Assembly: GCF_964204645.1 (NCBI RefSeq)
Contig: NC_134029.1
Coordinates: 8,582,850-8,646,849, forward strand
DNA length: 64,000 nt
Direction: 5' to 3'
Source: Tubulanus polymorphus
Taxonomy: Eukaryota; Animalia; Nemertea
Notes under the pieces: generated by a model
Database searches by the model: none
Told to the model about the DNA's origin: nothing
The model's input: the letters and a program-made list of their open reading frames with translations, nothing else
In this document: in pieces, positions 1 through 64,000 of the stretch
Layout: the number at the start of each line of letters is the position of its first letter
Position numbering within the stretch: position 1 is the stretch's first letter
Program-made: the position numbers and the translations under genes

Positions 1-597
1 TAATTTTATTATGATTTTCCCCTCATTGTATGATGCAAACATGTGAACATGTTGGCATCATCTTGAAGACATTATCTTGGTCTCTGTTTGCATCATCTTG
101 AAGACATTATCTTGGTCTCGAAAGTTGCTCTTTGAACAACGTGCTCACGAAAAGCTGTACGCACTCCCTTTGGAGGTTGGCCCATCAGCTTACTATTATG
201 CAGATCATGAGGCCAAAATTTTGTTTCTATGGCAACTGATAAAACAGCATTGATGACGACAGTTGGTTGCCATTCATTCTGTAGACTCTGCGCTGCCTTA
301 GCTTGCTCCCTCCTCAAAATCGACCTTGTCTCAACAGGTTTCAAATTCGTCTGTGATTATTAATCGAAACGGTGTCTATTGTTTCAGCTACTTCATTTTC
401 AGATGCGGGCATTGCAATGCGCGATGACGAAAATCCAGTCACCATTATAGTGATATAATTGCCAATACGCTTACAGCGCACGAATTTTGCTTTCGAAAAT
501 GAAAGAATTTCTTTTGGACCGAAAGTTCGTTTTTGATTTTCTAACGCTAATCAATCGTTAATTTGCATGCTGTGTTTGTCTCGTTGCTTTCGTTTAG

Positions 598-3134
598 ACA
601 TCGAAAAAGAAAAACAGCATGTCGAACGTTTACAAGGCGTCGAAAAATTCGACAAAACCGCGATGAAACATGTCACGCCGAAAGAGAGCAATCCCTTACC
701 GACTGGCGATAGTACGTACATACCATTTCATCAGTTCAGTTCATCGTGTCACTTTTAACATATTACTCATCCTCTCTCATTGTCATCTTCATCATACCTC
801 TAACTCTTTAACGCATTATGGTTATATATGATTGACCTTTCTCTTAACAATGTTACTATCATCAACTTAGAGTGATGTCTAACTGACCTCGAAGCTTATG
901 CGAAATTCAAAAAGTACGGCATCAAGACCCGGCCGGAACCTGTCCTACTAGACCAGTTAAGGAATAATTCATGCAGCGCCAACCAATGGATTGTTTAGAC
1001 CCCATTGCATTGCTGTGCATTATTTATGATTGCCTATTAGTAATATCAAATTTCTGCTGACCTGGGTTTACTGAAAGTTTCGATGCTGTGGTAGGTTCTC
1101 GGCGATAAAGGATTTGAATTTCTGCTGGATGGCCTTTGTCCGTCGAATTTCGTGATAGCTTCGTGTTTTCAGGTTTATTACTCATTAACAAAAGAGACTA
1201 GATCCTGTTCCTGATCTAAGTGTTGTCAAAATTTATGTACAGTAGACTCTGCCTAACTCGGTAGTATTGGGACCATAAATATGTCCTGAGTTGTAAGAAC
1301 TGGAGAAAGTAGAATTCATCATGGGTAGGTCCGCCGAGTAAGGAGGGGTGCACTATAGTTTCTTTTCGCGATAGATGATTTTCGCCCGATGTTTATGATA
1401 ATACGAGGACAGGATCTTGTCTCGATTGTTAAGAATCCTCTTTTAAGTACATCAAATGTCTCATGAAGTTTTCTCATGCGTGATGTCAGTCTAGTTAGTG
1501 GAACGTAAGGAAAGTAAGTTTTAGTATTGATACAAACGTTCTTAACGTCCTAGTCAAGGTAAGTTGTGTAGTGGTAAACCGGTATTGTTGGTTATAAACT
1601 TTTTGTGGCCCATATAGATGCCGTAAACAGCACTGTGATACAGAAAAAGTGCATGTAAAATATTTCAAAATTGATAGAATCTCCATAAACAACTTATTAT
1701 TAGAAAAACTTTTGAAAAGCAAAGAGCACATTGATAGAATATCAGCAAGCAAGGTTAATTTGACAGGGGCATATCCTTAAATCTTGCTTGAGCCAAGTTT
1801 TCATCGAAATTGGTATCATGAATTTGGTGAATAGTATGAGCTTGAGAGTTATGCTGTTCATCAAGTCACAATATTGTACACAATAGTTTCGGCATCTATA
1901 TGGGGGGCATTTAATTTAGTATAAATTTCATGCTTGGTGGACGAGCATGAGCATTCTGTGTGATTCATTCTCTAACTGTTGTACGTTTTATGAGTAAGCT
2001 GTATTCCTGCTTATCTGACTACTAGCTATCGATTTACTATCGGACATGATTGTCTATGTGAAGGTCATTGCCTGTCAAAATAGATCCTCATAGATATTTA
2101 TGACTAGCTTTATTAATCATGGCATTTGATATTGCTGGACTTTCTTTTAAATCGGGTTTTCTACAATGTATTTCACTGGCAAAAGTTAAGCGTATTAACA
2201 TGAGCTTTGCTTGCAGGGTGACACATTTATTCCAGATGATGTTAGATTTTTATTGACTGTCAATGGATAGTTTTGTGTACAATTATTATCAGATATTCTA
2301 TGACCTGGGGCAAAAGTATGTAAAGATTAAAGTTGTATTGGGGTATTCATTGCACCAGGAATGAAAATGGGTACTCCTGTATCCATGTATACAATATTGT
2401 ATTCAATTTCAGTAATCAATTTACTCAAGACTTTCATTGCGGTATCAGCATCTTAAGTTTGTTCGAACTTAGAAGTGACAAGCGAAATTTTGATTACGGG
2501 TACATATGTCACTTATAAGTTTACTACTATATTAATTATTCTATCGTTTCGATTGTATTTTTTAGCAATCAATGCAGAAAAAGCGCAACAGGCACAAGCT
2601 CCGATCCTGGCTGAAATAGGAAAACCTCACGCCCTTAAACACACTACTACAGAAGAGAAAAATGTCCTACCAACAAAAGCTGGTATGTTTGAATGAGGCC
2701 TCACATGTCGTCATAGAATTTGTTGATTTTAGGGACCATCCATTTAGTGCATATGCAAAAGGGAGCATTCAAATTGTACCGTTTTTTAGACCCCTCTGTA
2801 CGACCTTTGTACTTTAGTTAATTGATCCCCCCCCTAGCGTACGTACATTTTGAAAGACAAAATGGGATGATATCAGGATACTCTGTGATGTAATCTAATA
2901 TTTTGTATCAGACTGTTTGCCGTAATTTCGGATATCTCTTGTCGGATATGTGTGCCGCATATTCTAAAATAGCGCAAATAAACTCCTCCTCAACCACCTT
3001 GGGTGACAAGAGAATCTGCCTTATCCCATAGAAATTTGTAGCGATGACATGTGTTATACTTTTTGTTGAAAATAGTTTTTAAAGACCGAAACTATTTTTT
3101 CATTTCAGATATCGACGAGGAGAAGAAATCCTAA
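598..3134 (+). CDS. Multi-repeat beta-thymosin (WH2/thymosin repeat actin-binding protein), 3' exons only
   Basis: Exons 598-711 (114 nt, FDKTAMKHVTPKESNPLPT), 2566-2682 (LKHTTTEEKNVLPT) and 3109-3134 (DIDEEKKS*), all with AG/GT boundaries in phase 1. LKHxxTxEKNxLP is the beta-thymosin motif. The start lies upstream of the window. Confidence 0.9.
1238..1358. mobile_element. Small Tc1/mariner-pogo-type MITE remnant
   Basis: TA-CAGTAGACTC...ACTCGG at the left end and CCGAGT...GTGCACTA-TA at the right end form degenerate inverted termini. Confidence 0.4.
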
Positions 3135-6039
3135 GGTGCTGAACTTATTATGTCAATTTCATTCTTCAGAAGAGGAGAAATAGAGAGGTCAAGGGCATTT
3201 AACGAGACCAAATTCTGCAGTTGATGGATGCGTTGGGTTTTTATTATCGTAATCATAATGTTTGGAAAGCGTAACTTTCTTGGATATTGCTTTGAGGAAT
3301 CTAGGATATAAAGTAATTAATGCCAGCTTATAACAAGATATTCACTGTTCAGATAATGCGATCATTGTGTTTGAATTCGCTATTGCTGGTATTCATCCCC
3401 AATCGGCCGACTAGAATTTGCTTACTCGCTTTAGGTGCCTTATGACCGCGGATCTCTTTTTCGAAAACGATGAATAAATGCAGAATAAGGGAAACGATAC
3501 CTATCCGATATTTTATTTAGATCGTACGTAGAATATTCAAATTTGTATAATTTCCATAATCAAGATATATTGTTTTGTAATTGAATTTACTACGTAAGTA
3601 CCCGTACGTAAGTATCAGTTGGATACAAAATGTATACGAGAAATTATGGTTCTTGTCTGTATGAATATTTCTTTCATAACTAACTACTCAATTTGATCAT
3701 TCCGTTATGAATGTATGCAGTACCAGTGCTATTATGGATATATGTTTTGCCGATTTTATTTGAATGTGCCTTGTTACGAAATCGTATTCTCGACGAAAAC
3801 GAAAAAAAAAATGGAGATCTTTCCCCCTGTGTTTTGGTGCTTGAATCATTCGGACCGTTCGAATCGGTCATCGCATTATTTTGTCAATTTTATAACTTGT
3901 GTAGTAGTAAGCGTGAATGGAATCGTCATGATTTACTATTCTGTAGACTCGTCGTTGCTGATCAGGATATTTGTAGAATTTCTGCTAATAAGCCGACTAG
4001 ATAATTATTCGTAAACCGATGGCAATCATCTCGGTGGTGCAGGGATCTAGCCTCATTTACATTAGAGAATTGAAACCCTACTAAGCTACTAGTAAAAGCT
4101 AGTTCCTCACAAAGACAGACAAAACTGGGGTATTCCAATTATGGGTTATGTTTTACTAATGCCCATGATAAAAGCTGAGTTGAGCAACTTTGAATAGAAA
4201 TTTGGCACTACTTAAAAATGAAAATGCTAAGCTTGCAAAATCCAGTTCTAACAGAGGTTTATGCTCTAATGTAGATGAGACTCGTACATTCAAAACTAAA
4301 TCATAGCTACGTACTTGTGAATGATTTTAGATTTTATATTGCCTGTCTCTTCTCTTTTTTATTAGATTTTAATGATACTGATAATGTCTCATAGCCCTAC
4401 ACTTCTGAGTTAGTTTATTAGAAAAAAATGTCTCTTGATTGTCACCTACTGAATATCCTGATCTATTGCAGCATTATATTAGTGCATTCATTGTAAATTC
4501 CCCATCGTTGCTTCAAAAACAAAGGAATTAAATGCATCTCGTATTTCCTACCGGAGAATTCATGGAAGATATCCCCCTATTCCATCAGTCCAGCTACCAG
4601 TCAACCATGGATGTCTATCGCCCAACTGTAAAAGTAGTTGCGAAGAAGTATTTTCAACACATCTTCGTCAATTACGAAATTGCAAATTTTTTTCTAGGCC
4701 AGGTTACCGTAGAGACAAAAGTGGTTTAGAAAATAGTACTGGTAATGCCCGACACAGTAGACTCCATTTACCTCAAGAGTCTGGATTGTCTTGGTTATCA
4801 CCTACCGCGGAAAATATATTACAAATTTTCAATTCAACATGATGACCCATCCCTAAACTGCCTGCCCCAAGATTCGCTGAGAATTGGTTGCGCAAGATCC
4901 AAGGCAAGTGGAGTCTACTGTAGTGCCTTTAGGAAGACCATTGTATCCCCATTCTCTAAGCTCTCGGTGATGAAAGATACATTGTATACAATGAGCTTTA
5001 TACCCTGGTATACTATACCTTGGATTTCTAGTGAACCTTTCTCCTATGCAATCCGCAATTATGTAGTACAATGTTTAGAACCTTTAGAAGTTTTTACTAG
5101 GCAAAAATCTGTGCTCATTTCCATATTGGTGCTTACCGTAAATCCAAATTGTTTGAAGTGTGCTCTCGGTACTTGGATATAAATGAGGATGATTGTGTTT
5201 TATTATCTTTTTAGTCCCACCAGTTGCATGTTAAATATAAAAGTGTAAAAATTTACATCCTTTCAAAACCAGCATTCCTAATTTTCCGAGTGTAAAACTG
5301 AATGAAATTCTTATCGGCAATTTCACATTTCTTGGCTTGAACTGGCTACCGGTACCATTCCAGTATTCAGTGAATGGGATGGATGGATGGATTGGGAAAC
5401 TAGGGGCATTCCGACTAATCTGGAAGTTTGTATCACTGGCCTATTGTGTAATAAGAATTATCTTTATTCGGAATCATGTACTCAATTGATGCATTAAAAT
5501 ACATATATTATCTTATATGGAAACCAAATTGTTTTGTCTTAGATTTTTTGTACTAACAATGGTTTAAGAGTTTAGTGGAATCATCACCTTGGCTTATTCC
5601 TGAAGCTCTTTGTTGATTGTTTCAACAAATCTATACATGTGAGGATTTTTTTTCGATTTTGGTTGATGCTAACAATTCATTAGCCCAGCTCCTCGCATCA
5701 ATTTATATCCTTTGACTTGCTCATACCACCAGATTTATAAAAATCACCTTTGTTACTTTCGTTGTGACCAAACGTTCCATAGTCAAGCCTCTCTACGAAT
5801 ACACTGAATACGCTTGTCTTTTTGCTTAACTTTTTTAACCCAGTACTTAGGAAAGCCGCGAGTGAAAAGGGGCCGTTTTCTAGGCACACTTGTTGATTGA
5901 CTCAATTCTTAAAAGTAATCGACGTTAGACCTATATTAGATATAACCCGTTAAGTAAGCAATAAATTATGTAACTTCTGAGTGGACTCCGCAACTTTTAT
6001 CATGATAAAACGTGTAAGAAAGCGCTTGTCTCATTCTGA

Positions 6040-6457
6040 ATTAACCGCCTACGCCCGCGGCAACGCACGGAACCAGTCAATAAAGCCATCTCTGGCACGT
6101 TACTCCAGTTAATGGAGTCGTCACTTGCGCGTTACTTCCTTACACTCGGCTAACCGTAGACATTTTACGCATTTCGTGACGTACACATATTACTACCCGT
6201 CCGCCGGGTAAATTTTCATACAAACAATTCCATCCACCAATCGAGGAAAAACGTGCGATTTACGTGTGCAATTGGACGCATTCTTAGAAAATCCATGTTC
6301 GAACCCGTTTCGAGCGTATGGGTTAGCGCTTTTGAAATGAACTATTTGGCTGAGCGCACTCGACGGGCACCTTGCGGCGAGCTGAGGTTGATTTGCATTG
6401 TAATTAGCATACGATCGAGGAAGGAGCTCGGTGCTCGAAATCACTCTCTACTCTGGA
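6040..6457 (+). promoter_or_regulatory. CpG-rich promoter/5' UTR region of OGT
   Basis: Local rise in CpG directly upstream of the first coding exon, including TGACGT at about 6177. The TSS cannot be determined from sequence. Confidence 0.4.
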
Positions 6458-23656
<17,199 letters not shown>

Positions 23657-25171
23657 ATTCAACACGTATGCACAGACTTGAAATTGGTGTTGCCTGTGTT
23701 GAGAGCCACTCTGGATCCGTAGATCGTAATTATAAATTCGTATTTGACGGCTCTTTTGGGTAGAAAGGTCAATGATTGTTATCCACCATTCAGAAATCAT
23801 CGGTATTGGACGTGCGAAATTTTTATCGGCTGGTACAATGGAACTTCGCTTCAATGAACTTAGATGCGACAATTCATGACGCAAACAGGACGAATTTTGT
23901 ACCGTACATACGGATTATCGATAGCTAATGATAGATATTCGCGGTCCCTCGATTGAAGTTTGTCGTAGTAATGACGTTCTGTTGTAATCGGCTCTAAATC
24001 ACGTCGCATCTCACCGAAACAGAATTTAAGTAATTTATATATACTGATATTTGTTAAGTTTATTCGCGCTATATTATTGTAATTTATAAACGTCATCATA
24101 CGTGTATCTTATCTCTTGTCATTATCGCAATAGTAACAACGCTTTAAACGCGAAGGGGCCTGCGGATTTTGTGTCGTTCGTTCGGAGGCTTCGATTCGTT
24201 AGACTTCTTGAGGCTGGGCTGAAGAACTTAGTCGTGGCGGCTGCGAATGCTGACGTCTAAGAAGGGTCATTGGGGTGTAAAACTTTTTGAAACGATGGGA
24301 TGACGTTTAATAGCCTGTCTGCTGCCTATGTGTTTAACGCGTTGTTATTAGTGTTAATGTATATAGTCATCAACTTTCATCTGTGTATAATATAACTACG
24401 TGTAAGACATCATGAATTTGTCATTAGAGGGGGGTGTTAGCTCTGTGGCTTGCTTTAACAAGATAACTGTATATATTAGAATTGTGATTCGAATGTTTTA
24501 GCAGAGTAATTGCCATCGAACTGGGCTCATAATTTTTGAACAAGTAATCGACGGACTCGTCATCTTGGACGCTTTATTGAAATGGAGTGGAAGCCACTTC
24601 GTAGTAGTGTAGTGATACGAAGCCACTTTAAGCTGTAGGGCACATTCATTGTCGTGTCAACACTGGCTCTTCCTCTAGAGTAAACCTGATTATTCGTGTA
24701 CATCAATCTGTATATAACTAATGAGCACACGTGAGTTTGGACAGTGCTCCTGCTCGCTTATAAACGTAGATATATTTTCTTACCGTGTTTTGGCTTGCAT
24801 GTTGGAATCGAAAAAATCATATGTTAAGAAAGTGATGAAAGTATGAATCTTCGGAAGATTATCATTTGTCTCGCATCTCGTGTGTGCCGGCATCTGCAGC
24901 CAGAGGACCCACCCGCTGTGTTGGTCGCGCATCAACTGTTTTTGGACTGCCGTGACTATGCGTGAGGATCTGCACTTCATTCGATTTTTCAACTGATATG
25001 GACTCGCTACAAATGCCAAATAATAATCGAATTTTGGAATAGTGATCGTGTCCACTGAAGTTGGGCGGGGCTGTTTCCTTGCTGCAGATAGATAGCTGTA
25101 TTATAGTAGTAACTGCTCTGGTTTGTTTGTTGTGTACCACAGGTCATTTAATGCTCGCAGATTGTCTGTTG

Positions 25172-26432
25172 TTTTTAGCCCACTTGGGACTTTAGTCCCA
25201 GCGGGCTATTGCGTTCACTTTTCGTCAGTCGTTCGTCCGTCTGTTGACGGAATCCAGTTATTTAAGGAAGTTTTGAATACGCTTTGAAGGTAATGTCTTG
25301 ATATTTGGTTTATACATGTATCTACCCGAGACATATCTTCAGCCCAAAAACTGCCCCTCTCAGATTCAAGATGGCCAACTGGCAGCCATTGTTATTTGCC
25401 AAAATCAGCACTTTTAACATATTTTTGAAGTTTTCAAGGGAAATTTTGAAGACGCTTTTATCAATTAATTACCTTGATTGTTCGTATATATTTGTATCTC
25501 CCACGGCCCATCAGCCTGAGAAAAATTGGGTCGATCAGACTCAAGATGGCTGTCCTGTGACCTTATTTTGCCCAAAAATGTCCTGTAGCTTCCTAATGGT
25601 TTGCCATTTTTATTGCAATTTATGATGGTATTCTTTGCATAGGTATAAATGATCAGGCAATTATGATGAAATTGGTGGCCATCGTGGTGTCATGAGTACT
25701 CATTCGTAGGTGGAGAAATGTTTTTCCACTTTATATTGATACTTAAGCATATTTTGTTACCACAATCAATTGGAAAGTTGCAGCGCATGATATGGTCTAT
25801 AATTGTGGTGAGTTTCAAGGTAATTGGTTTTTGTATATGGCCACCAGGGGGCGTTGAACAATACAATAACTTAGTATTTCTATATTATATTTGTACCTAT
25901 GCATATTTTGTTACCACAATCAATTGGAAAGTTGTAGCTCATGATATAGTCTATGATTGTGGTGAGTAGGACATAAGTTATTGTATATGGTCACTAGGGG
26001 GCTGTGAAAAGTAGAATAACTTAGTAGAAATTGGTTTATTAAATTTCATAGAAGTTCTCATTTTCCTTATTATATTGGTACCTAGGCATATTTTGTTACC
26101 ATGATCCATTGCAAAGTTGTAGCTCATGACATGTTCTATGATAATGGTGAGTTTCAAGGTCATTGGCCTTCGCATATGGTCACCAGGGAGCATTGAATAG
26201 TATAATAACTTAGTATTTCCATATAATATCGGTTACTAGGCATATTTTGTAACTACAATTAATTTCAAAGTTGTAGCTGCTGACATGTTCTATGATAATG
26301 CCGAGTTTCAAGGTCATTGGATTTTTTTCAAGGTCATTTGATGGGGGCTAGATAAAAAATAGAAATTGTTAGATTGTTGAGCATTTGAAACCACTCCCCA
26401 AGTGGGCATGGTGTCCCTGGACCGAGTTATAT
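25172..26432 (+). mobile_element. Non-autonomous Helentron/HINE (DINE-1-like) element
   Basis: 5' T-run plus GCCCACTTGGG subterminal repeat, CGTC-type microsatellite, four internal ~150-190 bp repeats (GCATATTTTGTxAC at about 25748, 25901, 26086, 26240), 3' CCCAAGTGGGC plus a short hairpin (GTCC-CT-GGAC). Confidence 0.65.
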
Positions 26433-27690
26433 TTGATGGTTCTCACACGCGTAAAATCGATATCAACTAGTATTAGTCACATGTGTATAATAGTCGTGCG
26501 CATGTGCATAGTTCTCTCGATCCTGGCTTTAGAAGTAAAATCTTGTTCTTCATTGATTTATCACATTTTATCGAATGAAAAAATTGCTGTTAATAAAATT
26601 GCGAAAACCTATGTTTTTGTGTTGAAGTTTTTTAGCTGGTTTAAGAGCGGATTGTTGATTCTCTTCACGATGATGATTATAATCACGAGGCAAAAACTGC
26701 AGATCACATTACAATGGATATATACAGTTTAAGCTGCTGGATTTGTATATGGGGACGTCGATTGGGTACGCTGTCAAATCACCCTTTCGGTCAATTTTGC
26801 CATTCTTTAGACCCCTCATCTTGTTATTTTACTGACCACCCCCTCCCCCATCTGTACTACGGTACATTTTGAAAGACCCTTCGGCCTACGAATTGGCCAT
26901 TAAAATTGTTGAGCTACCTTTAATTGAAAAACGCTCCGAGATATGCTCATTTCAGTCTACCGCTGGTTTACCGACCACATCGGTGCAGAACGATTTTGGC
27001 GGTATGTATCGACGAGTATGGCGGTATATCGGGGCTTGTCAAATGATTACTCCAAGATCGGGGTGGTTTACTATGTATTTGTATTTGAGATGTACATTGA
27101 GAAAACCTGGCGGTAGGCGGGGAGGGTAGTATATCGGGGTAGACTGTATATAAAATAAAAGTAAGTAGCATATTTAGAGGGGTCGATATTACTGTAATAT
27201 GATATTATGCATCAGTGTATGGCATAAATTTGGATATCCCGTCCACAAAGTATAAACATTTTCTGAAGAGACCTGCTATCAGAAAAGTACGTACATTCTT
27301 CTTAGAGACATGCTGGCACTGATTTCAAGATCAATAGTGTGTTGAGTTATACGGTCACTGTTGCTGTTTGAAGTGCGAGTATTTGCAGACATAGTTTTTC
27401 TCGCTGCTCCTTCGCGTCTCGACGTCAAAATCAATCGAATGGTTACAAGAATCACTGTCGGGATTATATTTTATAGGACTAACAAACTCTACTATTTCAA
27501 CTTTTTTTTACGTAATAAAAGTCCAAGTCCGTGTCCATCTTTCGTGTCCAGTGCACTGATTAATGGAACAACGAGTAAAATATTTGTATTGAATCATCGA
27601 CATTGTCAGTAAAAAGTTATGCAGATATAACTTTTCTTCGTACGAATAATTCTAACAGCTTTCAGATGCCAACAAACAACACTAAAGCTG

Positions 27691-27762
27691 TACAGTCAAC
27701 CCCCAATTACCGCCCTCCCTTATACCGCCACCCCCGCTGATCGCCGCCGGGGGTTGACCGTA
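27691..27762. mobile_element. ~70 bp mini-MITE; also the empty paralogous site of the Polinton insertion
   Basis: TA-CAGTCAACCCC ... GGGGTTGACCG-TA. There is a single TACAGT here, versus two copies flanking the Polinton in the second duplicate. Confidence 0.8.
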
Positions 27763-28938
27763 TATGCGTAGCTATCAAATCACTGATAATTGGGAGTCTA
27801 ATGTTCTTGGCGTACAAGCGCTTACAGCGTGGTTTATTTCAGCAGTTACGTCCAGTGATAGTGTGTGACAGTACAGCCGAAGCTGTAAGTGAAATACGAT
27901 CTATGTATGACACACACAGATAAACATGTCCGCAACAGGCAAACATGAGAAAATGAATATGCCGGTGTTGTTTGAACATTTGATAATACATATAAAATAC
28001 AGTGAATTTATGCCGAAACCGAAGATAGTAATGCTGAAAATGACGTAGTGATAAATGAATGATCAGATTTACGTGAAACGGTTTGTAATCAGCATGAGGG
28101 ATTTTGTTACAGATTTCATATTGTTCAGTAGTCCTTTAAATGATGTTTTGACGAGCATCTTAGAATTGACGGGTCATTTTGATGTTCAGTTTTGATGGGT
28201 AAAATTGTAAGTTTGCGGGTAAATTTGATATTTCATTTTGCCAGTACATTTATAGCTATGCCATTATATTTGGCTTAACCTAAATCCAGGACAAACAGAC
28301 TGACTCCCCATTATCAGTTCATCCAAACTTGGGGTAGAAAAATATGGGAATAGAAAAAAATTTTAAAACTACACAGATTGATTGGGAAAAACTTTAAACT
28401 GAAGATCACGTATCTTACTGAGCTGCCAATTAATCACGACGAATACGAACAAAACTCAACAATCAAGCTTCCTGTTGAAAAGGAACATTTTAATCTTGCA
28501 TGAAACGAACGATTTTGTGAGAAATGTAACTTAGGCGATCCAGGTATATTAGCAATCCATATCCACAACACTTAGAATTTAGGAAGAATTAGCGCACCAT
28601 TTCTATCTAGAAACGTCCAGATATCACGTTAAATTGCTAAATCGTGAAAAGAAGCCAACGTATAAAACTAGGCAAGTATACTTGGATAACTATATTTTTA
28701 GATGAAAAGTGAAGTATCGATTTTTAAGCCAATATTATTTTGAAGATTTTCTGCATTATATTTTCAGCATTATATAGTCAGGAGAATAAAGTTATAACTT
28801 GATAATAGGATAGGACTAAGGACTACGATTCGGACAACCGATTTTTGCTCCAGAGAAACAGAATCATGAATGCAGAAAACCCGTTACCGCTGTTTGGATT
28901 GTTGCTTGATCATCTCTCCTTCCCCTGCAGCATGTTAT

Positions 28939-31900
28939 CTATCTTCTAATATTTTGCTTGCGTTTAGCTTTTGCTCGAACCGATTTCATATCGATAGTCA
29001 ATATGGTGTAAAGAAGGGGATTGAGGGACGAGTTGATCGGTAAGAAAAGAACCGCCAGCCAAGCCGCCACTTGATTCGGTATTTTTACCCGTAATACCAC
29101 GCAAATCTGAACGGTTATTATCGGCAGCCAGCAAAATAGATTACAGAGATTTATCACCAAACTCCTGCGTGCCAAAATCAATTCGGTAGGATCAGCTCTT
29201 CCCGAACCAGACCTGCTTCCAGATACGAGTCTATACATTTGCGCATAGGTCGCCATTATCGTAGTCAGTATGACCGAGTTAAACACGGTAAAAATAGCGA
29301 ATGAATATTGCCAGGCATCGACATCAATGGAAATCAAATTCACAGGCAAACAAACTCCCGTAGTACCGTAAAAATTGTTCCCGAAATAAGACGATAGTAC
29401 AAGTGGCACTAATGTAAAAGATCCTATGATTATCCAAATGAGCGAGCAAATAATGGACACATATCTCGGAGATGTAATCGGACTTCCAGAAAATGGATTA
29501 ACGATATTTGAGAATCTATGACGCGTAAGAATGCATAAAAAAGTCAACGAGCCTTCGCAGGATAGGGTCACCGTAACTCCAGCGAAACTACACAATGAGC
29601 TGTGCGTCCAAGTTTCTGAATTTAGGAAATAAACTCCTTTGTGAACGTAATCTGCTCCCGCGATCAAAAACAGATAGATCGACATCATAAAATCACAAAT
29701 CGCGACGTTGATAATAATGATGTCAGAGGATGTGTTTCGATTTTCGGAGGATGAAAGTCGAATTGATCGAAAACGAAATAAGATAACGATGTTATTCAAA
29801 ATGAACGTGAATGCAGAAATAACCCAGATGATAGCTCGGAGGACTGTGTTACCCATCAGATCGGAACAGGTGGAAAATTGATCAGCTTCTGGAAGGCAGT
29901 GATCAACATTCGGAGCCATGCAGCAAAACATGTAAGCATCAGACGTTAAGGAAACTAATGATGTCAGATTGTCGAAAACATTTCTGTCGACAGAAATCGT
30001 TTTCGAATTGTAGGTGATATCAAGGATTCCAAGTTCATTCAACTCAGAAAAAGCGTACATTGAAATATACAAGATTTTGTTACCGCTGATATTCAAAGTC
30101 TGTAATGAGAAGAGACCTTGGAAAACGTATTCAGCTAAAACGAACAGAGAAAGTCCGTGAAGATCGAGTCCTCGAAGCGAACTCAAACCTAAAAAACTGC
30201 CTCCTTCCAAATATCTCAGCGGATTTCCAGTGATGGATAACTCTTTCAAATTATACAAACCGGTGAATGTATTCGCGGATAATGATGTTATGTTATTGTA
30301 TGAAAGGTCTAATGAGTGTAGGTTATGCAGGTTTGAGAACGACTGGGGTACGATATAAGACAATTCATTTGAGGAAATGTCGAGAACGTAGAGATAATAA
30401 AGTATATGAAATGTCGACTGGTTGAAATGAATTTGATTGATAGACAAGATTAAAACACGAACTGATGCCGAGAAGAGGTCAGTAATATCTGTTAAACCGG
30501 TATTTCTGCAATCAATTAAATGACCTTGACATTTACAGCCCCTCGGACACGTGACGCTACAGAAGTCCTCATCATCAGTCGTATATTGACAATTTACGAC
30601 GCCATCGCAAACTTCAGATTGTGGAATACACCGATGTTCCTGGCCACATTTAAACATTCCCGGACATGAAAATATCTTGCAGTTTTGTTCGTCTTCTGAA
30701 TTGGGACAATCTGATTGACCATCGCACACCTGTCTGATTGGTATGCAGTACGATGCTGGGCATTTTACAGTTCCAGCTGGACATTCAAATTCTTCACATC
30801 TCAATACGTGCTCTAGATTTCTACAAACTGGGTAACCATTTGTCATTCTATCTAGAATACATCTGTGACGTCTCGAATAGCAATGAGGAGAATTGAAAGA
30901 ACATCTTTGTTCATCAGATCCCGCACAGAGATTTGTGAAGTTAAGCGAACAGTGGTTCTCATCATTACAATGTATCGTAGGATTCACTGTCACGTCAGTA
31001 GTTGTTACTAATTCGTCTTCTTCAAGGCTTCCACTACAATCCACGACACCATCCTGATAGAACTGAGAACTGATACAGTCTCCACTATTACACAGGAACC
31101 CCTGACACAGTAAAGCGGTGCATTTTGTTTCATCGGAACCATCTTTACAGTTAACTACACCATCACATCTGTTAGACCTATTAACACATTGACCACTGAT
31201 ACAGCGAAATTGCCCGGGCAAACATGGGGGATGGAAACACGAGTTTTCATCTGAACCATCCAGACAATTTTGAATGAAATCACACAAACCACTGATTGAT
31301 ATCACATGACCTTCATAGCATTGAAAATGACTGTGTAAATTTATATCTGAACAATTGAGTTCATCTTCGCCGTGTTGACAGTCGTCTCTCGTATCACATA
31401 CGCGATGGTCGCTGATACATCTTTCATCGTTACATTTAAACTGCCACGATTTACAACCGCTTATAGAAGCTAACTCTTCATCGGTGACATTATATGAACA
31501 CAAAACAGAATGCGCTGTATCTGTAGCATTATCAAACTCTTTCGTCATCCATTTAATTGATTGAATATGAGTAATATCATCTCTATTCATTACTGGGATT
31601 ATAACAAGCAGTCTGTCATTAGAAGTCATCATTAGTATAGAGCTATACTGATGTTGAATGTGAAATGTTCTTATCAAGTTCATTGTAACGTTTTCTGTGT
31701 GAGAGGTTATGGCAGTGCCTATTTCACCACGGATACCATGACACATCTTTGTCGCAGATTTCGTATCTAAACCTCGATGATTGTTCCAGTCTGTCAGGAT
31801 TTGATAGCATTGTCGATTTATGCTTACCCAACCAATCGTACAGCTCGAGTCATTGAAAACATTATCGAGAAATGTATTTTCACGAAGCAAAAATGTGTTG

Positions 31901-34900
31901 TTATTTGTTGAATTCGATGTTTCAACTGCTGTGTTTCCAATTGCATTCTTCCAATTCACTATGTCGATTATTTCTGTTTCACAAATGAAACTCGTGTGAA
32001 CCTCTTCAATTCCGCAAGGGAATCGAACCCAGTTCGCTGATCCTCGGGGATTATTTAGTATCATCGCTGTACATGGCATATTGATGTCTTTTATCGGTTG
32101 TTTTCTTAAAGGAGATATCAATCCTTGAATAACCTCTGGTATCGTATCGTTATTTGTAGGTTTATACCACTCTGTGTAGCTCAATGGTTTCCCATCAGTC
32201 CACGTGTAATAACCAGATCTAGGCTAGAAATATAAAATAATAGCAAATTAACGTTGGGAACATTTAAAAAAAGAAAAACTGTTTACAAATTTACCTGGAG
32301 TTTTAATCCAATCATTACAATGAGCGCTTTCTGCGAATATGCTTGTTTAAGAAGCTTTGTAGCGAATAATGTTTTAATGGAAACCATTTCCTGTTCTGAG
32401 TTGATACTGAGTAGATGTCCCGCATGCTTTTGTCTACAGTACAATTCAGCATTCTCCCAATTCAGACGCTCATCTCTGATATTTTTCACGCAGGAAATTC
32501 CCGAATCTAAAAATCCTTGTTGACAGTGAGCACCATTATTTGAATACTCCATCGCAAACGAATGGCGCAAAACGTATTGTATCTGAAATGTTGCTATTAT
32601 GTCTTTGATTTCGAAATAAAACTGATTACTAATTAAACTATGAAATACAAGTCCTATCGTTGCCATATTCCCACATATTGCAATACGACGATGGGTTCGA
32701 ATGTTCGCCCAGGATATCTCTTGAATGAAAAGTATCGGGCTTGTTTCCACAAAGATGTTTGCGGTGCAGCTTATCGATTCTATAGATTTGATGATAAATC
32801 TGTAATATCGAAATATGTTCCTTTGTCGGGCGTTTGTAAATCTATAGTATAAAGATACCGACGTACGTCCTGCCCATGTCGGGTAGTTCGGCGATTCGAC
32901 CAGTCCGCATTCGTCGTCCAACGAGTAAGCTTGTCTCCCTATTGTTGACCGTAACGTGTCAACAGGCTTTTTCGGTCCTAAACATTTATGACGCAGTTTG
33001 ATAGTGAGTGGTGTCCACCGAAACGCACTCCAACTGCCCATGAATACCGTGCTTAAAACGATGCTTTCATTTAAAAGTTTACTAATCAATCTTAATCTTC
33101 GAGGACAAAGTCGTAACAAATCACGAAAACAACTGTCAATTCGATATTCGTGTCCTGATAATATATGAATTTTTCTGGGAGGAAGGCGTCGGTTTTCGGG
33201 TGTTATCACGAGACAGTGTGACGTCATAACGATCTGACGTTCTACCTGCTTTACATCATACCAGTCACAGTCAGTAGAGCGAAATTCGAGAGTTGGTTTC
33301 TCATCGACTGTTGACGACAGAACATCCCAGTTATAAGCGTATCCTACTACAGTAACATATCCACCGGATGTAATCAGACTGACGACGTTACGGTCGTATA
33401 CCCGTAAACGAGGGCAATACGGACCGTAGCGTCTAGCCGTGAAATTACCACCATCAAATATGTAAAATCCAGCCCGCTCACAGTTCTCTGATAAAACTGT
33501 CAGGTCCATATTCTCATCATGAATATCAACTTTCCATTTGAACAGTAATGTGTTTATTTGGTAGATCAATTCTTTCTTCTTTGATGACGGGAAAATCCAG
33601 CGAAAAGGAAGCCATGATATTCCATCTCGCATCTATGAAAATAATGTCTATGGATCAGTTTATATTATTGGAATATGATTTGATTAGTCAGCTTCATTGG
33701 TAGTTTAGAATTTAATACTCACCCGATGATTAGTGACGTGTACATCTTCTATCGTTAGTGATTTCAATTCAAAGTTAATTTCTATTCGTGACATTGATTG
33801 TTCCCCATTCATTAAGACGCACACTACGGCGAGAAAGCCGTCAGATTTGACACTCAGTGATTCTAGGTTGTTGCAACCGAGTAAAATATCAGCCCTTACA
33901 AAACGCAGCCCTTCTAGTTTATATACACCAATGACGTCACCGGACGTGACGAGATCACGTGTCCAGTTGAAGACGACGTACTGTAACACCTGCACTGCGA
34001 TAGACCAACAGTGTAAGTGGTTTGATCGAGTTATTACGTGTAAACTGTTTTCATCGGGAATGAGCACCCCCGACTCGTTATTAGAGATCTGAATCAACGG
34101 ATTAGAGACGTTCCAATCTGATATTTTGTAGATTTCTGCTAATAGTCTGAAGCGAATTAACGGATTCCAATGAAGCGAAGAGATGACTGCTTTATTTGTT
34201 TTAGTATAGAACGACGAAGGTGGATGTCCGGTTTGTTCTCGTATAATTGCTATAGGTTCACTGTTGGTGTTCCACCCGTCGTAGATTTTAATGGTCACTG
34301 ACTGACTTGCAGGATGTGGTTTTAATATTACCCGAATAAATGTGAGATTCATCGCATGACCGTGTGATATTCCGATCCATTCCACAAACAACTGGCACTT
34401 ACGTATTTTGATGTGGAATTTATACCCAGTTGATGATTGTAGTTTATTTAAACTACAACTTATTTCGTTGCAGTCGTGACTGATTCTGAATCGGCTTCGT
34501 TCATAACGATATATCATATACACCCGACTACCTCGCGCACTATCGACGTAACTCCTAAATATCAACGAGATCGAATCGTTACGGCCGATCTCATGTTTTC
34601 CATCACCGCAGAGTCTGTTATCAGGCTCGTAAACGAGAAGGTAGTCACCATTACAGAATATTGACGGCTCGATGTCGTAGTAAACGTGGACGTGAATAGT
34701 TCCCGGTAAAGAGCTGTTGATGAACCAGCGACATTCAACACCACGCGTTAACGAGGGATAATTCGGTGAAACGATGTAACCGGACGTAGAATCGACGGGG
34801 TACCACGTGTTGTTGCAAGGTGAACTTACCATCACAGACGATTCCTTGATAGAGTCTGTGCGATCGGCGCGTGCTATGCGAACTTGACAGACGATCAGCG

Positions 34901-34934
34901 ACGCTATCAAAAGCGCTCCCAGTTGTTGCTCCAT
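28939..34934 (-). CDS. GRL101-like LGR-family GPCR with CUB, C-type lectin, LDLa and LRR ectodomain, copy 1 (~1,940 aa, 3 exons)
   Basis: Exons 34934-33723, 33632-32295 and 32223-28939 joined by phase-0 GT-AG introns of 90 and 71 nt. Signal peptide, CUB (GYIVSPNYP), CTL (LNWENAELYC...WTDG), multiple LDLa (CDGxxxCxDGSDE), LRRs, hinge STCSDLM, 7TM with TGVCLP and NSSLNPLLY. Confidence 0.9.
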
Positions 34935-37607
34935 AGCAAACAACACGATACAATGAATGAAATTCCTTCACGATTCAAATTCTGCCCCGTTGTCCACGGA
35001 TCTTCAAGTCCAATCAATTAATGATGTAGAATTCTAAATTTCTTACTTACTAAATGAATTATTCACTCTATTTCGCAAGAATATTCAATTTCAGTCGTAA
35101 ATATTGACGCACGGCCAATTATATTTTTAACATGCTTAAATCAATTTTCGTGTCGTTCGCGTTTTTTTTTTGTCTGGATGATAATCTTTTACACAATACT
35201 TTATCATTTTCGCTGGTGTACTGCGCATATATATAGAACACGTCATTCCGTCTAGCACCACCAATTTCATAAAGCCCGCAAATGCGGAATTTGATAGAAA
35301 AGTCCCTAGCCGTGAAGGAAAAGATCAGAGTTGTTGATTAAATCGAGGAATGACCTGAATTGGAATTATTGTGGGATCAACAGGGTTAATTCAGCTATTA
35401 GTAACGTTACCTCTCGGTTTGCTGATCTCCTTTTATGTTACCAGTTGCCGACATCATAGTTCCCGCTTAAGTTTGACTCTGGCAATTATTGAGTCGAGAA
35501 ATCCGTTCATTTTCGATATGTCCGTGTAACACCTTGTGAAATCTTTACCAAGAACGTTTAAACCATATCCTAGTTTGTTTTTATTGTAAAGTCCACTTTC
35601 GGTTATTTTCAACTTCTGGAGGAACTAATAAACCTCGTGTATAGTTTTGTGTATATTAAGTGTTTCGTCTTTCATCTGGGGTTGACGCGTTTTTTACCAC
35701 TATTTGATTCATGAAAAATGAATGAACTGTAACATTTAACCAATGAAATTCCTCGGATCCACTCGGAATTTTGAGTTTCATGCTTAACATGAACAAATCG
35801 GGAAAACTCAGGGAATTTGTCAATTTTGTAGAAAGTGGCCACCCTGATTAAAAGAAATTCAAAATTAGGAAGAAAATACGGCTCGACTCATCCGTGAATG
35901 AAAGTTGAAACTACAATGGCGTTTGTACGATTGTTCTCGAGGGAATACCTGGTGGCGACACCGTTAATCGGGACGAAAATTCCTTAGATAGCAAATACTT
36001 GGGGAATGTCCAGAAAATAACTCCTGAGTCTCGTAAACCTTAGATAGTTACAGAGTATGGCGTGACACAAATTCGCATATCACTTTTTACAAAACGCCCC
36101 CCTTCCCCCACCCCTGGTGGCACCACCAAAAAGTTGATAAAAAACTGTTAGAATACAGAGAAAATATGACTCAAATAAAAATTGACGCCGGACGGACGGC
36201 TCACCCCATACCCTACCTCACCTTTGGTCACAGCGGAGCTAGAAAAAAGCGATAGACGATGGAATACTTGGAAAATCTGTACCGACCTCAAATAAAGTTC
36301 TATATAGTGTGCCCATGTCACACTTGCAATTAAAAGAAAAAGACACATTCAAGGTTTTCGCTCCTTTGTTGCGAGCAAGCTGCGGAACCGGTGGCTGATA
36401 AGGATCATAGCGAAAATTTCTGGTATGCAAATCAGGGCTCCAGAACGCAAGAACGCCAAAACGAAAAAAACGTCAAATTTTCTCTGAAAGTTCGTTTTTG
36501 TGCGCCAAAACAAAGAATAATTCCGTTTACGCGCTCCCGCTAAAACGAACTTTCAACCACGTAAAATAATTCTATATATGAAAATTCATGCAAATTATAC
36601 ACAGGATCAACGCGCCAAATTGAAAAATAATTTTACTGTGGTTGAATCCTTTTTTGGCGGGGCGCCAAAATGGATTTAACCGCGCCAAAACGAAATCCTC
36701 TTTGTTTTGGCGCGCCTATTATACTGACCACCCCTCCCCCATCCGTACTACGGTACATTTTGAAAGACCCTTCGGCCTACGAATTGGCCATTAAAATTGT
36801 TGAGCTACCTTTAATTGAAAAACGCTCCGAGATATGCTCATTTCAGTCTACCGCTGGTTTACCGACCACATCGGTGCAGAACGATTTTGGCGGTATAAAT
36901 CGACGAGTATGGCGGTATATCGGGGCTTGTCAAATGATTACTCCAAGATCGGGGTGGTTTACTATGTATTTGTATTAGAGATGAACATTGAGAAAACCTG
37001 GCGGTAGGCGGGGGTGGTGGCAAATGGGAGGGCGGTTTATCGGGGTAGACTGTATATAAAATCAAGTAAGTAGCATATTTAGAGGGGGTGATATTACTAT
37101 AATATGATATTTTGCATCAGAATATCGCGAAATTTTTTATATCTGGTCCACAAAGTATGAACATTTTCTGAAGAGACTTGCTATCAGAAAAGTACGTACA
37201 TTCTTCTTAGAGACATGCTGGCAATGATATCAAGATCAATGGTGTGTTGAGTTATACGGTCACTGTTGCTGTTTGAAGTGCGAGTATTTGCAGACATAGT
37301 TTTTCTCGATGCTCGTTCGCGTCTCGACGTCAAAATCAATCGAATGGCTACAAGAATCACTGTCGGGATTATACTTTATAGGACTAACAAACTCTACTAT
37401 TTCAACTGTTCTTTTTTTTTACCTAATAAAAGTCCAAGTCCGTGTCCATCATTCGTGTCCAGTGCACTGATTAATGGAACAACGAGTAAAATATTTGTAT
37501 TGAATAATCGACATTGTCAGTAAACATTTATGTAGATATAACTTTTCTTCGTACGAATAATTCTAACAGCTTACAGATGCCAAAAAACAACATTAAAGCT
37601 GTACAGT

Positions 37608-38020
37608 AGTAATAGGAAAAGTAGGCTTTCATACCAGAGGACGAGAGGACGAGACACCACTCATCACCACAAGTAATTTTTTTTCCTAATAAATGGGGGA
37701 GAATGAACACCAGCCAGAAAACAATAATGTTAATAAAAATCAATATTATTGCACATGTTGTAAAAAATACGTTGATACATCTAATAAAACACGACATGAA
37801 AAAACTGCAAATCATATAAAAAATGTAATAGATTTTGAAACTCCAGAAAATTCCAATGAAAGAAAAGAAAGATTAGAAAATATGAATGTGGATGAAATAA
37901 AATGTGAAGTTTGTAATGAATTTATAGTAAAAAGGAATTATAATAGACATCTCGAATCACAAAAACACCATCAAAATTTGAGTAATAATGTTTTAGGAAA
38001 AGATTATTTTGATGATAAAC
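37608..38020 (+). repeat. Left terminal inverted repeat (413 bp)
   Basis: Reverse complement of 54367-54779. Similarity ends after GATGATAAAC. Confidence 0.93.
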
Positions 38021-41000
38021 CTCAAAAAGTAAAAAAACCAAATTCAAAAACTTAATCCATTTCAAATAAACCTTACATGGAAAATGTTAGAAATTATATT
38101 GATTCACTAGAAATAAAAGATACAATTGAAATTTTAGAAACATTACATAGTAAAATTGGTCCTGCAGCTATTATATTTAGATTTTTTAAAGGTACAACAA
38201 TAGAAGATTATAGTAAATTAAATGAAATAATAGAAAAAATACTAGATTTGATAACAGATGTTGAATATCCAAAAATTAGTATCTCTGGGAAAGTAAGTTT
38301 TATAAAGTCAGAAGAAAAAATGAATTATAATATTCAAACACTCTCTGAAGAAATAATTTCAAAAACACAAATAAAGAGAAGTTAGAAAAAATATTTAATG
38401 AATTTAAACGTCATATTGAAGAAAGATATTTTGAGGGTTCTGGCTTAACATTGAATGAAATTATATATTTAGATTTAAATGTTTATAATACAAAAAGAAA
38501 TAAAACATCAAAAAGTAATAAAATGTTCAAAATGAAGATAATAAATGTTTTCTATGGTCAATTATTAGTTGTTTACACCCAACAGAAGATATGACGCATA
38601 GTTTTAGAATAACAAATTACCGGAAATATGAAACATTATATAAAATTGATCAATATCCAGTAACTATAAAAATGATTCCTAAAATAGAAAAAGTTAATAA
38701 TTTAAAAATAAATGTATTCGAATTAATGCAATTACCAAAGACAAAAGGTGAAAATATTAAAGATTATACATTGGAAGCTTTATATTTAACAGAATATTAT
38801 GATGATGAAAATGCTATAGATTTGTTATATTACAAAAAAGATGAAAATGAACATTATATGTGGTTAAAACAAATTGATTTATTCTTTAGAACAGAAAGTG
38901 ATCACCATAATAAAATTTATCTATGTAGAAAATGTTTATCTAAATTTATGACTGAGAATACATTATTAAAACATAAAGAATTATGTGATAATAAAGATTT
39001 TTGCAAATTAATAATGCCAACAGAAAAAGATTATAAATTGAAATTTACTAATCATAAATTTAAAAATATTGTTCCATTTGTAATTTATGGGGATTTTGAA
39101 TCGTTGAATAAAGAATTAACTGATCAAGATAGAAAAGAAATATATAACAAAAAGCAATTATTAAAATCAATGGATAAAGGAAATGAATTAAATGAAGACA
39201 CAACACAAGATCCGCCAATTATAAATACAATTAAAAAAGTTCATCAAAGAGCTGCTGCTTATAGAATTTATATAAAATCAAATTATCCCGGTTTATATGA
39301 AAGTCAATATATTTCTTTTAGAGGTGAAGATGTAGTTAATGATTTTTGTAACAAAATGATTGAATTAGAAAGTGATTTTGCAAAATTATCAAACAAAAAT
39401 AAAAGAATATTTATGACAAAAGAAAATGAAATTGATTTTAATTATGCAACTCATTGTTGTTATTGTGAAAAACCTTTTTATTCATTTGATAAAAAAGTTA
39501 GAGATCATGATCATTTAAATTCAAAATATCGTGGAGCTGCTCATGAAGATTGCAATTTACAAGCTAAGAAAGTTAATTTCGTACCAATATTATTTCATAA
39601 TTTATCAGGCTATGATACCCATCTATTTATAAAACAATTATCAAAGAAATTTGGCACAATTAATCAAGAAATAGAAGAATATAATGCTATGAATGGTGTA
39701 AATGTAAGAAAATATGATTTTAAACTATTAGCTAAAACATCTGAAAATTATATTTCATTTCAATTTGGTTGCATTAGATTTTTAGATTCTTATAGATTTC
39801 TAGCAAGTTCATTAGATAATTTATCAAAAAGTTTAGTTGATAATGATTTTGTTATAACTCGATATTATTATCCAAATGACCAAGATTTTAAATTATTGAG
39901 ATATAAAGGTGCAATTCCTTATTCATTTTATAAAACACACAATGATTTTAATGTAACAGAATTATTAAAAGATCAATTTTATGATCAATTAAAAGAGGAG
40001 TATGTGAAAGACGAAGTGTTTAATAGAACATTAAATATTTGGAACCATTTAAGGATGAAAAATCATGGTGAATTAGTTGATTTATATTTAAAATCAGATG
40101 TTATGATATTGGCTGACATATTTGAAAAATTTAGAGAAGTCAATTTGAATCATTTTAATGTTGATCCTTGTTATTGCTACTCTAGTCCTGGTTTAACCTG
40201 GCAATGTGGTTTAAAATATACAAATGTAGAATTAGATTTATTAAAAGAACCAGATATGGTTTTATTATTTGAAAAATCAATTAGAGGTGGAATTAGTGGT
40301 GTTATGGGAGATAGGTATTTTAAAGCAAATGATGAATATAAATTATTATATATTGACGCCAATAATTTATATGGTTGGGCAATGATGCAGCCTCAACCAT
40401 ACAAAAATTTTATATTAACAGAAGTTGAAAATGATGATAAAACTAATTGGGAAAGCGCAACTATGAGTTTAGAAGATGAAGCACCAATTGGTTATTTCTT
40501 TGTAGTTGATTTAGAATATCCTGAAAATATAAAGTTTAAAACAAGAAACTTACCTTATTGCCCAGAACATTTAACTGAAGATGATAGTAATTTAAGTGAA
40601 TACCAGAAGAAAATAAAACCGAAAGATCATGTTTTTACAGAAAAATTAATACTTACTCAAAATAATAAATACAATTATATTGTTCATTATAGAATGTTAA
40701 AATTTTATCTAAAACAAGGAATGAAATTAAAGAAAGTACATAGATATATTGAATTTAATCAATCGAAGTGGTTAGAAAAATATATAGATTTTAATACTCA
40801 ACAGAGAACCATATCAAAAACAGATTTTGAAAAAGATTTCTTCAAATTAATGAATAATAGTTTTTATGGAAAAACATGTGAAAATATTAGAAATAGAAAT
40901 GATATTGAATTAGTAAATAATTCTGAACGATTAAGACATTTACAATCAAGTCCTAAACATTTAGGAAATAAAAGATTTGAAGATTATTTAGCAGCAGTTA

Positions 41001-42670
41001 AATTAAAAAGAACGTCAATGAAATTTAATAAACCTATATTTATTGGTTCAACAGTTTTAGAAGTATCAAAACTATTAATGTATGATTTTTATTATAATGT
41101 TTTACAACCACTTTTTGGGGAAAAGCATATTGAAATATTATATTTTGATTCTGTAACAGCTGACACCCCAATATTATTAAAATGTAATAATAAAATATTG
41201 GTAAGAAGAATTTCAGAAATAATTCCAAAACAAAATTAATGTTATATTTCATATGGTGAAAAAGAATTAATACAAATAAATGGATTAATGGATGTTTGGA
41301 CAAGAAATGGATGGAAAAAATTAAAGAATATTATTAGGCATAAAACAAATAAGAAAATCTATAGAGTTAGAACTAAATTAGGGTTTGTAGATGTTACAGA
41401 AGATCATAGTTTAATTAAACGAAATGGCGATGAAATAAAACCAACTGATATAAAAATTGGAGATGAATTATTACATAAAAGATTTTTCCAAAGAATGAAT
41501 CATATGTCATTTGATGAAATAATTGATAATATTTATAACATAGAACCCGAAACATTAGAAAGAAAAGAATATTTTATCAAAGGATTTTTCATGGGTGATG
41601 GTTCAGCAGGTGTGTATAATTATGTTAATCGCACTCAATATTGCTGGTATTTATGCAATCAAGACTTAAAATTATTAGAAAGAATAAAGAAATTCTGTGA
41701 AGAAGTTTATCCAAATAAAACATTTAAAATCATGGATGTTATGAAATCAACAGCAGTTTATAGAATACTTGTAAATAATCCTAAAGATTTTGCTATAAAA
41801 TATAATGATGAATTCTATATTCATGCAATAGTTAAAAGTAATACTTCAACAAAAGATAAGATAGTACCAGATTATTTATTAAATGCAAAAAATAATTTAA
41901 GAAAATGGTTCTTCATTGGATTCTATGCTGCAGATGGTTCAAAAAGTTTCAAAAACCGCAAAACAATATCTTTAGCTCAAAAAGGAAAAGTTGCTATATC
42001 AGGATTGAATATATTATGCAGTTCATTAGGATTTAATATGAATATTGGATTGATTAAATCTAAACCAAATTGCTTTAATTTAAGACATGTAGAAAATGAG
42101 TTAACAGAAGAAGTTAAAGATTTATTTGAAATATATAACCCAACTGACTATGTTTATGATTTATCAACAGATGATGGAACATTCAATTCTGGGTTCCCAT
42201 TAATCCAAAAAAATACCGACGCCTACATACTAAAAATCAAGACAAATGACATAACAAAAGACTTAAAAACATTAAAACATCATTTTGATTTTAGCACTTA
42301 TCCCAAAGATCATGAACTATTTAGCAATGATAATAAACAGATTCCTGGTAAATTTAAAGATGAATTAGGGGGTGATGAAATGATTGAATTTGTTGGGATA
42401 AGAAGTAAAATGTATAGTTACAGAACAAAAGATCATGAAGCTAAAAAGTTAAAAGGAATAACAAAACATGTGGTTGATAAACATATAGAATTTCAAGATT
42501 ATATAAAGTGTTTATATAAATCAATTGTAATGAAACACAAAATGAATTGTTTAAGATCAGAAGATCACGAGATGTACATTAATGAAGTTAAAAAAACTAG
42601 TTTGAATCCATTTGATGATAAAAGGCATATTTTAGATGATGGTATAAAAACATTACCTTATGGCCATTAA
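37693..42670 (+). pseudogene. polB: Protein-primed family B DNA polymerase (zinc fingers, vOTU-like protease, EndoVII/HNH insert, exonuclease, polymerase) containing an intein; disrupted
   Basis: EGSG, NEDNKCFLWS...EHY, IYGDFES, CCYC...RDHDH...HEDCN, FHNLSGYD, YIDANNLYGWAM, KLMNNSFYGK, YFD|TD, GKFKDE, SKMY, DDKR. In-frame stops at 38053 and 41237, frameshifts at about 38380-38520. Confidence 0.93.
41150..42214 (+). mobile_element. Intein with dual-motif LAGLIDADG homing endonuclease in PolB (355 codons, one in-frame TAA)
   Basis: Block A SVTADTPIL directly after YFD, block B VDVTEDHSL (TxxH), LAGLIDADG-like YFIKGFFMGDG and WFFIGFYAADG, block F YVYDLST, block G ending QKN followed by Thr. Removing it restores YFDTD. 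Confidence 0.93.
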
Positions 42671-43994
42671 AACATAAAATCAATATCATCATACTCGAAA
42701 TCACTATTGGCTTCTTCATTTTCATTTAATTGTTCTTGTATAATTTGTTTAGGTTCTTCCATTTCATTTTTCTCATTTAAATATAGTGCTATCTTGTACC
42801 ACATTTCATCTCGCTCTCTTTGTTTCTTTTTGTTCGTTAATTCATCAAATGGAATTATAATATCGATGTTTAAATAATTTACAATCTTATTTAAAAAGAA
42901 TTCATAATTTATTGAATCTGTTATTCTATTTTCCAAATGATACATTAATATTTGTTTAAATATTTTTTTTATATTTTCCATATCTTCTTCTGTTAATTTA
43001 GGTTTTTCATAATAATCGTTAAATAATAAATATAAACACATTTTCTTTTGTTTTGTGTTAAATGTTGACGGAATAATTGTTTTTATGATATCTTTTTTAG
43101 TTATTTCACCATTTTTATTTTCTATTATTTTCATTTTTTCATGCCATTGCATATATTCTGGTGTATGATCTTCTATAGAAAATATTTTAAAAATTTCATC
43201 TAGATAATTTAATTTTGGATCTATGAAAAAATTTCTAGTTTTTTCTTCACTCCATAAATTCTTTTGCCATCCACAATCAACACAAAATAACACAGTACCT
43301 TCTTGTCTTAAGGTCGCGTAATTACATTGTGGACATTATCGTTTATAATTTATTGGTAATAGATCTTCATTAAGCTCTTGGTATTTTCTTACGTTTTCTT
43401 TATGTTTTATTGTTCTATTATGTAGATTTGAATTACTTGTTGTAATAATCAATTTACAATATTTACAATAATATGTTTTTCTTGTTAATTGATTATATTG
43501 TTTTTCTAACTTTTCAACTGTTTCTTCATTATCTGGCAACGTTTTCTCATATTTTATTTTTTCTAATATATTATTTTTTCTTTCATTGAATTCAGTTTCA
43601 AATTTATTAGAAATTTTATCTATATGTGCTTTACGAAATTGATGATTCTCCCAATCTTCTATATTTTCAGGGTTATATCTTATTCGACAAGGCTCACAGA
43701 AATGATCTTTTATATTATCCTTATCATAGAATAAGAAAGGTCTTTTCCAAATAATTTCAGGTTCAACTTCAACAGAATTACTATTACTTTCATTACTATC
43801 AACATTAGCCGTTGCGCCATTAATTTTACACTTCTCTGAATGTTTTTAACATAATTTCTTGAGAATAATTTATTACATTTTGGGCAGTTTAGTTTAGGGG
43901 GTTTATAATTTTCTTCATGTTTTTTCATATGTCGAGCCATATTACTTTTTCTTAGAAGTTCACCACAAATTTCACATGCTATCTTCTCATCCAT
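42667..43994 (-). pseudogene. Zinc-finger + zinc-ribbon + poxvirus late transcription factor VLTF3(A2)-like protein; disrupted
   Basis: C2H2-like fingers (CEIC...HMKKH, CKYC...H). CPQC...CVDCG ribbon in frame across a single TAA at 43336-43338. The C-terminus INYEFFLNKIVNYL...RDEMWYKIALYL resembles the VLTF3 consensus (judged by eye). Confidence 0.65.
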
Positions 43995-44055
43995 TATTTA
44001 TTAGGGAAAAAAATTACTTGTGGTGATGAGTGGTAATTTTTTTATGTTATAAATA

Positions 44056-44820
44056 ATGGTAGAATTAAAAGAATACAGAATATTTGTTGATTCTAGAAAA
44101 CTTACAAATTATAAATCACATAATTTACTAGTTCAATTAGATAGAGAATTTAAGAATTGTGTTGATTTAAAATTAGTTAATATAAGTTTATGTAACTCAT
44201 TTTACAATATATCGGATAAAAGTTTTGATCATAGAGTCTTTTTAGTTTTTGAAAAAAGTAAAAATGAATTGTTTCCTCTATATTTAAACCCAGGTTTATA
44301 TAATTTAGAAACATTAGCCCAAGAAATTAATCGGAAAGCACGATTATATCTTGAAGGTGAAAGTGAATATAAATTTTCAATTAGATTTATAAAAAAGGAT
44401 AGTTCTGATAGAATTATAATAAAATTAAATGATGAAAGTAAACACGCATTTATGGTAGAGAAACCTTTAGCTAAACTGTTAGGAATTAAACCAAAAATTG
44501 TTACAGGAAACGTAAACGGTAATTCAAATATAATACCTTTTACACATTTTTATATTTATTGCAATTTAATTGATCCTACAAAAACATTTGAGGCAACTAA
44601 AGATACAATTTGTAATTCTAGTATATTAAATATTTTACCATTAAAGAATGTTAAACAATTTGGAACGCAAATAAATTATAATTTAGCTGAATGTGATTTT
44701 AAACCTTGTATTCCACATTTCAATAATTTCAAATTAGAAATAAGAAATCATAATGGATATTTAATTGATTTGAATAACTTTCCTGTGATATATGAATTAG
44801 TTATAAGATGTAAAGAGTAA
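44056..44820 (+). CDS. Putative minor capsid protein (penton, single jelly-roll)
   Basis: 254 aa, beta-rich. Pattern IFVDS...SFYNI...PGLYN...YIYCNLI...IRNHNGYLIDLNNFP is typical of Polinton/virophage pentons. Confidence 0.7.
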   Translation: MVELKEYRIFVDSRKLTNYKSHNLLVQLDREFKNCVDLKLVNISLCNSFYNISDKSFDHRVFLVFEKSKNELFPLYLNPGLYNLETLAQEINRKARLYLEGESEYKFSIRFIKKDSSDRIIIKLNDESKHAFMVEKPLAKLLGIKPKIVTGNVNGNSNIIPFTHFYIYCNLIDPTKTFEATKDTICNSSILNILPLKNVKQFGTQINYNLAECDFKPCIPHFNNFKLEIRNHNGYLIDLNNFPVIYELVIRCKE

Positions 44821-44836
44821 TTTTTTCATTATATAA

Positions 44837-45190
44837 ATGAATATAACTGTTGGACCGAGTATATGTTTTGGATTTGATTTTAAACGTGAGAAAGAAATGA
44901 AATTTAACATTAATGATGTAATTACACATATTAAAAATATTGCATTTTCTAATGAAACAACATTTAAGTATGAAAAAACAATAGATAAAGAAACTTTTAA
45001 TGTAGAAAAGATTACTAATTTAATTAGAGAATCTTTAAGATTTTATGAATTAGATGAAGATTTTATCATCGATGATATTAAAAGAATAATAATTGAAATA
45101 TATACAAATGAAACTAGTAATGAAATAAATGTTGATTTAATCATAAATAAGTTAACTAAATATTTTGAAGATAGTAATTTTTTTGATTAA
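44837..45190 (+). CDS. Polinton hypothetical protein
   Basis: Intact 117-aa ORF starting at TAAATG. Confidence 0.6.
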   Translation: MNITVGPSICFGFDFKREKEMKFNINDVITHIKNIAFSNETTFKYEKTIDKETFNVEKITNLIRESLRFYELDEDFIIDDIKRIIIEIYTNETSNEINVDLIINKLTKYFEDSNFFD

Positions 45191-45193
45191 TAA

Positions 45194-45415
45194 ATGAGTG
45201 ATAATAAGTGGATAATAACTGGATTATATAATGGCACCTTACTATCAGTTGGAACTGTTGGTTATTCAATGGTATTTAAAAAAGTATTTAAAATGGGAAG
45301 TGTTAATGTTGATAGATTTGATATAAATGATATCTTAAAATTAACATTTGCAGTTACTTTATCTAATTTAACTATTGATTATTTAGAAAAACAAAAATAT
45401 ATTCCTCCCATATAA
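45194..45415 (+). CDS. Small hydrophobic Polinton protein
   Basis: 73 aa, TAAATG start, ends DYLEKQKYIPPI. Confidence 0.65.
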   Translation: MSDNKWIITGLYNGTLLSVGTVGYSMVFKKVFKMGSVNVDRFDINDILKLTFAVTLSNLTIDYLEKQKYIPPI

Positions 45416-45439
45416 ATACATAATTTTTTTGTTAAATAA

Positions 45440-45862
45440 ATGGCTTCTGCAATTATAACTATTATAGGATCGGCAATTGTTAACGCTTTAGCATTTACTG
45501 GTGGTGGATATTTATTTAAGCATATTGATAAAAATGGATCATTAACAGAACAAAAAAGACATAACTTAGCATTATAGAAATACAATAAAGCAGCAGAAGA
45601 ATATAGAGAAAAAAGACAAAACTATATGGATTATATTAACAAGGAATTATATGATCAGAAGATTTCACATAGAGATTTTCAATCAGTTGATGATGCAATG
45701 AGTTTATATAACGCGGTAACAAATAAAGAAAAATTACATCTATACAAACCTAAATTATCAGATTGTTATACCCCAAGTAAAGAACAACAGAAATATGAAA
45801 TAATATGGATTTTAGGTGGAACTGTTATTGTTATATTTGTAGCATATAAATTTACTAATTAG
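45440..45862 (+). pseudogene. Polinton membrane-associated protein (NALAFTGG...KRHNLA), one nonsense codon
   Basis: ATG 45440 is in frame with ORF 45626-45862 across TAG at 45575-45577. Hydrophobic N- and C-termini. Confidence 0.7.
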
Positions 45863-45881
45863 TAATTTTTTTTCTAAATAA

Positions 45882-46316
45882 ATGGAAGATAAAGTTGATA
45901 GTATTGATATTATTCCTCATGATATAAATAAAACTAAATTATAAATATATTTAGAAAAACAAATATTAGAATTTGAAAGTGACTTAAAGATAAAAAAGAA
46001 AAAATATTTAAAAAGTAAAATTATATATTATTTGATTATAAGTGGTTCGGTTACAATTAGTTCTGTAATAACATTTCTAGCAATATTCAGTCCATTTACA
46101 CCTTTAGCTATATCAATTGGTGTATCAGGATTAAGTTCAAGTGTTTTAACTGGTATAAGTTCAAAATTAAATATAAAAAGTAATAAAGAAAAAATTAAAA
46201 CTAATATAAAAGAAATTAATAAATTAAAGAATACACTAGATTATATAATAAGTTTAAAAGGTCATATAACAGTTGAAGAACAAGATAAATTATTAAAAGA
46301 ATTAGTTAATTATTAA
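45882..46316 (+). pseudogene. Two-TM-segment/coiled-coil protein, one nonsense codon
   Basis: TAAATG start at 45882 is in frame with ORF 46032-46316. Confidence 0.6.
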
Positions 46317-46332
46317 TTTTTTTATTATATAA

Positions 46333-47641
46333 ATGGGGTTTCCAAAAGCTTTCCGATATAATAAATCACATGAATATTATAAATATAATACTCCAGCAAT
46401 AGATTTTAGTAACATGATAATATATAAAAATTTAGTTTTACCTTCATTGATTAATTTAGAAATTTATGTTACTGAAACAAACTATTTTATTTCTAAAATG
46501 GAAAATATATTTAATACATATGAAGTTACTTTTACTCGAGATGAATATAATATATATAAAGTAAAATCTAATATGAAATATTGGCAGAATCAATTAAATG
46601 TTGCTGTTCATTGTGCAACAGCTGGTTGTGGTGTAAGTTGGCATGATCACTTGAATAACTTAGATAAGAATTTGAAATATTCTGATTTAAAATTCATTCA
46701 TACAATATTTAGATTTCATGTATACTTTCAAATTAGAATTATATTAAATGAATTTGAATGCCCTTTACCTGGATCAAAATATTTTAAAGAATTGGATAAT
46801 AATATTAATCTATCTAAGTTTTATAAAATATGTAATGAATTTTATAAATATTAATTTCGATTTTAAAGCGCATGGTAAATTGCAAGGTGTTGGTGAAGAG
46901 TTTGAAATAAAAAGAATTGATTATATGCATAGAATTAGAGCTTATCATAATTATAAAATTGATAATAATAATGGTTGGGTTTATTTTATTGAATCTTATA
47001 GTGAAGGATTCACAAAACCTGGAATACAAAGAATAAATCAATCAATTAGAACTTATTTGATATGTATTTTAGGTGCGCAAGTTGAAACAAGATCACCAAT
47101 AGTTGGAAATAATAGTACTTCATTTGATGCGCAAAAACAATTCAAAGTTTTATTTGAAGATTCCATTCATAATGATAAAAATAGATCGATTCCAGAAAAC
47201 ATTGTAAGATATCAAAATTATTTAGATAAATCTCACGTAAGACTAAATTATTGTATAGGCCCTAATCTATTAATTATTTCTAATGATTTAGTATTAAAGA
47301 TGGGAAAAATAATTGGTTATAATAATCTAATTAAAACTGCAACAATAAATAATTCAATTGGATTAGATGATATAAATAAAAAGATTATTACTGCTCCAAA
47401 ATTAATGGAAGGTGAAAAAAATAAAAAACATATTCAATCAACAGAAACTAAAACTAAGAATATTAAATTGGATAATGATTCCAAAATAAAAGATTACAAT
47501 ACTACAGAAAATATTAAAACTGATAATATTCAACATGATATAATAAAAACTGATAATGATAATAAATTACATGAAAATACTAAATTAGCTTTAACTTGTA
47601 TAGGAATTGTTATAGGAGGAATATTATATTTTGAATTTTAA
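46333..47641 (+). pseudogene. Polinton protein (WQNQLNVAVHCATAGCG) with C-terminal TM, frameshifted near 46850
   Basis: Two overlapping ORFs (173 and 297 aa) with a single TAAATG start. Confidence 0.65.
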
Positions 47642-47657
47642 TTTTTTTATTATATAA

Positions 47658-49108
47658 ATGGATGTAGAAGGTGGAGAAGATATTGGAATGGATCCTTTTG
47701 ATGAACCTGGCATAACTGATGAACAACAACCTGATTTTAGTGAAACAAGTTTTAATGACGGTAATGAGCCAGGATATAATAATAATTTAAATATGCCTGA
47801 TTATATTAAAAATGCAGAATCACAATTAAATCCTGAAAATTGAAACCCAGATTTAGTAAAACAAGATTTAGATAATTTAAACAAAATACCTAAATTAGAA
47901 GATTTAATTGAAAAATCTAAACTTAACATAAATGATGAAGACGTTGGACTTTTAGCAGATCAATTAAAATTTCTAGATAATGGTAAATGTTATTATCGTT
48001 TGAAAGATGATTATTATATTGATATCACTTATAAAAAAAAATAATAACAAAATTAACTTTGAGAAAATTAGATCCAGATAGAATTAAAAGAATTAGTAAT
48101 AGTAATGTAATAACTGATGTTATAAAACAAGAATTAACTGATAATGATATAGACGTATTCAAACAAAGAATTAATGAATTATTTGAAATAATCAAAAAGA
48201 AATCAGAAACAGAAACAACTTCTGAACAGAATATAACTTCCAAAACTAGTAAACTTAAATCAAATAAAGTTCCAATTGAAAAACTTTTACCGAATGGATT
48301 ACTTGATGCAACAGATCAAGAATTAGAAGATTTAGATATATTTTCTGATAAAGCAATTAGAGAAATTATTAGTATAAGACTTGCATCTGATAAAATTGCG
48401 CATGATAAAAGTATAAGAGATTTTAAGATTAGAACTTTAGAAAAAGAATTAACTGATAAAAATAAAGAAATAGAAAAAATAAAGTCTGATTTAGATCATC
48501 AAGTAATTGATGAAATAGAATATAGGCAAAAAGAATTACGTTTAGAAAAAGAAAAAGATGATTTAGAATATAACATAGAATTACAAAAAGAAGAAATTAG
48601 ATTATTATTAAAATCATATGATTATAATATTAATAGATTAAAAGATGTTTTTAAAAGATATCTAATAAAACCAGATTCTAAAATATCATTGAAAGATAGA
48701 ATAAAATTATTATTTAAGTTTGAAGGAATAACAATTCTTTCAATTCTAACAGCTGTAACTATGTTATTTACAACAATTGGTTTAGCAATATCAAATGCTT
48801 TAAAATCTACTCCTACTCCCAATAAACCAGATAAACCTCCAGATAATAATTCTATACAAGATAAAGTTAAAGATGGTTTAAAGAAATTAGCAAAATATTT
48901 ATTGGAACTATCTAAAAAATCTGCTGCAGCATTACCAGGAATTATTGCATCAATTGTTGGTTTTATATTGAAATCTGCTGGGAATATTCTTAACTTTGCT
49001 GCTGAACATATTATTTTATTTTTAATTACAGTTGTAAGTGCTATTATTTTTGGGTTAGTGAATATGATATCAAAAAGATATCAAGAAAAAATAATAAAAA
49101 ATAAATAA
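47658..49108 (+). pseudogene. Acidic N-terminus/coiled-coil/hydrophobic C-terminus protein, disrupted
   Basis: Single TAAATG start at 47658, TGA at 47841, frameshift near the A-run at about 48035, then a 349-aa coiled-coil + TM portion. Confidence 0.6.
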
Positions 49109-49128
49109 TTAATTTTTTTGTTAAATAA

Positions 49129-50376
49129 ATGAGTGGGAGTTATATAAGTCCTTCTAAGATTTCTAGAATATCTAATGCTATTAAAGCAGAAAGATCACAT
49201 CATATAATTACTCATAATCCTTCAAATATTAATCCCGATGAAACTTTATATGTTAGAATTCCTCGATTAACACAAAATACTTTTTATGTTCCAAATAGTA
49301 TTTATTTATCAGCTGATATAAAAGTAATTGGTCATGATAATAATTATGTTGTTGATAATGTTGGGAGATATTTGATTAAAAAATTAACTATAAAGATTGG
49401 TCCAGAAACAGTTTTCTCATTAGATGATTATAATTTATTTATGCATTATAAAGATTTATGGTTAACTAAAGAAAATAGAAATAATATAATATTTCAGGGT
49501 ATTCAATCGGAAAACCATAATAAATTAAGATCTGAAGCCAATAATGCAGTAGTAACTAATGCTGTAGATAATCTGATTAAAAAGATTTATGGAAGCAAAT
49601 ATAAAATTCCATTAGACTTTGAATTGATAAATAATAATGCACCTTTATATAAATATGTAATTCAAGAAGGTATTATATTTGAGATAACATTTGCTCCTGT
49701 AAATGAAATTGTATTATCTAGCGTTGTTAAAGATATGGGTTATAAATTATCAAATATATGTTTAGAATATGACACAGTAACTAATGAAAATATTGCTAGC
49801 ACAATTCAAACTCAATACAATCAAGGATTTTCATTATTATATGATTATATTGATAAATTTAAAACTGTAACTATCAATGCAAATGATGAAATAATTAATG
49901 AGAATATTAACTTCCCAAGAAGATCTATTAAAGGTATATTAATATTTTTTACCATTGCAACATATTCTAATGGCGCAATAAAGGTTGATAATTATTATAA
50001 TCCTGAAATAACAAAAGTAGAAATAACTATCGAAGGAATAGCAAATAAAATATTTTGTCAAGGAATGAGAATGATTGATCAATGGCCAGAAATTAGAAAA
50101 CATTTTATGAATGAAAAAGTAAAATCATTTGAAAATTGTAATATTAATCAAATTGATTATTATACCGGCAATAAATACGCACTATGGTTAGATTTTAGAA
50201 CAACAGAGGATAATTCATTACATGGTTCTGGGAAAAAACTACAGAACACAAAAAATGGAATACAATTATTCATGAAAAAGAAAAAAGGAAGCTTAAATTT
50301 TAAAATGCACATATATATTATATCTGACGCACAATTAAATATTGTAAATTTACAATTAGGTAGTATTCAATATTAG
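49129..50376 (+). CDS. Putative major capsid protein (double jelly-roll)
   Basis: Intact 415 aa, beta-strand rich (NPSNINPDETLYVRIP, LSNICLEYD, NINFPRRSIKGILIFF, ALWLDFRT). Lies next to the integrase and ATPase genes. Confidence 0.75.
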   Translation: MSGSYISPSKISRISNAIKAERSHHIITHNPSNINPDETLYVRIPRLTQNTFYVPNSIYLSADIKVIGHDNNYVVDNVGRYLIKKLTIKIGPETVFSLDDYNLFMHYKDLWLTKENRNNIIFQGIQSENHNKLRSEANNAVVTNAVDNLIKKIYGSKYKIPLDFELINNNAPLYKYVIQEGIIFEITFAPVNEIVLSSVVKDMGYKLSNICLEYDTVTNENIASTIQTQYNQGFSLLYDYIDKFKTVTINANDEIINENINFPRRSIKGILIFFTIATYSNGAIKVDNYYNPEITKVEITIEGIANKIFCQGMRMIDQWPEIRKHFMNEKVKSFENCNINQIDYYTGNKYALWLDFRTTEDNSLHGSGKKLQNTKNGIQLFMKKKKGSLNFKMHIYIISDAQLNIVNLQLGSIQY

Positions 50377-50406
50377 AAATATAAAGTTAAAATTAACGAT
50401 ATATAA

Positions 50407-51534
50407 ATGGGCGGTAAAAAAACTCCTAATACTAAAGAACAATATCTAATAAATTTATATTACAACCCTGAGAGTTCGGTTGCTTATTCTTCTACCAAAA
50501 ATATATGGCGTCAAGTAAAACAAGATAAATTAGATAAGATAATCCCACAAAATTTAGTTAAATATAAAGATATAAATGAATTTATGTTAGAACAACCAAC
50601 ATACGCAACACATAAAAAAATTGTTAGAAAATATAAAACTCGTAAAACTATGGTAAGTTATGTAGATCAACAGTGGCAAGGAGATTTAATTGATATGAAA
50701 AATGTTAAGAAAGATAATGATGATTATTGGTGGTTATTGAATATAATTGAAATTTTTAGTCGTTATGTATGGAGCTTCCCACTTTATAGAAAAGATGCTG
50801 TACAAACATCAAATGTTTTAAGAAAATTTCTTTCGGATGATAAACTAAAACCAGAAAAAATACAATTTGATGATGGAAAAGAGTTTGATAATTCACTTGT
50901 TCATGAACTCTTAGATAATCATAATATTGAATATTTTTCAACAAAATCGGATAAAAAAGCAGCAGTTGTTGAACGATTTAATAGAACATTAAGAACAAGA
51001 ATGTGGAAATATTTTACAGCAAATAATACTTTTAAATCGATTGATGTTTTACCAAAATTGATAGAAGGATATAATAATTCTTATCATTCTTCTATTGGAA
51101 TGAAACCTATTGATGCTAGAAAACCTGAAAATGCTGAAATTGTTTGGAATAATTTATATGGAGCATTTCTTGTAGATGATTTTGGTGAACCTAAATTTAA
51201 AGTTGGTCAAAATGTTAGAATTTCTAAGTATAAAAAGATATTTGATAAAGGATACGATCGAAATTTTACTAGAGAAATATATAAAATAAAAAAGGTAATA
51301 ACAACAAAACCATATGTCTATAAATTAGAAGATTTAGATGGTGAAGAAGTTGATGGCTACTTTTATGAAGAAGAATTAAGTTTAACTACTGAAAATCTAG
51401 AACAAGAATATAAAATTGAAAAAGTATTAAAGACAAAAACTATTAAAAGAAAAAAATATTCTTTAGTAAAATGGGTTGGATGGCCAGATAAATTCAATGA
51501 ATGGATATTATCAAGTAAAATTAAAAATATATAA
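50407..51534 (+). CDS. Retroviral-like (rve) integrase with C-terminal chromodomain
   Basis: DDE triad WQGDLID / QFDDGKEF / VVERFNRT. Chromodomain EYKIEKVL...LVKWVGWPDKFNEWI. Consistent with the 6-bp TSD. Confidence 0.95.
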   Translation: MGGKKTPNTKEQYLINLYYNPESSVAYSSTKNIWRQVKQDKLDKIIPQNLVKYKDINEFMLEQPTYATHKKIVRKYKTRKTMVSYVDQQWQGDLIDMKNVKKDNDDYWWLLNIIEIFSRYVWSFPLYRKDAVQTSNVLRKFLSDDKLKPEKIQFDDGKEFDNSLVHELLDNHNIEYFSTKSDKKAAVVERFNRTLRTRMWKYFTANNTFKSIDVLPKLIEGYNNSYHSSIGMKPIDARKPENAEIVWNNLYGAFLVDDFGEPKFKVGQNVRISKYKKIFDKGYDRNFTREIYKIKKVITTKPYVYKLEDLDGEEVDGYFYEEELSLTTENLEQEYKIEKVLKTKTIKRKKYSLVKWVGWPDKFNEWILSSKIKNI

Positions 51535-52143
51535 ATGAATAAGGAATTATTTATATTTGAGCCTCATAATATGTTAATTTCTGGTGTAACAAATTGTGGA
51601 AAAACTTATTTTATATTAAATTTATTAGAAACTGTTTATGAAAACTATTTTGATAATATAGTATTATTTTGTCCAACATATGAATTTAATCAACCTTATG
51701 ATAGAAATATTACTAGAAATAATAAATTTATTATATTAGATCCTAAAACAGTAAAAGAAAATTTAGATAATTGTATTAAAATAGCAATAGATATTTATAA
51801 AGGATCAAATACATTATTCATTATAGATGATTGTGCTTATCTACATGATTCAAAAGTTAGAGAGAGTGAGTTATGCTATTTAGCTTTTTCTGGCAGACAT
51901 TTTGGGATAACAACTTGGGTTTTAAATCAAAAATATAATTCAATTGTTAAAGACTTTAGAGAAAACATTAGATTTCTAGTTTTATTCTACAATAAAGATA
52001 GAAAATCGATGAAAAATGCACTTGAGGAAAATGATATTATTCCACATGATTTACATAATGAATATATGGATAAGTTGAAAAATATTAAAAGATCAAAATT
52101 ACTATTTAGATTACAACACCCATTTAAATATGAATTTATTTAA
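51535..52143 (+). CDS. A32/FtsK-like genome packaging ATPase
   Basis: Walker A GVTNCGKT, Walker B LFIIDD, SGRH motif, LNQ. Confidence 0.9.
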   Translation: MNKELFIFEPHNMLISGVTNCGKTYFILNLLETVYENYFDNIVLFCPTYEFNQPYDRNITRNNKFIILDPKTVKENLDNCIKIAIDIYKGSNTLFIIDDCAYLHDSKVRESELCYLAFSGRHFGITTWVLNQKYNSIVKDFRENIRFLVLFYNKDRKSMKNALEENDIIPHDLHNEYMDKLKNIKRSKLLFRLQHPFKYEFI

Positions 52144-52145
52144 AT

Positions 52146-52420
52146 TCAACTAGCTTGTTAATCTAGTTGAATTCTAGTTACATTCTAGTTGAATTCTAGT
52201 TATTGGTAGTTGTAACAAAAATCAACTAGATTTAACAATATTTTAACTAGCTTGTTAATCTAGTTTAATTCTAGTTACATTCTAGTTGAATTCTAGTTAT
52301 TAGTAGTTTGAACAAAAATCAACTAGATTTAACAAGAAATAAATAAAAACAACAATATTTCAACTAGCTTGGTAATCTAGTTGAATTCTAGTTGCATTCT
52401 AGTTGAATTCTAGTTGCAAC
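52146..52420. repeat. Three ~100 bp repeats built from AACTAG/CTAGTT/GAATTC modules
   Basis: AACTAGCTTGxTAATCTAGTT...ATTCTAGTTGAATTCTAGTT recurs at about 52148, 52245 and 52362. Confidence 0.85.
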
Positions 52421-52447
52421 ATCACAACTAATTTTTTTGTTATATAA

Positions 52448-52960
52448 ATGGTAGGTGAAAAGAAAATAAAATCTAAAAATGGTGATGTTCAAATTGAAAA
52501 AACTTTAGATGATTTAGGAATAACAGAAACAAAATTAACTCCAGATGATGGTGCTTTAAATAATGTTACAACAAATAATAATTATGAATATTATCTTTAT
52601 TGTAAACATCAATTAGAAATATTAATAGCATCTGAAAATGCAAAAATTTTGTCGGTAAAAATTTAACTTATAATGAATTAGATACAATGAAATCAGATGA
52701 AATTATTAGATTATCTAAGATTTATGAAGCCGCGAGAACAGCTAGAATTAATGACGCGATATCAGGAAATGTAGTAAAAGGTTATAGTAAATCATGTAAT
52801 TATATACTACTAATTGAAGATGAAAATAGATTATATTTTATTTAAAAAATGATTATTTAGTTATGACTGAATTAAATAAATGGATTGGATATTTATAATT
52901 TCAATTAGGTGGATTTATGACATTATTATCAACTGGGGTTATAACATTTTCAAATATTGA
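52448..52960 (+). pseudogene. Polinton hypothetical protein, frameshifted
   Basis: TAAATG start. Coding-like sequence continues in other frames after 52666. Confidence 0.45.
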
Positions 52961-52983
52961 AATTAAAAATATTTCTATAATAA

Positions 52984-53352
52984 ATGAGCGAGGTGGAAGA
53001 AGTGAAGGAATTAACTATGAAGAAAAAACCGAGATCACAGAAACAAATTGAATGGTCTCGGCAATTAGGGATTAAATCACAAGAATATAAAAAAGCTGTA
53101 AAAGAAAAAATAAGTAATAAAAATGTTAATAAAAATAGTGAAAATATTGTTATTTCTACTCCTTCTAATGATAGAATATTTGATAAATGTCTATATTTTA
53201 CAGTTGGATTTGTAATTGTATTCATTTTGATTGGGTGTAATTGGTATAAGAAATCAAATAAAATTCACGATATTAATAATTCTGAAACAACTGCTATTAA
53301 AAATGAAAATACTTCTGAAATTCCAAAATTGATAATGAAAAAAATGGATTAA
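52984..53352 (+). CDS. Polinton protein with basic N-terminus and one TM segment
   Basis: 122 aa, TAAATG start, YFTVGFVIVFILIG. Confidence 0.65.
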   Translation: MSEVEEVKELTMKKKPRSQKQIEWSRQLGIKSQEYKKAVKEKISNKNVNKNSENIVISTPSNDRIFDKCLYFTVGFVIVFILIGCNWYKKSNKIHDINNSETTAIKNENTSEIPKLIMKKMD

Positions 53353-53514
53353 TATTTTAGAAAAAAAGCAAAAAAAAATAATTTTTTTTAATTAATTGAA
53401 TATTAATTGAATATCTCACTACTTTTGTCTATCTATGAGGCGCAATTAAATTGTCCAGATAAGTCATTTCGGATTCTAGATATTCATTATTTTTATTAAT
53501 TTATTTTTTTAAAT

Positions 53515-53841
53515 TTAATCAACAATTTCTAAATCATGATGGCCATCTTCATTTTTTCCATGATAGATTATTTTAAATCCTTCTAAATCTTTTAATTCCT
53601 CTGTACTCAATGAAGCCCATTTATCAGGTAAAAATACTTTAAATTCTCGCGATGTACTAACATTACAGTAGCTTAAATTCGCTGATACTTTCTCTCCATA
53701 TTTAGTTTTTATCTTTTCTAATTTCAATATTTTATGTTCAATTTCTTTTGTAACATCAACTAACTTTTTTATTTCAAATTGTTCTTTTGCTGGTTTTATT
53801 CTGTTATTTATTGTTGCTAAGAATGCTTTTCTATCTCCCAT
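53515..53841 (-). CDS. Small protein, possibly OB-fold ssDNA-binding
   Basis: 108 aa with a TKYG...VFLP pattern, preceded by the 22-bp motif and TAAATG. The function is inferred. Confidence 0.55.
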   Translation of the reverse strand: MGDRKAFLATINNRIKPAKEQFEIKKLVDVTKEIEHKILKLEKIKTKYGEKVSANLSYCNVSTSREFKVFLPDKWASLSTEELKDLEGFKIIYHGKNEDGHHDLEIVD

Positions 53842-54211
53842 TTATAAGGAAAACAAATTACTTGTGGTGATGAGTGGGATTACTTCCCCCTATATAACAA
53901 GCACGCTATTAACCGTTCTCACCCAAGCCTCACAGCATCTATTTATACGGGCACAGTTGACCCGCAATCACTGTACTACAGTAATAGCATGCGCGTTAAT
54001 AACCGTTCTCAGTAGCGACTCACTGTATCGATCTATCCACGCGCAGCTGTTGTTACGCGCACTCACTGTATATGTGTATCACAGAGCAATCGTCCGTTCT
54101 CACAAGAGCCTAGCTATGATGAGTGGTGTCTCATACCCGGTTAATATTTTATTTTGAGTTATGATATTTTGAATTAAGATGGTGTGATTTATTGCTTCGA
54201 GTATAATATTT

Positions 54212-54694
54212 TCAACAATCACATAACACTTTTTCATTAGGTTCATATTTAGGTGTAACAATTTCATTATCTAAGTTACATTGAACTGCAACATCTTTAT
54301 ATGATTTTTCATTAACTAATCCACATTGAATACCAATATTTGATGAATTTTCATTATAGATAATTTGTTTATCATCGAAATAATCTATTCCTAAAACATT
54401 ATTACTTAAATTTTGATAGTGTTTTTGTGATTCGAGATGTCTTTTATAATTCCTTTTTGTTTTAAATTTATCACAAACTTCACATTTTATTTCATCCACA
54501 TTCATATTTTCTAATCTTTCTTTTCTTTCATTGGAATTTTCTGGAGTTTCAAAATCTATTACATTTTTTATATGATTTGCAGTTTTTTCGTGTCGTGTTT
54601 TATGAGATGTATCGATGTATTTTTTACAATATGTGCAATGATATTGATTTTTATTAACATTATTATTTTCTGGCTGGTGTTCATTCTCCCCCAT
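54212..54694 (-). CDS. Zinc-finger protein starting inside the right TIR
   Basis: First ~109 aa are nearly identical to the PolB N-terminus (two CxxC...H...H fingers). The unique C-terminus is homologous to ORF 62955-63608. Confidence 0.65.
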   Translation of the reverse strand: MGENEHQPENNNVNKNQYHCTYCKKYIDTSHKTRHEKTANHIKNVIDFETPENSNERKERLENMNVDEIKCEVCDKFKTKRNYKRHLESQKHYQNLSNNVLGIDYFDDKQIIYNENSSNIGIQCGLVNEKSYKDVAVQCNLDNEIVTPKYEPNEKVLCDC

Positions 54695-54779
54695 TTATTA
54701 GGAAAAAAAATTACTTGTGGTGATGAGTGGTGTCTCGTCCTCTCGTCCTCTGGTATGAAAGCCTACTTTTCCTATTACT
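54367..54779 (-). repeat. Right terminal inverted repeat (413 bp)
   Basis: Reverse complement of 37608-38020, followed by TSD TACAGT. Confidence 0.93.
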
Positions 54780-56132
54780 TACAGTCAACCCCCAATTACC
54801 GCCCTCCCTTATACCGCCACCCCCGCTGATCGCCGCCGGGGGTTGACCGTATATGCGTAGCTATCGACAATGTTATCAAATCACTGATAATTGGAAGTCT
54901 AATGTTCTTGGCGTACAAGCGCTTACAGCGTGGTATATTTCAGCAGTTACGTCCTGTGATAGTGTGTGACTGTGCAGCCAAAGCTGTAAGTCAAATGCGA
55001 TCTATGACACACACAGATAAACATGTCCGCAACAGGCAAACGTGAGAAAATGAATATGCCGGTGTTGTTTGAACATTTGATAATAATACATATAAAATAC
55101 AGTGAATTTATGCCGAAACCGAAGATCGTAATGCTGAAAATGACGTAGTGATATATGAATGATCAGATTTACGTGAAACGGTTTGTAATCAGCATGAGGG
55201 ATTTTGTTACAGATTTCATAAGATTATCATTTATTACATTTTAATGGATTGATTCAAGGAAAAAAAAATTGTTCAGTAGTCCTTTAAATGATGTTTTGAC
55301 GAGCATCTTAGGTAGAATTGACGGGTCATTTTTATGTTCAGTTTTGACGGGTAAAATTGTAAGATTGAGGGTAAATTTGATATTTCATTTTGACAGTACA
55401 TTTATAGCTATGCCATTATATTTGGCTTAACCAAAATCCAGGACAAACAGACTGGCTCCCCATTATCAGTTCATCCAAACTTGGGGTAGCAAAATATGGG
55501 AAAAGAAAAAATTTTAAAACTATTCAGATTGATTGGGTAACACTTTAAACTGAAGATCACGTATCTTACTGTATGAGCTGCCAATTAATCACGACGAATA
55601 CGAACGGAACTCCGCAAAAACGATCAAGCTTATTGTTTAAAAAAAGAACGTTTTAATCTTGCATGAAACGAACGATTTTGCGAGAAATGTAACTAAGGCG
55701 ATCCAGGTATATTAGCAATCCATATCCACAACACTTAGAATCTTGAAAAAGTATATAGCGCACCAATTCTAGAAACGTCCAGATATCACGTTAAATTGCT
55801 AAACCGTGAAAAGAAGCCAACGTATAAAACTAGGCAAGTATACTTGGTTAACTATATTTTTAGATAAAAAGTGAAGTATCGATTTTTAAGCCTGTATTAT
55901 TTTGAAGATTTTCTGCATTATATTTTCATGTATGAATTTTTCAGACAATTTCTTAGTCAGGAGAATAAAGTTATAACTTGATAATAGGATAGGACTAAGG
56001 ACTACGATTCGGACAACCAATTTTTTGCTCCCGAGAAACAGAATCATGAATGCAGAAAACCCGTTATCGCTGCAGTGCAGCTATATTAGGGGTTGTTGCT
56101 CGATCATCTCTCCTTCCCCTGCAGCATGTTAT

Positions 56133-59100
56133 CTATCTTCTAATATTTTGCTTGCGTTTAGCTTTTGCTCGAACCGATTTCATATCGATAGTCATTATGG
56201 TGTAAAGAAGGGGATTGAGGGACGAGTTGATCGGTAAGAAAAGGACCGCCAGCCAAGCCGCCACTTGATTCGGTATTTCTACCCGTAATACCACGCAAAT
56301 CTGAACAGTTATTATCGGCAGCCAGCAAAATAGATTACACAGATTTATCACCAAACTCCTGCGTGCCAAAATCAATTCGGTAGGATCAGCTCTTCCCGAA
56401 CCAGACCTGCTTCCAGATACGAGTCTATACATTTGCGCATAGGTCGCCATTATCGTAGTCAGTATGACCGAGTTGAACACGGTAAAAATAGCGAATGAAT
56501 ATTGCCAGGCATCGACATCAATGGAAATCAAATTCACAGGCAAACAAACTCCCGTAGTACCGTAAAAATTGTTCCCGAAATAAGACGATAGTACAAGTGG
56601 CACTAATGAAAAAGATCCTATGATTATCCAATTGAGCGTGCAAATAATGGACACATATCTCGGAGATGTAATCGTGCTTCCAGAAAATGGATTAACGATA
56701 TTTGAGAATCTATGACGCGTAAGAATGCATAAAAAGGTCAACGAGCCTTCGCATGATAGAGTCACCGTAACTCCAGCGAAACTACACAATGAGCTGTGCG
56801 TCCAAGTTTCTGAATTTAGGAAATAAACTCCTTTGTGAACGTAATCTGCTCCCGCGATCAAAAACAGATAAATCGACATCAGAAAATCACAAATCGCGAC
56901 GTTGATAATAATGATGTCAGAGGATGTGTTTCGATTTTCGGAGGATGAAAGTCGAATTGATCGAAAACGAAATAAGATAACGATGTTATTCAAAATGAAC
57001 GTGAATGCAGAAATAACCCAGATGATAGCTCGGAGGACTGGGTTACCCATCAGATCGGAACAGGTGGAAAATTGATCAGCTTCTGGAAGGCAGAGATCAA
57101 CATTCGGAGCCATGCAGCAAAACTTGTAAGCATCAGACGTTAAGGAAACTAATGATGTCAGATTGTCGAAAACATTTCTGTCGACAGAAATTATTTTCGA
57201 ATTGTAGGTGATATCAAGGAGTTCAAGTTCATTCAACTCAGAAAAAGCGTACATTGAAATATACAAGATTTTGTTACCGCTGATATTCAATGACTGTAAT
57301 GAGAAGAGACCTTGGAAAACGTATTCAGCTAAAACGAACAGAGAAAGTCCGTGAAGATCGAGTCCTCGAAGCGAACTCAAACCTAAAAAACTGCCTTCTT
57401 CCAAATATCTCAGCGGATTTCCAGTTATGGATAACTCTTTCAAATTATACAAACCGGCGAATGTATTCGCGGATAATGATGTTATGTTATTGTATGAAAG
57501 GTCTAATGAGTGTAGGTTATGCAGATTTGAGAACGACTGGGGTAAGATATAAGACAATTCATTTGAGGAAATGTCGAGAACGTAGAGATAATAAAGTATA
57601 TGAAATGTCGACTGGTTGAAATGAATTTGATTGATAGACAAGATTAAAACACGAACTGATGCCGAGAAAAGGTGAGTAATATCTGCTAAACAAGTATTTC
57701 TGCAATCAATCAAATGACCTTGACATTTACAGCCCCTAGGACACGTGACGCTACAGAAGTCCTCATCATCAGTCGTATATTGACAATTTACGACACCATC
57801 GCAAACTTCAGATTGTGGAATACATCGATTTTCCTGGCCACATTTAAACATTCCCGGACATGAAAATATCTTGCAGTTTTGTTCATCTTCTGAATTGGGA
57901 CAATCTGATTGACCATCGCACACCTGTCTGATTGGTATGCAGTACGATGCTGGGCATTTTATAGTTCCAGCTGGACATTCAAATTCTTCACATCTCAATA
58001 CGTGCTCGAGATTTCTACAAACTGGGTAACCATTTGTCATTCTATCTAGAATACATCTGTGACGTCTCGAATAGCAATGAGGAGAATTGAAAGAACATCT
58101 TTGTTCATCAGATCCCGCACAGAGATTTGTGAAGTTAAGCGAACAGTGATTCTCATCATTACAATGTATCGTAGGATTCACTGTCACGTCAGTAGTTGTT
58201 ACTAATTCGTCTTCTTCAAGACTTCCACTACAATCCACGACACCATCCTGATAGAACTGAGAACCGATACAGTCTCCACTATTACACAGGAACCCCTGAC
58301 ACAGTAAAGCGGTGCATTTTGTTTCATCGGAACCATCTTTACAGTTAACTACACCATCACATCTGTTAGACCTATTAACACATTGACCACTGATACAGCG
58401 AAATTGCCCGGGCAAACATGGGGGATGGAAACACGAGTTTTCATCTGAACCATCCAGACAATTTTGAATGAAATCACACAAACCACTGATTGATATCACC
58501 TGACCTTCATAGCATTGAAAATGACTGTGTACATTTATATCTGTACAATTGAGTTCATCTTCGCCGTGTTGACAGTCGTCTCTCGTATCACATACGCGAT
58601 GGTCGCTGATACATCTTTGATCGTTACATTTAAACTGCCACGATTTACAACCGCTTATAGAAGCTAACTCTTCATCGGTGACATTATATGAACACAAAAC
58701 AGAATGCGCTGTATCTGTAGCATTATCAAACTCTTTCGTCATCCATTTAATTGATTGAATATGAGTAATATCATCTCTATTCATTACTGGGATTATAACA
58801 AGCAGTCTGTCATTAGAAGTCATCATAAGTATAGAGCTATACTGATGTTGAATATGAAATGTTCTTATCAAGTTCATTGTAACGTTTTCTGTGTGAGAGG
58901 TTATGACAGTGCCTATTTCACCACGGATACCATGACACATCTCTGTCGCGGATTTCATATCTAAACCTCGATGATTGTTCCAGTCTGTCAGTATTTGATA
59001 GCATTGTCGATTTATGCTTACCCAACCAATCGTACAGCTCGAGTCATTGAAAACATTATCGAGAAATGTATTTTCACGAAGCAAAAATGTGTTGTTGTTT

Positions 59101-62100
59101 GTTGAATTCGATGTTTCAACTGCTGTGTTTCCAATTGCATTCTTCCAATTCACTATGTCGATTATTTCTGTTTCACAAATGAAACTCGTGTGAACCTCTT
59201 CAATTCCGCAAGGGAATCGAACCCAGTTCGCTGATCCTCGGGGATTATTTAGTATCATCGCTGTACATGGCATATTGATGTCTTTTATCGGTTGTTTTCT
59301 TAAAGGAGATATCAATCCTTGAATAACCTCTGGTATCGTATCGTTATTTGTAGGTTTATACCACTCTGTGTAGCTCAATGGTTTCCCATCAGTCCACGTG
59401 TAATAACCAGATCTAGGCTAGAAATATAAAATAATAGCAAATTAACGTTGGGAACATTTAAAAAAAGAAAAACTGTTTACGAATTTACCTGCAGTTTTAA
59501 TCCAATCATTACAATGAGCGCTTTCTGCGAATATGCCGGTTTAAGAAGCTTTGTAGCGAATAATGTTTTAATAGAAACTATTTCCTGTTCTGAGTTGATA
59601 CTGAGTAGATGTCCCGCATGCTTTTGTCTACAGTACAATTCAGCATTCTCCCAATTCAGACGCTCATCTCTGATATTTTTCACGCAGGAAATTCCCGAAT
59701 CTAAAAATCCTTGTTGACAGTGAGCACCATGATTTGAATACTCCATCGCTAACGAATAGCGTAAAACGTATTGTATCTGAAATTTTGCTATTATGTCTTT
59801 GATTTCGAAATAAAACTGATTACTAATTAAACTATGAAATACAAGTCCTATCGTTGCCATATTCCCACATATTGCAATACGACGATGGGTTCGAATGTTC
59901 GCCCAGGATATCTCTTGAATGAAAAGTATCGGGCTTGTTTCCACAAAGATGTTTGCGGTGCAGCTTATCGATTCTATAGATTTGATGATAAATCTGTAAT
60001 ATCGAAATATGTTCCTTTGTTGGGCGTTTGTAAATCTATAGTATAAAGATACCGACGTATGTCCTGCCCATGATGGGTAGTTCGGCGATTCGACCAGTCC
60101 GCATTCGTCGTCCAACGAGTAAGCATTTCTATATATTGTCGACTGTAACGTGTCAACAGGCTTTTTCGGTCCTAAACATTTATGACGCAGTTTGATAGCG
60201 AGTCGTGTCCCCCGGAACGCACTCCAACTGCCCATGAATACCGTGCTTAAAACGATGCTTTCATTTAGAAGTTTACTTATCAATCTTAATCTTCGAGGAC
60301 AAAGTCGTAACAAATCACGAAAACAACTGTCAATTCGATATTCGTGTCCTGATAATATATGAATTTTTCTGAGAGGAAGGCGTCGGTTTTCGGGTGTAAT
60401 CACGAGACAGTGTGACGTCATAACGATCTGACGTTCTACCTGCTTTACAACATACCAGTCACAGTCAGTAGAGTGAAATTCGAGAGTTGGTTTCTCATCG
60501 ACTGTTGACGCCAGAACATCCCAGTCATAAGCGTATCCTACTATAGTAACATATCCACCGGATGTAATCAGACTGACGACGTTACGGTCGTATACCAGTA
60601 AACGAGGGCAATACGGACCGTAGCGTCTAGCCGTGAAATTACCACCATCAAATATATAAAATCCGGCCCGCTCACAGTTCTCTGATAAAACTGTCAGTTC
60701 CATATTCTCATCATGAATTTCAACTTTCCATTTGAACAGTAATGTGTTTATTTGGTACGTCAATACTTTCTTCTTTGATGACGGGAAAATCCAGCGAAAA
60801 GGCATGGGCCATGATATTCCATCTCGCATCTATGAAAATAATGTCTATGGATCAGTTTATATTTCTGGAATATGATTTGATTAGTCAGCTTCATTGGTAG
60901 TTTAGAATTTAATACTCACCCGATGATTAGTGACGTGTACATCTTCTATCGTTAGTGATTTCAATTCAAAGTTAATTTCTATTCGTGACATTGATTGTTC
61001 CCCATTCATTAAGACGCACATTACGGCGAGAAAGCCGTCAGATTTGACACTCAGTGATTCTAGGTTGTTGCAACCGAGTAAAATATCAGTCCCTACAAAA
61101 CGCAGCCCTTCTAGTTTATATACACCAATGACGTCACCGGACGTAACGAGATCACGTGTCCAGTTGAAGACGACGTACTGTAACACCTGCACTGCGATAG
61201 ACCAACAGTGTAAGTGGTTTGATCGAGTTATTACGTGTAAACTGTTTTCATCGGGAATGAGCACCCCCGACTCGTTATTAGAGATCTGAATCAACGAACT
61301 AGAGACGTTCCAATCTGATATTTTATAGATTTTTGCTAATAGTGTGAAGGGAATTAACGGATTCCAATGAAGCGAAGAGATGACTGCTTTATTTGTTTTA
61401 GTATAGAACGACGAAGGCGGATGTCCGGTTTGTTCTCGTATAATTGCTATAGGTTCACTATTGGTGTTCCACCCGTCGTAGATTTTAATGGTCACTGACT
61501 GAATTGCAGGATGTGGTTTTAATATTACCCGAATAAATGTGAGATTCATCGCATGACCGTGTGATATTCCGATCCATTCCACAAACAACTGGCACTTTCG
61601 TATTTTGATGTGGAATTTATACCCAGTTGATGATTGTAGTTTATTCAAACTACAACTTATTTCGTTGCAGTCGTGACTGATTCTGAATCGGCTTCGCTCA
61701 TAACGATATATCATATACACCCGACTACCTCGCGCACCATCGACGTAACTCCTAAATATCAACGAGATCGAATCGTTACGACCGATCTCATGTTTTCCAT
61801 CACCGCAGAGTCTGTTATCAGGCTCGTAAACGAGAAGGTAGTCACCATTACAGAATATTGACGGCTCGATGTCGTAGTAAACGTGGACATGAAGAGTTCC
61901 CGGTAAAGGGCTGTTGATGAACCAGCGACATTCAACACCACGCGTTAACAAGGGATAATTCGGTGAAACGATGTAACCGGACGTAGAATCGACGGGGTAC
62001 CACGTGTTGTTGCAAGGTGAACTTACCATCACAGACGATTCCTTGATAGAGTCTGTGCGATCGGCGCGTGCGATGCAAACTTGACAGACGATCAGCGACG

Positions 62101-62131
62101 CTATCAAAAGCGCTCCCAGTTGTTGCTCCAT
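56133..62131 (-). CDS. GRL101-like CUB/CTL/LDLa/LRR GPCR, copy 2
   Basis: Same three-exon structure as copy 1 with all ORFs open (413, 450 and 1081 aa tracks). Scattered substitutions and one extra codon. Confidence 0.9.
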
Positions 62132-62954
62132 AGCAAACAACACGATACAATGAATGAAATTCCTTCACGATTCAAATTCTGCCCGGTTGTCCACGGATCT
62201 TCAAGTCCAATCAATTAATGATGTAGAATTCTAAATTTCTTACTTACGAAATGAATTATTCACTCTATTTCGCAAGAATATTCAATTTCAGTCGTAAATA
62301 TTGACGCGCGCCCAATTATAATTTTGATATGCCTAAATTAATTTTCGTATCGTTCACGTTTTTTGTCTGGATGATAATCTTTTACACGATACTTTATCAT
62401 TTTCGCTGATGTACGGCGCATATATAGAACACGTCATTCCGTCTAGCACCACCAATTTCATAATGCCCGCAAATGCGGAATTTGATAGAAAAGTCCCTAG
62501 CCGTGAAGGAAAAGATCAGAGCTGTTGATTAGATCGAGGAAAGTAATAGGGGTAATGGGCTTTCTGATCAATGGTCGAAGGGTCGAGCTCGTAAAAAAAT
62601 GAAAATAACAATAATTTACAGTTGAATTAGTCGCGCACACTCCTAATTCAACTGGAAATGAACATAATTTACATGAATTTCATATATTTTAAAATCATTT
62701 ATACGTTAATTACAAAAGTGTGAGTAAAGTGTGAGTAATAATTCATATTTAACAGATTTCGAGTAAAAATATAAGTAAAATAAATGGATAACTAAAAGAG
62801 TATAAAAGTGTGAGTAAAGTGTGAGTGAAATAGTTTATATTTTAAACATATTTCAATATTCATATTTGTATGAGTTCGATTTTTAAACATTAAAAGTGTC
62901 AGTAAAGTGTGATTGAAATAATTCATATTTAAAACATTGAATATTTATATTTGA

Positions 62955-63608
62955 ATGAGTTTTAATAAAAATTTTGTTATAAAAATGAAGAAAGAAGAAG
63001 AAGAAGAACCCAACTTTAAAATCGAAATCAATGAAACCAATAAATCATTTTCGCAGTTTTACATTAAAAATTATATTTCAGCAACAAATTTAGTGTCCGC
63101 AAGACATTATAAAATCGATAACATAACTATGATTAATCAAATATTATCAAATGAAACATATTTAATTACTGAACTAGTAGATCCTTTTGATAATGGTGTT
63201 AAAAATCCTAAAGTATTCAATACAGTTTTAAATTTTAAAGGAACTTTAGATGAAAACATAATTAATATTCTTAAAACTCCTTTCAATGAAAGAAATAATG
63301 ATATAATACTTTCAAAAGATTCCAATGATTTGATTAACTTAAGAATTGAAAAAAGACAATTATATTATTTCAATTTTGATAATAAACAAATTATCTATAA
63401 TGAGAATTCATCAAATATTGGAATTCAATGTGAATTAGATAATGAAAAATCATTTAAAGATATTGCAGTTCAATGTAAATTAGATGATGAATTTAGAAAA
63501 TTCAATCCTAATGAAAAAGTGCATTGTTATTGCGGAGGTAAATATCTAAAATCACATAAATCAAAGCATTATGAAACAATTAAACATAAAAACTGGCGTA
63601 AAGAGTAA
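62955..63608 (+). CDS. Polinton terminal ORF with C-terminal zinc finger
   Basis: Shares KQIIYNENSSNIGIQC...NEKSxKDxAVQCxLD...PNEKVxCxC with 54212-54694. The true start may be the second Met. Confidence 0.65.
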   Translation: MSFNKNFVIKMKKEEEEEPNFKIEINETNKSFSQFYIKNYISATNLVSARHYKIDNITMINQILSNETYLITELVDPFDNGVKNPKVFNTVLNFKGTLDENIINILKTPFNERNNDIILSKDSNDLINLRIEKRQLYYFNFDNKQIIYNENSSNIGIQCELDNEKSFKDIAVQCKLDDEFRKFNPNEKVHCYCGGKYLKSHKSKHYETIKHKNWRKE

Positions 63609-63660
63609 CAATTCTACATTATAATTATTGAATTGAGTTAAATGATTTAAATATCTAATA

Positions 63661-64000
63661 GACTGTTAAAATGATAAATTGTTTTAAAGTTAAAATGATA
63701 AATTGTTTGACAGTTGAAATGATAAATTGTTTGACAGTTGAAATGATAAATTGTTTGACAGTTGAAATGATAAATTGTTTGACAGTTGAAATGATAAATT
63801 GTTTGACAGTTGAAATGATAAATTGTTTGACAGTTGAAATGATAAATTGTTTGACTGTTGAAATGATAAATTGTTTGACAGTTGAAATGATAAATTGTTT
63901 GACTGTTGAAATGATAAATTGTTTGACAGTTGAAATGATAAATTGTTTGACAGTTGAAATGATAAATTGTTTGACAGTTGAAATGTTAAATTGTTTGACA
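63661..64000. repeat. 24-bp tandem repeat (GTTGAAATGATAAATTGTTTGACA)n, about 14 copies to the window end
   Basis: Directly visible head-to-tail units with no spacers. Confidence 0.95.

Follow-up and report, generated by a model that had tools for sequence, protein, structure and literature searches.

What transcribes a Polinton in which every recognisable gene begins at a signal resembling a poxvirus late promoter? The question is raised by a Polinton/Maverick element of Tubulanus polymorphus, in which a sequence-only reading had listed 16 gene starts of this kind and proposed transcription by a poxvirus/NCLDV-type polymerase. All coordinates below are positions within the window, the 64,000-nt stretch of contig NC_134029.1 that was analysed. 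The element is bounded as follows:

37608..54779: Polinton/Maverick element, 17,172 bp, ends AGT...ACT
37608..38020, plus strand: left terminal inverted repeat (TIR), 413 bp, 96% identical to the right TIR
54367..54779, minus strand: right TIR
37602..37607, plus strand: 6-bp target-site duplication, TACAGT, with its second copy at 54780-54785

The two copies of the target-site duplication are perfect, and a paralogous host site that is empty of the element lies at 27691. The element has a GC content of 24% (AT 76%) against a host background of about 39%. Along with the AGT-ended TIRs and the 6-bp duplication it carries a DNA polymerase B of the protein-primed type (pPolB; PF03175, 1e-19; gene in pieces), an rve integrase (PF00665, 3e-9), a double jelly-roll major capsid protein, a penton and an A32 ATPase, the same set as in the Maverick/Polintons (Polintoviricetes; adintoviruses). 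Pfam detected no maturation protease of the adenovirus type, usual in group 1, among the 22 element ORFs, some genes being unannotated or broken, and going by the description in 10.64898/2026.06.19.733378 the element is nearest to the variable 'group 2', including a SLATT-like gene. This copy is decayed, with several genes interrupted and all 16 promoters intact. In three sequencing runs from the same organism the element is matched by a large number of divergent contigs. The family seems to exist in multiple copies in the host, which would require nuclear access. One same-organism run, guessed to be RNA, showed depth in 4 of 30 bins over the element and was given no weight either way. The genes and their promoters are:

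37657..37695, plus strand: promoter 1, with an extra CCACTCATCACCACAAG box, TAATTTTTT core and TAAATG, 5' of the zinc-finger ORF
37693..42670, plus strand: zinc-finger region plus protein-primed DNA polymerase B, split into several pieces
about 41152-42200: intein/LAGLIDADG insert in the polymerase region (PF14528, PF14890)
42667..43994, minus strand: C2H2 zinc-finger and VLTF3-like late transcription factor gene, in three pieces (PF04947, 1e-5)
43992..44058: divergent promoter pair, both TAAATAATG, with one common CCACTCATCACCACAAG box
44056..44820, plus strand: penton, a single jelly-roll minor capsid protein (matches mavirus penton, E 5e-12)
44818..49108, plus strand: six conserved genes, of which several are small and hydrophobic, each with core and TAAATG
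49110..50376, plus strand: promoter and double jelly-roll major capsid protein, ATG 49129
50388..51534, plus strand: A-rich core promoter and rve integrase with chromodomain, ATG 50407
51516..52143, plus strand: A-rich core promoter and A32-type packaging ATPase, ATG 51535
52429..53352, plus strand: two conserved genes, both at TAAATG, ATG 52448 (interrupted) and ATG 52984
53515..53877, minus strand: conserved 108-aa gene with box, core and TAAATG, ATG 53841
54212..54730, minus strand: TIR copy of the zinc-finger ORF, its promoter identical in type to promoter 1, ATG 54694

All 16 listed start coordinates proved exact. TAAAT is present at 16/16 recognisable starts, as TAAATG in 14 and TAAATAATG in two. 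TAAATG supplies the ATG at 37693, 44837, 45194, 45440, 45882, 46333, 47658, 49129, 50407, 51535, 52448 and 52984 on the plus strand and at 53841 and 54694 on the minus strand; the TAAATAATG starts are 44056 (plus) and 43994 (minus). The six conserved genes begin at 44837, 45194, 45440, 45882 (SLATT-like), 46333 and 47658, the final four being interrupted in this copy, and the ATPase promoter overlaps the coding end of the integrase gene. We infer that ATG 37693 opens the polymerase gene, whose longest intact piece (38591) lacks the motif. The upstream T-run described in the sequence-only reading is in fact sharper, a fixed 9-mer core that begins exactly 16 nt 5' of TAAAT (TAATTTTTT, n=12; TAAAATTAA, n=2, at integrase and ATPase; TAATTTGTT and AAAAATATT, n=1 each). 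A TAAWWTTWW core lies exactly 7 bp upstream of TAAAT in 14/16 starts. The position of the 9-mer is tied to TAAAT rather than to the ATG, its first base lying 19 nt 5' of the ATG in TAAATG starts and 22 nt in the two TAAATAATG starts. Four starts, all of non-structural genes, carry the extra box: the zinc-finger ORF of either TIR, the zinc-finger-VLTF3 gene and the 108-aa gene. The box seems to stem from a single promoter cassette that was duplicated recently (93-97% identity).

The element contains 682 ATGs, 48 of them preceded by TAA, and these comprise 14/16 starts versus 34/666 others (binomial 9e-17). Within the element there are 14 matches to the two-part motif TAAWWTTWW-N4-WWW-TAAAT, every one at a start, and the host flanks contain none; 200 Markov nulls gave a mean of 0.3 and a maximum of 2, and spacers of 0-9 other than 4 yielded one match altogether. 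The motif was derived from the same 16 starts, and the relatives serve as the independent test. As a check on circularity, intact orthologues align from residue 1-5 at nine of the 16 starts (44837, 45194, 45440, 45882, 46333, 49129, 51535, 52448, 52984), while at 44056, 43994, 50407 and 53841 the alignment begins at residue 3-13; starts 47658, 37693 and 54694 were called solely as the first ATG of the ORF.

Relatives carry the same signal. In the 16 loci whose capsid identity is at least 50%, it stands at 52/62 starts of conserved genes, versus 4/369 in other Polinton loci, and AT-matched comparison gave 43/50 clade starts versus 1/51 (Fisher 6e-20). Loci with the motif form one capsid clade (SH-aLRT 98, in a quick tree without a reference virophage capsid). 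The 52 relative starts alone show the geometry, with more than 90% A/T from -18 to -12, T at -12 in 46, and C or G accepted at -11 to -8. The signal is kept in clade loci of 40-44% GC, across capsids only 50% identical and through gene-order rearrangements, which implies long-term selection.

Could the signal be something other than a viral promoter, and reflect AT content, the context of translation, coupling of stop and start codons, a TATA box or the upstream gene's polyadenylation signal? The element is AT-rich, and AATAAA and TATAAA each occur directly 5' of the ATG in about half of its starts, and at 21/52 starts each in relatives. Neither is invariant, however, whereas TAAAT is. A TATA box adjoining the ATG would make Pol II initiate inside the ORF. 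The motif also stands at terminal and divergent genes that have no upstream gene, TAA serves as an upstream stop in just 2/69 cases, and divergent pairs have TAAATG on both sides in 7/10, five of these seven being just 20-31 bp apart. Position -3 is T, not a purine, in 44/50 AT-rich clade starts, versus A in 36/51 other Polinton starts. Since the signal survives in divergent pairs and with T at -3, and its spacing is fixed to TAAAT, neither AT content nor Kozak context nor stop-start coupling accounts for it; these readings are contradicted, and we give the whole group very little credence.

Together the TAAAT(G/A) at the start codon and the AT/T-rich core at a fixed distance of 5-7 bp support a promoter-like signal that matches a poxvirus post-replicative promoter in sequence and in spacing. 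Poxvirus intermediate and late promoters, as described in PMC5294985, have the same T-containing AT core, 5-7 bp spacer and TAAAT(G/A) over the start codon; the element's spacer is 7 bp. Unlike poxvirus promoters, those here lie on an integrating 17-kb element that lacks an RNA polymerase. Neither a subunit of RNA polymerase nor a capping gene turned up on the element or among 20 scanned relative ORFs; the sole match of this kind, to Rpb1, was below threshold (E 0.086). Pfam found no VLTF2, TBP, TFIIB or capping enzyme on the element.

The element does encode a candidate late factor. Its VLTF3-like domain has the zinc ribbon and PF04947 domain of the poxvirus A2L family (25.7 bits against a cut-off of 25; Atlas 0.96; CxxC pairs visible); three Polinton-type homologues fall outside Pfam detection. 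Among 1.84 billion representatives searched, the sole non-Polinton match was an entomopoxvirus-type VLTF-3 (E 6e-4). Profile-profile comparison gave 96% for entomopoxvirus and 59% for the VLTF3 of other large viruses, and entomopoxvirus-type rows held ranks 1-5, 7 and 13 of 85. A tree without chordopoxvirus, asfarvirus or egovirus sequences joins Polinton and entomopoxvirus rows, but the branches are long, composition is biased and the tool issued a warning. These comparisons support a domain most like poxvirus-type VLTF-3. A word-based search with the VLTF3-like piece retained 0/299 candidates, and neither Polinton-type VLTF3 nor capsid relatives were found in IMG/VR. The major capsid protein matched PBCV-1 and grouper iridovirus capsids (E ~1e-15), below which a fold search ranked the mavirus capsid; a PDB sequence search with it gave 0 matches.

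The TAAATG motif is shared with candidate helper classes, with no helper seen from the same host. TAAATG stands at 13/35 starts in two entomopoxvirus-type loci, about a third compared with 16/16 element starts bearing the signal, and at 67/278 in one group of other large viruses and 79/686 in the remainder, against per-locus backgrounds of 0-10%. The proposal of poxvirus/NCLDV-type transcription is thus partly supported, by the promoter sequence and spacing and the VLTF3-like domain, but not as to a poxvirus polymerase specifically, since other large DNA virus loci are enriched too. Promoter-pattern scans of IMG/VR returned 32 and then at least 120 loci, mostly chance matches; a few large-virus loci were enriched, in a selection biased by the pattern itself. 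Three records with VLTF3 and TAAATG at 5/30, 6/28 and 6/31 starts had no Rpb1/Rpb2 match, at estimated completeness of 90, 87 and 100%, so host Pol II may read the signal.

These records favour a self-directed nuclear program, in which host RNA polymerase II would read the large-DNA-virus-type promoter, steered by the element's zinc-finger-VLTF3, on the model of large DNA viruses that have VLTF2/VLTF3 but lost their polymerase, with the extra box giving a first round of expression. Nucleus-dependent ariadnaviruses are described as keeping VLTF2, VLTF3 and TFIIB (10.64898/2026.08.29.747986). The confinement of the box to non-structural genes and the recurrence of the zinc-finger fusion in relatives would also fit. 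Against this, the element shows none of the VLTF2, TBP, TFIIB or capping enzyme sought, the activator's own gene has the same promoter, and the box, which looks recently duplicated, has no counterpart upstream of genes in the 16 clade loci. AATAAA, too, is undepleted. We consider this program unlikely, though a serious competitor.

On coding strands AATAAA numbers 51 per 12.4 kb, and other Polintons are equally undepleted; as a test of nuclear versus cytoplasmic transcription it does not separate clades and was rejected. The T5NT terminator pattern followed genes at 9/60 in sense versus 10/60 in antisense, with no enrichment after stops. T5NT is depleted on clade coding strands (19 observed, 50 expected), as are T5, T6 and A6 runs.

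A further alternative is that the promoters are a relic of a helper-dependent ancestor, or belong to a free-virus phase, and that genomic copies now spread otherwise or not at all. The interrupted genes of this copy and the many divergent contigs would suit such a history; the interrupted genes also leave the idea that the element is an antiviral asset of its host unsupported. Yet 16/16 promoters are intact, the near-identical TIRs and perfect target-site duplication persist, and retention of the signal in so diverged a clade speaks for selection. We regard this relic or dual-mode history as quite improbable.

On balance we favour, with some reserve, the reading that the signal is a post-replicative promoter for which a co-infecting large DNA virus, likely pox-like, supplies the RNA polymerase; the Polinton clade would then be a virophage-style parasite also residing in the animal genome. 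In vaccinia, by the accounts in PMC5294985 and PMC6211774, the T-containing core is placed 5-7 bp ahead of TAAAT, and the polymerase initiates within TAAAT and slips on three template Ts, so that the mRNA gains a 5' poly(A) leader continuing into the AUG. Were initiation and slippage the same in the element, A would take the place of the unfavourable T at -3. One promoter type serves both the VLTF3-like gene and the polymerase-side ORF, so a separate early class is not evident; all genes, polymerase and integrase included, would be switched on together at the helper's post-replicative phase. Replication would then proceed by the element's own protein-primed polymerase, packaging into its own capsid and integration by its own integrase, and the zinc-finger-VLTF3 fusion may recruit the late machinery of the helper or else compete for it. 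Points against helper reading are TAAATG beyond poxviruses, the records without a detected polymerase, the weak VLTF3 tree, the apparently multi-copy family and the absence of a T5NT pattern after genes; the extra box could also be a host-factor site, yet it is absent upstream in relatives.

There is precedent for such borrowing, as virophages are reported to employ helper promoters (PMC8547959, 10.1101/2022.07.28.501842). Mavirus/EMALEs, Sputnik and Gezel-14T of protists are, by the same accounts, likewise small integrating double jelly-roll viruses with a large-virus promoter; the element differs from them in its animal host, in having only a putative helper, in its motif, TAAAT rather than TCTA or AAAATTGA, and probably in a capsid of Polinton, not lavidavirus, lineage, as placed in a tree without reference virophage capsids. 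Polinton-like viruses are present in entomopoxvirus occlusion bodies (Barth et al. 2024, PMC11296320). Compared by description only, these too are small double jelly-roll elements proposed as parasites of invertebrate poxviruses, but of 11-13 kb and from occlusion bodies, whereas ours is genomic and larger; the main text of that paper has no mention of promoter, motif, transcription or VLTF. The yeast cytoplasmic linear plasmids pGKL1/2 are likewise pPolB elements, described as having a TAAAN initiator that leads to 5' poly(A) leaders, and unlike the element they bring a polymerase and a capping enzyme of their own and lack both capsid and integrase (PMC6211774). VLTF3 in one Polinton subgroup has already been published (PMC11131425). 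The uniform poxvirus-type promoter, present here at all genes, is absent from the other Polinton lineages sampled, and a literature search, outside of which most subscription journals lay, returned no paper describing such a promoter in animal Polintons.

If helper-dependent, this clade would extend provirophage biology from protists to animals, explain the absence of particles in healthy tissue and point to unknown large viruses of invertebrates. A stronger version, that a widespread animal Polinton clade consists of endogenous virophages of poxvirus-like viruses, their genes wired to pox late machinery and a captured late factor fused to zinc fingers, we advance tentatively, thinking it somewhat doubtful; on this view, pox-like viruses of aquatic invertebrates would still await discovery, and there would be a first means to wake Polinton virions. 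If instead driven by Pol II, the element would show a role of VLTF3 without a viral polymerase. The clade-wide large-DNA-virus-type promoter makes helper dependence concretely and cheaply testable.

The sequence-only reading had placed a TAAAT-type signal at 16 gene starts of the Polinton, and all 16 coordinates are exact.

37608-54779: Polinton insertion, 17,172 bp, 24% GC
41152-42200 (+): intein with LAGLIDADG endonuclease in the polymerase, not present in aligned homologues

TAA directly precedes the ATG at 14 of the 16 starts versus 34 of the 666 other ATGs (binomial 9e-17; the element holds 682 ATGs, 48 of them preceded by TAA), and the two starts without TAAATG carry TAAATAATG. At one of these, 43994 (-), the start of the zinc-finger and VLTF3-like gene, two contigs of sequencing run X1 lack three letters, turning TAAATAATG into TAAATG. 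The T-run described upstream of the starts is better defined as a 9-mer core beginning 16 nt before TAAAT, which leaves a 7-bp spacer. There are 14 instances of TAAWWTTWW-N4-WWW-TAAAT, always at starts, against 0.3 expected, and none in the host flanks within the window; other spacer lengths gave one match altogether. Core spacing is fixed relative to TAAAT and not to the ATG, fitting the expectation for a DNA-level promoter. Most starts were confirmed independently of the motif by intact orthologues.

The element ends in 413-bp inverted repeats with a TACAGT target-site duplication, and the empty insertion site is visible in a paralogous host repeat at 27691. It encodes pPolB with the intein, an rve integrase, an A32 ATPase and a VLTF3-like domain; intein or homing-endonuclease inserts in Polinton polymerases (PMC11161782) and VLTF3 in some Polintons (PMC11131425, PMC8502044) are already known. 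A double jelly-roll capsid was recognised from its predicted fold (pLDDT 84), which matches PBCV-1 and grouper iridovirus capsids (E about 1e-15), and a penton was identified likewise. In three sequencing runs of a single organism, contigs (15,128, 3,983 and 3,217; identity classes from <90 to >99%) span every one of the 30 bins of 36800-53400. This suggests that the family is multi-copy, with depth giving no copy number. Several genes of this copy are interrupted; we consider it improbable that its promoters are a relic. Two non-coding stretches are candidate origins or regulatory regions: 52140-52430, with short TCTAGTT-rich repeats, and 53900-54110, with three copies of AACCGTTCTCA in a GC-richer patch.

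The flanks hold LDLa-LRR-GPCR, CUB and C-lectin ORFs, which are long and uninterrupted in a repeated host unit of about 10 kb (27400-37600 and 54780-62500); the Polinton lies where two such units join. These gene families suggest that the host is an animal. A second AT-rich element (62542-64000) opens with a AGTAATAGG end as the Polinton does. Its 217-aa ORF (62955-63608) shows DNA similarity to the C-terminal part of the TIR zinc-finger ORF starting at 54694 (-), an internal ATG is preceded by TATAAAA, not TAA, and 12-bp tandem repeats extend to the window end.

The start signal is confirmed as a clade-wide trait. Relatives were collected with a capsid alignment: of 248 confirmed metagenome loci the 80 best were taken, and genome bins contributed 2 more. 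The pattern was noticed first at the capsid start; the clade cut-off (at least 50% capsid identity, 16 loci) was set afterwards, followed by the tree. One branch of this quick tree (SH-aLRT 98), which omitted two clade loci with partial capsids, unites 14 clade loci, the window and 3 proteins, and none of 46 loci outside it has TAAATG at the capsid start. The count took the first ATG of each ORF of at least 70 aa that belongs to one of 13 conserved clusters and has 35 nt of DNA before it: TAA precedes 52 of 62 clade starts versus 4 of 369 in other Polintons, all four in the integrase cluster; at other ATGs in clade loci the count is 93/2,297. The AT-matched comparison across Polintons proposed earlier agrees (43/50 versus 1/51 at upstream AT of at least 80%), and an artefactual signal seems very improbable. 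The clade has 10 misses: four are near variants in which TAAAT lies one to four letters ahead of the ATG, and several more look like start codons internal to cut or broken ORFs. GC contents of 40-44% and altered gene order have not erased the motif; it stands on both sides in 7 of 10 divergent gene pairs, and its TAA doubles as an upstream stop in 2/69 cases.

At position -3 the clade has T, where other Polintons mostly have A; an effect of translation context was rejected, T being the opposite of expectation. Some AT-rich non-clade Polintons (L016, L018, L024, L027, L032, L033, L044, L081) have TAAAA or TATAAAAA abutting the ATG of several genes, which may reflect either A-richness around start codons or a different type of promoter. 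In one close relative a deoxynucleoside kinase gene (L001:10343-10981 (-)) lies behind the clade's promoter type. Such kinases are of use to viruses whose replication takes place away from the host's nuclear pools.

Searching 1.84 billion representatives for relatives of the VLTF3-like domain yielded three Polinton-type sequences, two with N-terminal zinc fingers as in the element, and one further match, which shares 60-63% identity with named entomopoxvirus VLTF-3 proteins. Matching sizes suggest that VLTF3-like relatives share contigs (16,883 and 12,994 bp) with close capsid homologues. A four-sequence Polinton-type profile gave 96% with entomopoxvirus VLTF-3 versus 59% with other large-virus VLTF3; entomopoxvirus-type rows took ranks 1-5, 7 and 13 of 85, and AT-rich non-pox loci scored far lower. 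The VLTF3 tree agrees with an entomopoxvirus affinity, but its branches are long and chordopoxvirus, asfarvirus and egovirus rows are absent.

In vaccinia late promoters, a T-containing core lies 5-7 bp ahead of TAAAT(G/A) (PMC5294985), compared with the element's 7, and initiation at TAAAT produces 5' poly(A) leaders through slippage (PMC6211774). Poxvirus intermediate promoters, read directly by the viral polymerase, combine an AT-rich core with a TAAA initiator (PMC12917281), and a fish poxvirus retains TAAATG at conserved genes (PMC4542343). Near VLTF3 genes, TAAATG starts number 13/35 in entomopoxvirus-type loci (two loci) and 67/278 and 79/686 in other large viruses. Enrichment was also seen in non-pox large DNA viruses at L290, L308, L282 (G021-G023), L236, L237, L256 and L263. 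Three large-virus records of 87-100% estimated completeness gave no Rpb1/Rpb2 match and have 5/30, 6/28 and 6/31 TAAATG starts; two further records were tested: both subunits are present in one, and the other is only 62% complete. TAAATG may be a general hallmark of late genes driven by VLTF2/VLTF3. The sequence-only reading had called the signal poxvirus-late-promoter-like and proposed a poxvirus/NCLDV-type polymerase: a large-DNA-virus type of signal is supported, a poxvirus-only one is not. Because enrichment reaches beyond poxviruses, including records without a detected polymerase, we prefer to describe the signal as a large-DNA-virus post-replicative promoter.

Those same records would also suit self-directed transcription, with host Pol II and viral factors reading the promoter, as would the retention of VLTF2, VLTF3 and TFIIB by nucleus-dependent large viruses (10.64898/2026.08.29.747986). 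A CCACTCATCA box occurs at 37657, 44033 (-), 53877 (-), 54126 (-) and 54730 (-), four copies extending to CCACTCATCACCACAAG immediately upstream of non-structural-gene promoters. The element's zinc fingers or a host factor may bind it, and it could bootstrap expression at these four starts, but it has no counterpart upstream of genes in clade relatives. Transcription by Pol II is further weakened because VLTF2 and TFIIB were not found on the element and its VLTF3-like gene itself lies behind the same promoter type; we regard it as a serious but less likely alternative.

Protist virophages are established to share helper promoters (PMC8547959; 10.1101/2022.07.28.501842; PMC6401483). Entomopoxviruses are accompanied by Polinton-like viruses in a study whose main text holds no promoter analysis (PMC11296320), and an egovirus preprint connects pox relatives with protist Polintons through KilA, with promoters not mentioned. 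Our literature search found no report of a TAAAT-type promoter in animal Polintons. We lean towards a large DNA virus acting as helper and transcribing these elements; that this helper is specifically pox-like is a more tentative suggestion.

Follow-up and report, generated by a model that had tools for sequence, protein, structure and literature searches.

A homing-endonuclease intein in catalytic motif C of the DNA polymerase of a Polinton integrated in an animal chromosome

Introduction

The closest described systems are the inteins of giant-virus and archaeal family B DNA polymerases (PolBs), among them that of the Mimivirus PolB, which occupies the pol-c site and interrupts the sequence YGD/TDS (PMC549080; here and below the slash marks the insertion point). 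Homing between very distant PolBs was thought implausible by Ogata et al. (PMC549080). Fourteen inteins have been counted in invertebrate iridoviruses (PMC5784728), and reviews describe animal genomes as being without inteins. For the HNH and VSR inserts of protein-primed PolBs (pPolBs), derivation from intein invasions has only been suggested (PMC11161782). The class 1 splicing scheme, as laid out in PMC4031507, uses Ser or Cys at position 1, a terminal Asn, and Ser, Thr or Cys at position +1 as nucleophiles, and the NX motif was needed in the Ser1 inteins tested in PMC10189870.

Here we analyse a stretch of 64,000 nucleotides from the nemertean Tubulanus polymorphus (contig NC_134029.1, positions 8,582,850 to 8,646,849; hereafter the window), in which an intein had been predicted from the sequence alone inside the DNA polymerase of an integrated Polinton.

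Results and Discussion

The Polinton and its integration

The intein is carried by an element of 17,172 bp whose 413-nt terminal inverted repeats are 96% identical and which is flanked by a 6-bp target-site duplication. The features of the element and of its empty paralogous site, in window coordinates, are as follows:

27691-27696, no strand: lone TACAGT at an element-free paralogous site, in a tandemly duplicated host segment
37602-37607, no strand: 6-bp target-site duplication TACAGT, left
37608-38020, no strand: left terminal inverted repeat, starting AGTAAT
37693-38385, plus strand: likely N-terminal pieces of the polymerase polyprotein (zinc-finger repeats)
38522-41149, plus strand: N-extein, protein-primed family B DNA polymerase (PF03175, E 1.5e-19), ending at the YFD of motif C
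41150-42214, plus strand: intein of class 1 type (Ser1 ... Lys-Asn, Thr+1) with LAGLIDADG endonuclease, 355 codons
42215-42670, plus strand: C-extein of the polymerase, starting with the TD of motif C
49129-50376, plus strand: likely double jelly-roll major capsid protein (weak Capsid_N match, E 0.014)
50407-51534, plus strand: retroviral-like integrase with chromodomain (rve E 3e-9, Chromo E 8e-4)
51535-52143, plus strand: A32-like packaging ATPase (Pox_A32, E 8e-13)
54367-54779, no strand: right terminal inverted repeat, 413 nt
54780-54785, no strand: 6-bp target-site duplication TACAGT, right

The Polinton/Maverick family is characterised by inverted repeats at the ends and a target duplication of 6 bp. 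Together with the pPolB, the rve integrase and the A32 packaging ATPase they bear out the earlier assignment of the host element to the Polintons. The Atlas look-alikes of the likely capsid protein lie at 0.97-0.98, with Capsid_N or double jelly-roll-like matches on a minority of the members of some of them, and its recognition score is low; no Pfam match to a minor capsid protein (penton) or a maturation protease was obtained in the scanned element ORFs of at least 100 codons.

Because a lone TACAGT stands at the empty paralogous site, the integration is shown directly. The GC content of the element (0.21-0.27) is lower than that of host DNA (0.33-0.46), and the flanking frames encode LDLa-LRR-7TM receptor, CUB and C-type lectin domains (Pfam), an architecture which we take to be animal-type. 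What carries the intein in the animal chromosome is an integrated viral gene and not one of the host. The target duplication, the empty paralogue and reads from a second study that contain both host and element DNA rule out a contaminant or an artefact of the assembly.

Several further observations concern the element and its surroundings. A T-rich motif ending in TAAATG lies directly on 10 element start codons (37693, 44837, 45194, 45440, 45882, 46333, 47658, 49129 and 52448 on the plus strand, 54694 on the minus strand), a pattern set after the data had been seen; about one is expected from shuffles (maximum 4 in 200 shuffles), and one occurs in 37.6 kb of host DNA. The motif resembles the late promoter of poxviruses and may reflect the use of a helper virus for transcription; the literature search returned no Polinton title on a TAAATG-type promoter. 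A second low-GC block (62900-64000), which shares 122 nt (91%) with the right end of the element (54260-54381) and ends in a 24-nt tandem repeat, is likely the edge of another Polinton. The host gene is tandemly duplicated at ~98% identity (28939-34967 and 56133-62164, minus strand); its three very long open frames encode CUB, C-type lectin, LDLa, LRR and 7TM domains, and the reads, tens to hundreds deep here, suggest that the family is much larger. Between 15248 and 20248 lie three arrays of 80-95-nt units, several running from a TATGATG-like start to CTGA, which resemble box C/D snoRNA clusters; Rfam gave no match anywhere in the window, these arrays included. Lastly, a very high-copy short repeat with many internal deletions occupies 25172-26423, at a depth of ~3,000-3,500 compared with ~11 for unique DNA.

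Sequence, domains and predicted fold of the intein

The insert measures exactly 1,065 nt (355 codons), in the frame of the long polymerase gene, and lies between the Asp and Thr of catalytic motif C (YFD/TD). It reads ILYFD/SVTADTP ... VDVTEDHS ... FIKGFFMGDG ... FFIGFYAADG ... YVYDLST ... GFPLIQKN/TDAY and is divided as follows:

41150-41485, plus strand: N-terminal Hint part, with Ser1, NX-motif Arg-His64 (41339-41341) and block B Thr83/His86 (41396-41407)
41237-41239, plus strand: in-frame stop at intein codon 30, which breaks the window copy and was treated as X in the analyses
41552-42094, plus strand: two-motif LAGLIDADG homing endonuclease, with Asp150 (41597-41599) and Asp262 (41933-41935) kept
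42095-42214, plus strand: C-terminal Hint part, with block F Asp337 and terminal Lys354-Asn355; blocks F and G lack His

When the N- and C-terminal flanks were searched separately, they met with a gap of 0 residues in the intein-free polymerases P0361-P0364, which read YFD/TDS and are 66-80% (N flank) and 73-82% (C flank) identical to the window polymerase. The contiguity of the flanks on which the prediction depended was therefore found, and the site is the pol-c site that had been named, lying at the Asp/Thr junction of motif C and having as kin the inteins of the equivalent site. Upstream, the likely N-terminal pieces of the polymerase are broken near 38053 and 38372 in the window copy, where most reads differ. 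A weak Endonuclease_7 (HNH) match (E 0.012) was also seen in the exonuclease region of the polymerase (39428-39562), and many relatives of this polymerase carry PF02945; an HNH-like insert has been said to be unique to the pPolB2 of oomycetes and terrestrial nematodes (PMC10748475).

The terminal residues of class 1 inteins are present (Ser1, Asn355 and Thr+1), as are the assisting residues Thr83 and His86 of block B, Asp337 of block F and Arg-His64 of the NX motif, which sits 22 residues ahead of the block B His. The penultimate His, which is usual and assists splicing without being obligatory, is replaced by Lys354, and Lys237 of the endonuclease part is nearly invariant. Of the two profile matches proposed as a check, the LAGLIDADG one held, LAGLIDADG_3 scoring above its Pfam cut-off (E 5e-7; 30.2 bits, cut-off 22.5); the Intein_splicing match fell below its own (E 3e-6; 27.5 bits, cut-off 35.8), and it is structure prediction that points to the Hint fold. 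An AlphaFold model of the read-through with X, built on a 71-row alignment (mean pLDDT 95.6, pTM 0.93), has a beta-rich Hint domain around a helical endonuclease. Its best Foldseek matches in the PDB are inteins with homing endonucleases (7qsu, E 3e-17; 2cw7, E 5e-17), the solved structures ranking in the order TliVMA, PI-PkoII, PhoVMA, PI-PfuI and PI-SceI inteins, then I-DmoI (rmsd ~3); the best named matches in the viral library are PolBs of a phycodnavirus, a Pandoravirus, a Marseillevirus and a Megavirus. By its motifs, the LAGLIDADG_3 match, the predicted fold and the gap-free exteins, the insert is confirmed as an intein composed of Hint and two-motif LAGLIDADG endonuclease, as had been claimed. 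A spliceosomal intron was ruled out, the insert being an open frame with intein motifs, and a Hedgehog-type or BIL Hint domain was likewise rejected, given its place inside a conserved enzyme with an endonuclease and a +1 nucleophile.

The intein family in Polinton-type polymerases

Searches with the intein matched 290 longer proteins (best 120 listed), 48 of similar length and 2,091 representatives (best 150 listed). Among the matches listed, the best full-length ones are Polinton-type polymerases with an intein at the same site, whose inteins are 62% (P0003), 48% (P0004), 46% (P0005), 47% (P0006), 45% (P0008), 40% (P0011) and 39% (P0012) identical to that of the window, and one Polinton-polymerase intein fragment reaches 74%. 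At least 25 protein clusters (90% identity) carry the intein at this site, with the polymerase flank confirmed in each (20 clusters, P0006 recognised by Pfam, and 4 more; many are fragments, maybe from few hosts). The idea of a one-off jump into this genome was thereby refuted. Some of the intein-bearing relatives are on contigs of up to 1 Mb. Among the matches listed for the closest other polymerases, 109 of 119 are empty, 4 filled and 6 unclear, in a count whose length window excluded most full-length filled proteins.

The intein profile matched 353 proteins, from which 303 inteins could be cut out. All but one of these begin with Ser (302/303), 240 interrupt YGD/TD, 135 end in His-Asn and 102 in Lys-Asn. 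The original prediction was thus right about the penultimate Lys; as a special feature of this intein it was ruled out, being common in the family. The three residues preceding the site vary widely among pPolBs (YFD, YMD, YSD, YLD, ASD, SSD and YGD). The endonuclease part is conserved to about the same degree as the splicing part (41-58% and 38-70%), and the equivalents of both Asp150 and Asp262 are kept in all 10 pPolB inteins checked.

The family also occurs in type II topoisomerases (DQD/TD and EGD/SA sites), at a second PolB site (SAN/SM) and in a PF03747 protein (GGD/TD), P0007, P0094, P0103 and P0034 being among all these carriers, and it has thus changed host protein several times, often at D/TD. 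A separate observation is that Cys stands for Thr in motif C of 38 of the 109 empty polymerases among the matches listed (35 YMDCDS, 3 YTDCDS; P0378-P0479). These fall in a lineage that has filled alleles too, and the variants are possibly an escape from the endonuclease.

Copies in the same species

Copy estimates were obtained from ~12% of the raw reads of run X6, which bears the same species label and possibly represents another individual. The stop at 41237 is absent from 185 of 215 reads; the window copy is a pseudogene, and most sister copies are without the codon-30 stop. Relative to the two lowest host bins (depth ~11.5), the N-extein stood at ~26 times and the 5' intein at ~19 times that value, a rough measure on a two-bin baseline, uncorrected for AT bias and heterozygosity, which suggests ~26 element copies in the genome, ~80% of them with the intein. 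The ratio of intein to extein depth was 0.81 over the 5' two-thirds of the intein and ~0.5 over its 3' third, the drop lying at 41940-42280. Seven reads pass from one extein to the other, skip a net length of exactly 1,065 nt and represent precisely empty alleles; they form two classes (5 and 2 reads), both unlike the window copy in the first three codons past the site. From these seven reads and the depth ratio, the empty share ranges from a few percent to ~19%. Both intein-plus and intein-minus copies, for which a search had been proposed, are therefore present in the reads of the species.

Likely homing and a part for vertical descent

The explanation that in our judgement accounts best for these data, and which we hold with good confidence, is a homing-endonuclease intein in motif C of an animal-integrated Polinton polymerase, predicted to splice and likely spreading by cutting intein-free copies. 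Under this explanation, and judging from the distribution of the intein, the endonuclease would cut the motif-C codons of empty copies, which would then be converted with a filled copy as the repair template, sometimes together with a short flanking tract.

Filled and empty alleles coexist at 97-99% identity. The P0004 cluster (136 members, 15 of them listed) includes 7 filled and 6 empty copies among those 15; these copies are 94-98% identical to P0004, and what separates the two kinds at the site is a stretch of exactly 346 residues. Each of the 10 fixed differences between them falls in the interval from -7 to +44 around the site, identity being 98-99% up to residue 1000, 89% just before the site and 78% just after it. 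The first 13 residues past the site in the filled copies match a sister family, as would be expected under co-conversion, or else from escape changes in the empty copies. In the P0008 cluster, filled P0140 and empty P0143 have identical flanks and a gap of 339. On a 44-row N-extein tree, whose rows were hand-chosen with a bias towards filled alleles, 9 changes are required to explain the 12 filled rows, and well-supported branches force no fewer than 7 of these; filled rows are no more clustered than in shuffles (61 of 500 as low), and the four rows nearest the window polymerase are empty. The exteins of P0006 are only 18-21% identical to other pPolBs, the same as to giant-virus PolB, and its intein is 42-48% identical, which suggests that the intein crossed into a polymerase group only ~20% identical. 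The patchy tree, the filled/empty pairs, the retained Asp residues and the distant P0006 host support the likely homing that had been predicted.

An alternative, which we regard as unlikely, is that the intein still splices, entered an ancestral Polinton polymerase once, was inherited vertically and was lost precisely many times, homing having ended. Intein and extein identities are indeed alike for several pairs (62% and 57% between the window and P0003; 65% and 66-70% between P0004 and P0005), the pPolB inteins form a single clade (see below), and the fall in read depth within the 3' part of the endonuclease, seen in this species, points the same way. The similar identities fit vertical descent with losses, which also plays a part. 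As the whole history, however, this alternative must accommodate an intein in a polymerase as distant as that of P0006, both catalytic Asp residues kept in every pPolB intein checked, filled/empty differences that peak at the site, and, with 109 of the 119 closest other polymerases empty among the matches listed, very many exact losses. Homing with an active endonuclease is the reading that we retain.

Predicted splicing and the His-free C-terminus

The insert splits the D-T-D motif, so that splicing is obligatory for a working polymerase, and uninterrupted copies are predicted to splice the intein out and restore the enzyme. By analogy with class 1 oxyester splicing, Ser1 would undergo an N-O shift helped by the NX His64 and block B Thr83/His86, the N-extein would be passed from Ser1 to Thr+1, and Asn355 would cyclise with Asp337, without the usual histidines of blocks F and G. 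A His in the NX stretch was found in all 283 relatives with readable block B. Among 295 distinct inteins, which are not phylogenetically independent, the block F His is present in 128 of 133 ending in His-Asn and absent from 73 of 100 ending in Lys-Asn; in view of the latter count, the His-free C-terminus reads as a family variant and not as decay, and as a splicing variant it is of interest.

It is very improbable, in our estimation, that the intein is instead decaying and non-splicing, its filled copies being passengers copied by intact empty helper elements. The stop codon in the window copy, the lack of His in blocks F and G and the presence of empty alleles in the species would suit such decay, but lineages that are 40-60% identical retain every other catalytic residue, and the relatives that share the His-free end are mostly viral PolBs, which must be functional. 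In the species, moreover, filled copies outnumber empty ones, and one cluster contains seven filled members whose frames are open. A splicing intein in the uninterrupted copies thus continues to be our reading.

Origin of the intein

Intein phylogenies comprised a 123-row FastTree and a 52-row IQ-TREE quick tree, with rows picked by similarity, and left out near-duplicates, inteins outside 300-430 residues and archaeal pol-c inteins. The pPolB inteins form one clade (FastTree 0.998; SH-aLRT 100, 11 rows), nested in the Lys-Asn group of YGD/TD PolB inteins, mostly of giant viruses. This phylogeny, which the original prediction had called for, places the pPolB clade inside the PolB inteins and lends support to the proposed origin from a large DNA virus. 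The sister row of the clade is P0016 (support 92), a PolB with a Pol-delta-type zinc finger. Among the matches listed, giant-virus MAGs rank first of the viral contigs, at 35-42% identity, 181 of the 192 readable sites at alignment-scan loci read YGD/S, and no pPolB-like extein was found at the at least 205 viral or metagenome loci of these scans; single-protein scans yielded no relative on contigs of either kind.

These trees suggest a jump from a giant-virus-type, primer-dependent PolB at the equivalent pol-c site, probably once, followed by spread among Polintons with repeated gain and loss; since the intein belongs to a clade common to at least 25 clusters, the jump would be old. A recent direct jump from a giant virus into the Polinton of this animal, which giant-virus PolB inteins at the same site might suggest as the next-nearest relatives, is the least probable reading, given their identity of only 35-44% compared with 62% (full length) and 74% (fragment) for Polinton inteins, a base composition matching that of the element (GC 0.25 for the intein, 0.23-0.27 for the element) and the clade of pPolB inteins.

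A bolder version of the old jump and subsequent homing, to which we give even chances, is that working homing inteins are present in animal genomes, taken once from a giant-virus-type polymerase, driving through dozens of copies and jumping between distant Polinton lineages, with empty copies escaping by codon change. If true, this would be a natural gene-drive arms race inside the animal germ line.

Comparison with known systems

The full-text literature search, which covered the main text of freely accessible papers, found no description of an intein in a Polinton, and the word intein is absent from the main text of PMC8502044 and PMC10748475. The intein allele itself is known; the protein and the genome that host it are each of a new kind. 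A multi-copy, endonuclease-bearing intein in animal chromosomes qualifies the rule that these are free of inteins, by way of an integrated viral gene. The intein further provides physical evidence of a past meeting, within one cell, of Polintons and a polymerase of the giant-virus type, a point relevant to whether the Polintons of animals have a viral way of life. Furthermore, with filled and empty alleles so nearly identical, sequence data alone suffice to measure homing, co-conversion and resistance.

In its carrier, the locus resembles the described Polintons and adintoviruses (PMC8502044), being a 17-kb element with inverted repeats, pPolB, rve, A32 and a likely capsid gene. The nuclease inserts published for pPolBs are bare HNH or VSR domains (PMC10748475, PMC11161782), whereas here a complete splicing domain sits at the catalytic motif. 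Inteins also occur in viral-like DNA polymerase genes integrated in the nuclear genomes of Klebsormidium, Tetrabaena and Hondaea, where they lie on nuclear scaffolds; these and the inteins of Anaeramoeba (PMC10710043) likewise point to viruses as the vector. Those hosts are algae and protists, however, while here an animal is the host and the Polinton that carries the intein is present in many copies, some filled and some empty. The inteins of invertebrate iridoviruses (PMC5784728) are also found in a DNA virus of animals, but their carriers are large Nucleocytoviricota, not pPolB elements, and are not reported there as chromosomal copies.

The giant-virus and archaeal pol-c inteins (PMC549080, PMC5784728) share with the window intein the motif C site, Thr+1 and the combination of Hint and LAGLIDADG domains, at 35-44% identity. 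Their hosts read YGD/TDS where the window polymerase reads YFD/TD, and unlike theirs the host here is a protein-primed polymerase, ~20% identical to those PolBs, in a small integrating element of an animal chromosome. In contrast to the expectation of PMC549080, one intein clade here spans polymerases only ~20% identical.

Follow-up and report, generated by a model that had tools for sequence, protein, structure and literature searches.

A decayed Polinton in a duplicated host segment

The window analysed here is a stretch of 64,000 nucleotides from the nemertean Tubulanus polymorphus, and all positions are given within it. It holds a complete but decayed element of 17,172 bp (37,608-54,779) with a GC content of 24%, against 39% in its flanks. 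Terminal repeats, a 6-bp target duplication, PolB, integrase and ATPase are all present and the element is a Polinton/Maverick, with the following features:

37,608-38,020, plus strand: left terminal inverted repeat, 413 nt, 96% identical to the right one, with AG...CT ends
37,693-42,670, plus strand: protein-primed PolB gene (PF03175, E 1.5e-19) with several breaks and N-terminal U1-like fingers
About 41,192-42,211, plus strand: LAGLIDADG intein inside the PolB catalytic motif, broken by a stop
49,129-50,376, plus strand: likely major capsid protein (weak Capsid_N match, E 0.014), T-run/TAAATG start
50,407-51,534, plus strand: retroviral-type integrase with a chromodomain (PF00665, rve, E 3.3e-9), TAAATG start
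51,535-52,143, plus strand: A32-like packaging ATPase (PF04665, E 8.3e-13), TAAATG start
54,367-54,779, minus strand: right terminal inverted repeat, followed by the 6-bp target duplication

The left terminal repeat contains the start and the finger-bearing N-terminus of the PolB gene. With Pfam, no maturation protease family was recognised in the element's ORFs, and none of 31 ORF pieces matched a family of RNA polymerases or capping enzymes, apart from one weak Rpb1 match (E 0.035) outside the element.

In X6, a DNA sequencing run with the same species label, the body of the element is covered at a depth of about 210-370 (121 in one intein bin), while the host bins with the lowest coverage are at 17-28; 469 reads exit the left end into mixed flanks. 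Given this depth and the mixed flanks, the Polinton family probably has ten or more copies. The intein is present in X6 at a depth near that of its flanks; it is absent from the PolB of a related Polinton (locus L001), which is 78-81% identical. Nuclease insertions are known in Polinton PolB, as the accessible parts of two papers describe (PMC11161782, PMC10748475).

Several other repeats accompany the element. A 94-nt repeat in three copies follows the ATPase gene (52,145-52,452), and in the right terminal repeat an inward 160-aa ORF (54,212-54,694, minus strand) duplicates the PolB N-terminus, fingers included, and continues into a tail of its own. A short terminal sub-motif that includes a 7-nt direct repeat is kept between L001 (6,306-6,353) and the window (54,733-54,780), making this conserved stretch a candidate replication origin or binding site. 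Beyond the element, an AT-rich region at 62,955-64,000 with a 24-nt tandem array resembles the terminal ORF of the element, forming an inverted repeat with 54,260-54,381, and is likely the end of a second, related element.

The surrounding host DNA is a tandem 27-kb duplication with genes at 28,939-34,967 and 56,133-62,164 (minus strand). The Polinton sits in one duplicate segment, and the paralogous segment keeps the empty insertion site at 27,691-27,696. The duplicated host genes are long frames with CUB, C-lectin, LDLa, LRR and 7TM domains, presumably GRL101-like receptors; the two receptor gene copies flank the element, and X6 depth suggests a large family for this gene.

One gene in three pieces

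On the minus strand of the Polinton, a gene at 43,994-42,667, whose stop codon overlaps that of PolB, is divided into three pieces:

43,995-44,033, minus strand: upstream signal, composed of a 22-nt motif, a T-run, a 6-nt spacer and TAAAT
43,843-43,994, minus strand: piece 1, with the start ATG at 43,994 and two tandem CxxC zinc fingers (C2H2 and C2HC-like)
Near 43,842-43,854, minus strand: frameshift that terminates piece 1
43,339-43,845, minus strand: piece 2, with a low-complexity linker, a third finger, a helical stretch and a fourth (U1-like) finger
43,336-43,338, minus strand: in-frame stop that breaks the gene directly before the ribbon
42,667-43,335, minus strand: piece 3, 222 aa, VLTF3 (poxvirus A2)-like, with a ribbon, a cyclin-like helical domain and an acidic tail

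Pfam matches the fingers of piece 1 (zf-C2H2, E 1.6e-5) and of piece 2 (zf-U1, E 2.6e-7). In piece 3, a CxxC-x13-CxxC zinc ribbon occupies residues 1-21 and the helical domain residues 34-190 approximately. The copy in the window is unable to produce the full protein.

A phmmer search of 1.84 billion proteins returned four matches for piece 3. One of them, P0001, is a single unbroken 697-aa protein encoded by a related Polinton, and all three pieces match it in order: piece 1 at residues 10-55 (52%, E 2e-14), piece 2 at 186-324 (39%, E 4e-31) and piece 3 at 331-546 (46%, E 3.9e-41). A single frame of P0002 (446 aa) carries the four fingers, the ribbon and the helical domain in the same order, while the likeness of P0003 (281 aa) is mainly to the C-terminal part; P0005 and P0006 are near-copies of P0001, leaving three independent relatives. 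Altogether, open relatives of 446-707 aa with 38-46% identity hold all parts in order. At L001, the P0001 gene and the gene for an unbroken protein-primed PolB of 1,336 aa converge tail-to-tail, the same arrangement as in the window. Since the pieces match the unbroken P0001 in order and P0002 shares the layout, the fusion of fingers and VLTF3-like part is real, and the original prediction, which joined the three ORF fragments into one gene with C2H2-like fingers, a CxxC-CxxC ribbon and a helical domain, was correct. That fingers and VLTF3 are two adjacent genes is ruled out by the unbroken relatives. Other searches added nothing to these relatives: a read-through query in a word-index protein search gave 660 candidates, with none at E<=0.001 and none among proteins of 911-2,600 aa, and IMG/VR, scanned for sequences related to piece 3 or to the capsid gene, returned no locus.

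Conservation of the gene is highest at second codon positions (0.72 versus L001 and 0.63 versus L002, with 0.62 and 0.51 at third positions). At the in-frame stop, 166 of 167 X6 reads differ from the window, and at the frameshift site 156 of 200 show a length difference. The 17 near-fixed private differences, taken from the best-supported 40 of 208, split 6/6/5 over codon positions, as in neutral decay. Each of the two breaks thus seems specific to the window copy, which is decaying by itself within a multi-copy family. The homopolymer frameshift may also be an assembly error, and X6 need not come from the same individual.

The C-terminal piece is a VLTF3 homologue

The C-terminal pattern had been predicted to resemble VLTF3 (A2) of poxviruses and NCLDVs, and profile tests that avoid circularity, phmmer and fold searches all back this likeness. 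A profile built from six entomopox-type VLTF3 only gave piece 3 a score of 37.4 bits, where the best of 2,000 shuffles reached 12.7 and the reversed sequence -2.9. In the reverse test, a profile of four Polinton-type rows scored five full-length pox-type VLTF3 at 25-44 bits, with shuffles below 0. The same profile gave, on the pox side, 13 bits for L004 and, on the other, at best 22 among 18 giant-virus-type rows, a lean toward the pox type to which common AT-rich composition may contribute. Aligned profile to profile with hhalign, the four Polinton-type and six pox-type rows matched over 131 columns (95.3%, E 2.3e-8). The fourth phmmer match of piece 3, P0004 (E 6e-4), is a Pfam-confirmed VLTF3 with an A2L ribbon. 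Matches to pox proteins from one earlier profile search, whose profile contained a pox row, were excluded as evidence.

Residue by residue, Cys 1, 4, 18 and 21 of piece 3 align to the A2L ribbon of the pox rows, and the ribbon cysteines are retained together with C-terminal core residues. Over about 180 residues, the ribbon and helical domain align to pox VLTF3 (vaccinia A2; PF04947 Pox_VLTF3 with PF08792 A2L zinc ribbon), with an identity of 23-29% and the same predicted fold; the entomopoxvirus proteins are the closest here. The Pox_VLTF3 profile of Pfam itself missed the family, with no match for piece 3 up to E 10 and none for P0001-P0003 up to E 1, and a PDB sequence search gave nine matches at E 0.02-1.4, none of them relevant.

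Structure comparison points the same way. A model of piece 3 folded from nine rows (pLDDT 72.7) has three short strands in the ribbon, and its best fold matches in BFVD are VLTF3 models, at E about 1e-6 and TM 0.49-0.58; since five of the nine rows are pox sequences, these matches are partly circular. Among the eight BFVD matches at E<=0.001, five (TM 0.44-0.58) are named VLTF3 or late factor, two are unnamed and one has another name. The alignment-free model (pLDDT 58.7) placed pox VLTF3 at ranks 1-2, at an E of only 0.1. In the Atlas, 27 of 30 look-alikes of piece 3 fall in Pox_VLTF3 clusters (top matches 0.95-0.96), a weak score as the recognition value of 2005 is below the line of 2300 for strong evidence; for the whole P0002 the best match is 0.77, to small finger proteins, which is a lead at most. 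Taken together, the identification of piece 3 as a VLTF3 (poxvirus A2) homologue is well supported, and a role of VLTF3 in late transcription by a viral RNA polymerase is putative for the Polinton protein.

A ribbon and one predicted cyclin-type fold

VLTF3 had further been described as a TFIIB-like factor, and this stands in part. Foldseek on the PDB with the piece 3 model returned nothing at E<=0.001. When Foldseek candidates were realigned, the first cyclin repeat of TFIIB came out on top (Z 6.1, rmsd 3.2, 90 aligned residues, about 10% identity), and an unbiased search of 48,161 chains put cyclin-fold proteins (Rb, cyclins, TFIIB, Brf; judged by entry title and a reading of the chains) in all of its top 21 rows, with Z 4.4-5.2, rmsd 2.9-6.3 and 85-133 aligned residues. 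All these Z values are below the caution line of the tool, and the argument is one of class consistency. The whole helical domain (34-190) aligns to one cyclin repeat of about 90 residues, and two tandem repeats were not found. Likeness was seen to VLTF3 and, below that caution line, to the cyclin folds of TFIIB. A ribbon with one cyclin-type fold would agree with a TFIIB-like protein; in the unbiased search, though, TFIIB scores no higher than cyclins and Rb.

Piece 3 is thus predicted, from its model, to consist of a ribbon and one cyclin-type fold, TFIIB-like in layout and not a TFIIB. By this prediction it shares with TFIIB, TFB and Brf an N-terminal zinc ribbon followed by a cyclin fold (the family layout in the accessible text of PMC11579359), whereas the Polinton factor has one cyclin-type repeat with an insertion and TFIIB has two.

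The zinc fingers resemble those of the element's own PolB

The first finger of the fusion is similar to the N-terminal fingers of the element's PolB (41% over 29 aa, E 1e-6), and Pfam finds U1-like fingers in both genes. At the DNA level, the 5' end of the L001 fusion gene matches the PolB gene of the window element (74% over 86 nt, E 4e-7). An exact 22-nt motif also precedes four starts in the window, at non-capsid genes:

37,657: before PolB
44,033: before the fusion gene, between divergent genes
53,877: before a 108-aa ORF
54,730: before the partial PolB copy of the right repeat

Given the likeness of the fingers and the common motif, we infer that the promoter and fingers of the fusion gene arose by copying inside the element, the fingers probably from the PolB gene. 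In L001 the motif does not precede PolB. It is possibly a second promoter class. Pox VLTF3 proteins of 226-228 aa have no N-terminal fingers, and a C2H2-like pattern occurs in one of 119 giant-virus-type frames, only 77 of which have much upstream sequence.

Start signals spaced like poxvirus late promoters

The TAAATG starts noticed in the original prediction are real and far above chance: TAA precedes 13 of the 26 first ATGs of ORFs of at least 60 aa and 35 of 656 other ATGs (p 1e-9). A fuller signal, composed of a T-run, 5-7 nt and TAAAT, occurs 13 times, 12 of them at ORF starts, the fusion gene included, whose signal stands back to back with that of a plus-strand gene at 44,056. TAAATG starts are also found at the L001 and L002 genes. 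In vaccinia, late promoters have a T-containing core 5-7 bp before TAAAT(G/A) and three late factors are used, according to the accessible text of PMC5294985; no vaccinia late factor other than VLTF3 was recognised in the element.

The VLTF3-like factor, acting in trans, and the TAAAT start signal, in cis, likely belong together as one module. It was therefore an overstatement to count the factor, next to the start signals and the intein, as a third independent link to large cytoplasmic DNA viruses, the more so because the intein is missing from L001.

Origin of the Polinton VLTF3

In a VLTF3 tree the Polinton rows form a separate long-stemmed branch outside the seven pox rows, one of three long-stemmed groups. 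The tree is unrooted, with long branches and 29 rows, and lacks chordopox, asfar, irido and other groups; selection by length and a 70% identity cut-off reduced 77 of 119 giant-virus-type sequences to the 18 rows in it, which share one exact motif. Because the Polinton branch is separate and long-stemmed, it suggests no recent capture and names no helper or donor. A recent capture from entomopoxviruses is accordingly unsupported, the Polinton rows lying outside the pox clade of this unrooted tree.

Discussion

Judging from its sequence, the unbroken protein is quite probably an initiation factor for the TAAAT promoters of the element. The best explanation, to which we give a probability of about 0.5, is that the fingered VLTF3 would steer the multi-subunit RNA polymerase of a helper toward Polinton promoters. 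That such a factor could redirect a helper's RNA polymerase, as the original prediction suggested, is plausible: the ribbon would contact the polymerase, promoter DNA would be bound by the cyclin fold, and the added fingers would hold the factor on the Polinton itself and so could give Polinton promoters an advantage over those of the helper. A helper virus is modestly favoured by promoter form and by precedent, and host RNA polymerase II is a strong rival. Among the precedents, mavirus promoters resemble the late promoter of CroV, and the helper's late factor was proposed to serve mavirus (10.1101/068312, accessible part); PLVs travel in entomopoxvirus occlusion bodies (PMC11296320, accessible part). 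These are also small integrating DNA viruses with gene starts like a large-virus late promoter. Where they differ is that mavirus is proposed to use the late factor of its helper, while the window element encodes its own; the accessible text on the entomopoxvirus PLVs has no mention of VLTF or transcription (PMC11296320). By extension, a lineage of animal Polintons could be satellites of a pox-like virus with their own retargeted late factor, VLTF3 with PolB-derived fingers that would steer the helper's RNA polymerase, a reading that we hold tentatively.

It is possible, though we are doubtful, that the protein is instead an autonomous nuclear factor whose fingers bind Polinton promoters and whose TFIIB-like part recruits host RNA polymerase II without any helper. 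The integrase and the many genomic insertions imply a nuclear stage, cellular TFIIB is the best single PDB match, and the added fingers could stand in for missing partner factors. Moreover, the accessible text on CpV-BQ1 describes VLTF3 in a virus that lacks its own RNA polymerase (PMC12085832); VLTF3 is thus also kept by viruses that encode no such enzyme, and its presence need not mean a viral polymerase. On the other hand, the ATG is overlapped by a start signal that is spaced as in poxvirus late promoters, there is one cyclin repeat where TFIIB has two, and the GC content of the element is well below that of the host. An unlikely alternative is a decoy or repressor that competes with the helper's VLTF3 and lowers helper late transcription, with the helper's own factors reading the Polinton genes. 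The long branch and the lost Pfam match do suggest altered function and a helper-supplied late factor is enough in the mavirus model (10.1101/068312, accessible part), but the ribbon cysteines and C-terminal core residues are kept with respect to pox VLTF3. Finally, that the gene is a roleless captured VLTF3 piece or a chance assembly of three unrelated pieces is very improbable and already largely refuted: the window copy is broken twice and its private differences are spread evenly over codon positions, yet all parts stand in order in open relatives, conservation peaks at second codon positions and, at both breaks, most X6 reads disagree with the window.

The presence of VLTF3 in polintoviruses has been published before. 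Homologues were reported in stony-coral polintoviruses and read as giant-virus gene exchange (Stephens et al. 2024, PMC11131425, citing Krupovic and Koonin 2016), and others are present in non-animal MELD viruses (PMC8502044), in both cases as described in accessible text. KilA is another precedent for NCLDV-to-polinton transfer (10.1101/2024.03.23.586382, accessible part). The coral case is alike in that the VLTF3 gene lies in a Polinton-type element of an animal genome; compared by description only, it differs in that the accessible text has no mention of zinc fingers, promoters or inteins, and a VLTF3 entry is absent from the one supplementary text file of that paper (PMC11131425). Compared with pox VLTF3, the Polinton protein has four N-terminal zinc fingers, escapes Pfam and forms a separate tree branch, and its gene lies in a 17-kb integrating element without RNA polymerase. 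In the accessible literature (without subscription papers, Repbase and figures), we found neither a finger-VLTF3 fusion nor any account of pox-type late promoters for animal Polintons.

The finding also bears on VLTF3 as a marker of Nucleocytoviricota, outside of which it was termed undetected in the accessible text of a 2024 paper (PMC11253617). Since the homologue described here escapes Pfam, Polintons may hold more such genes than have been counted. Virions of animal Polintons have not been seen, according to the accessible part of 10.64898/2026.06.19.733378. With a late factor and a matching start signal in one element, the question of how these Polintons express their capsid genes becomes testable and, if true, the satellite reading would point to the missing trigger of particle production by animal Polintons.
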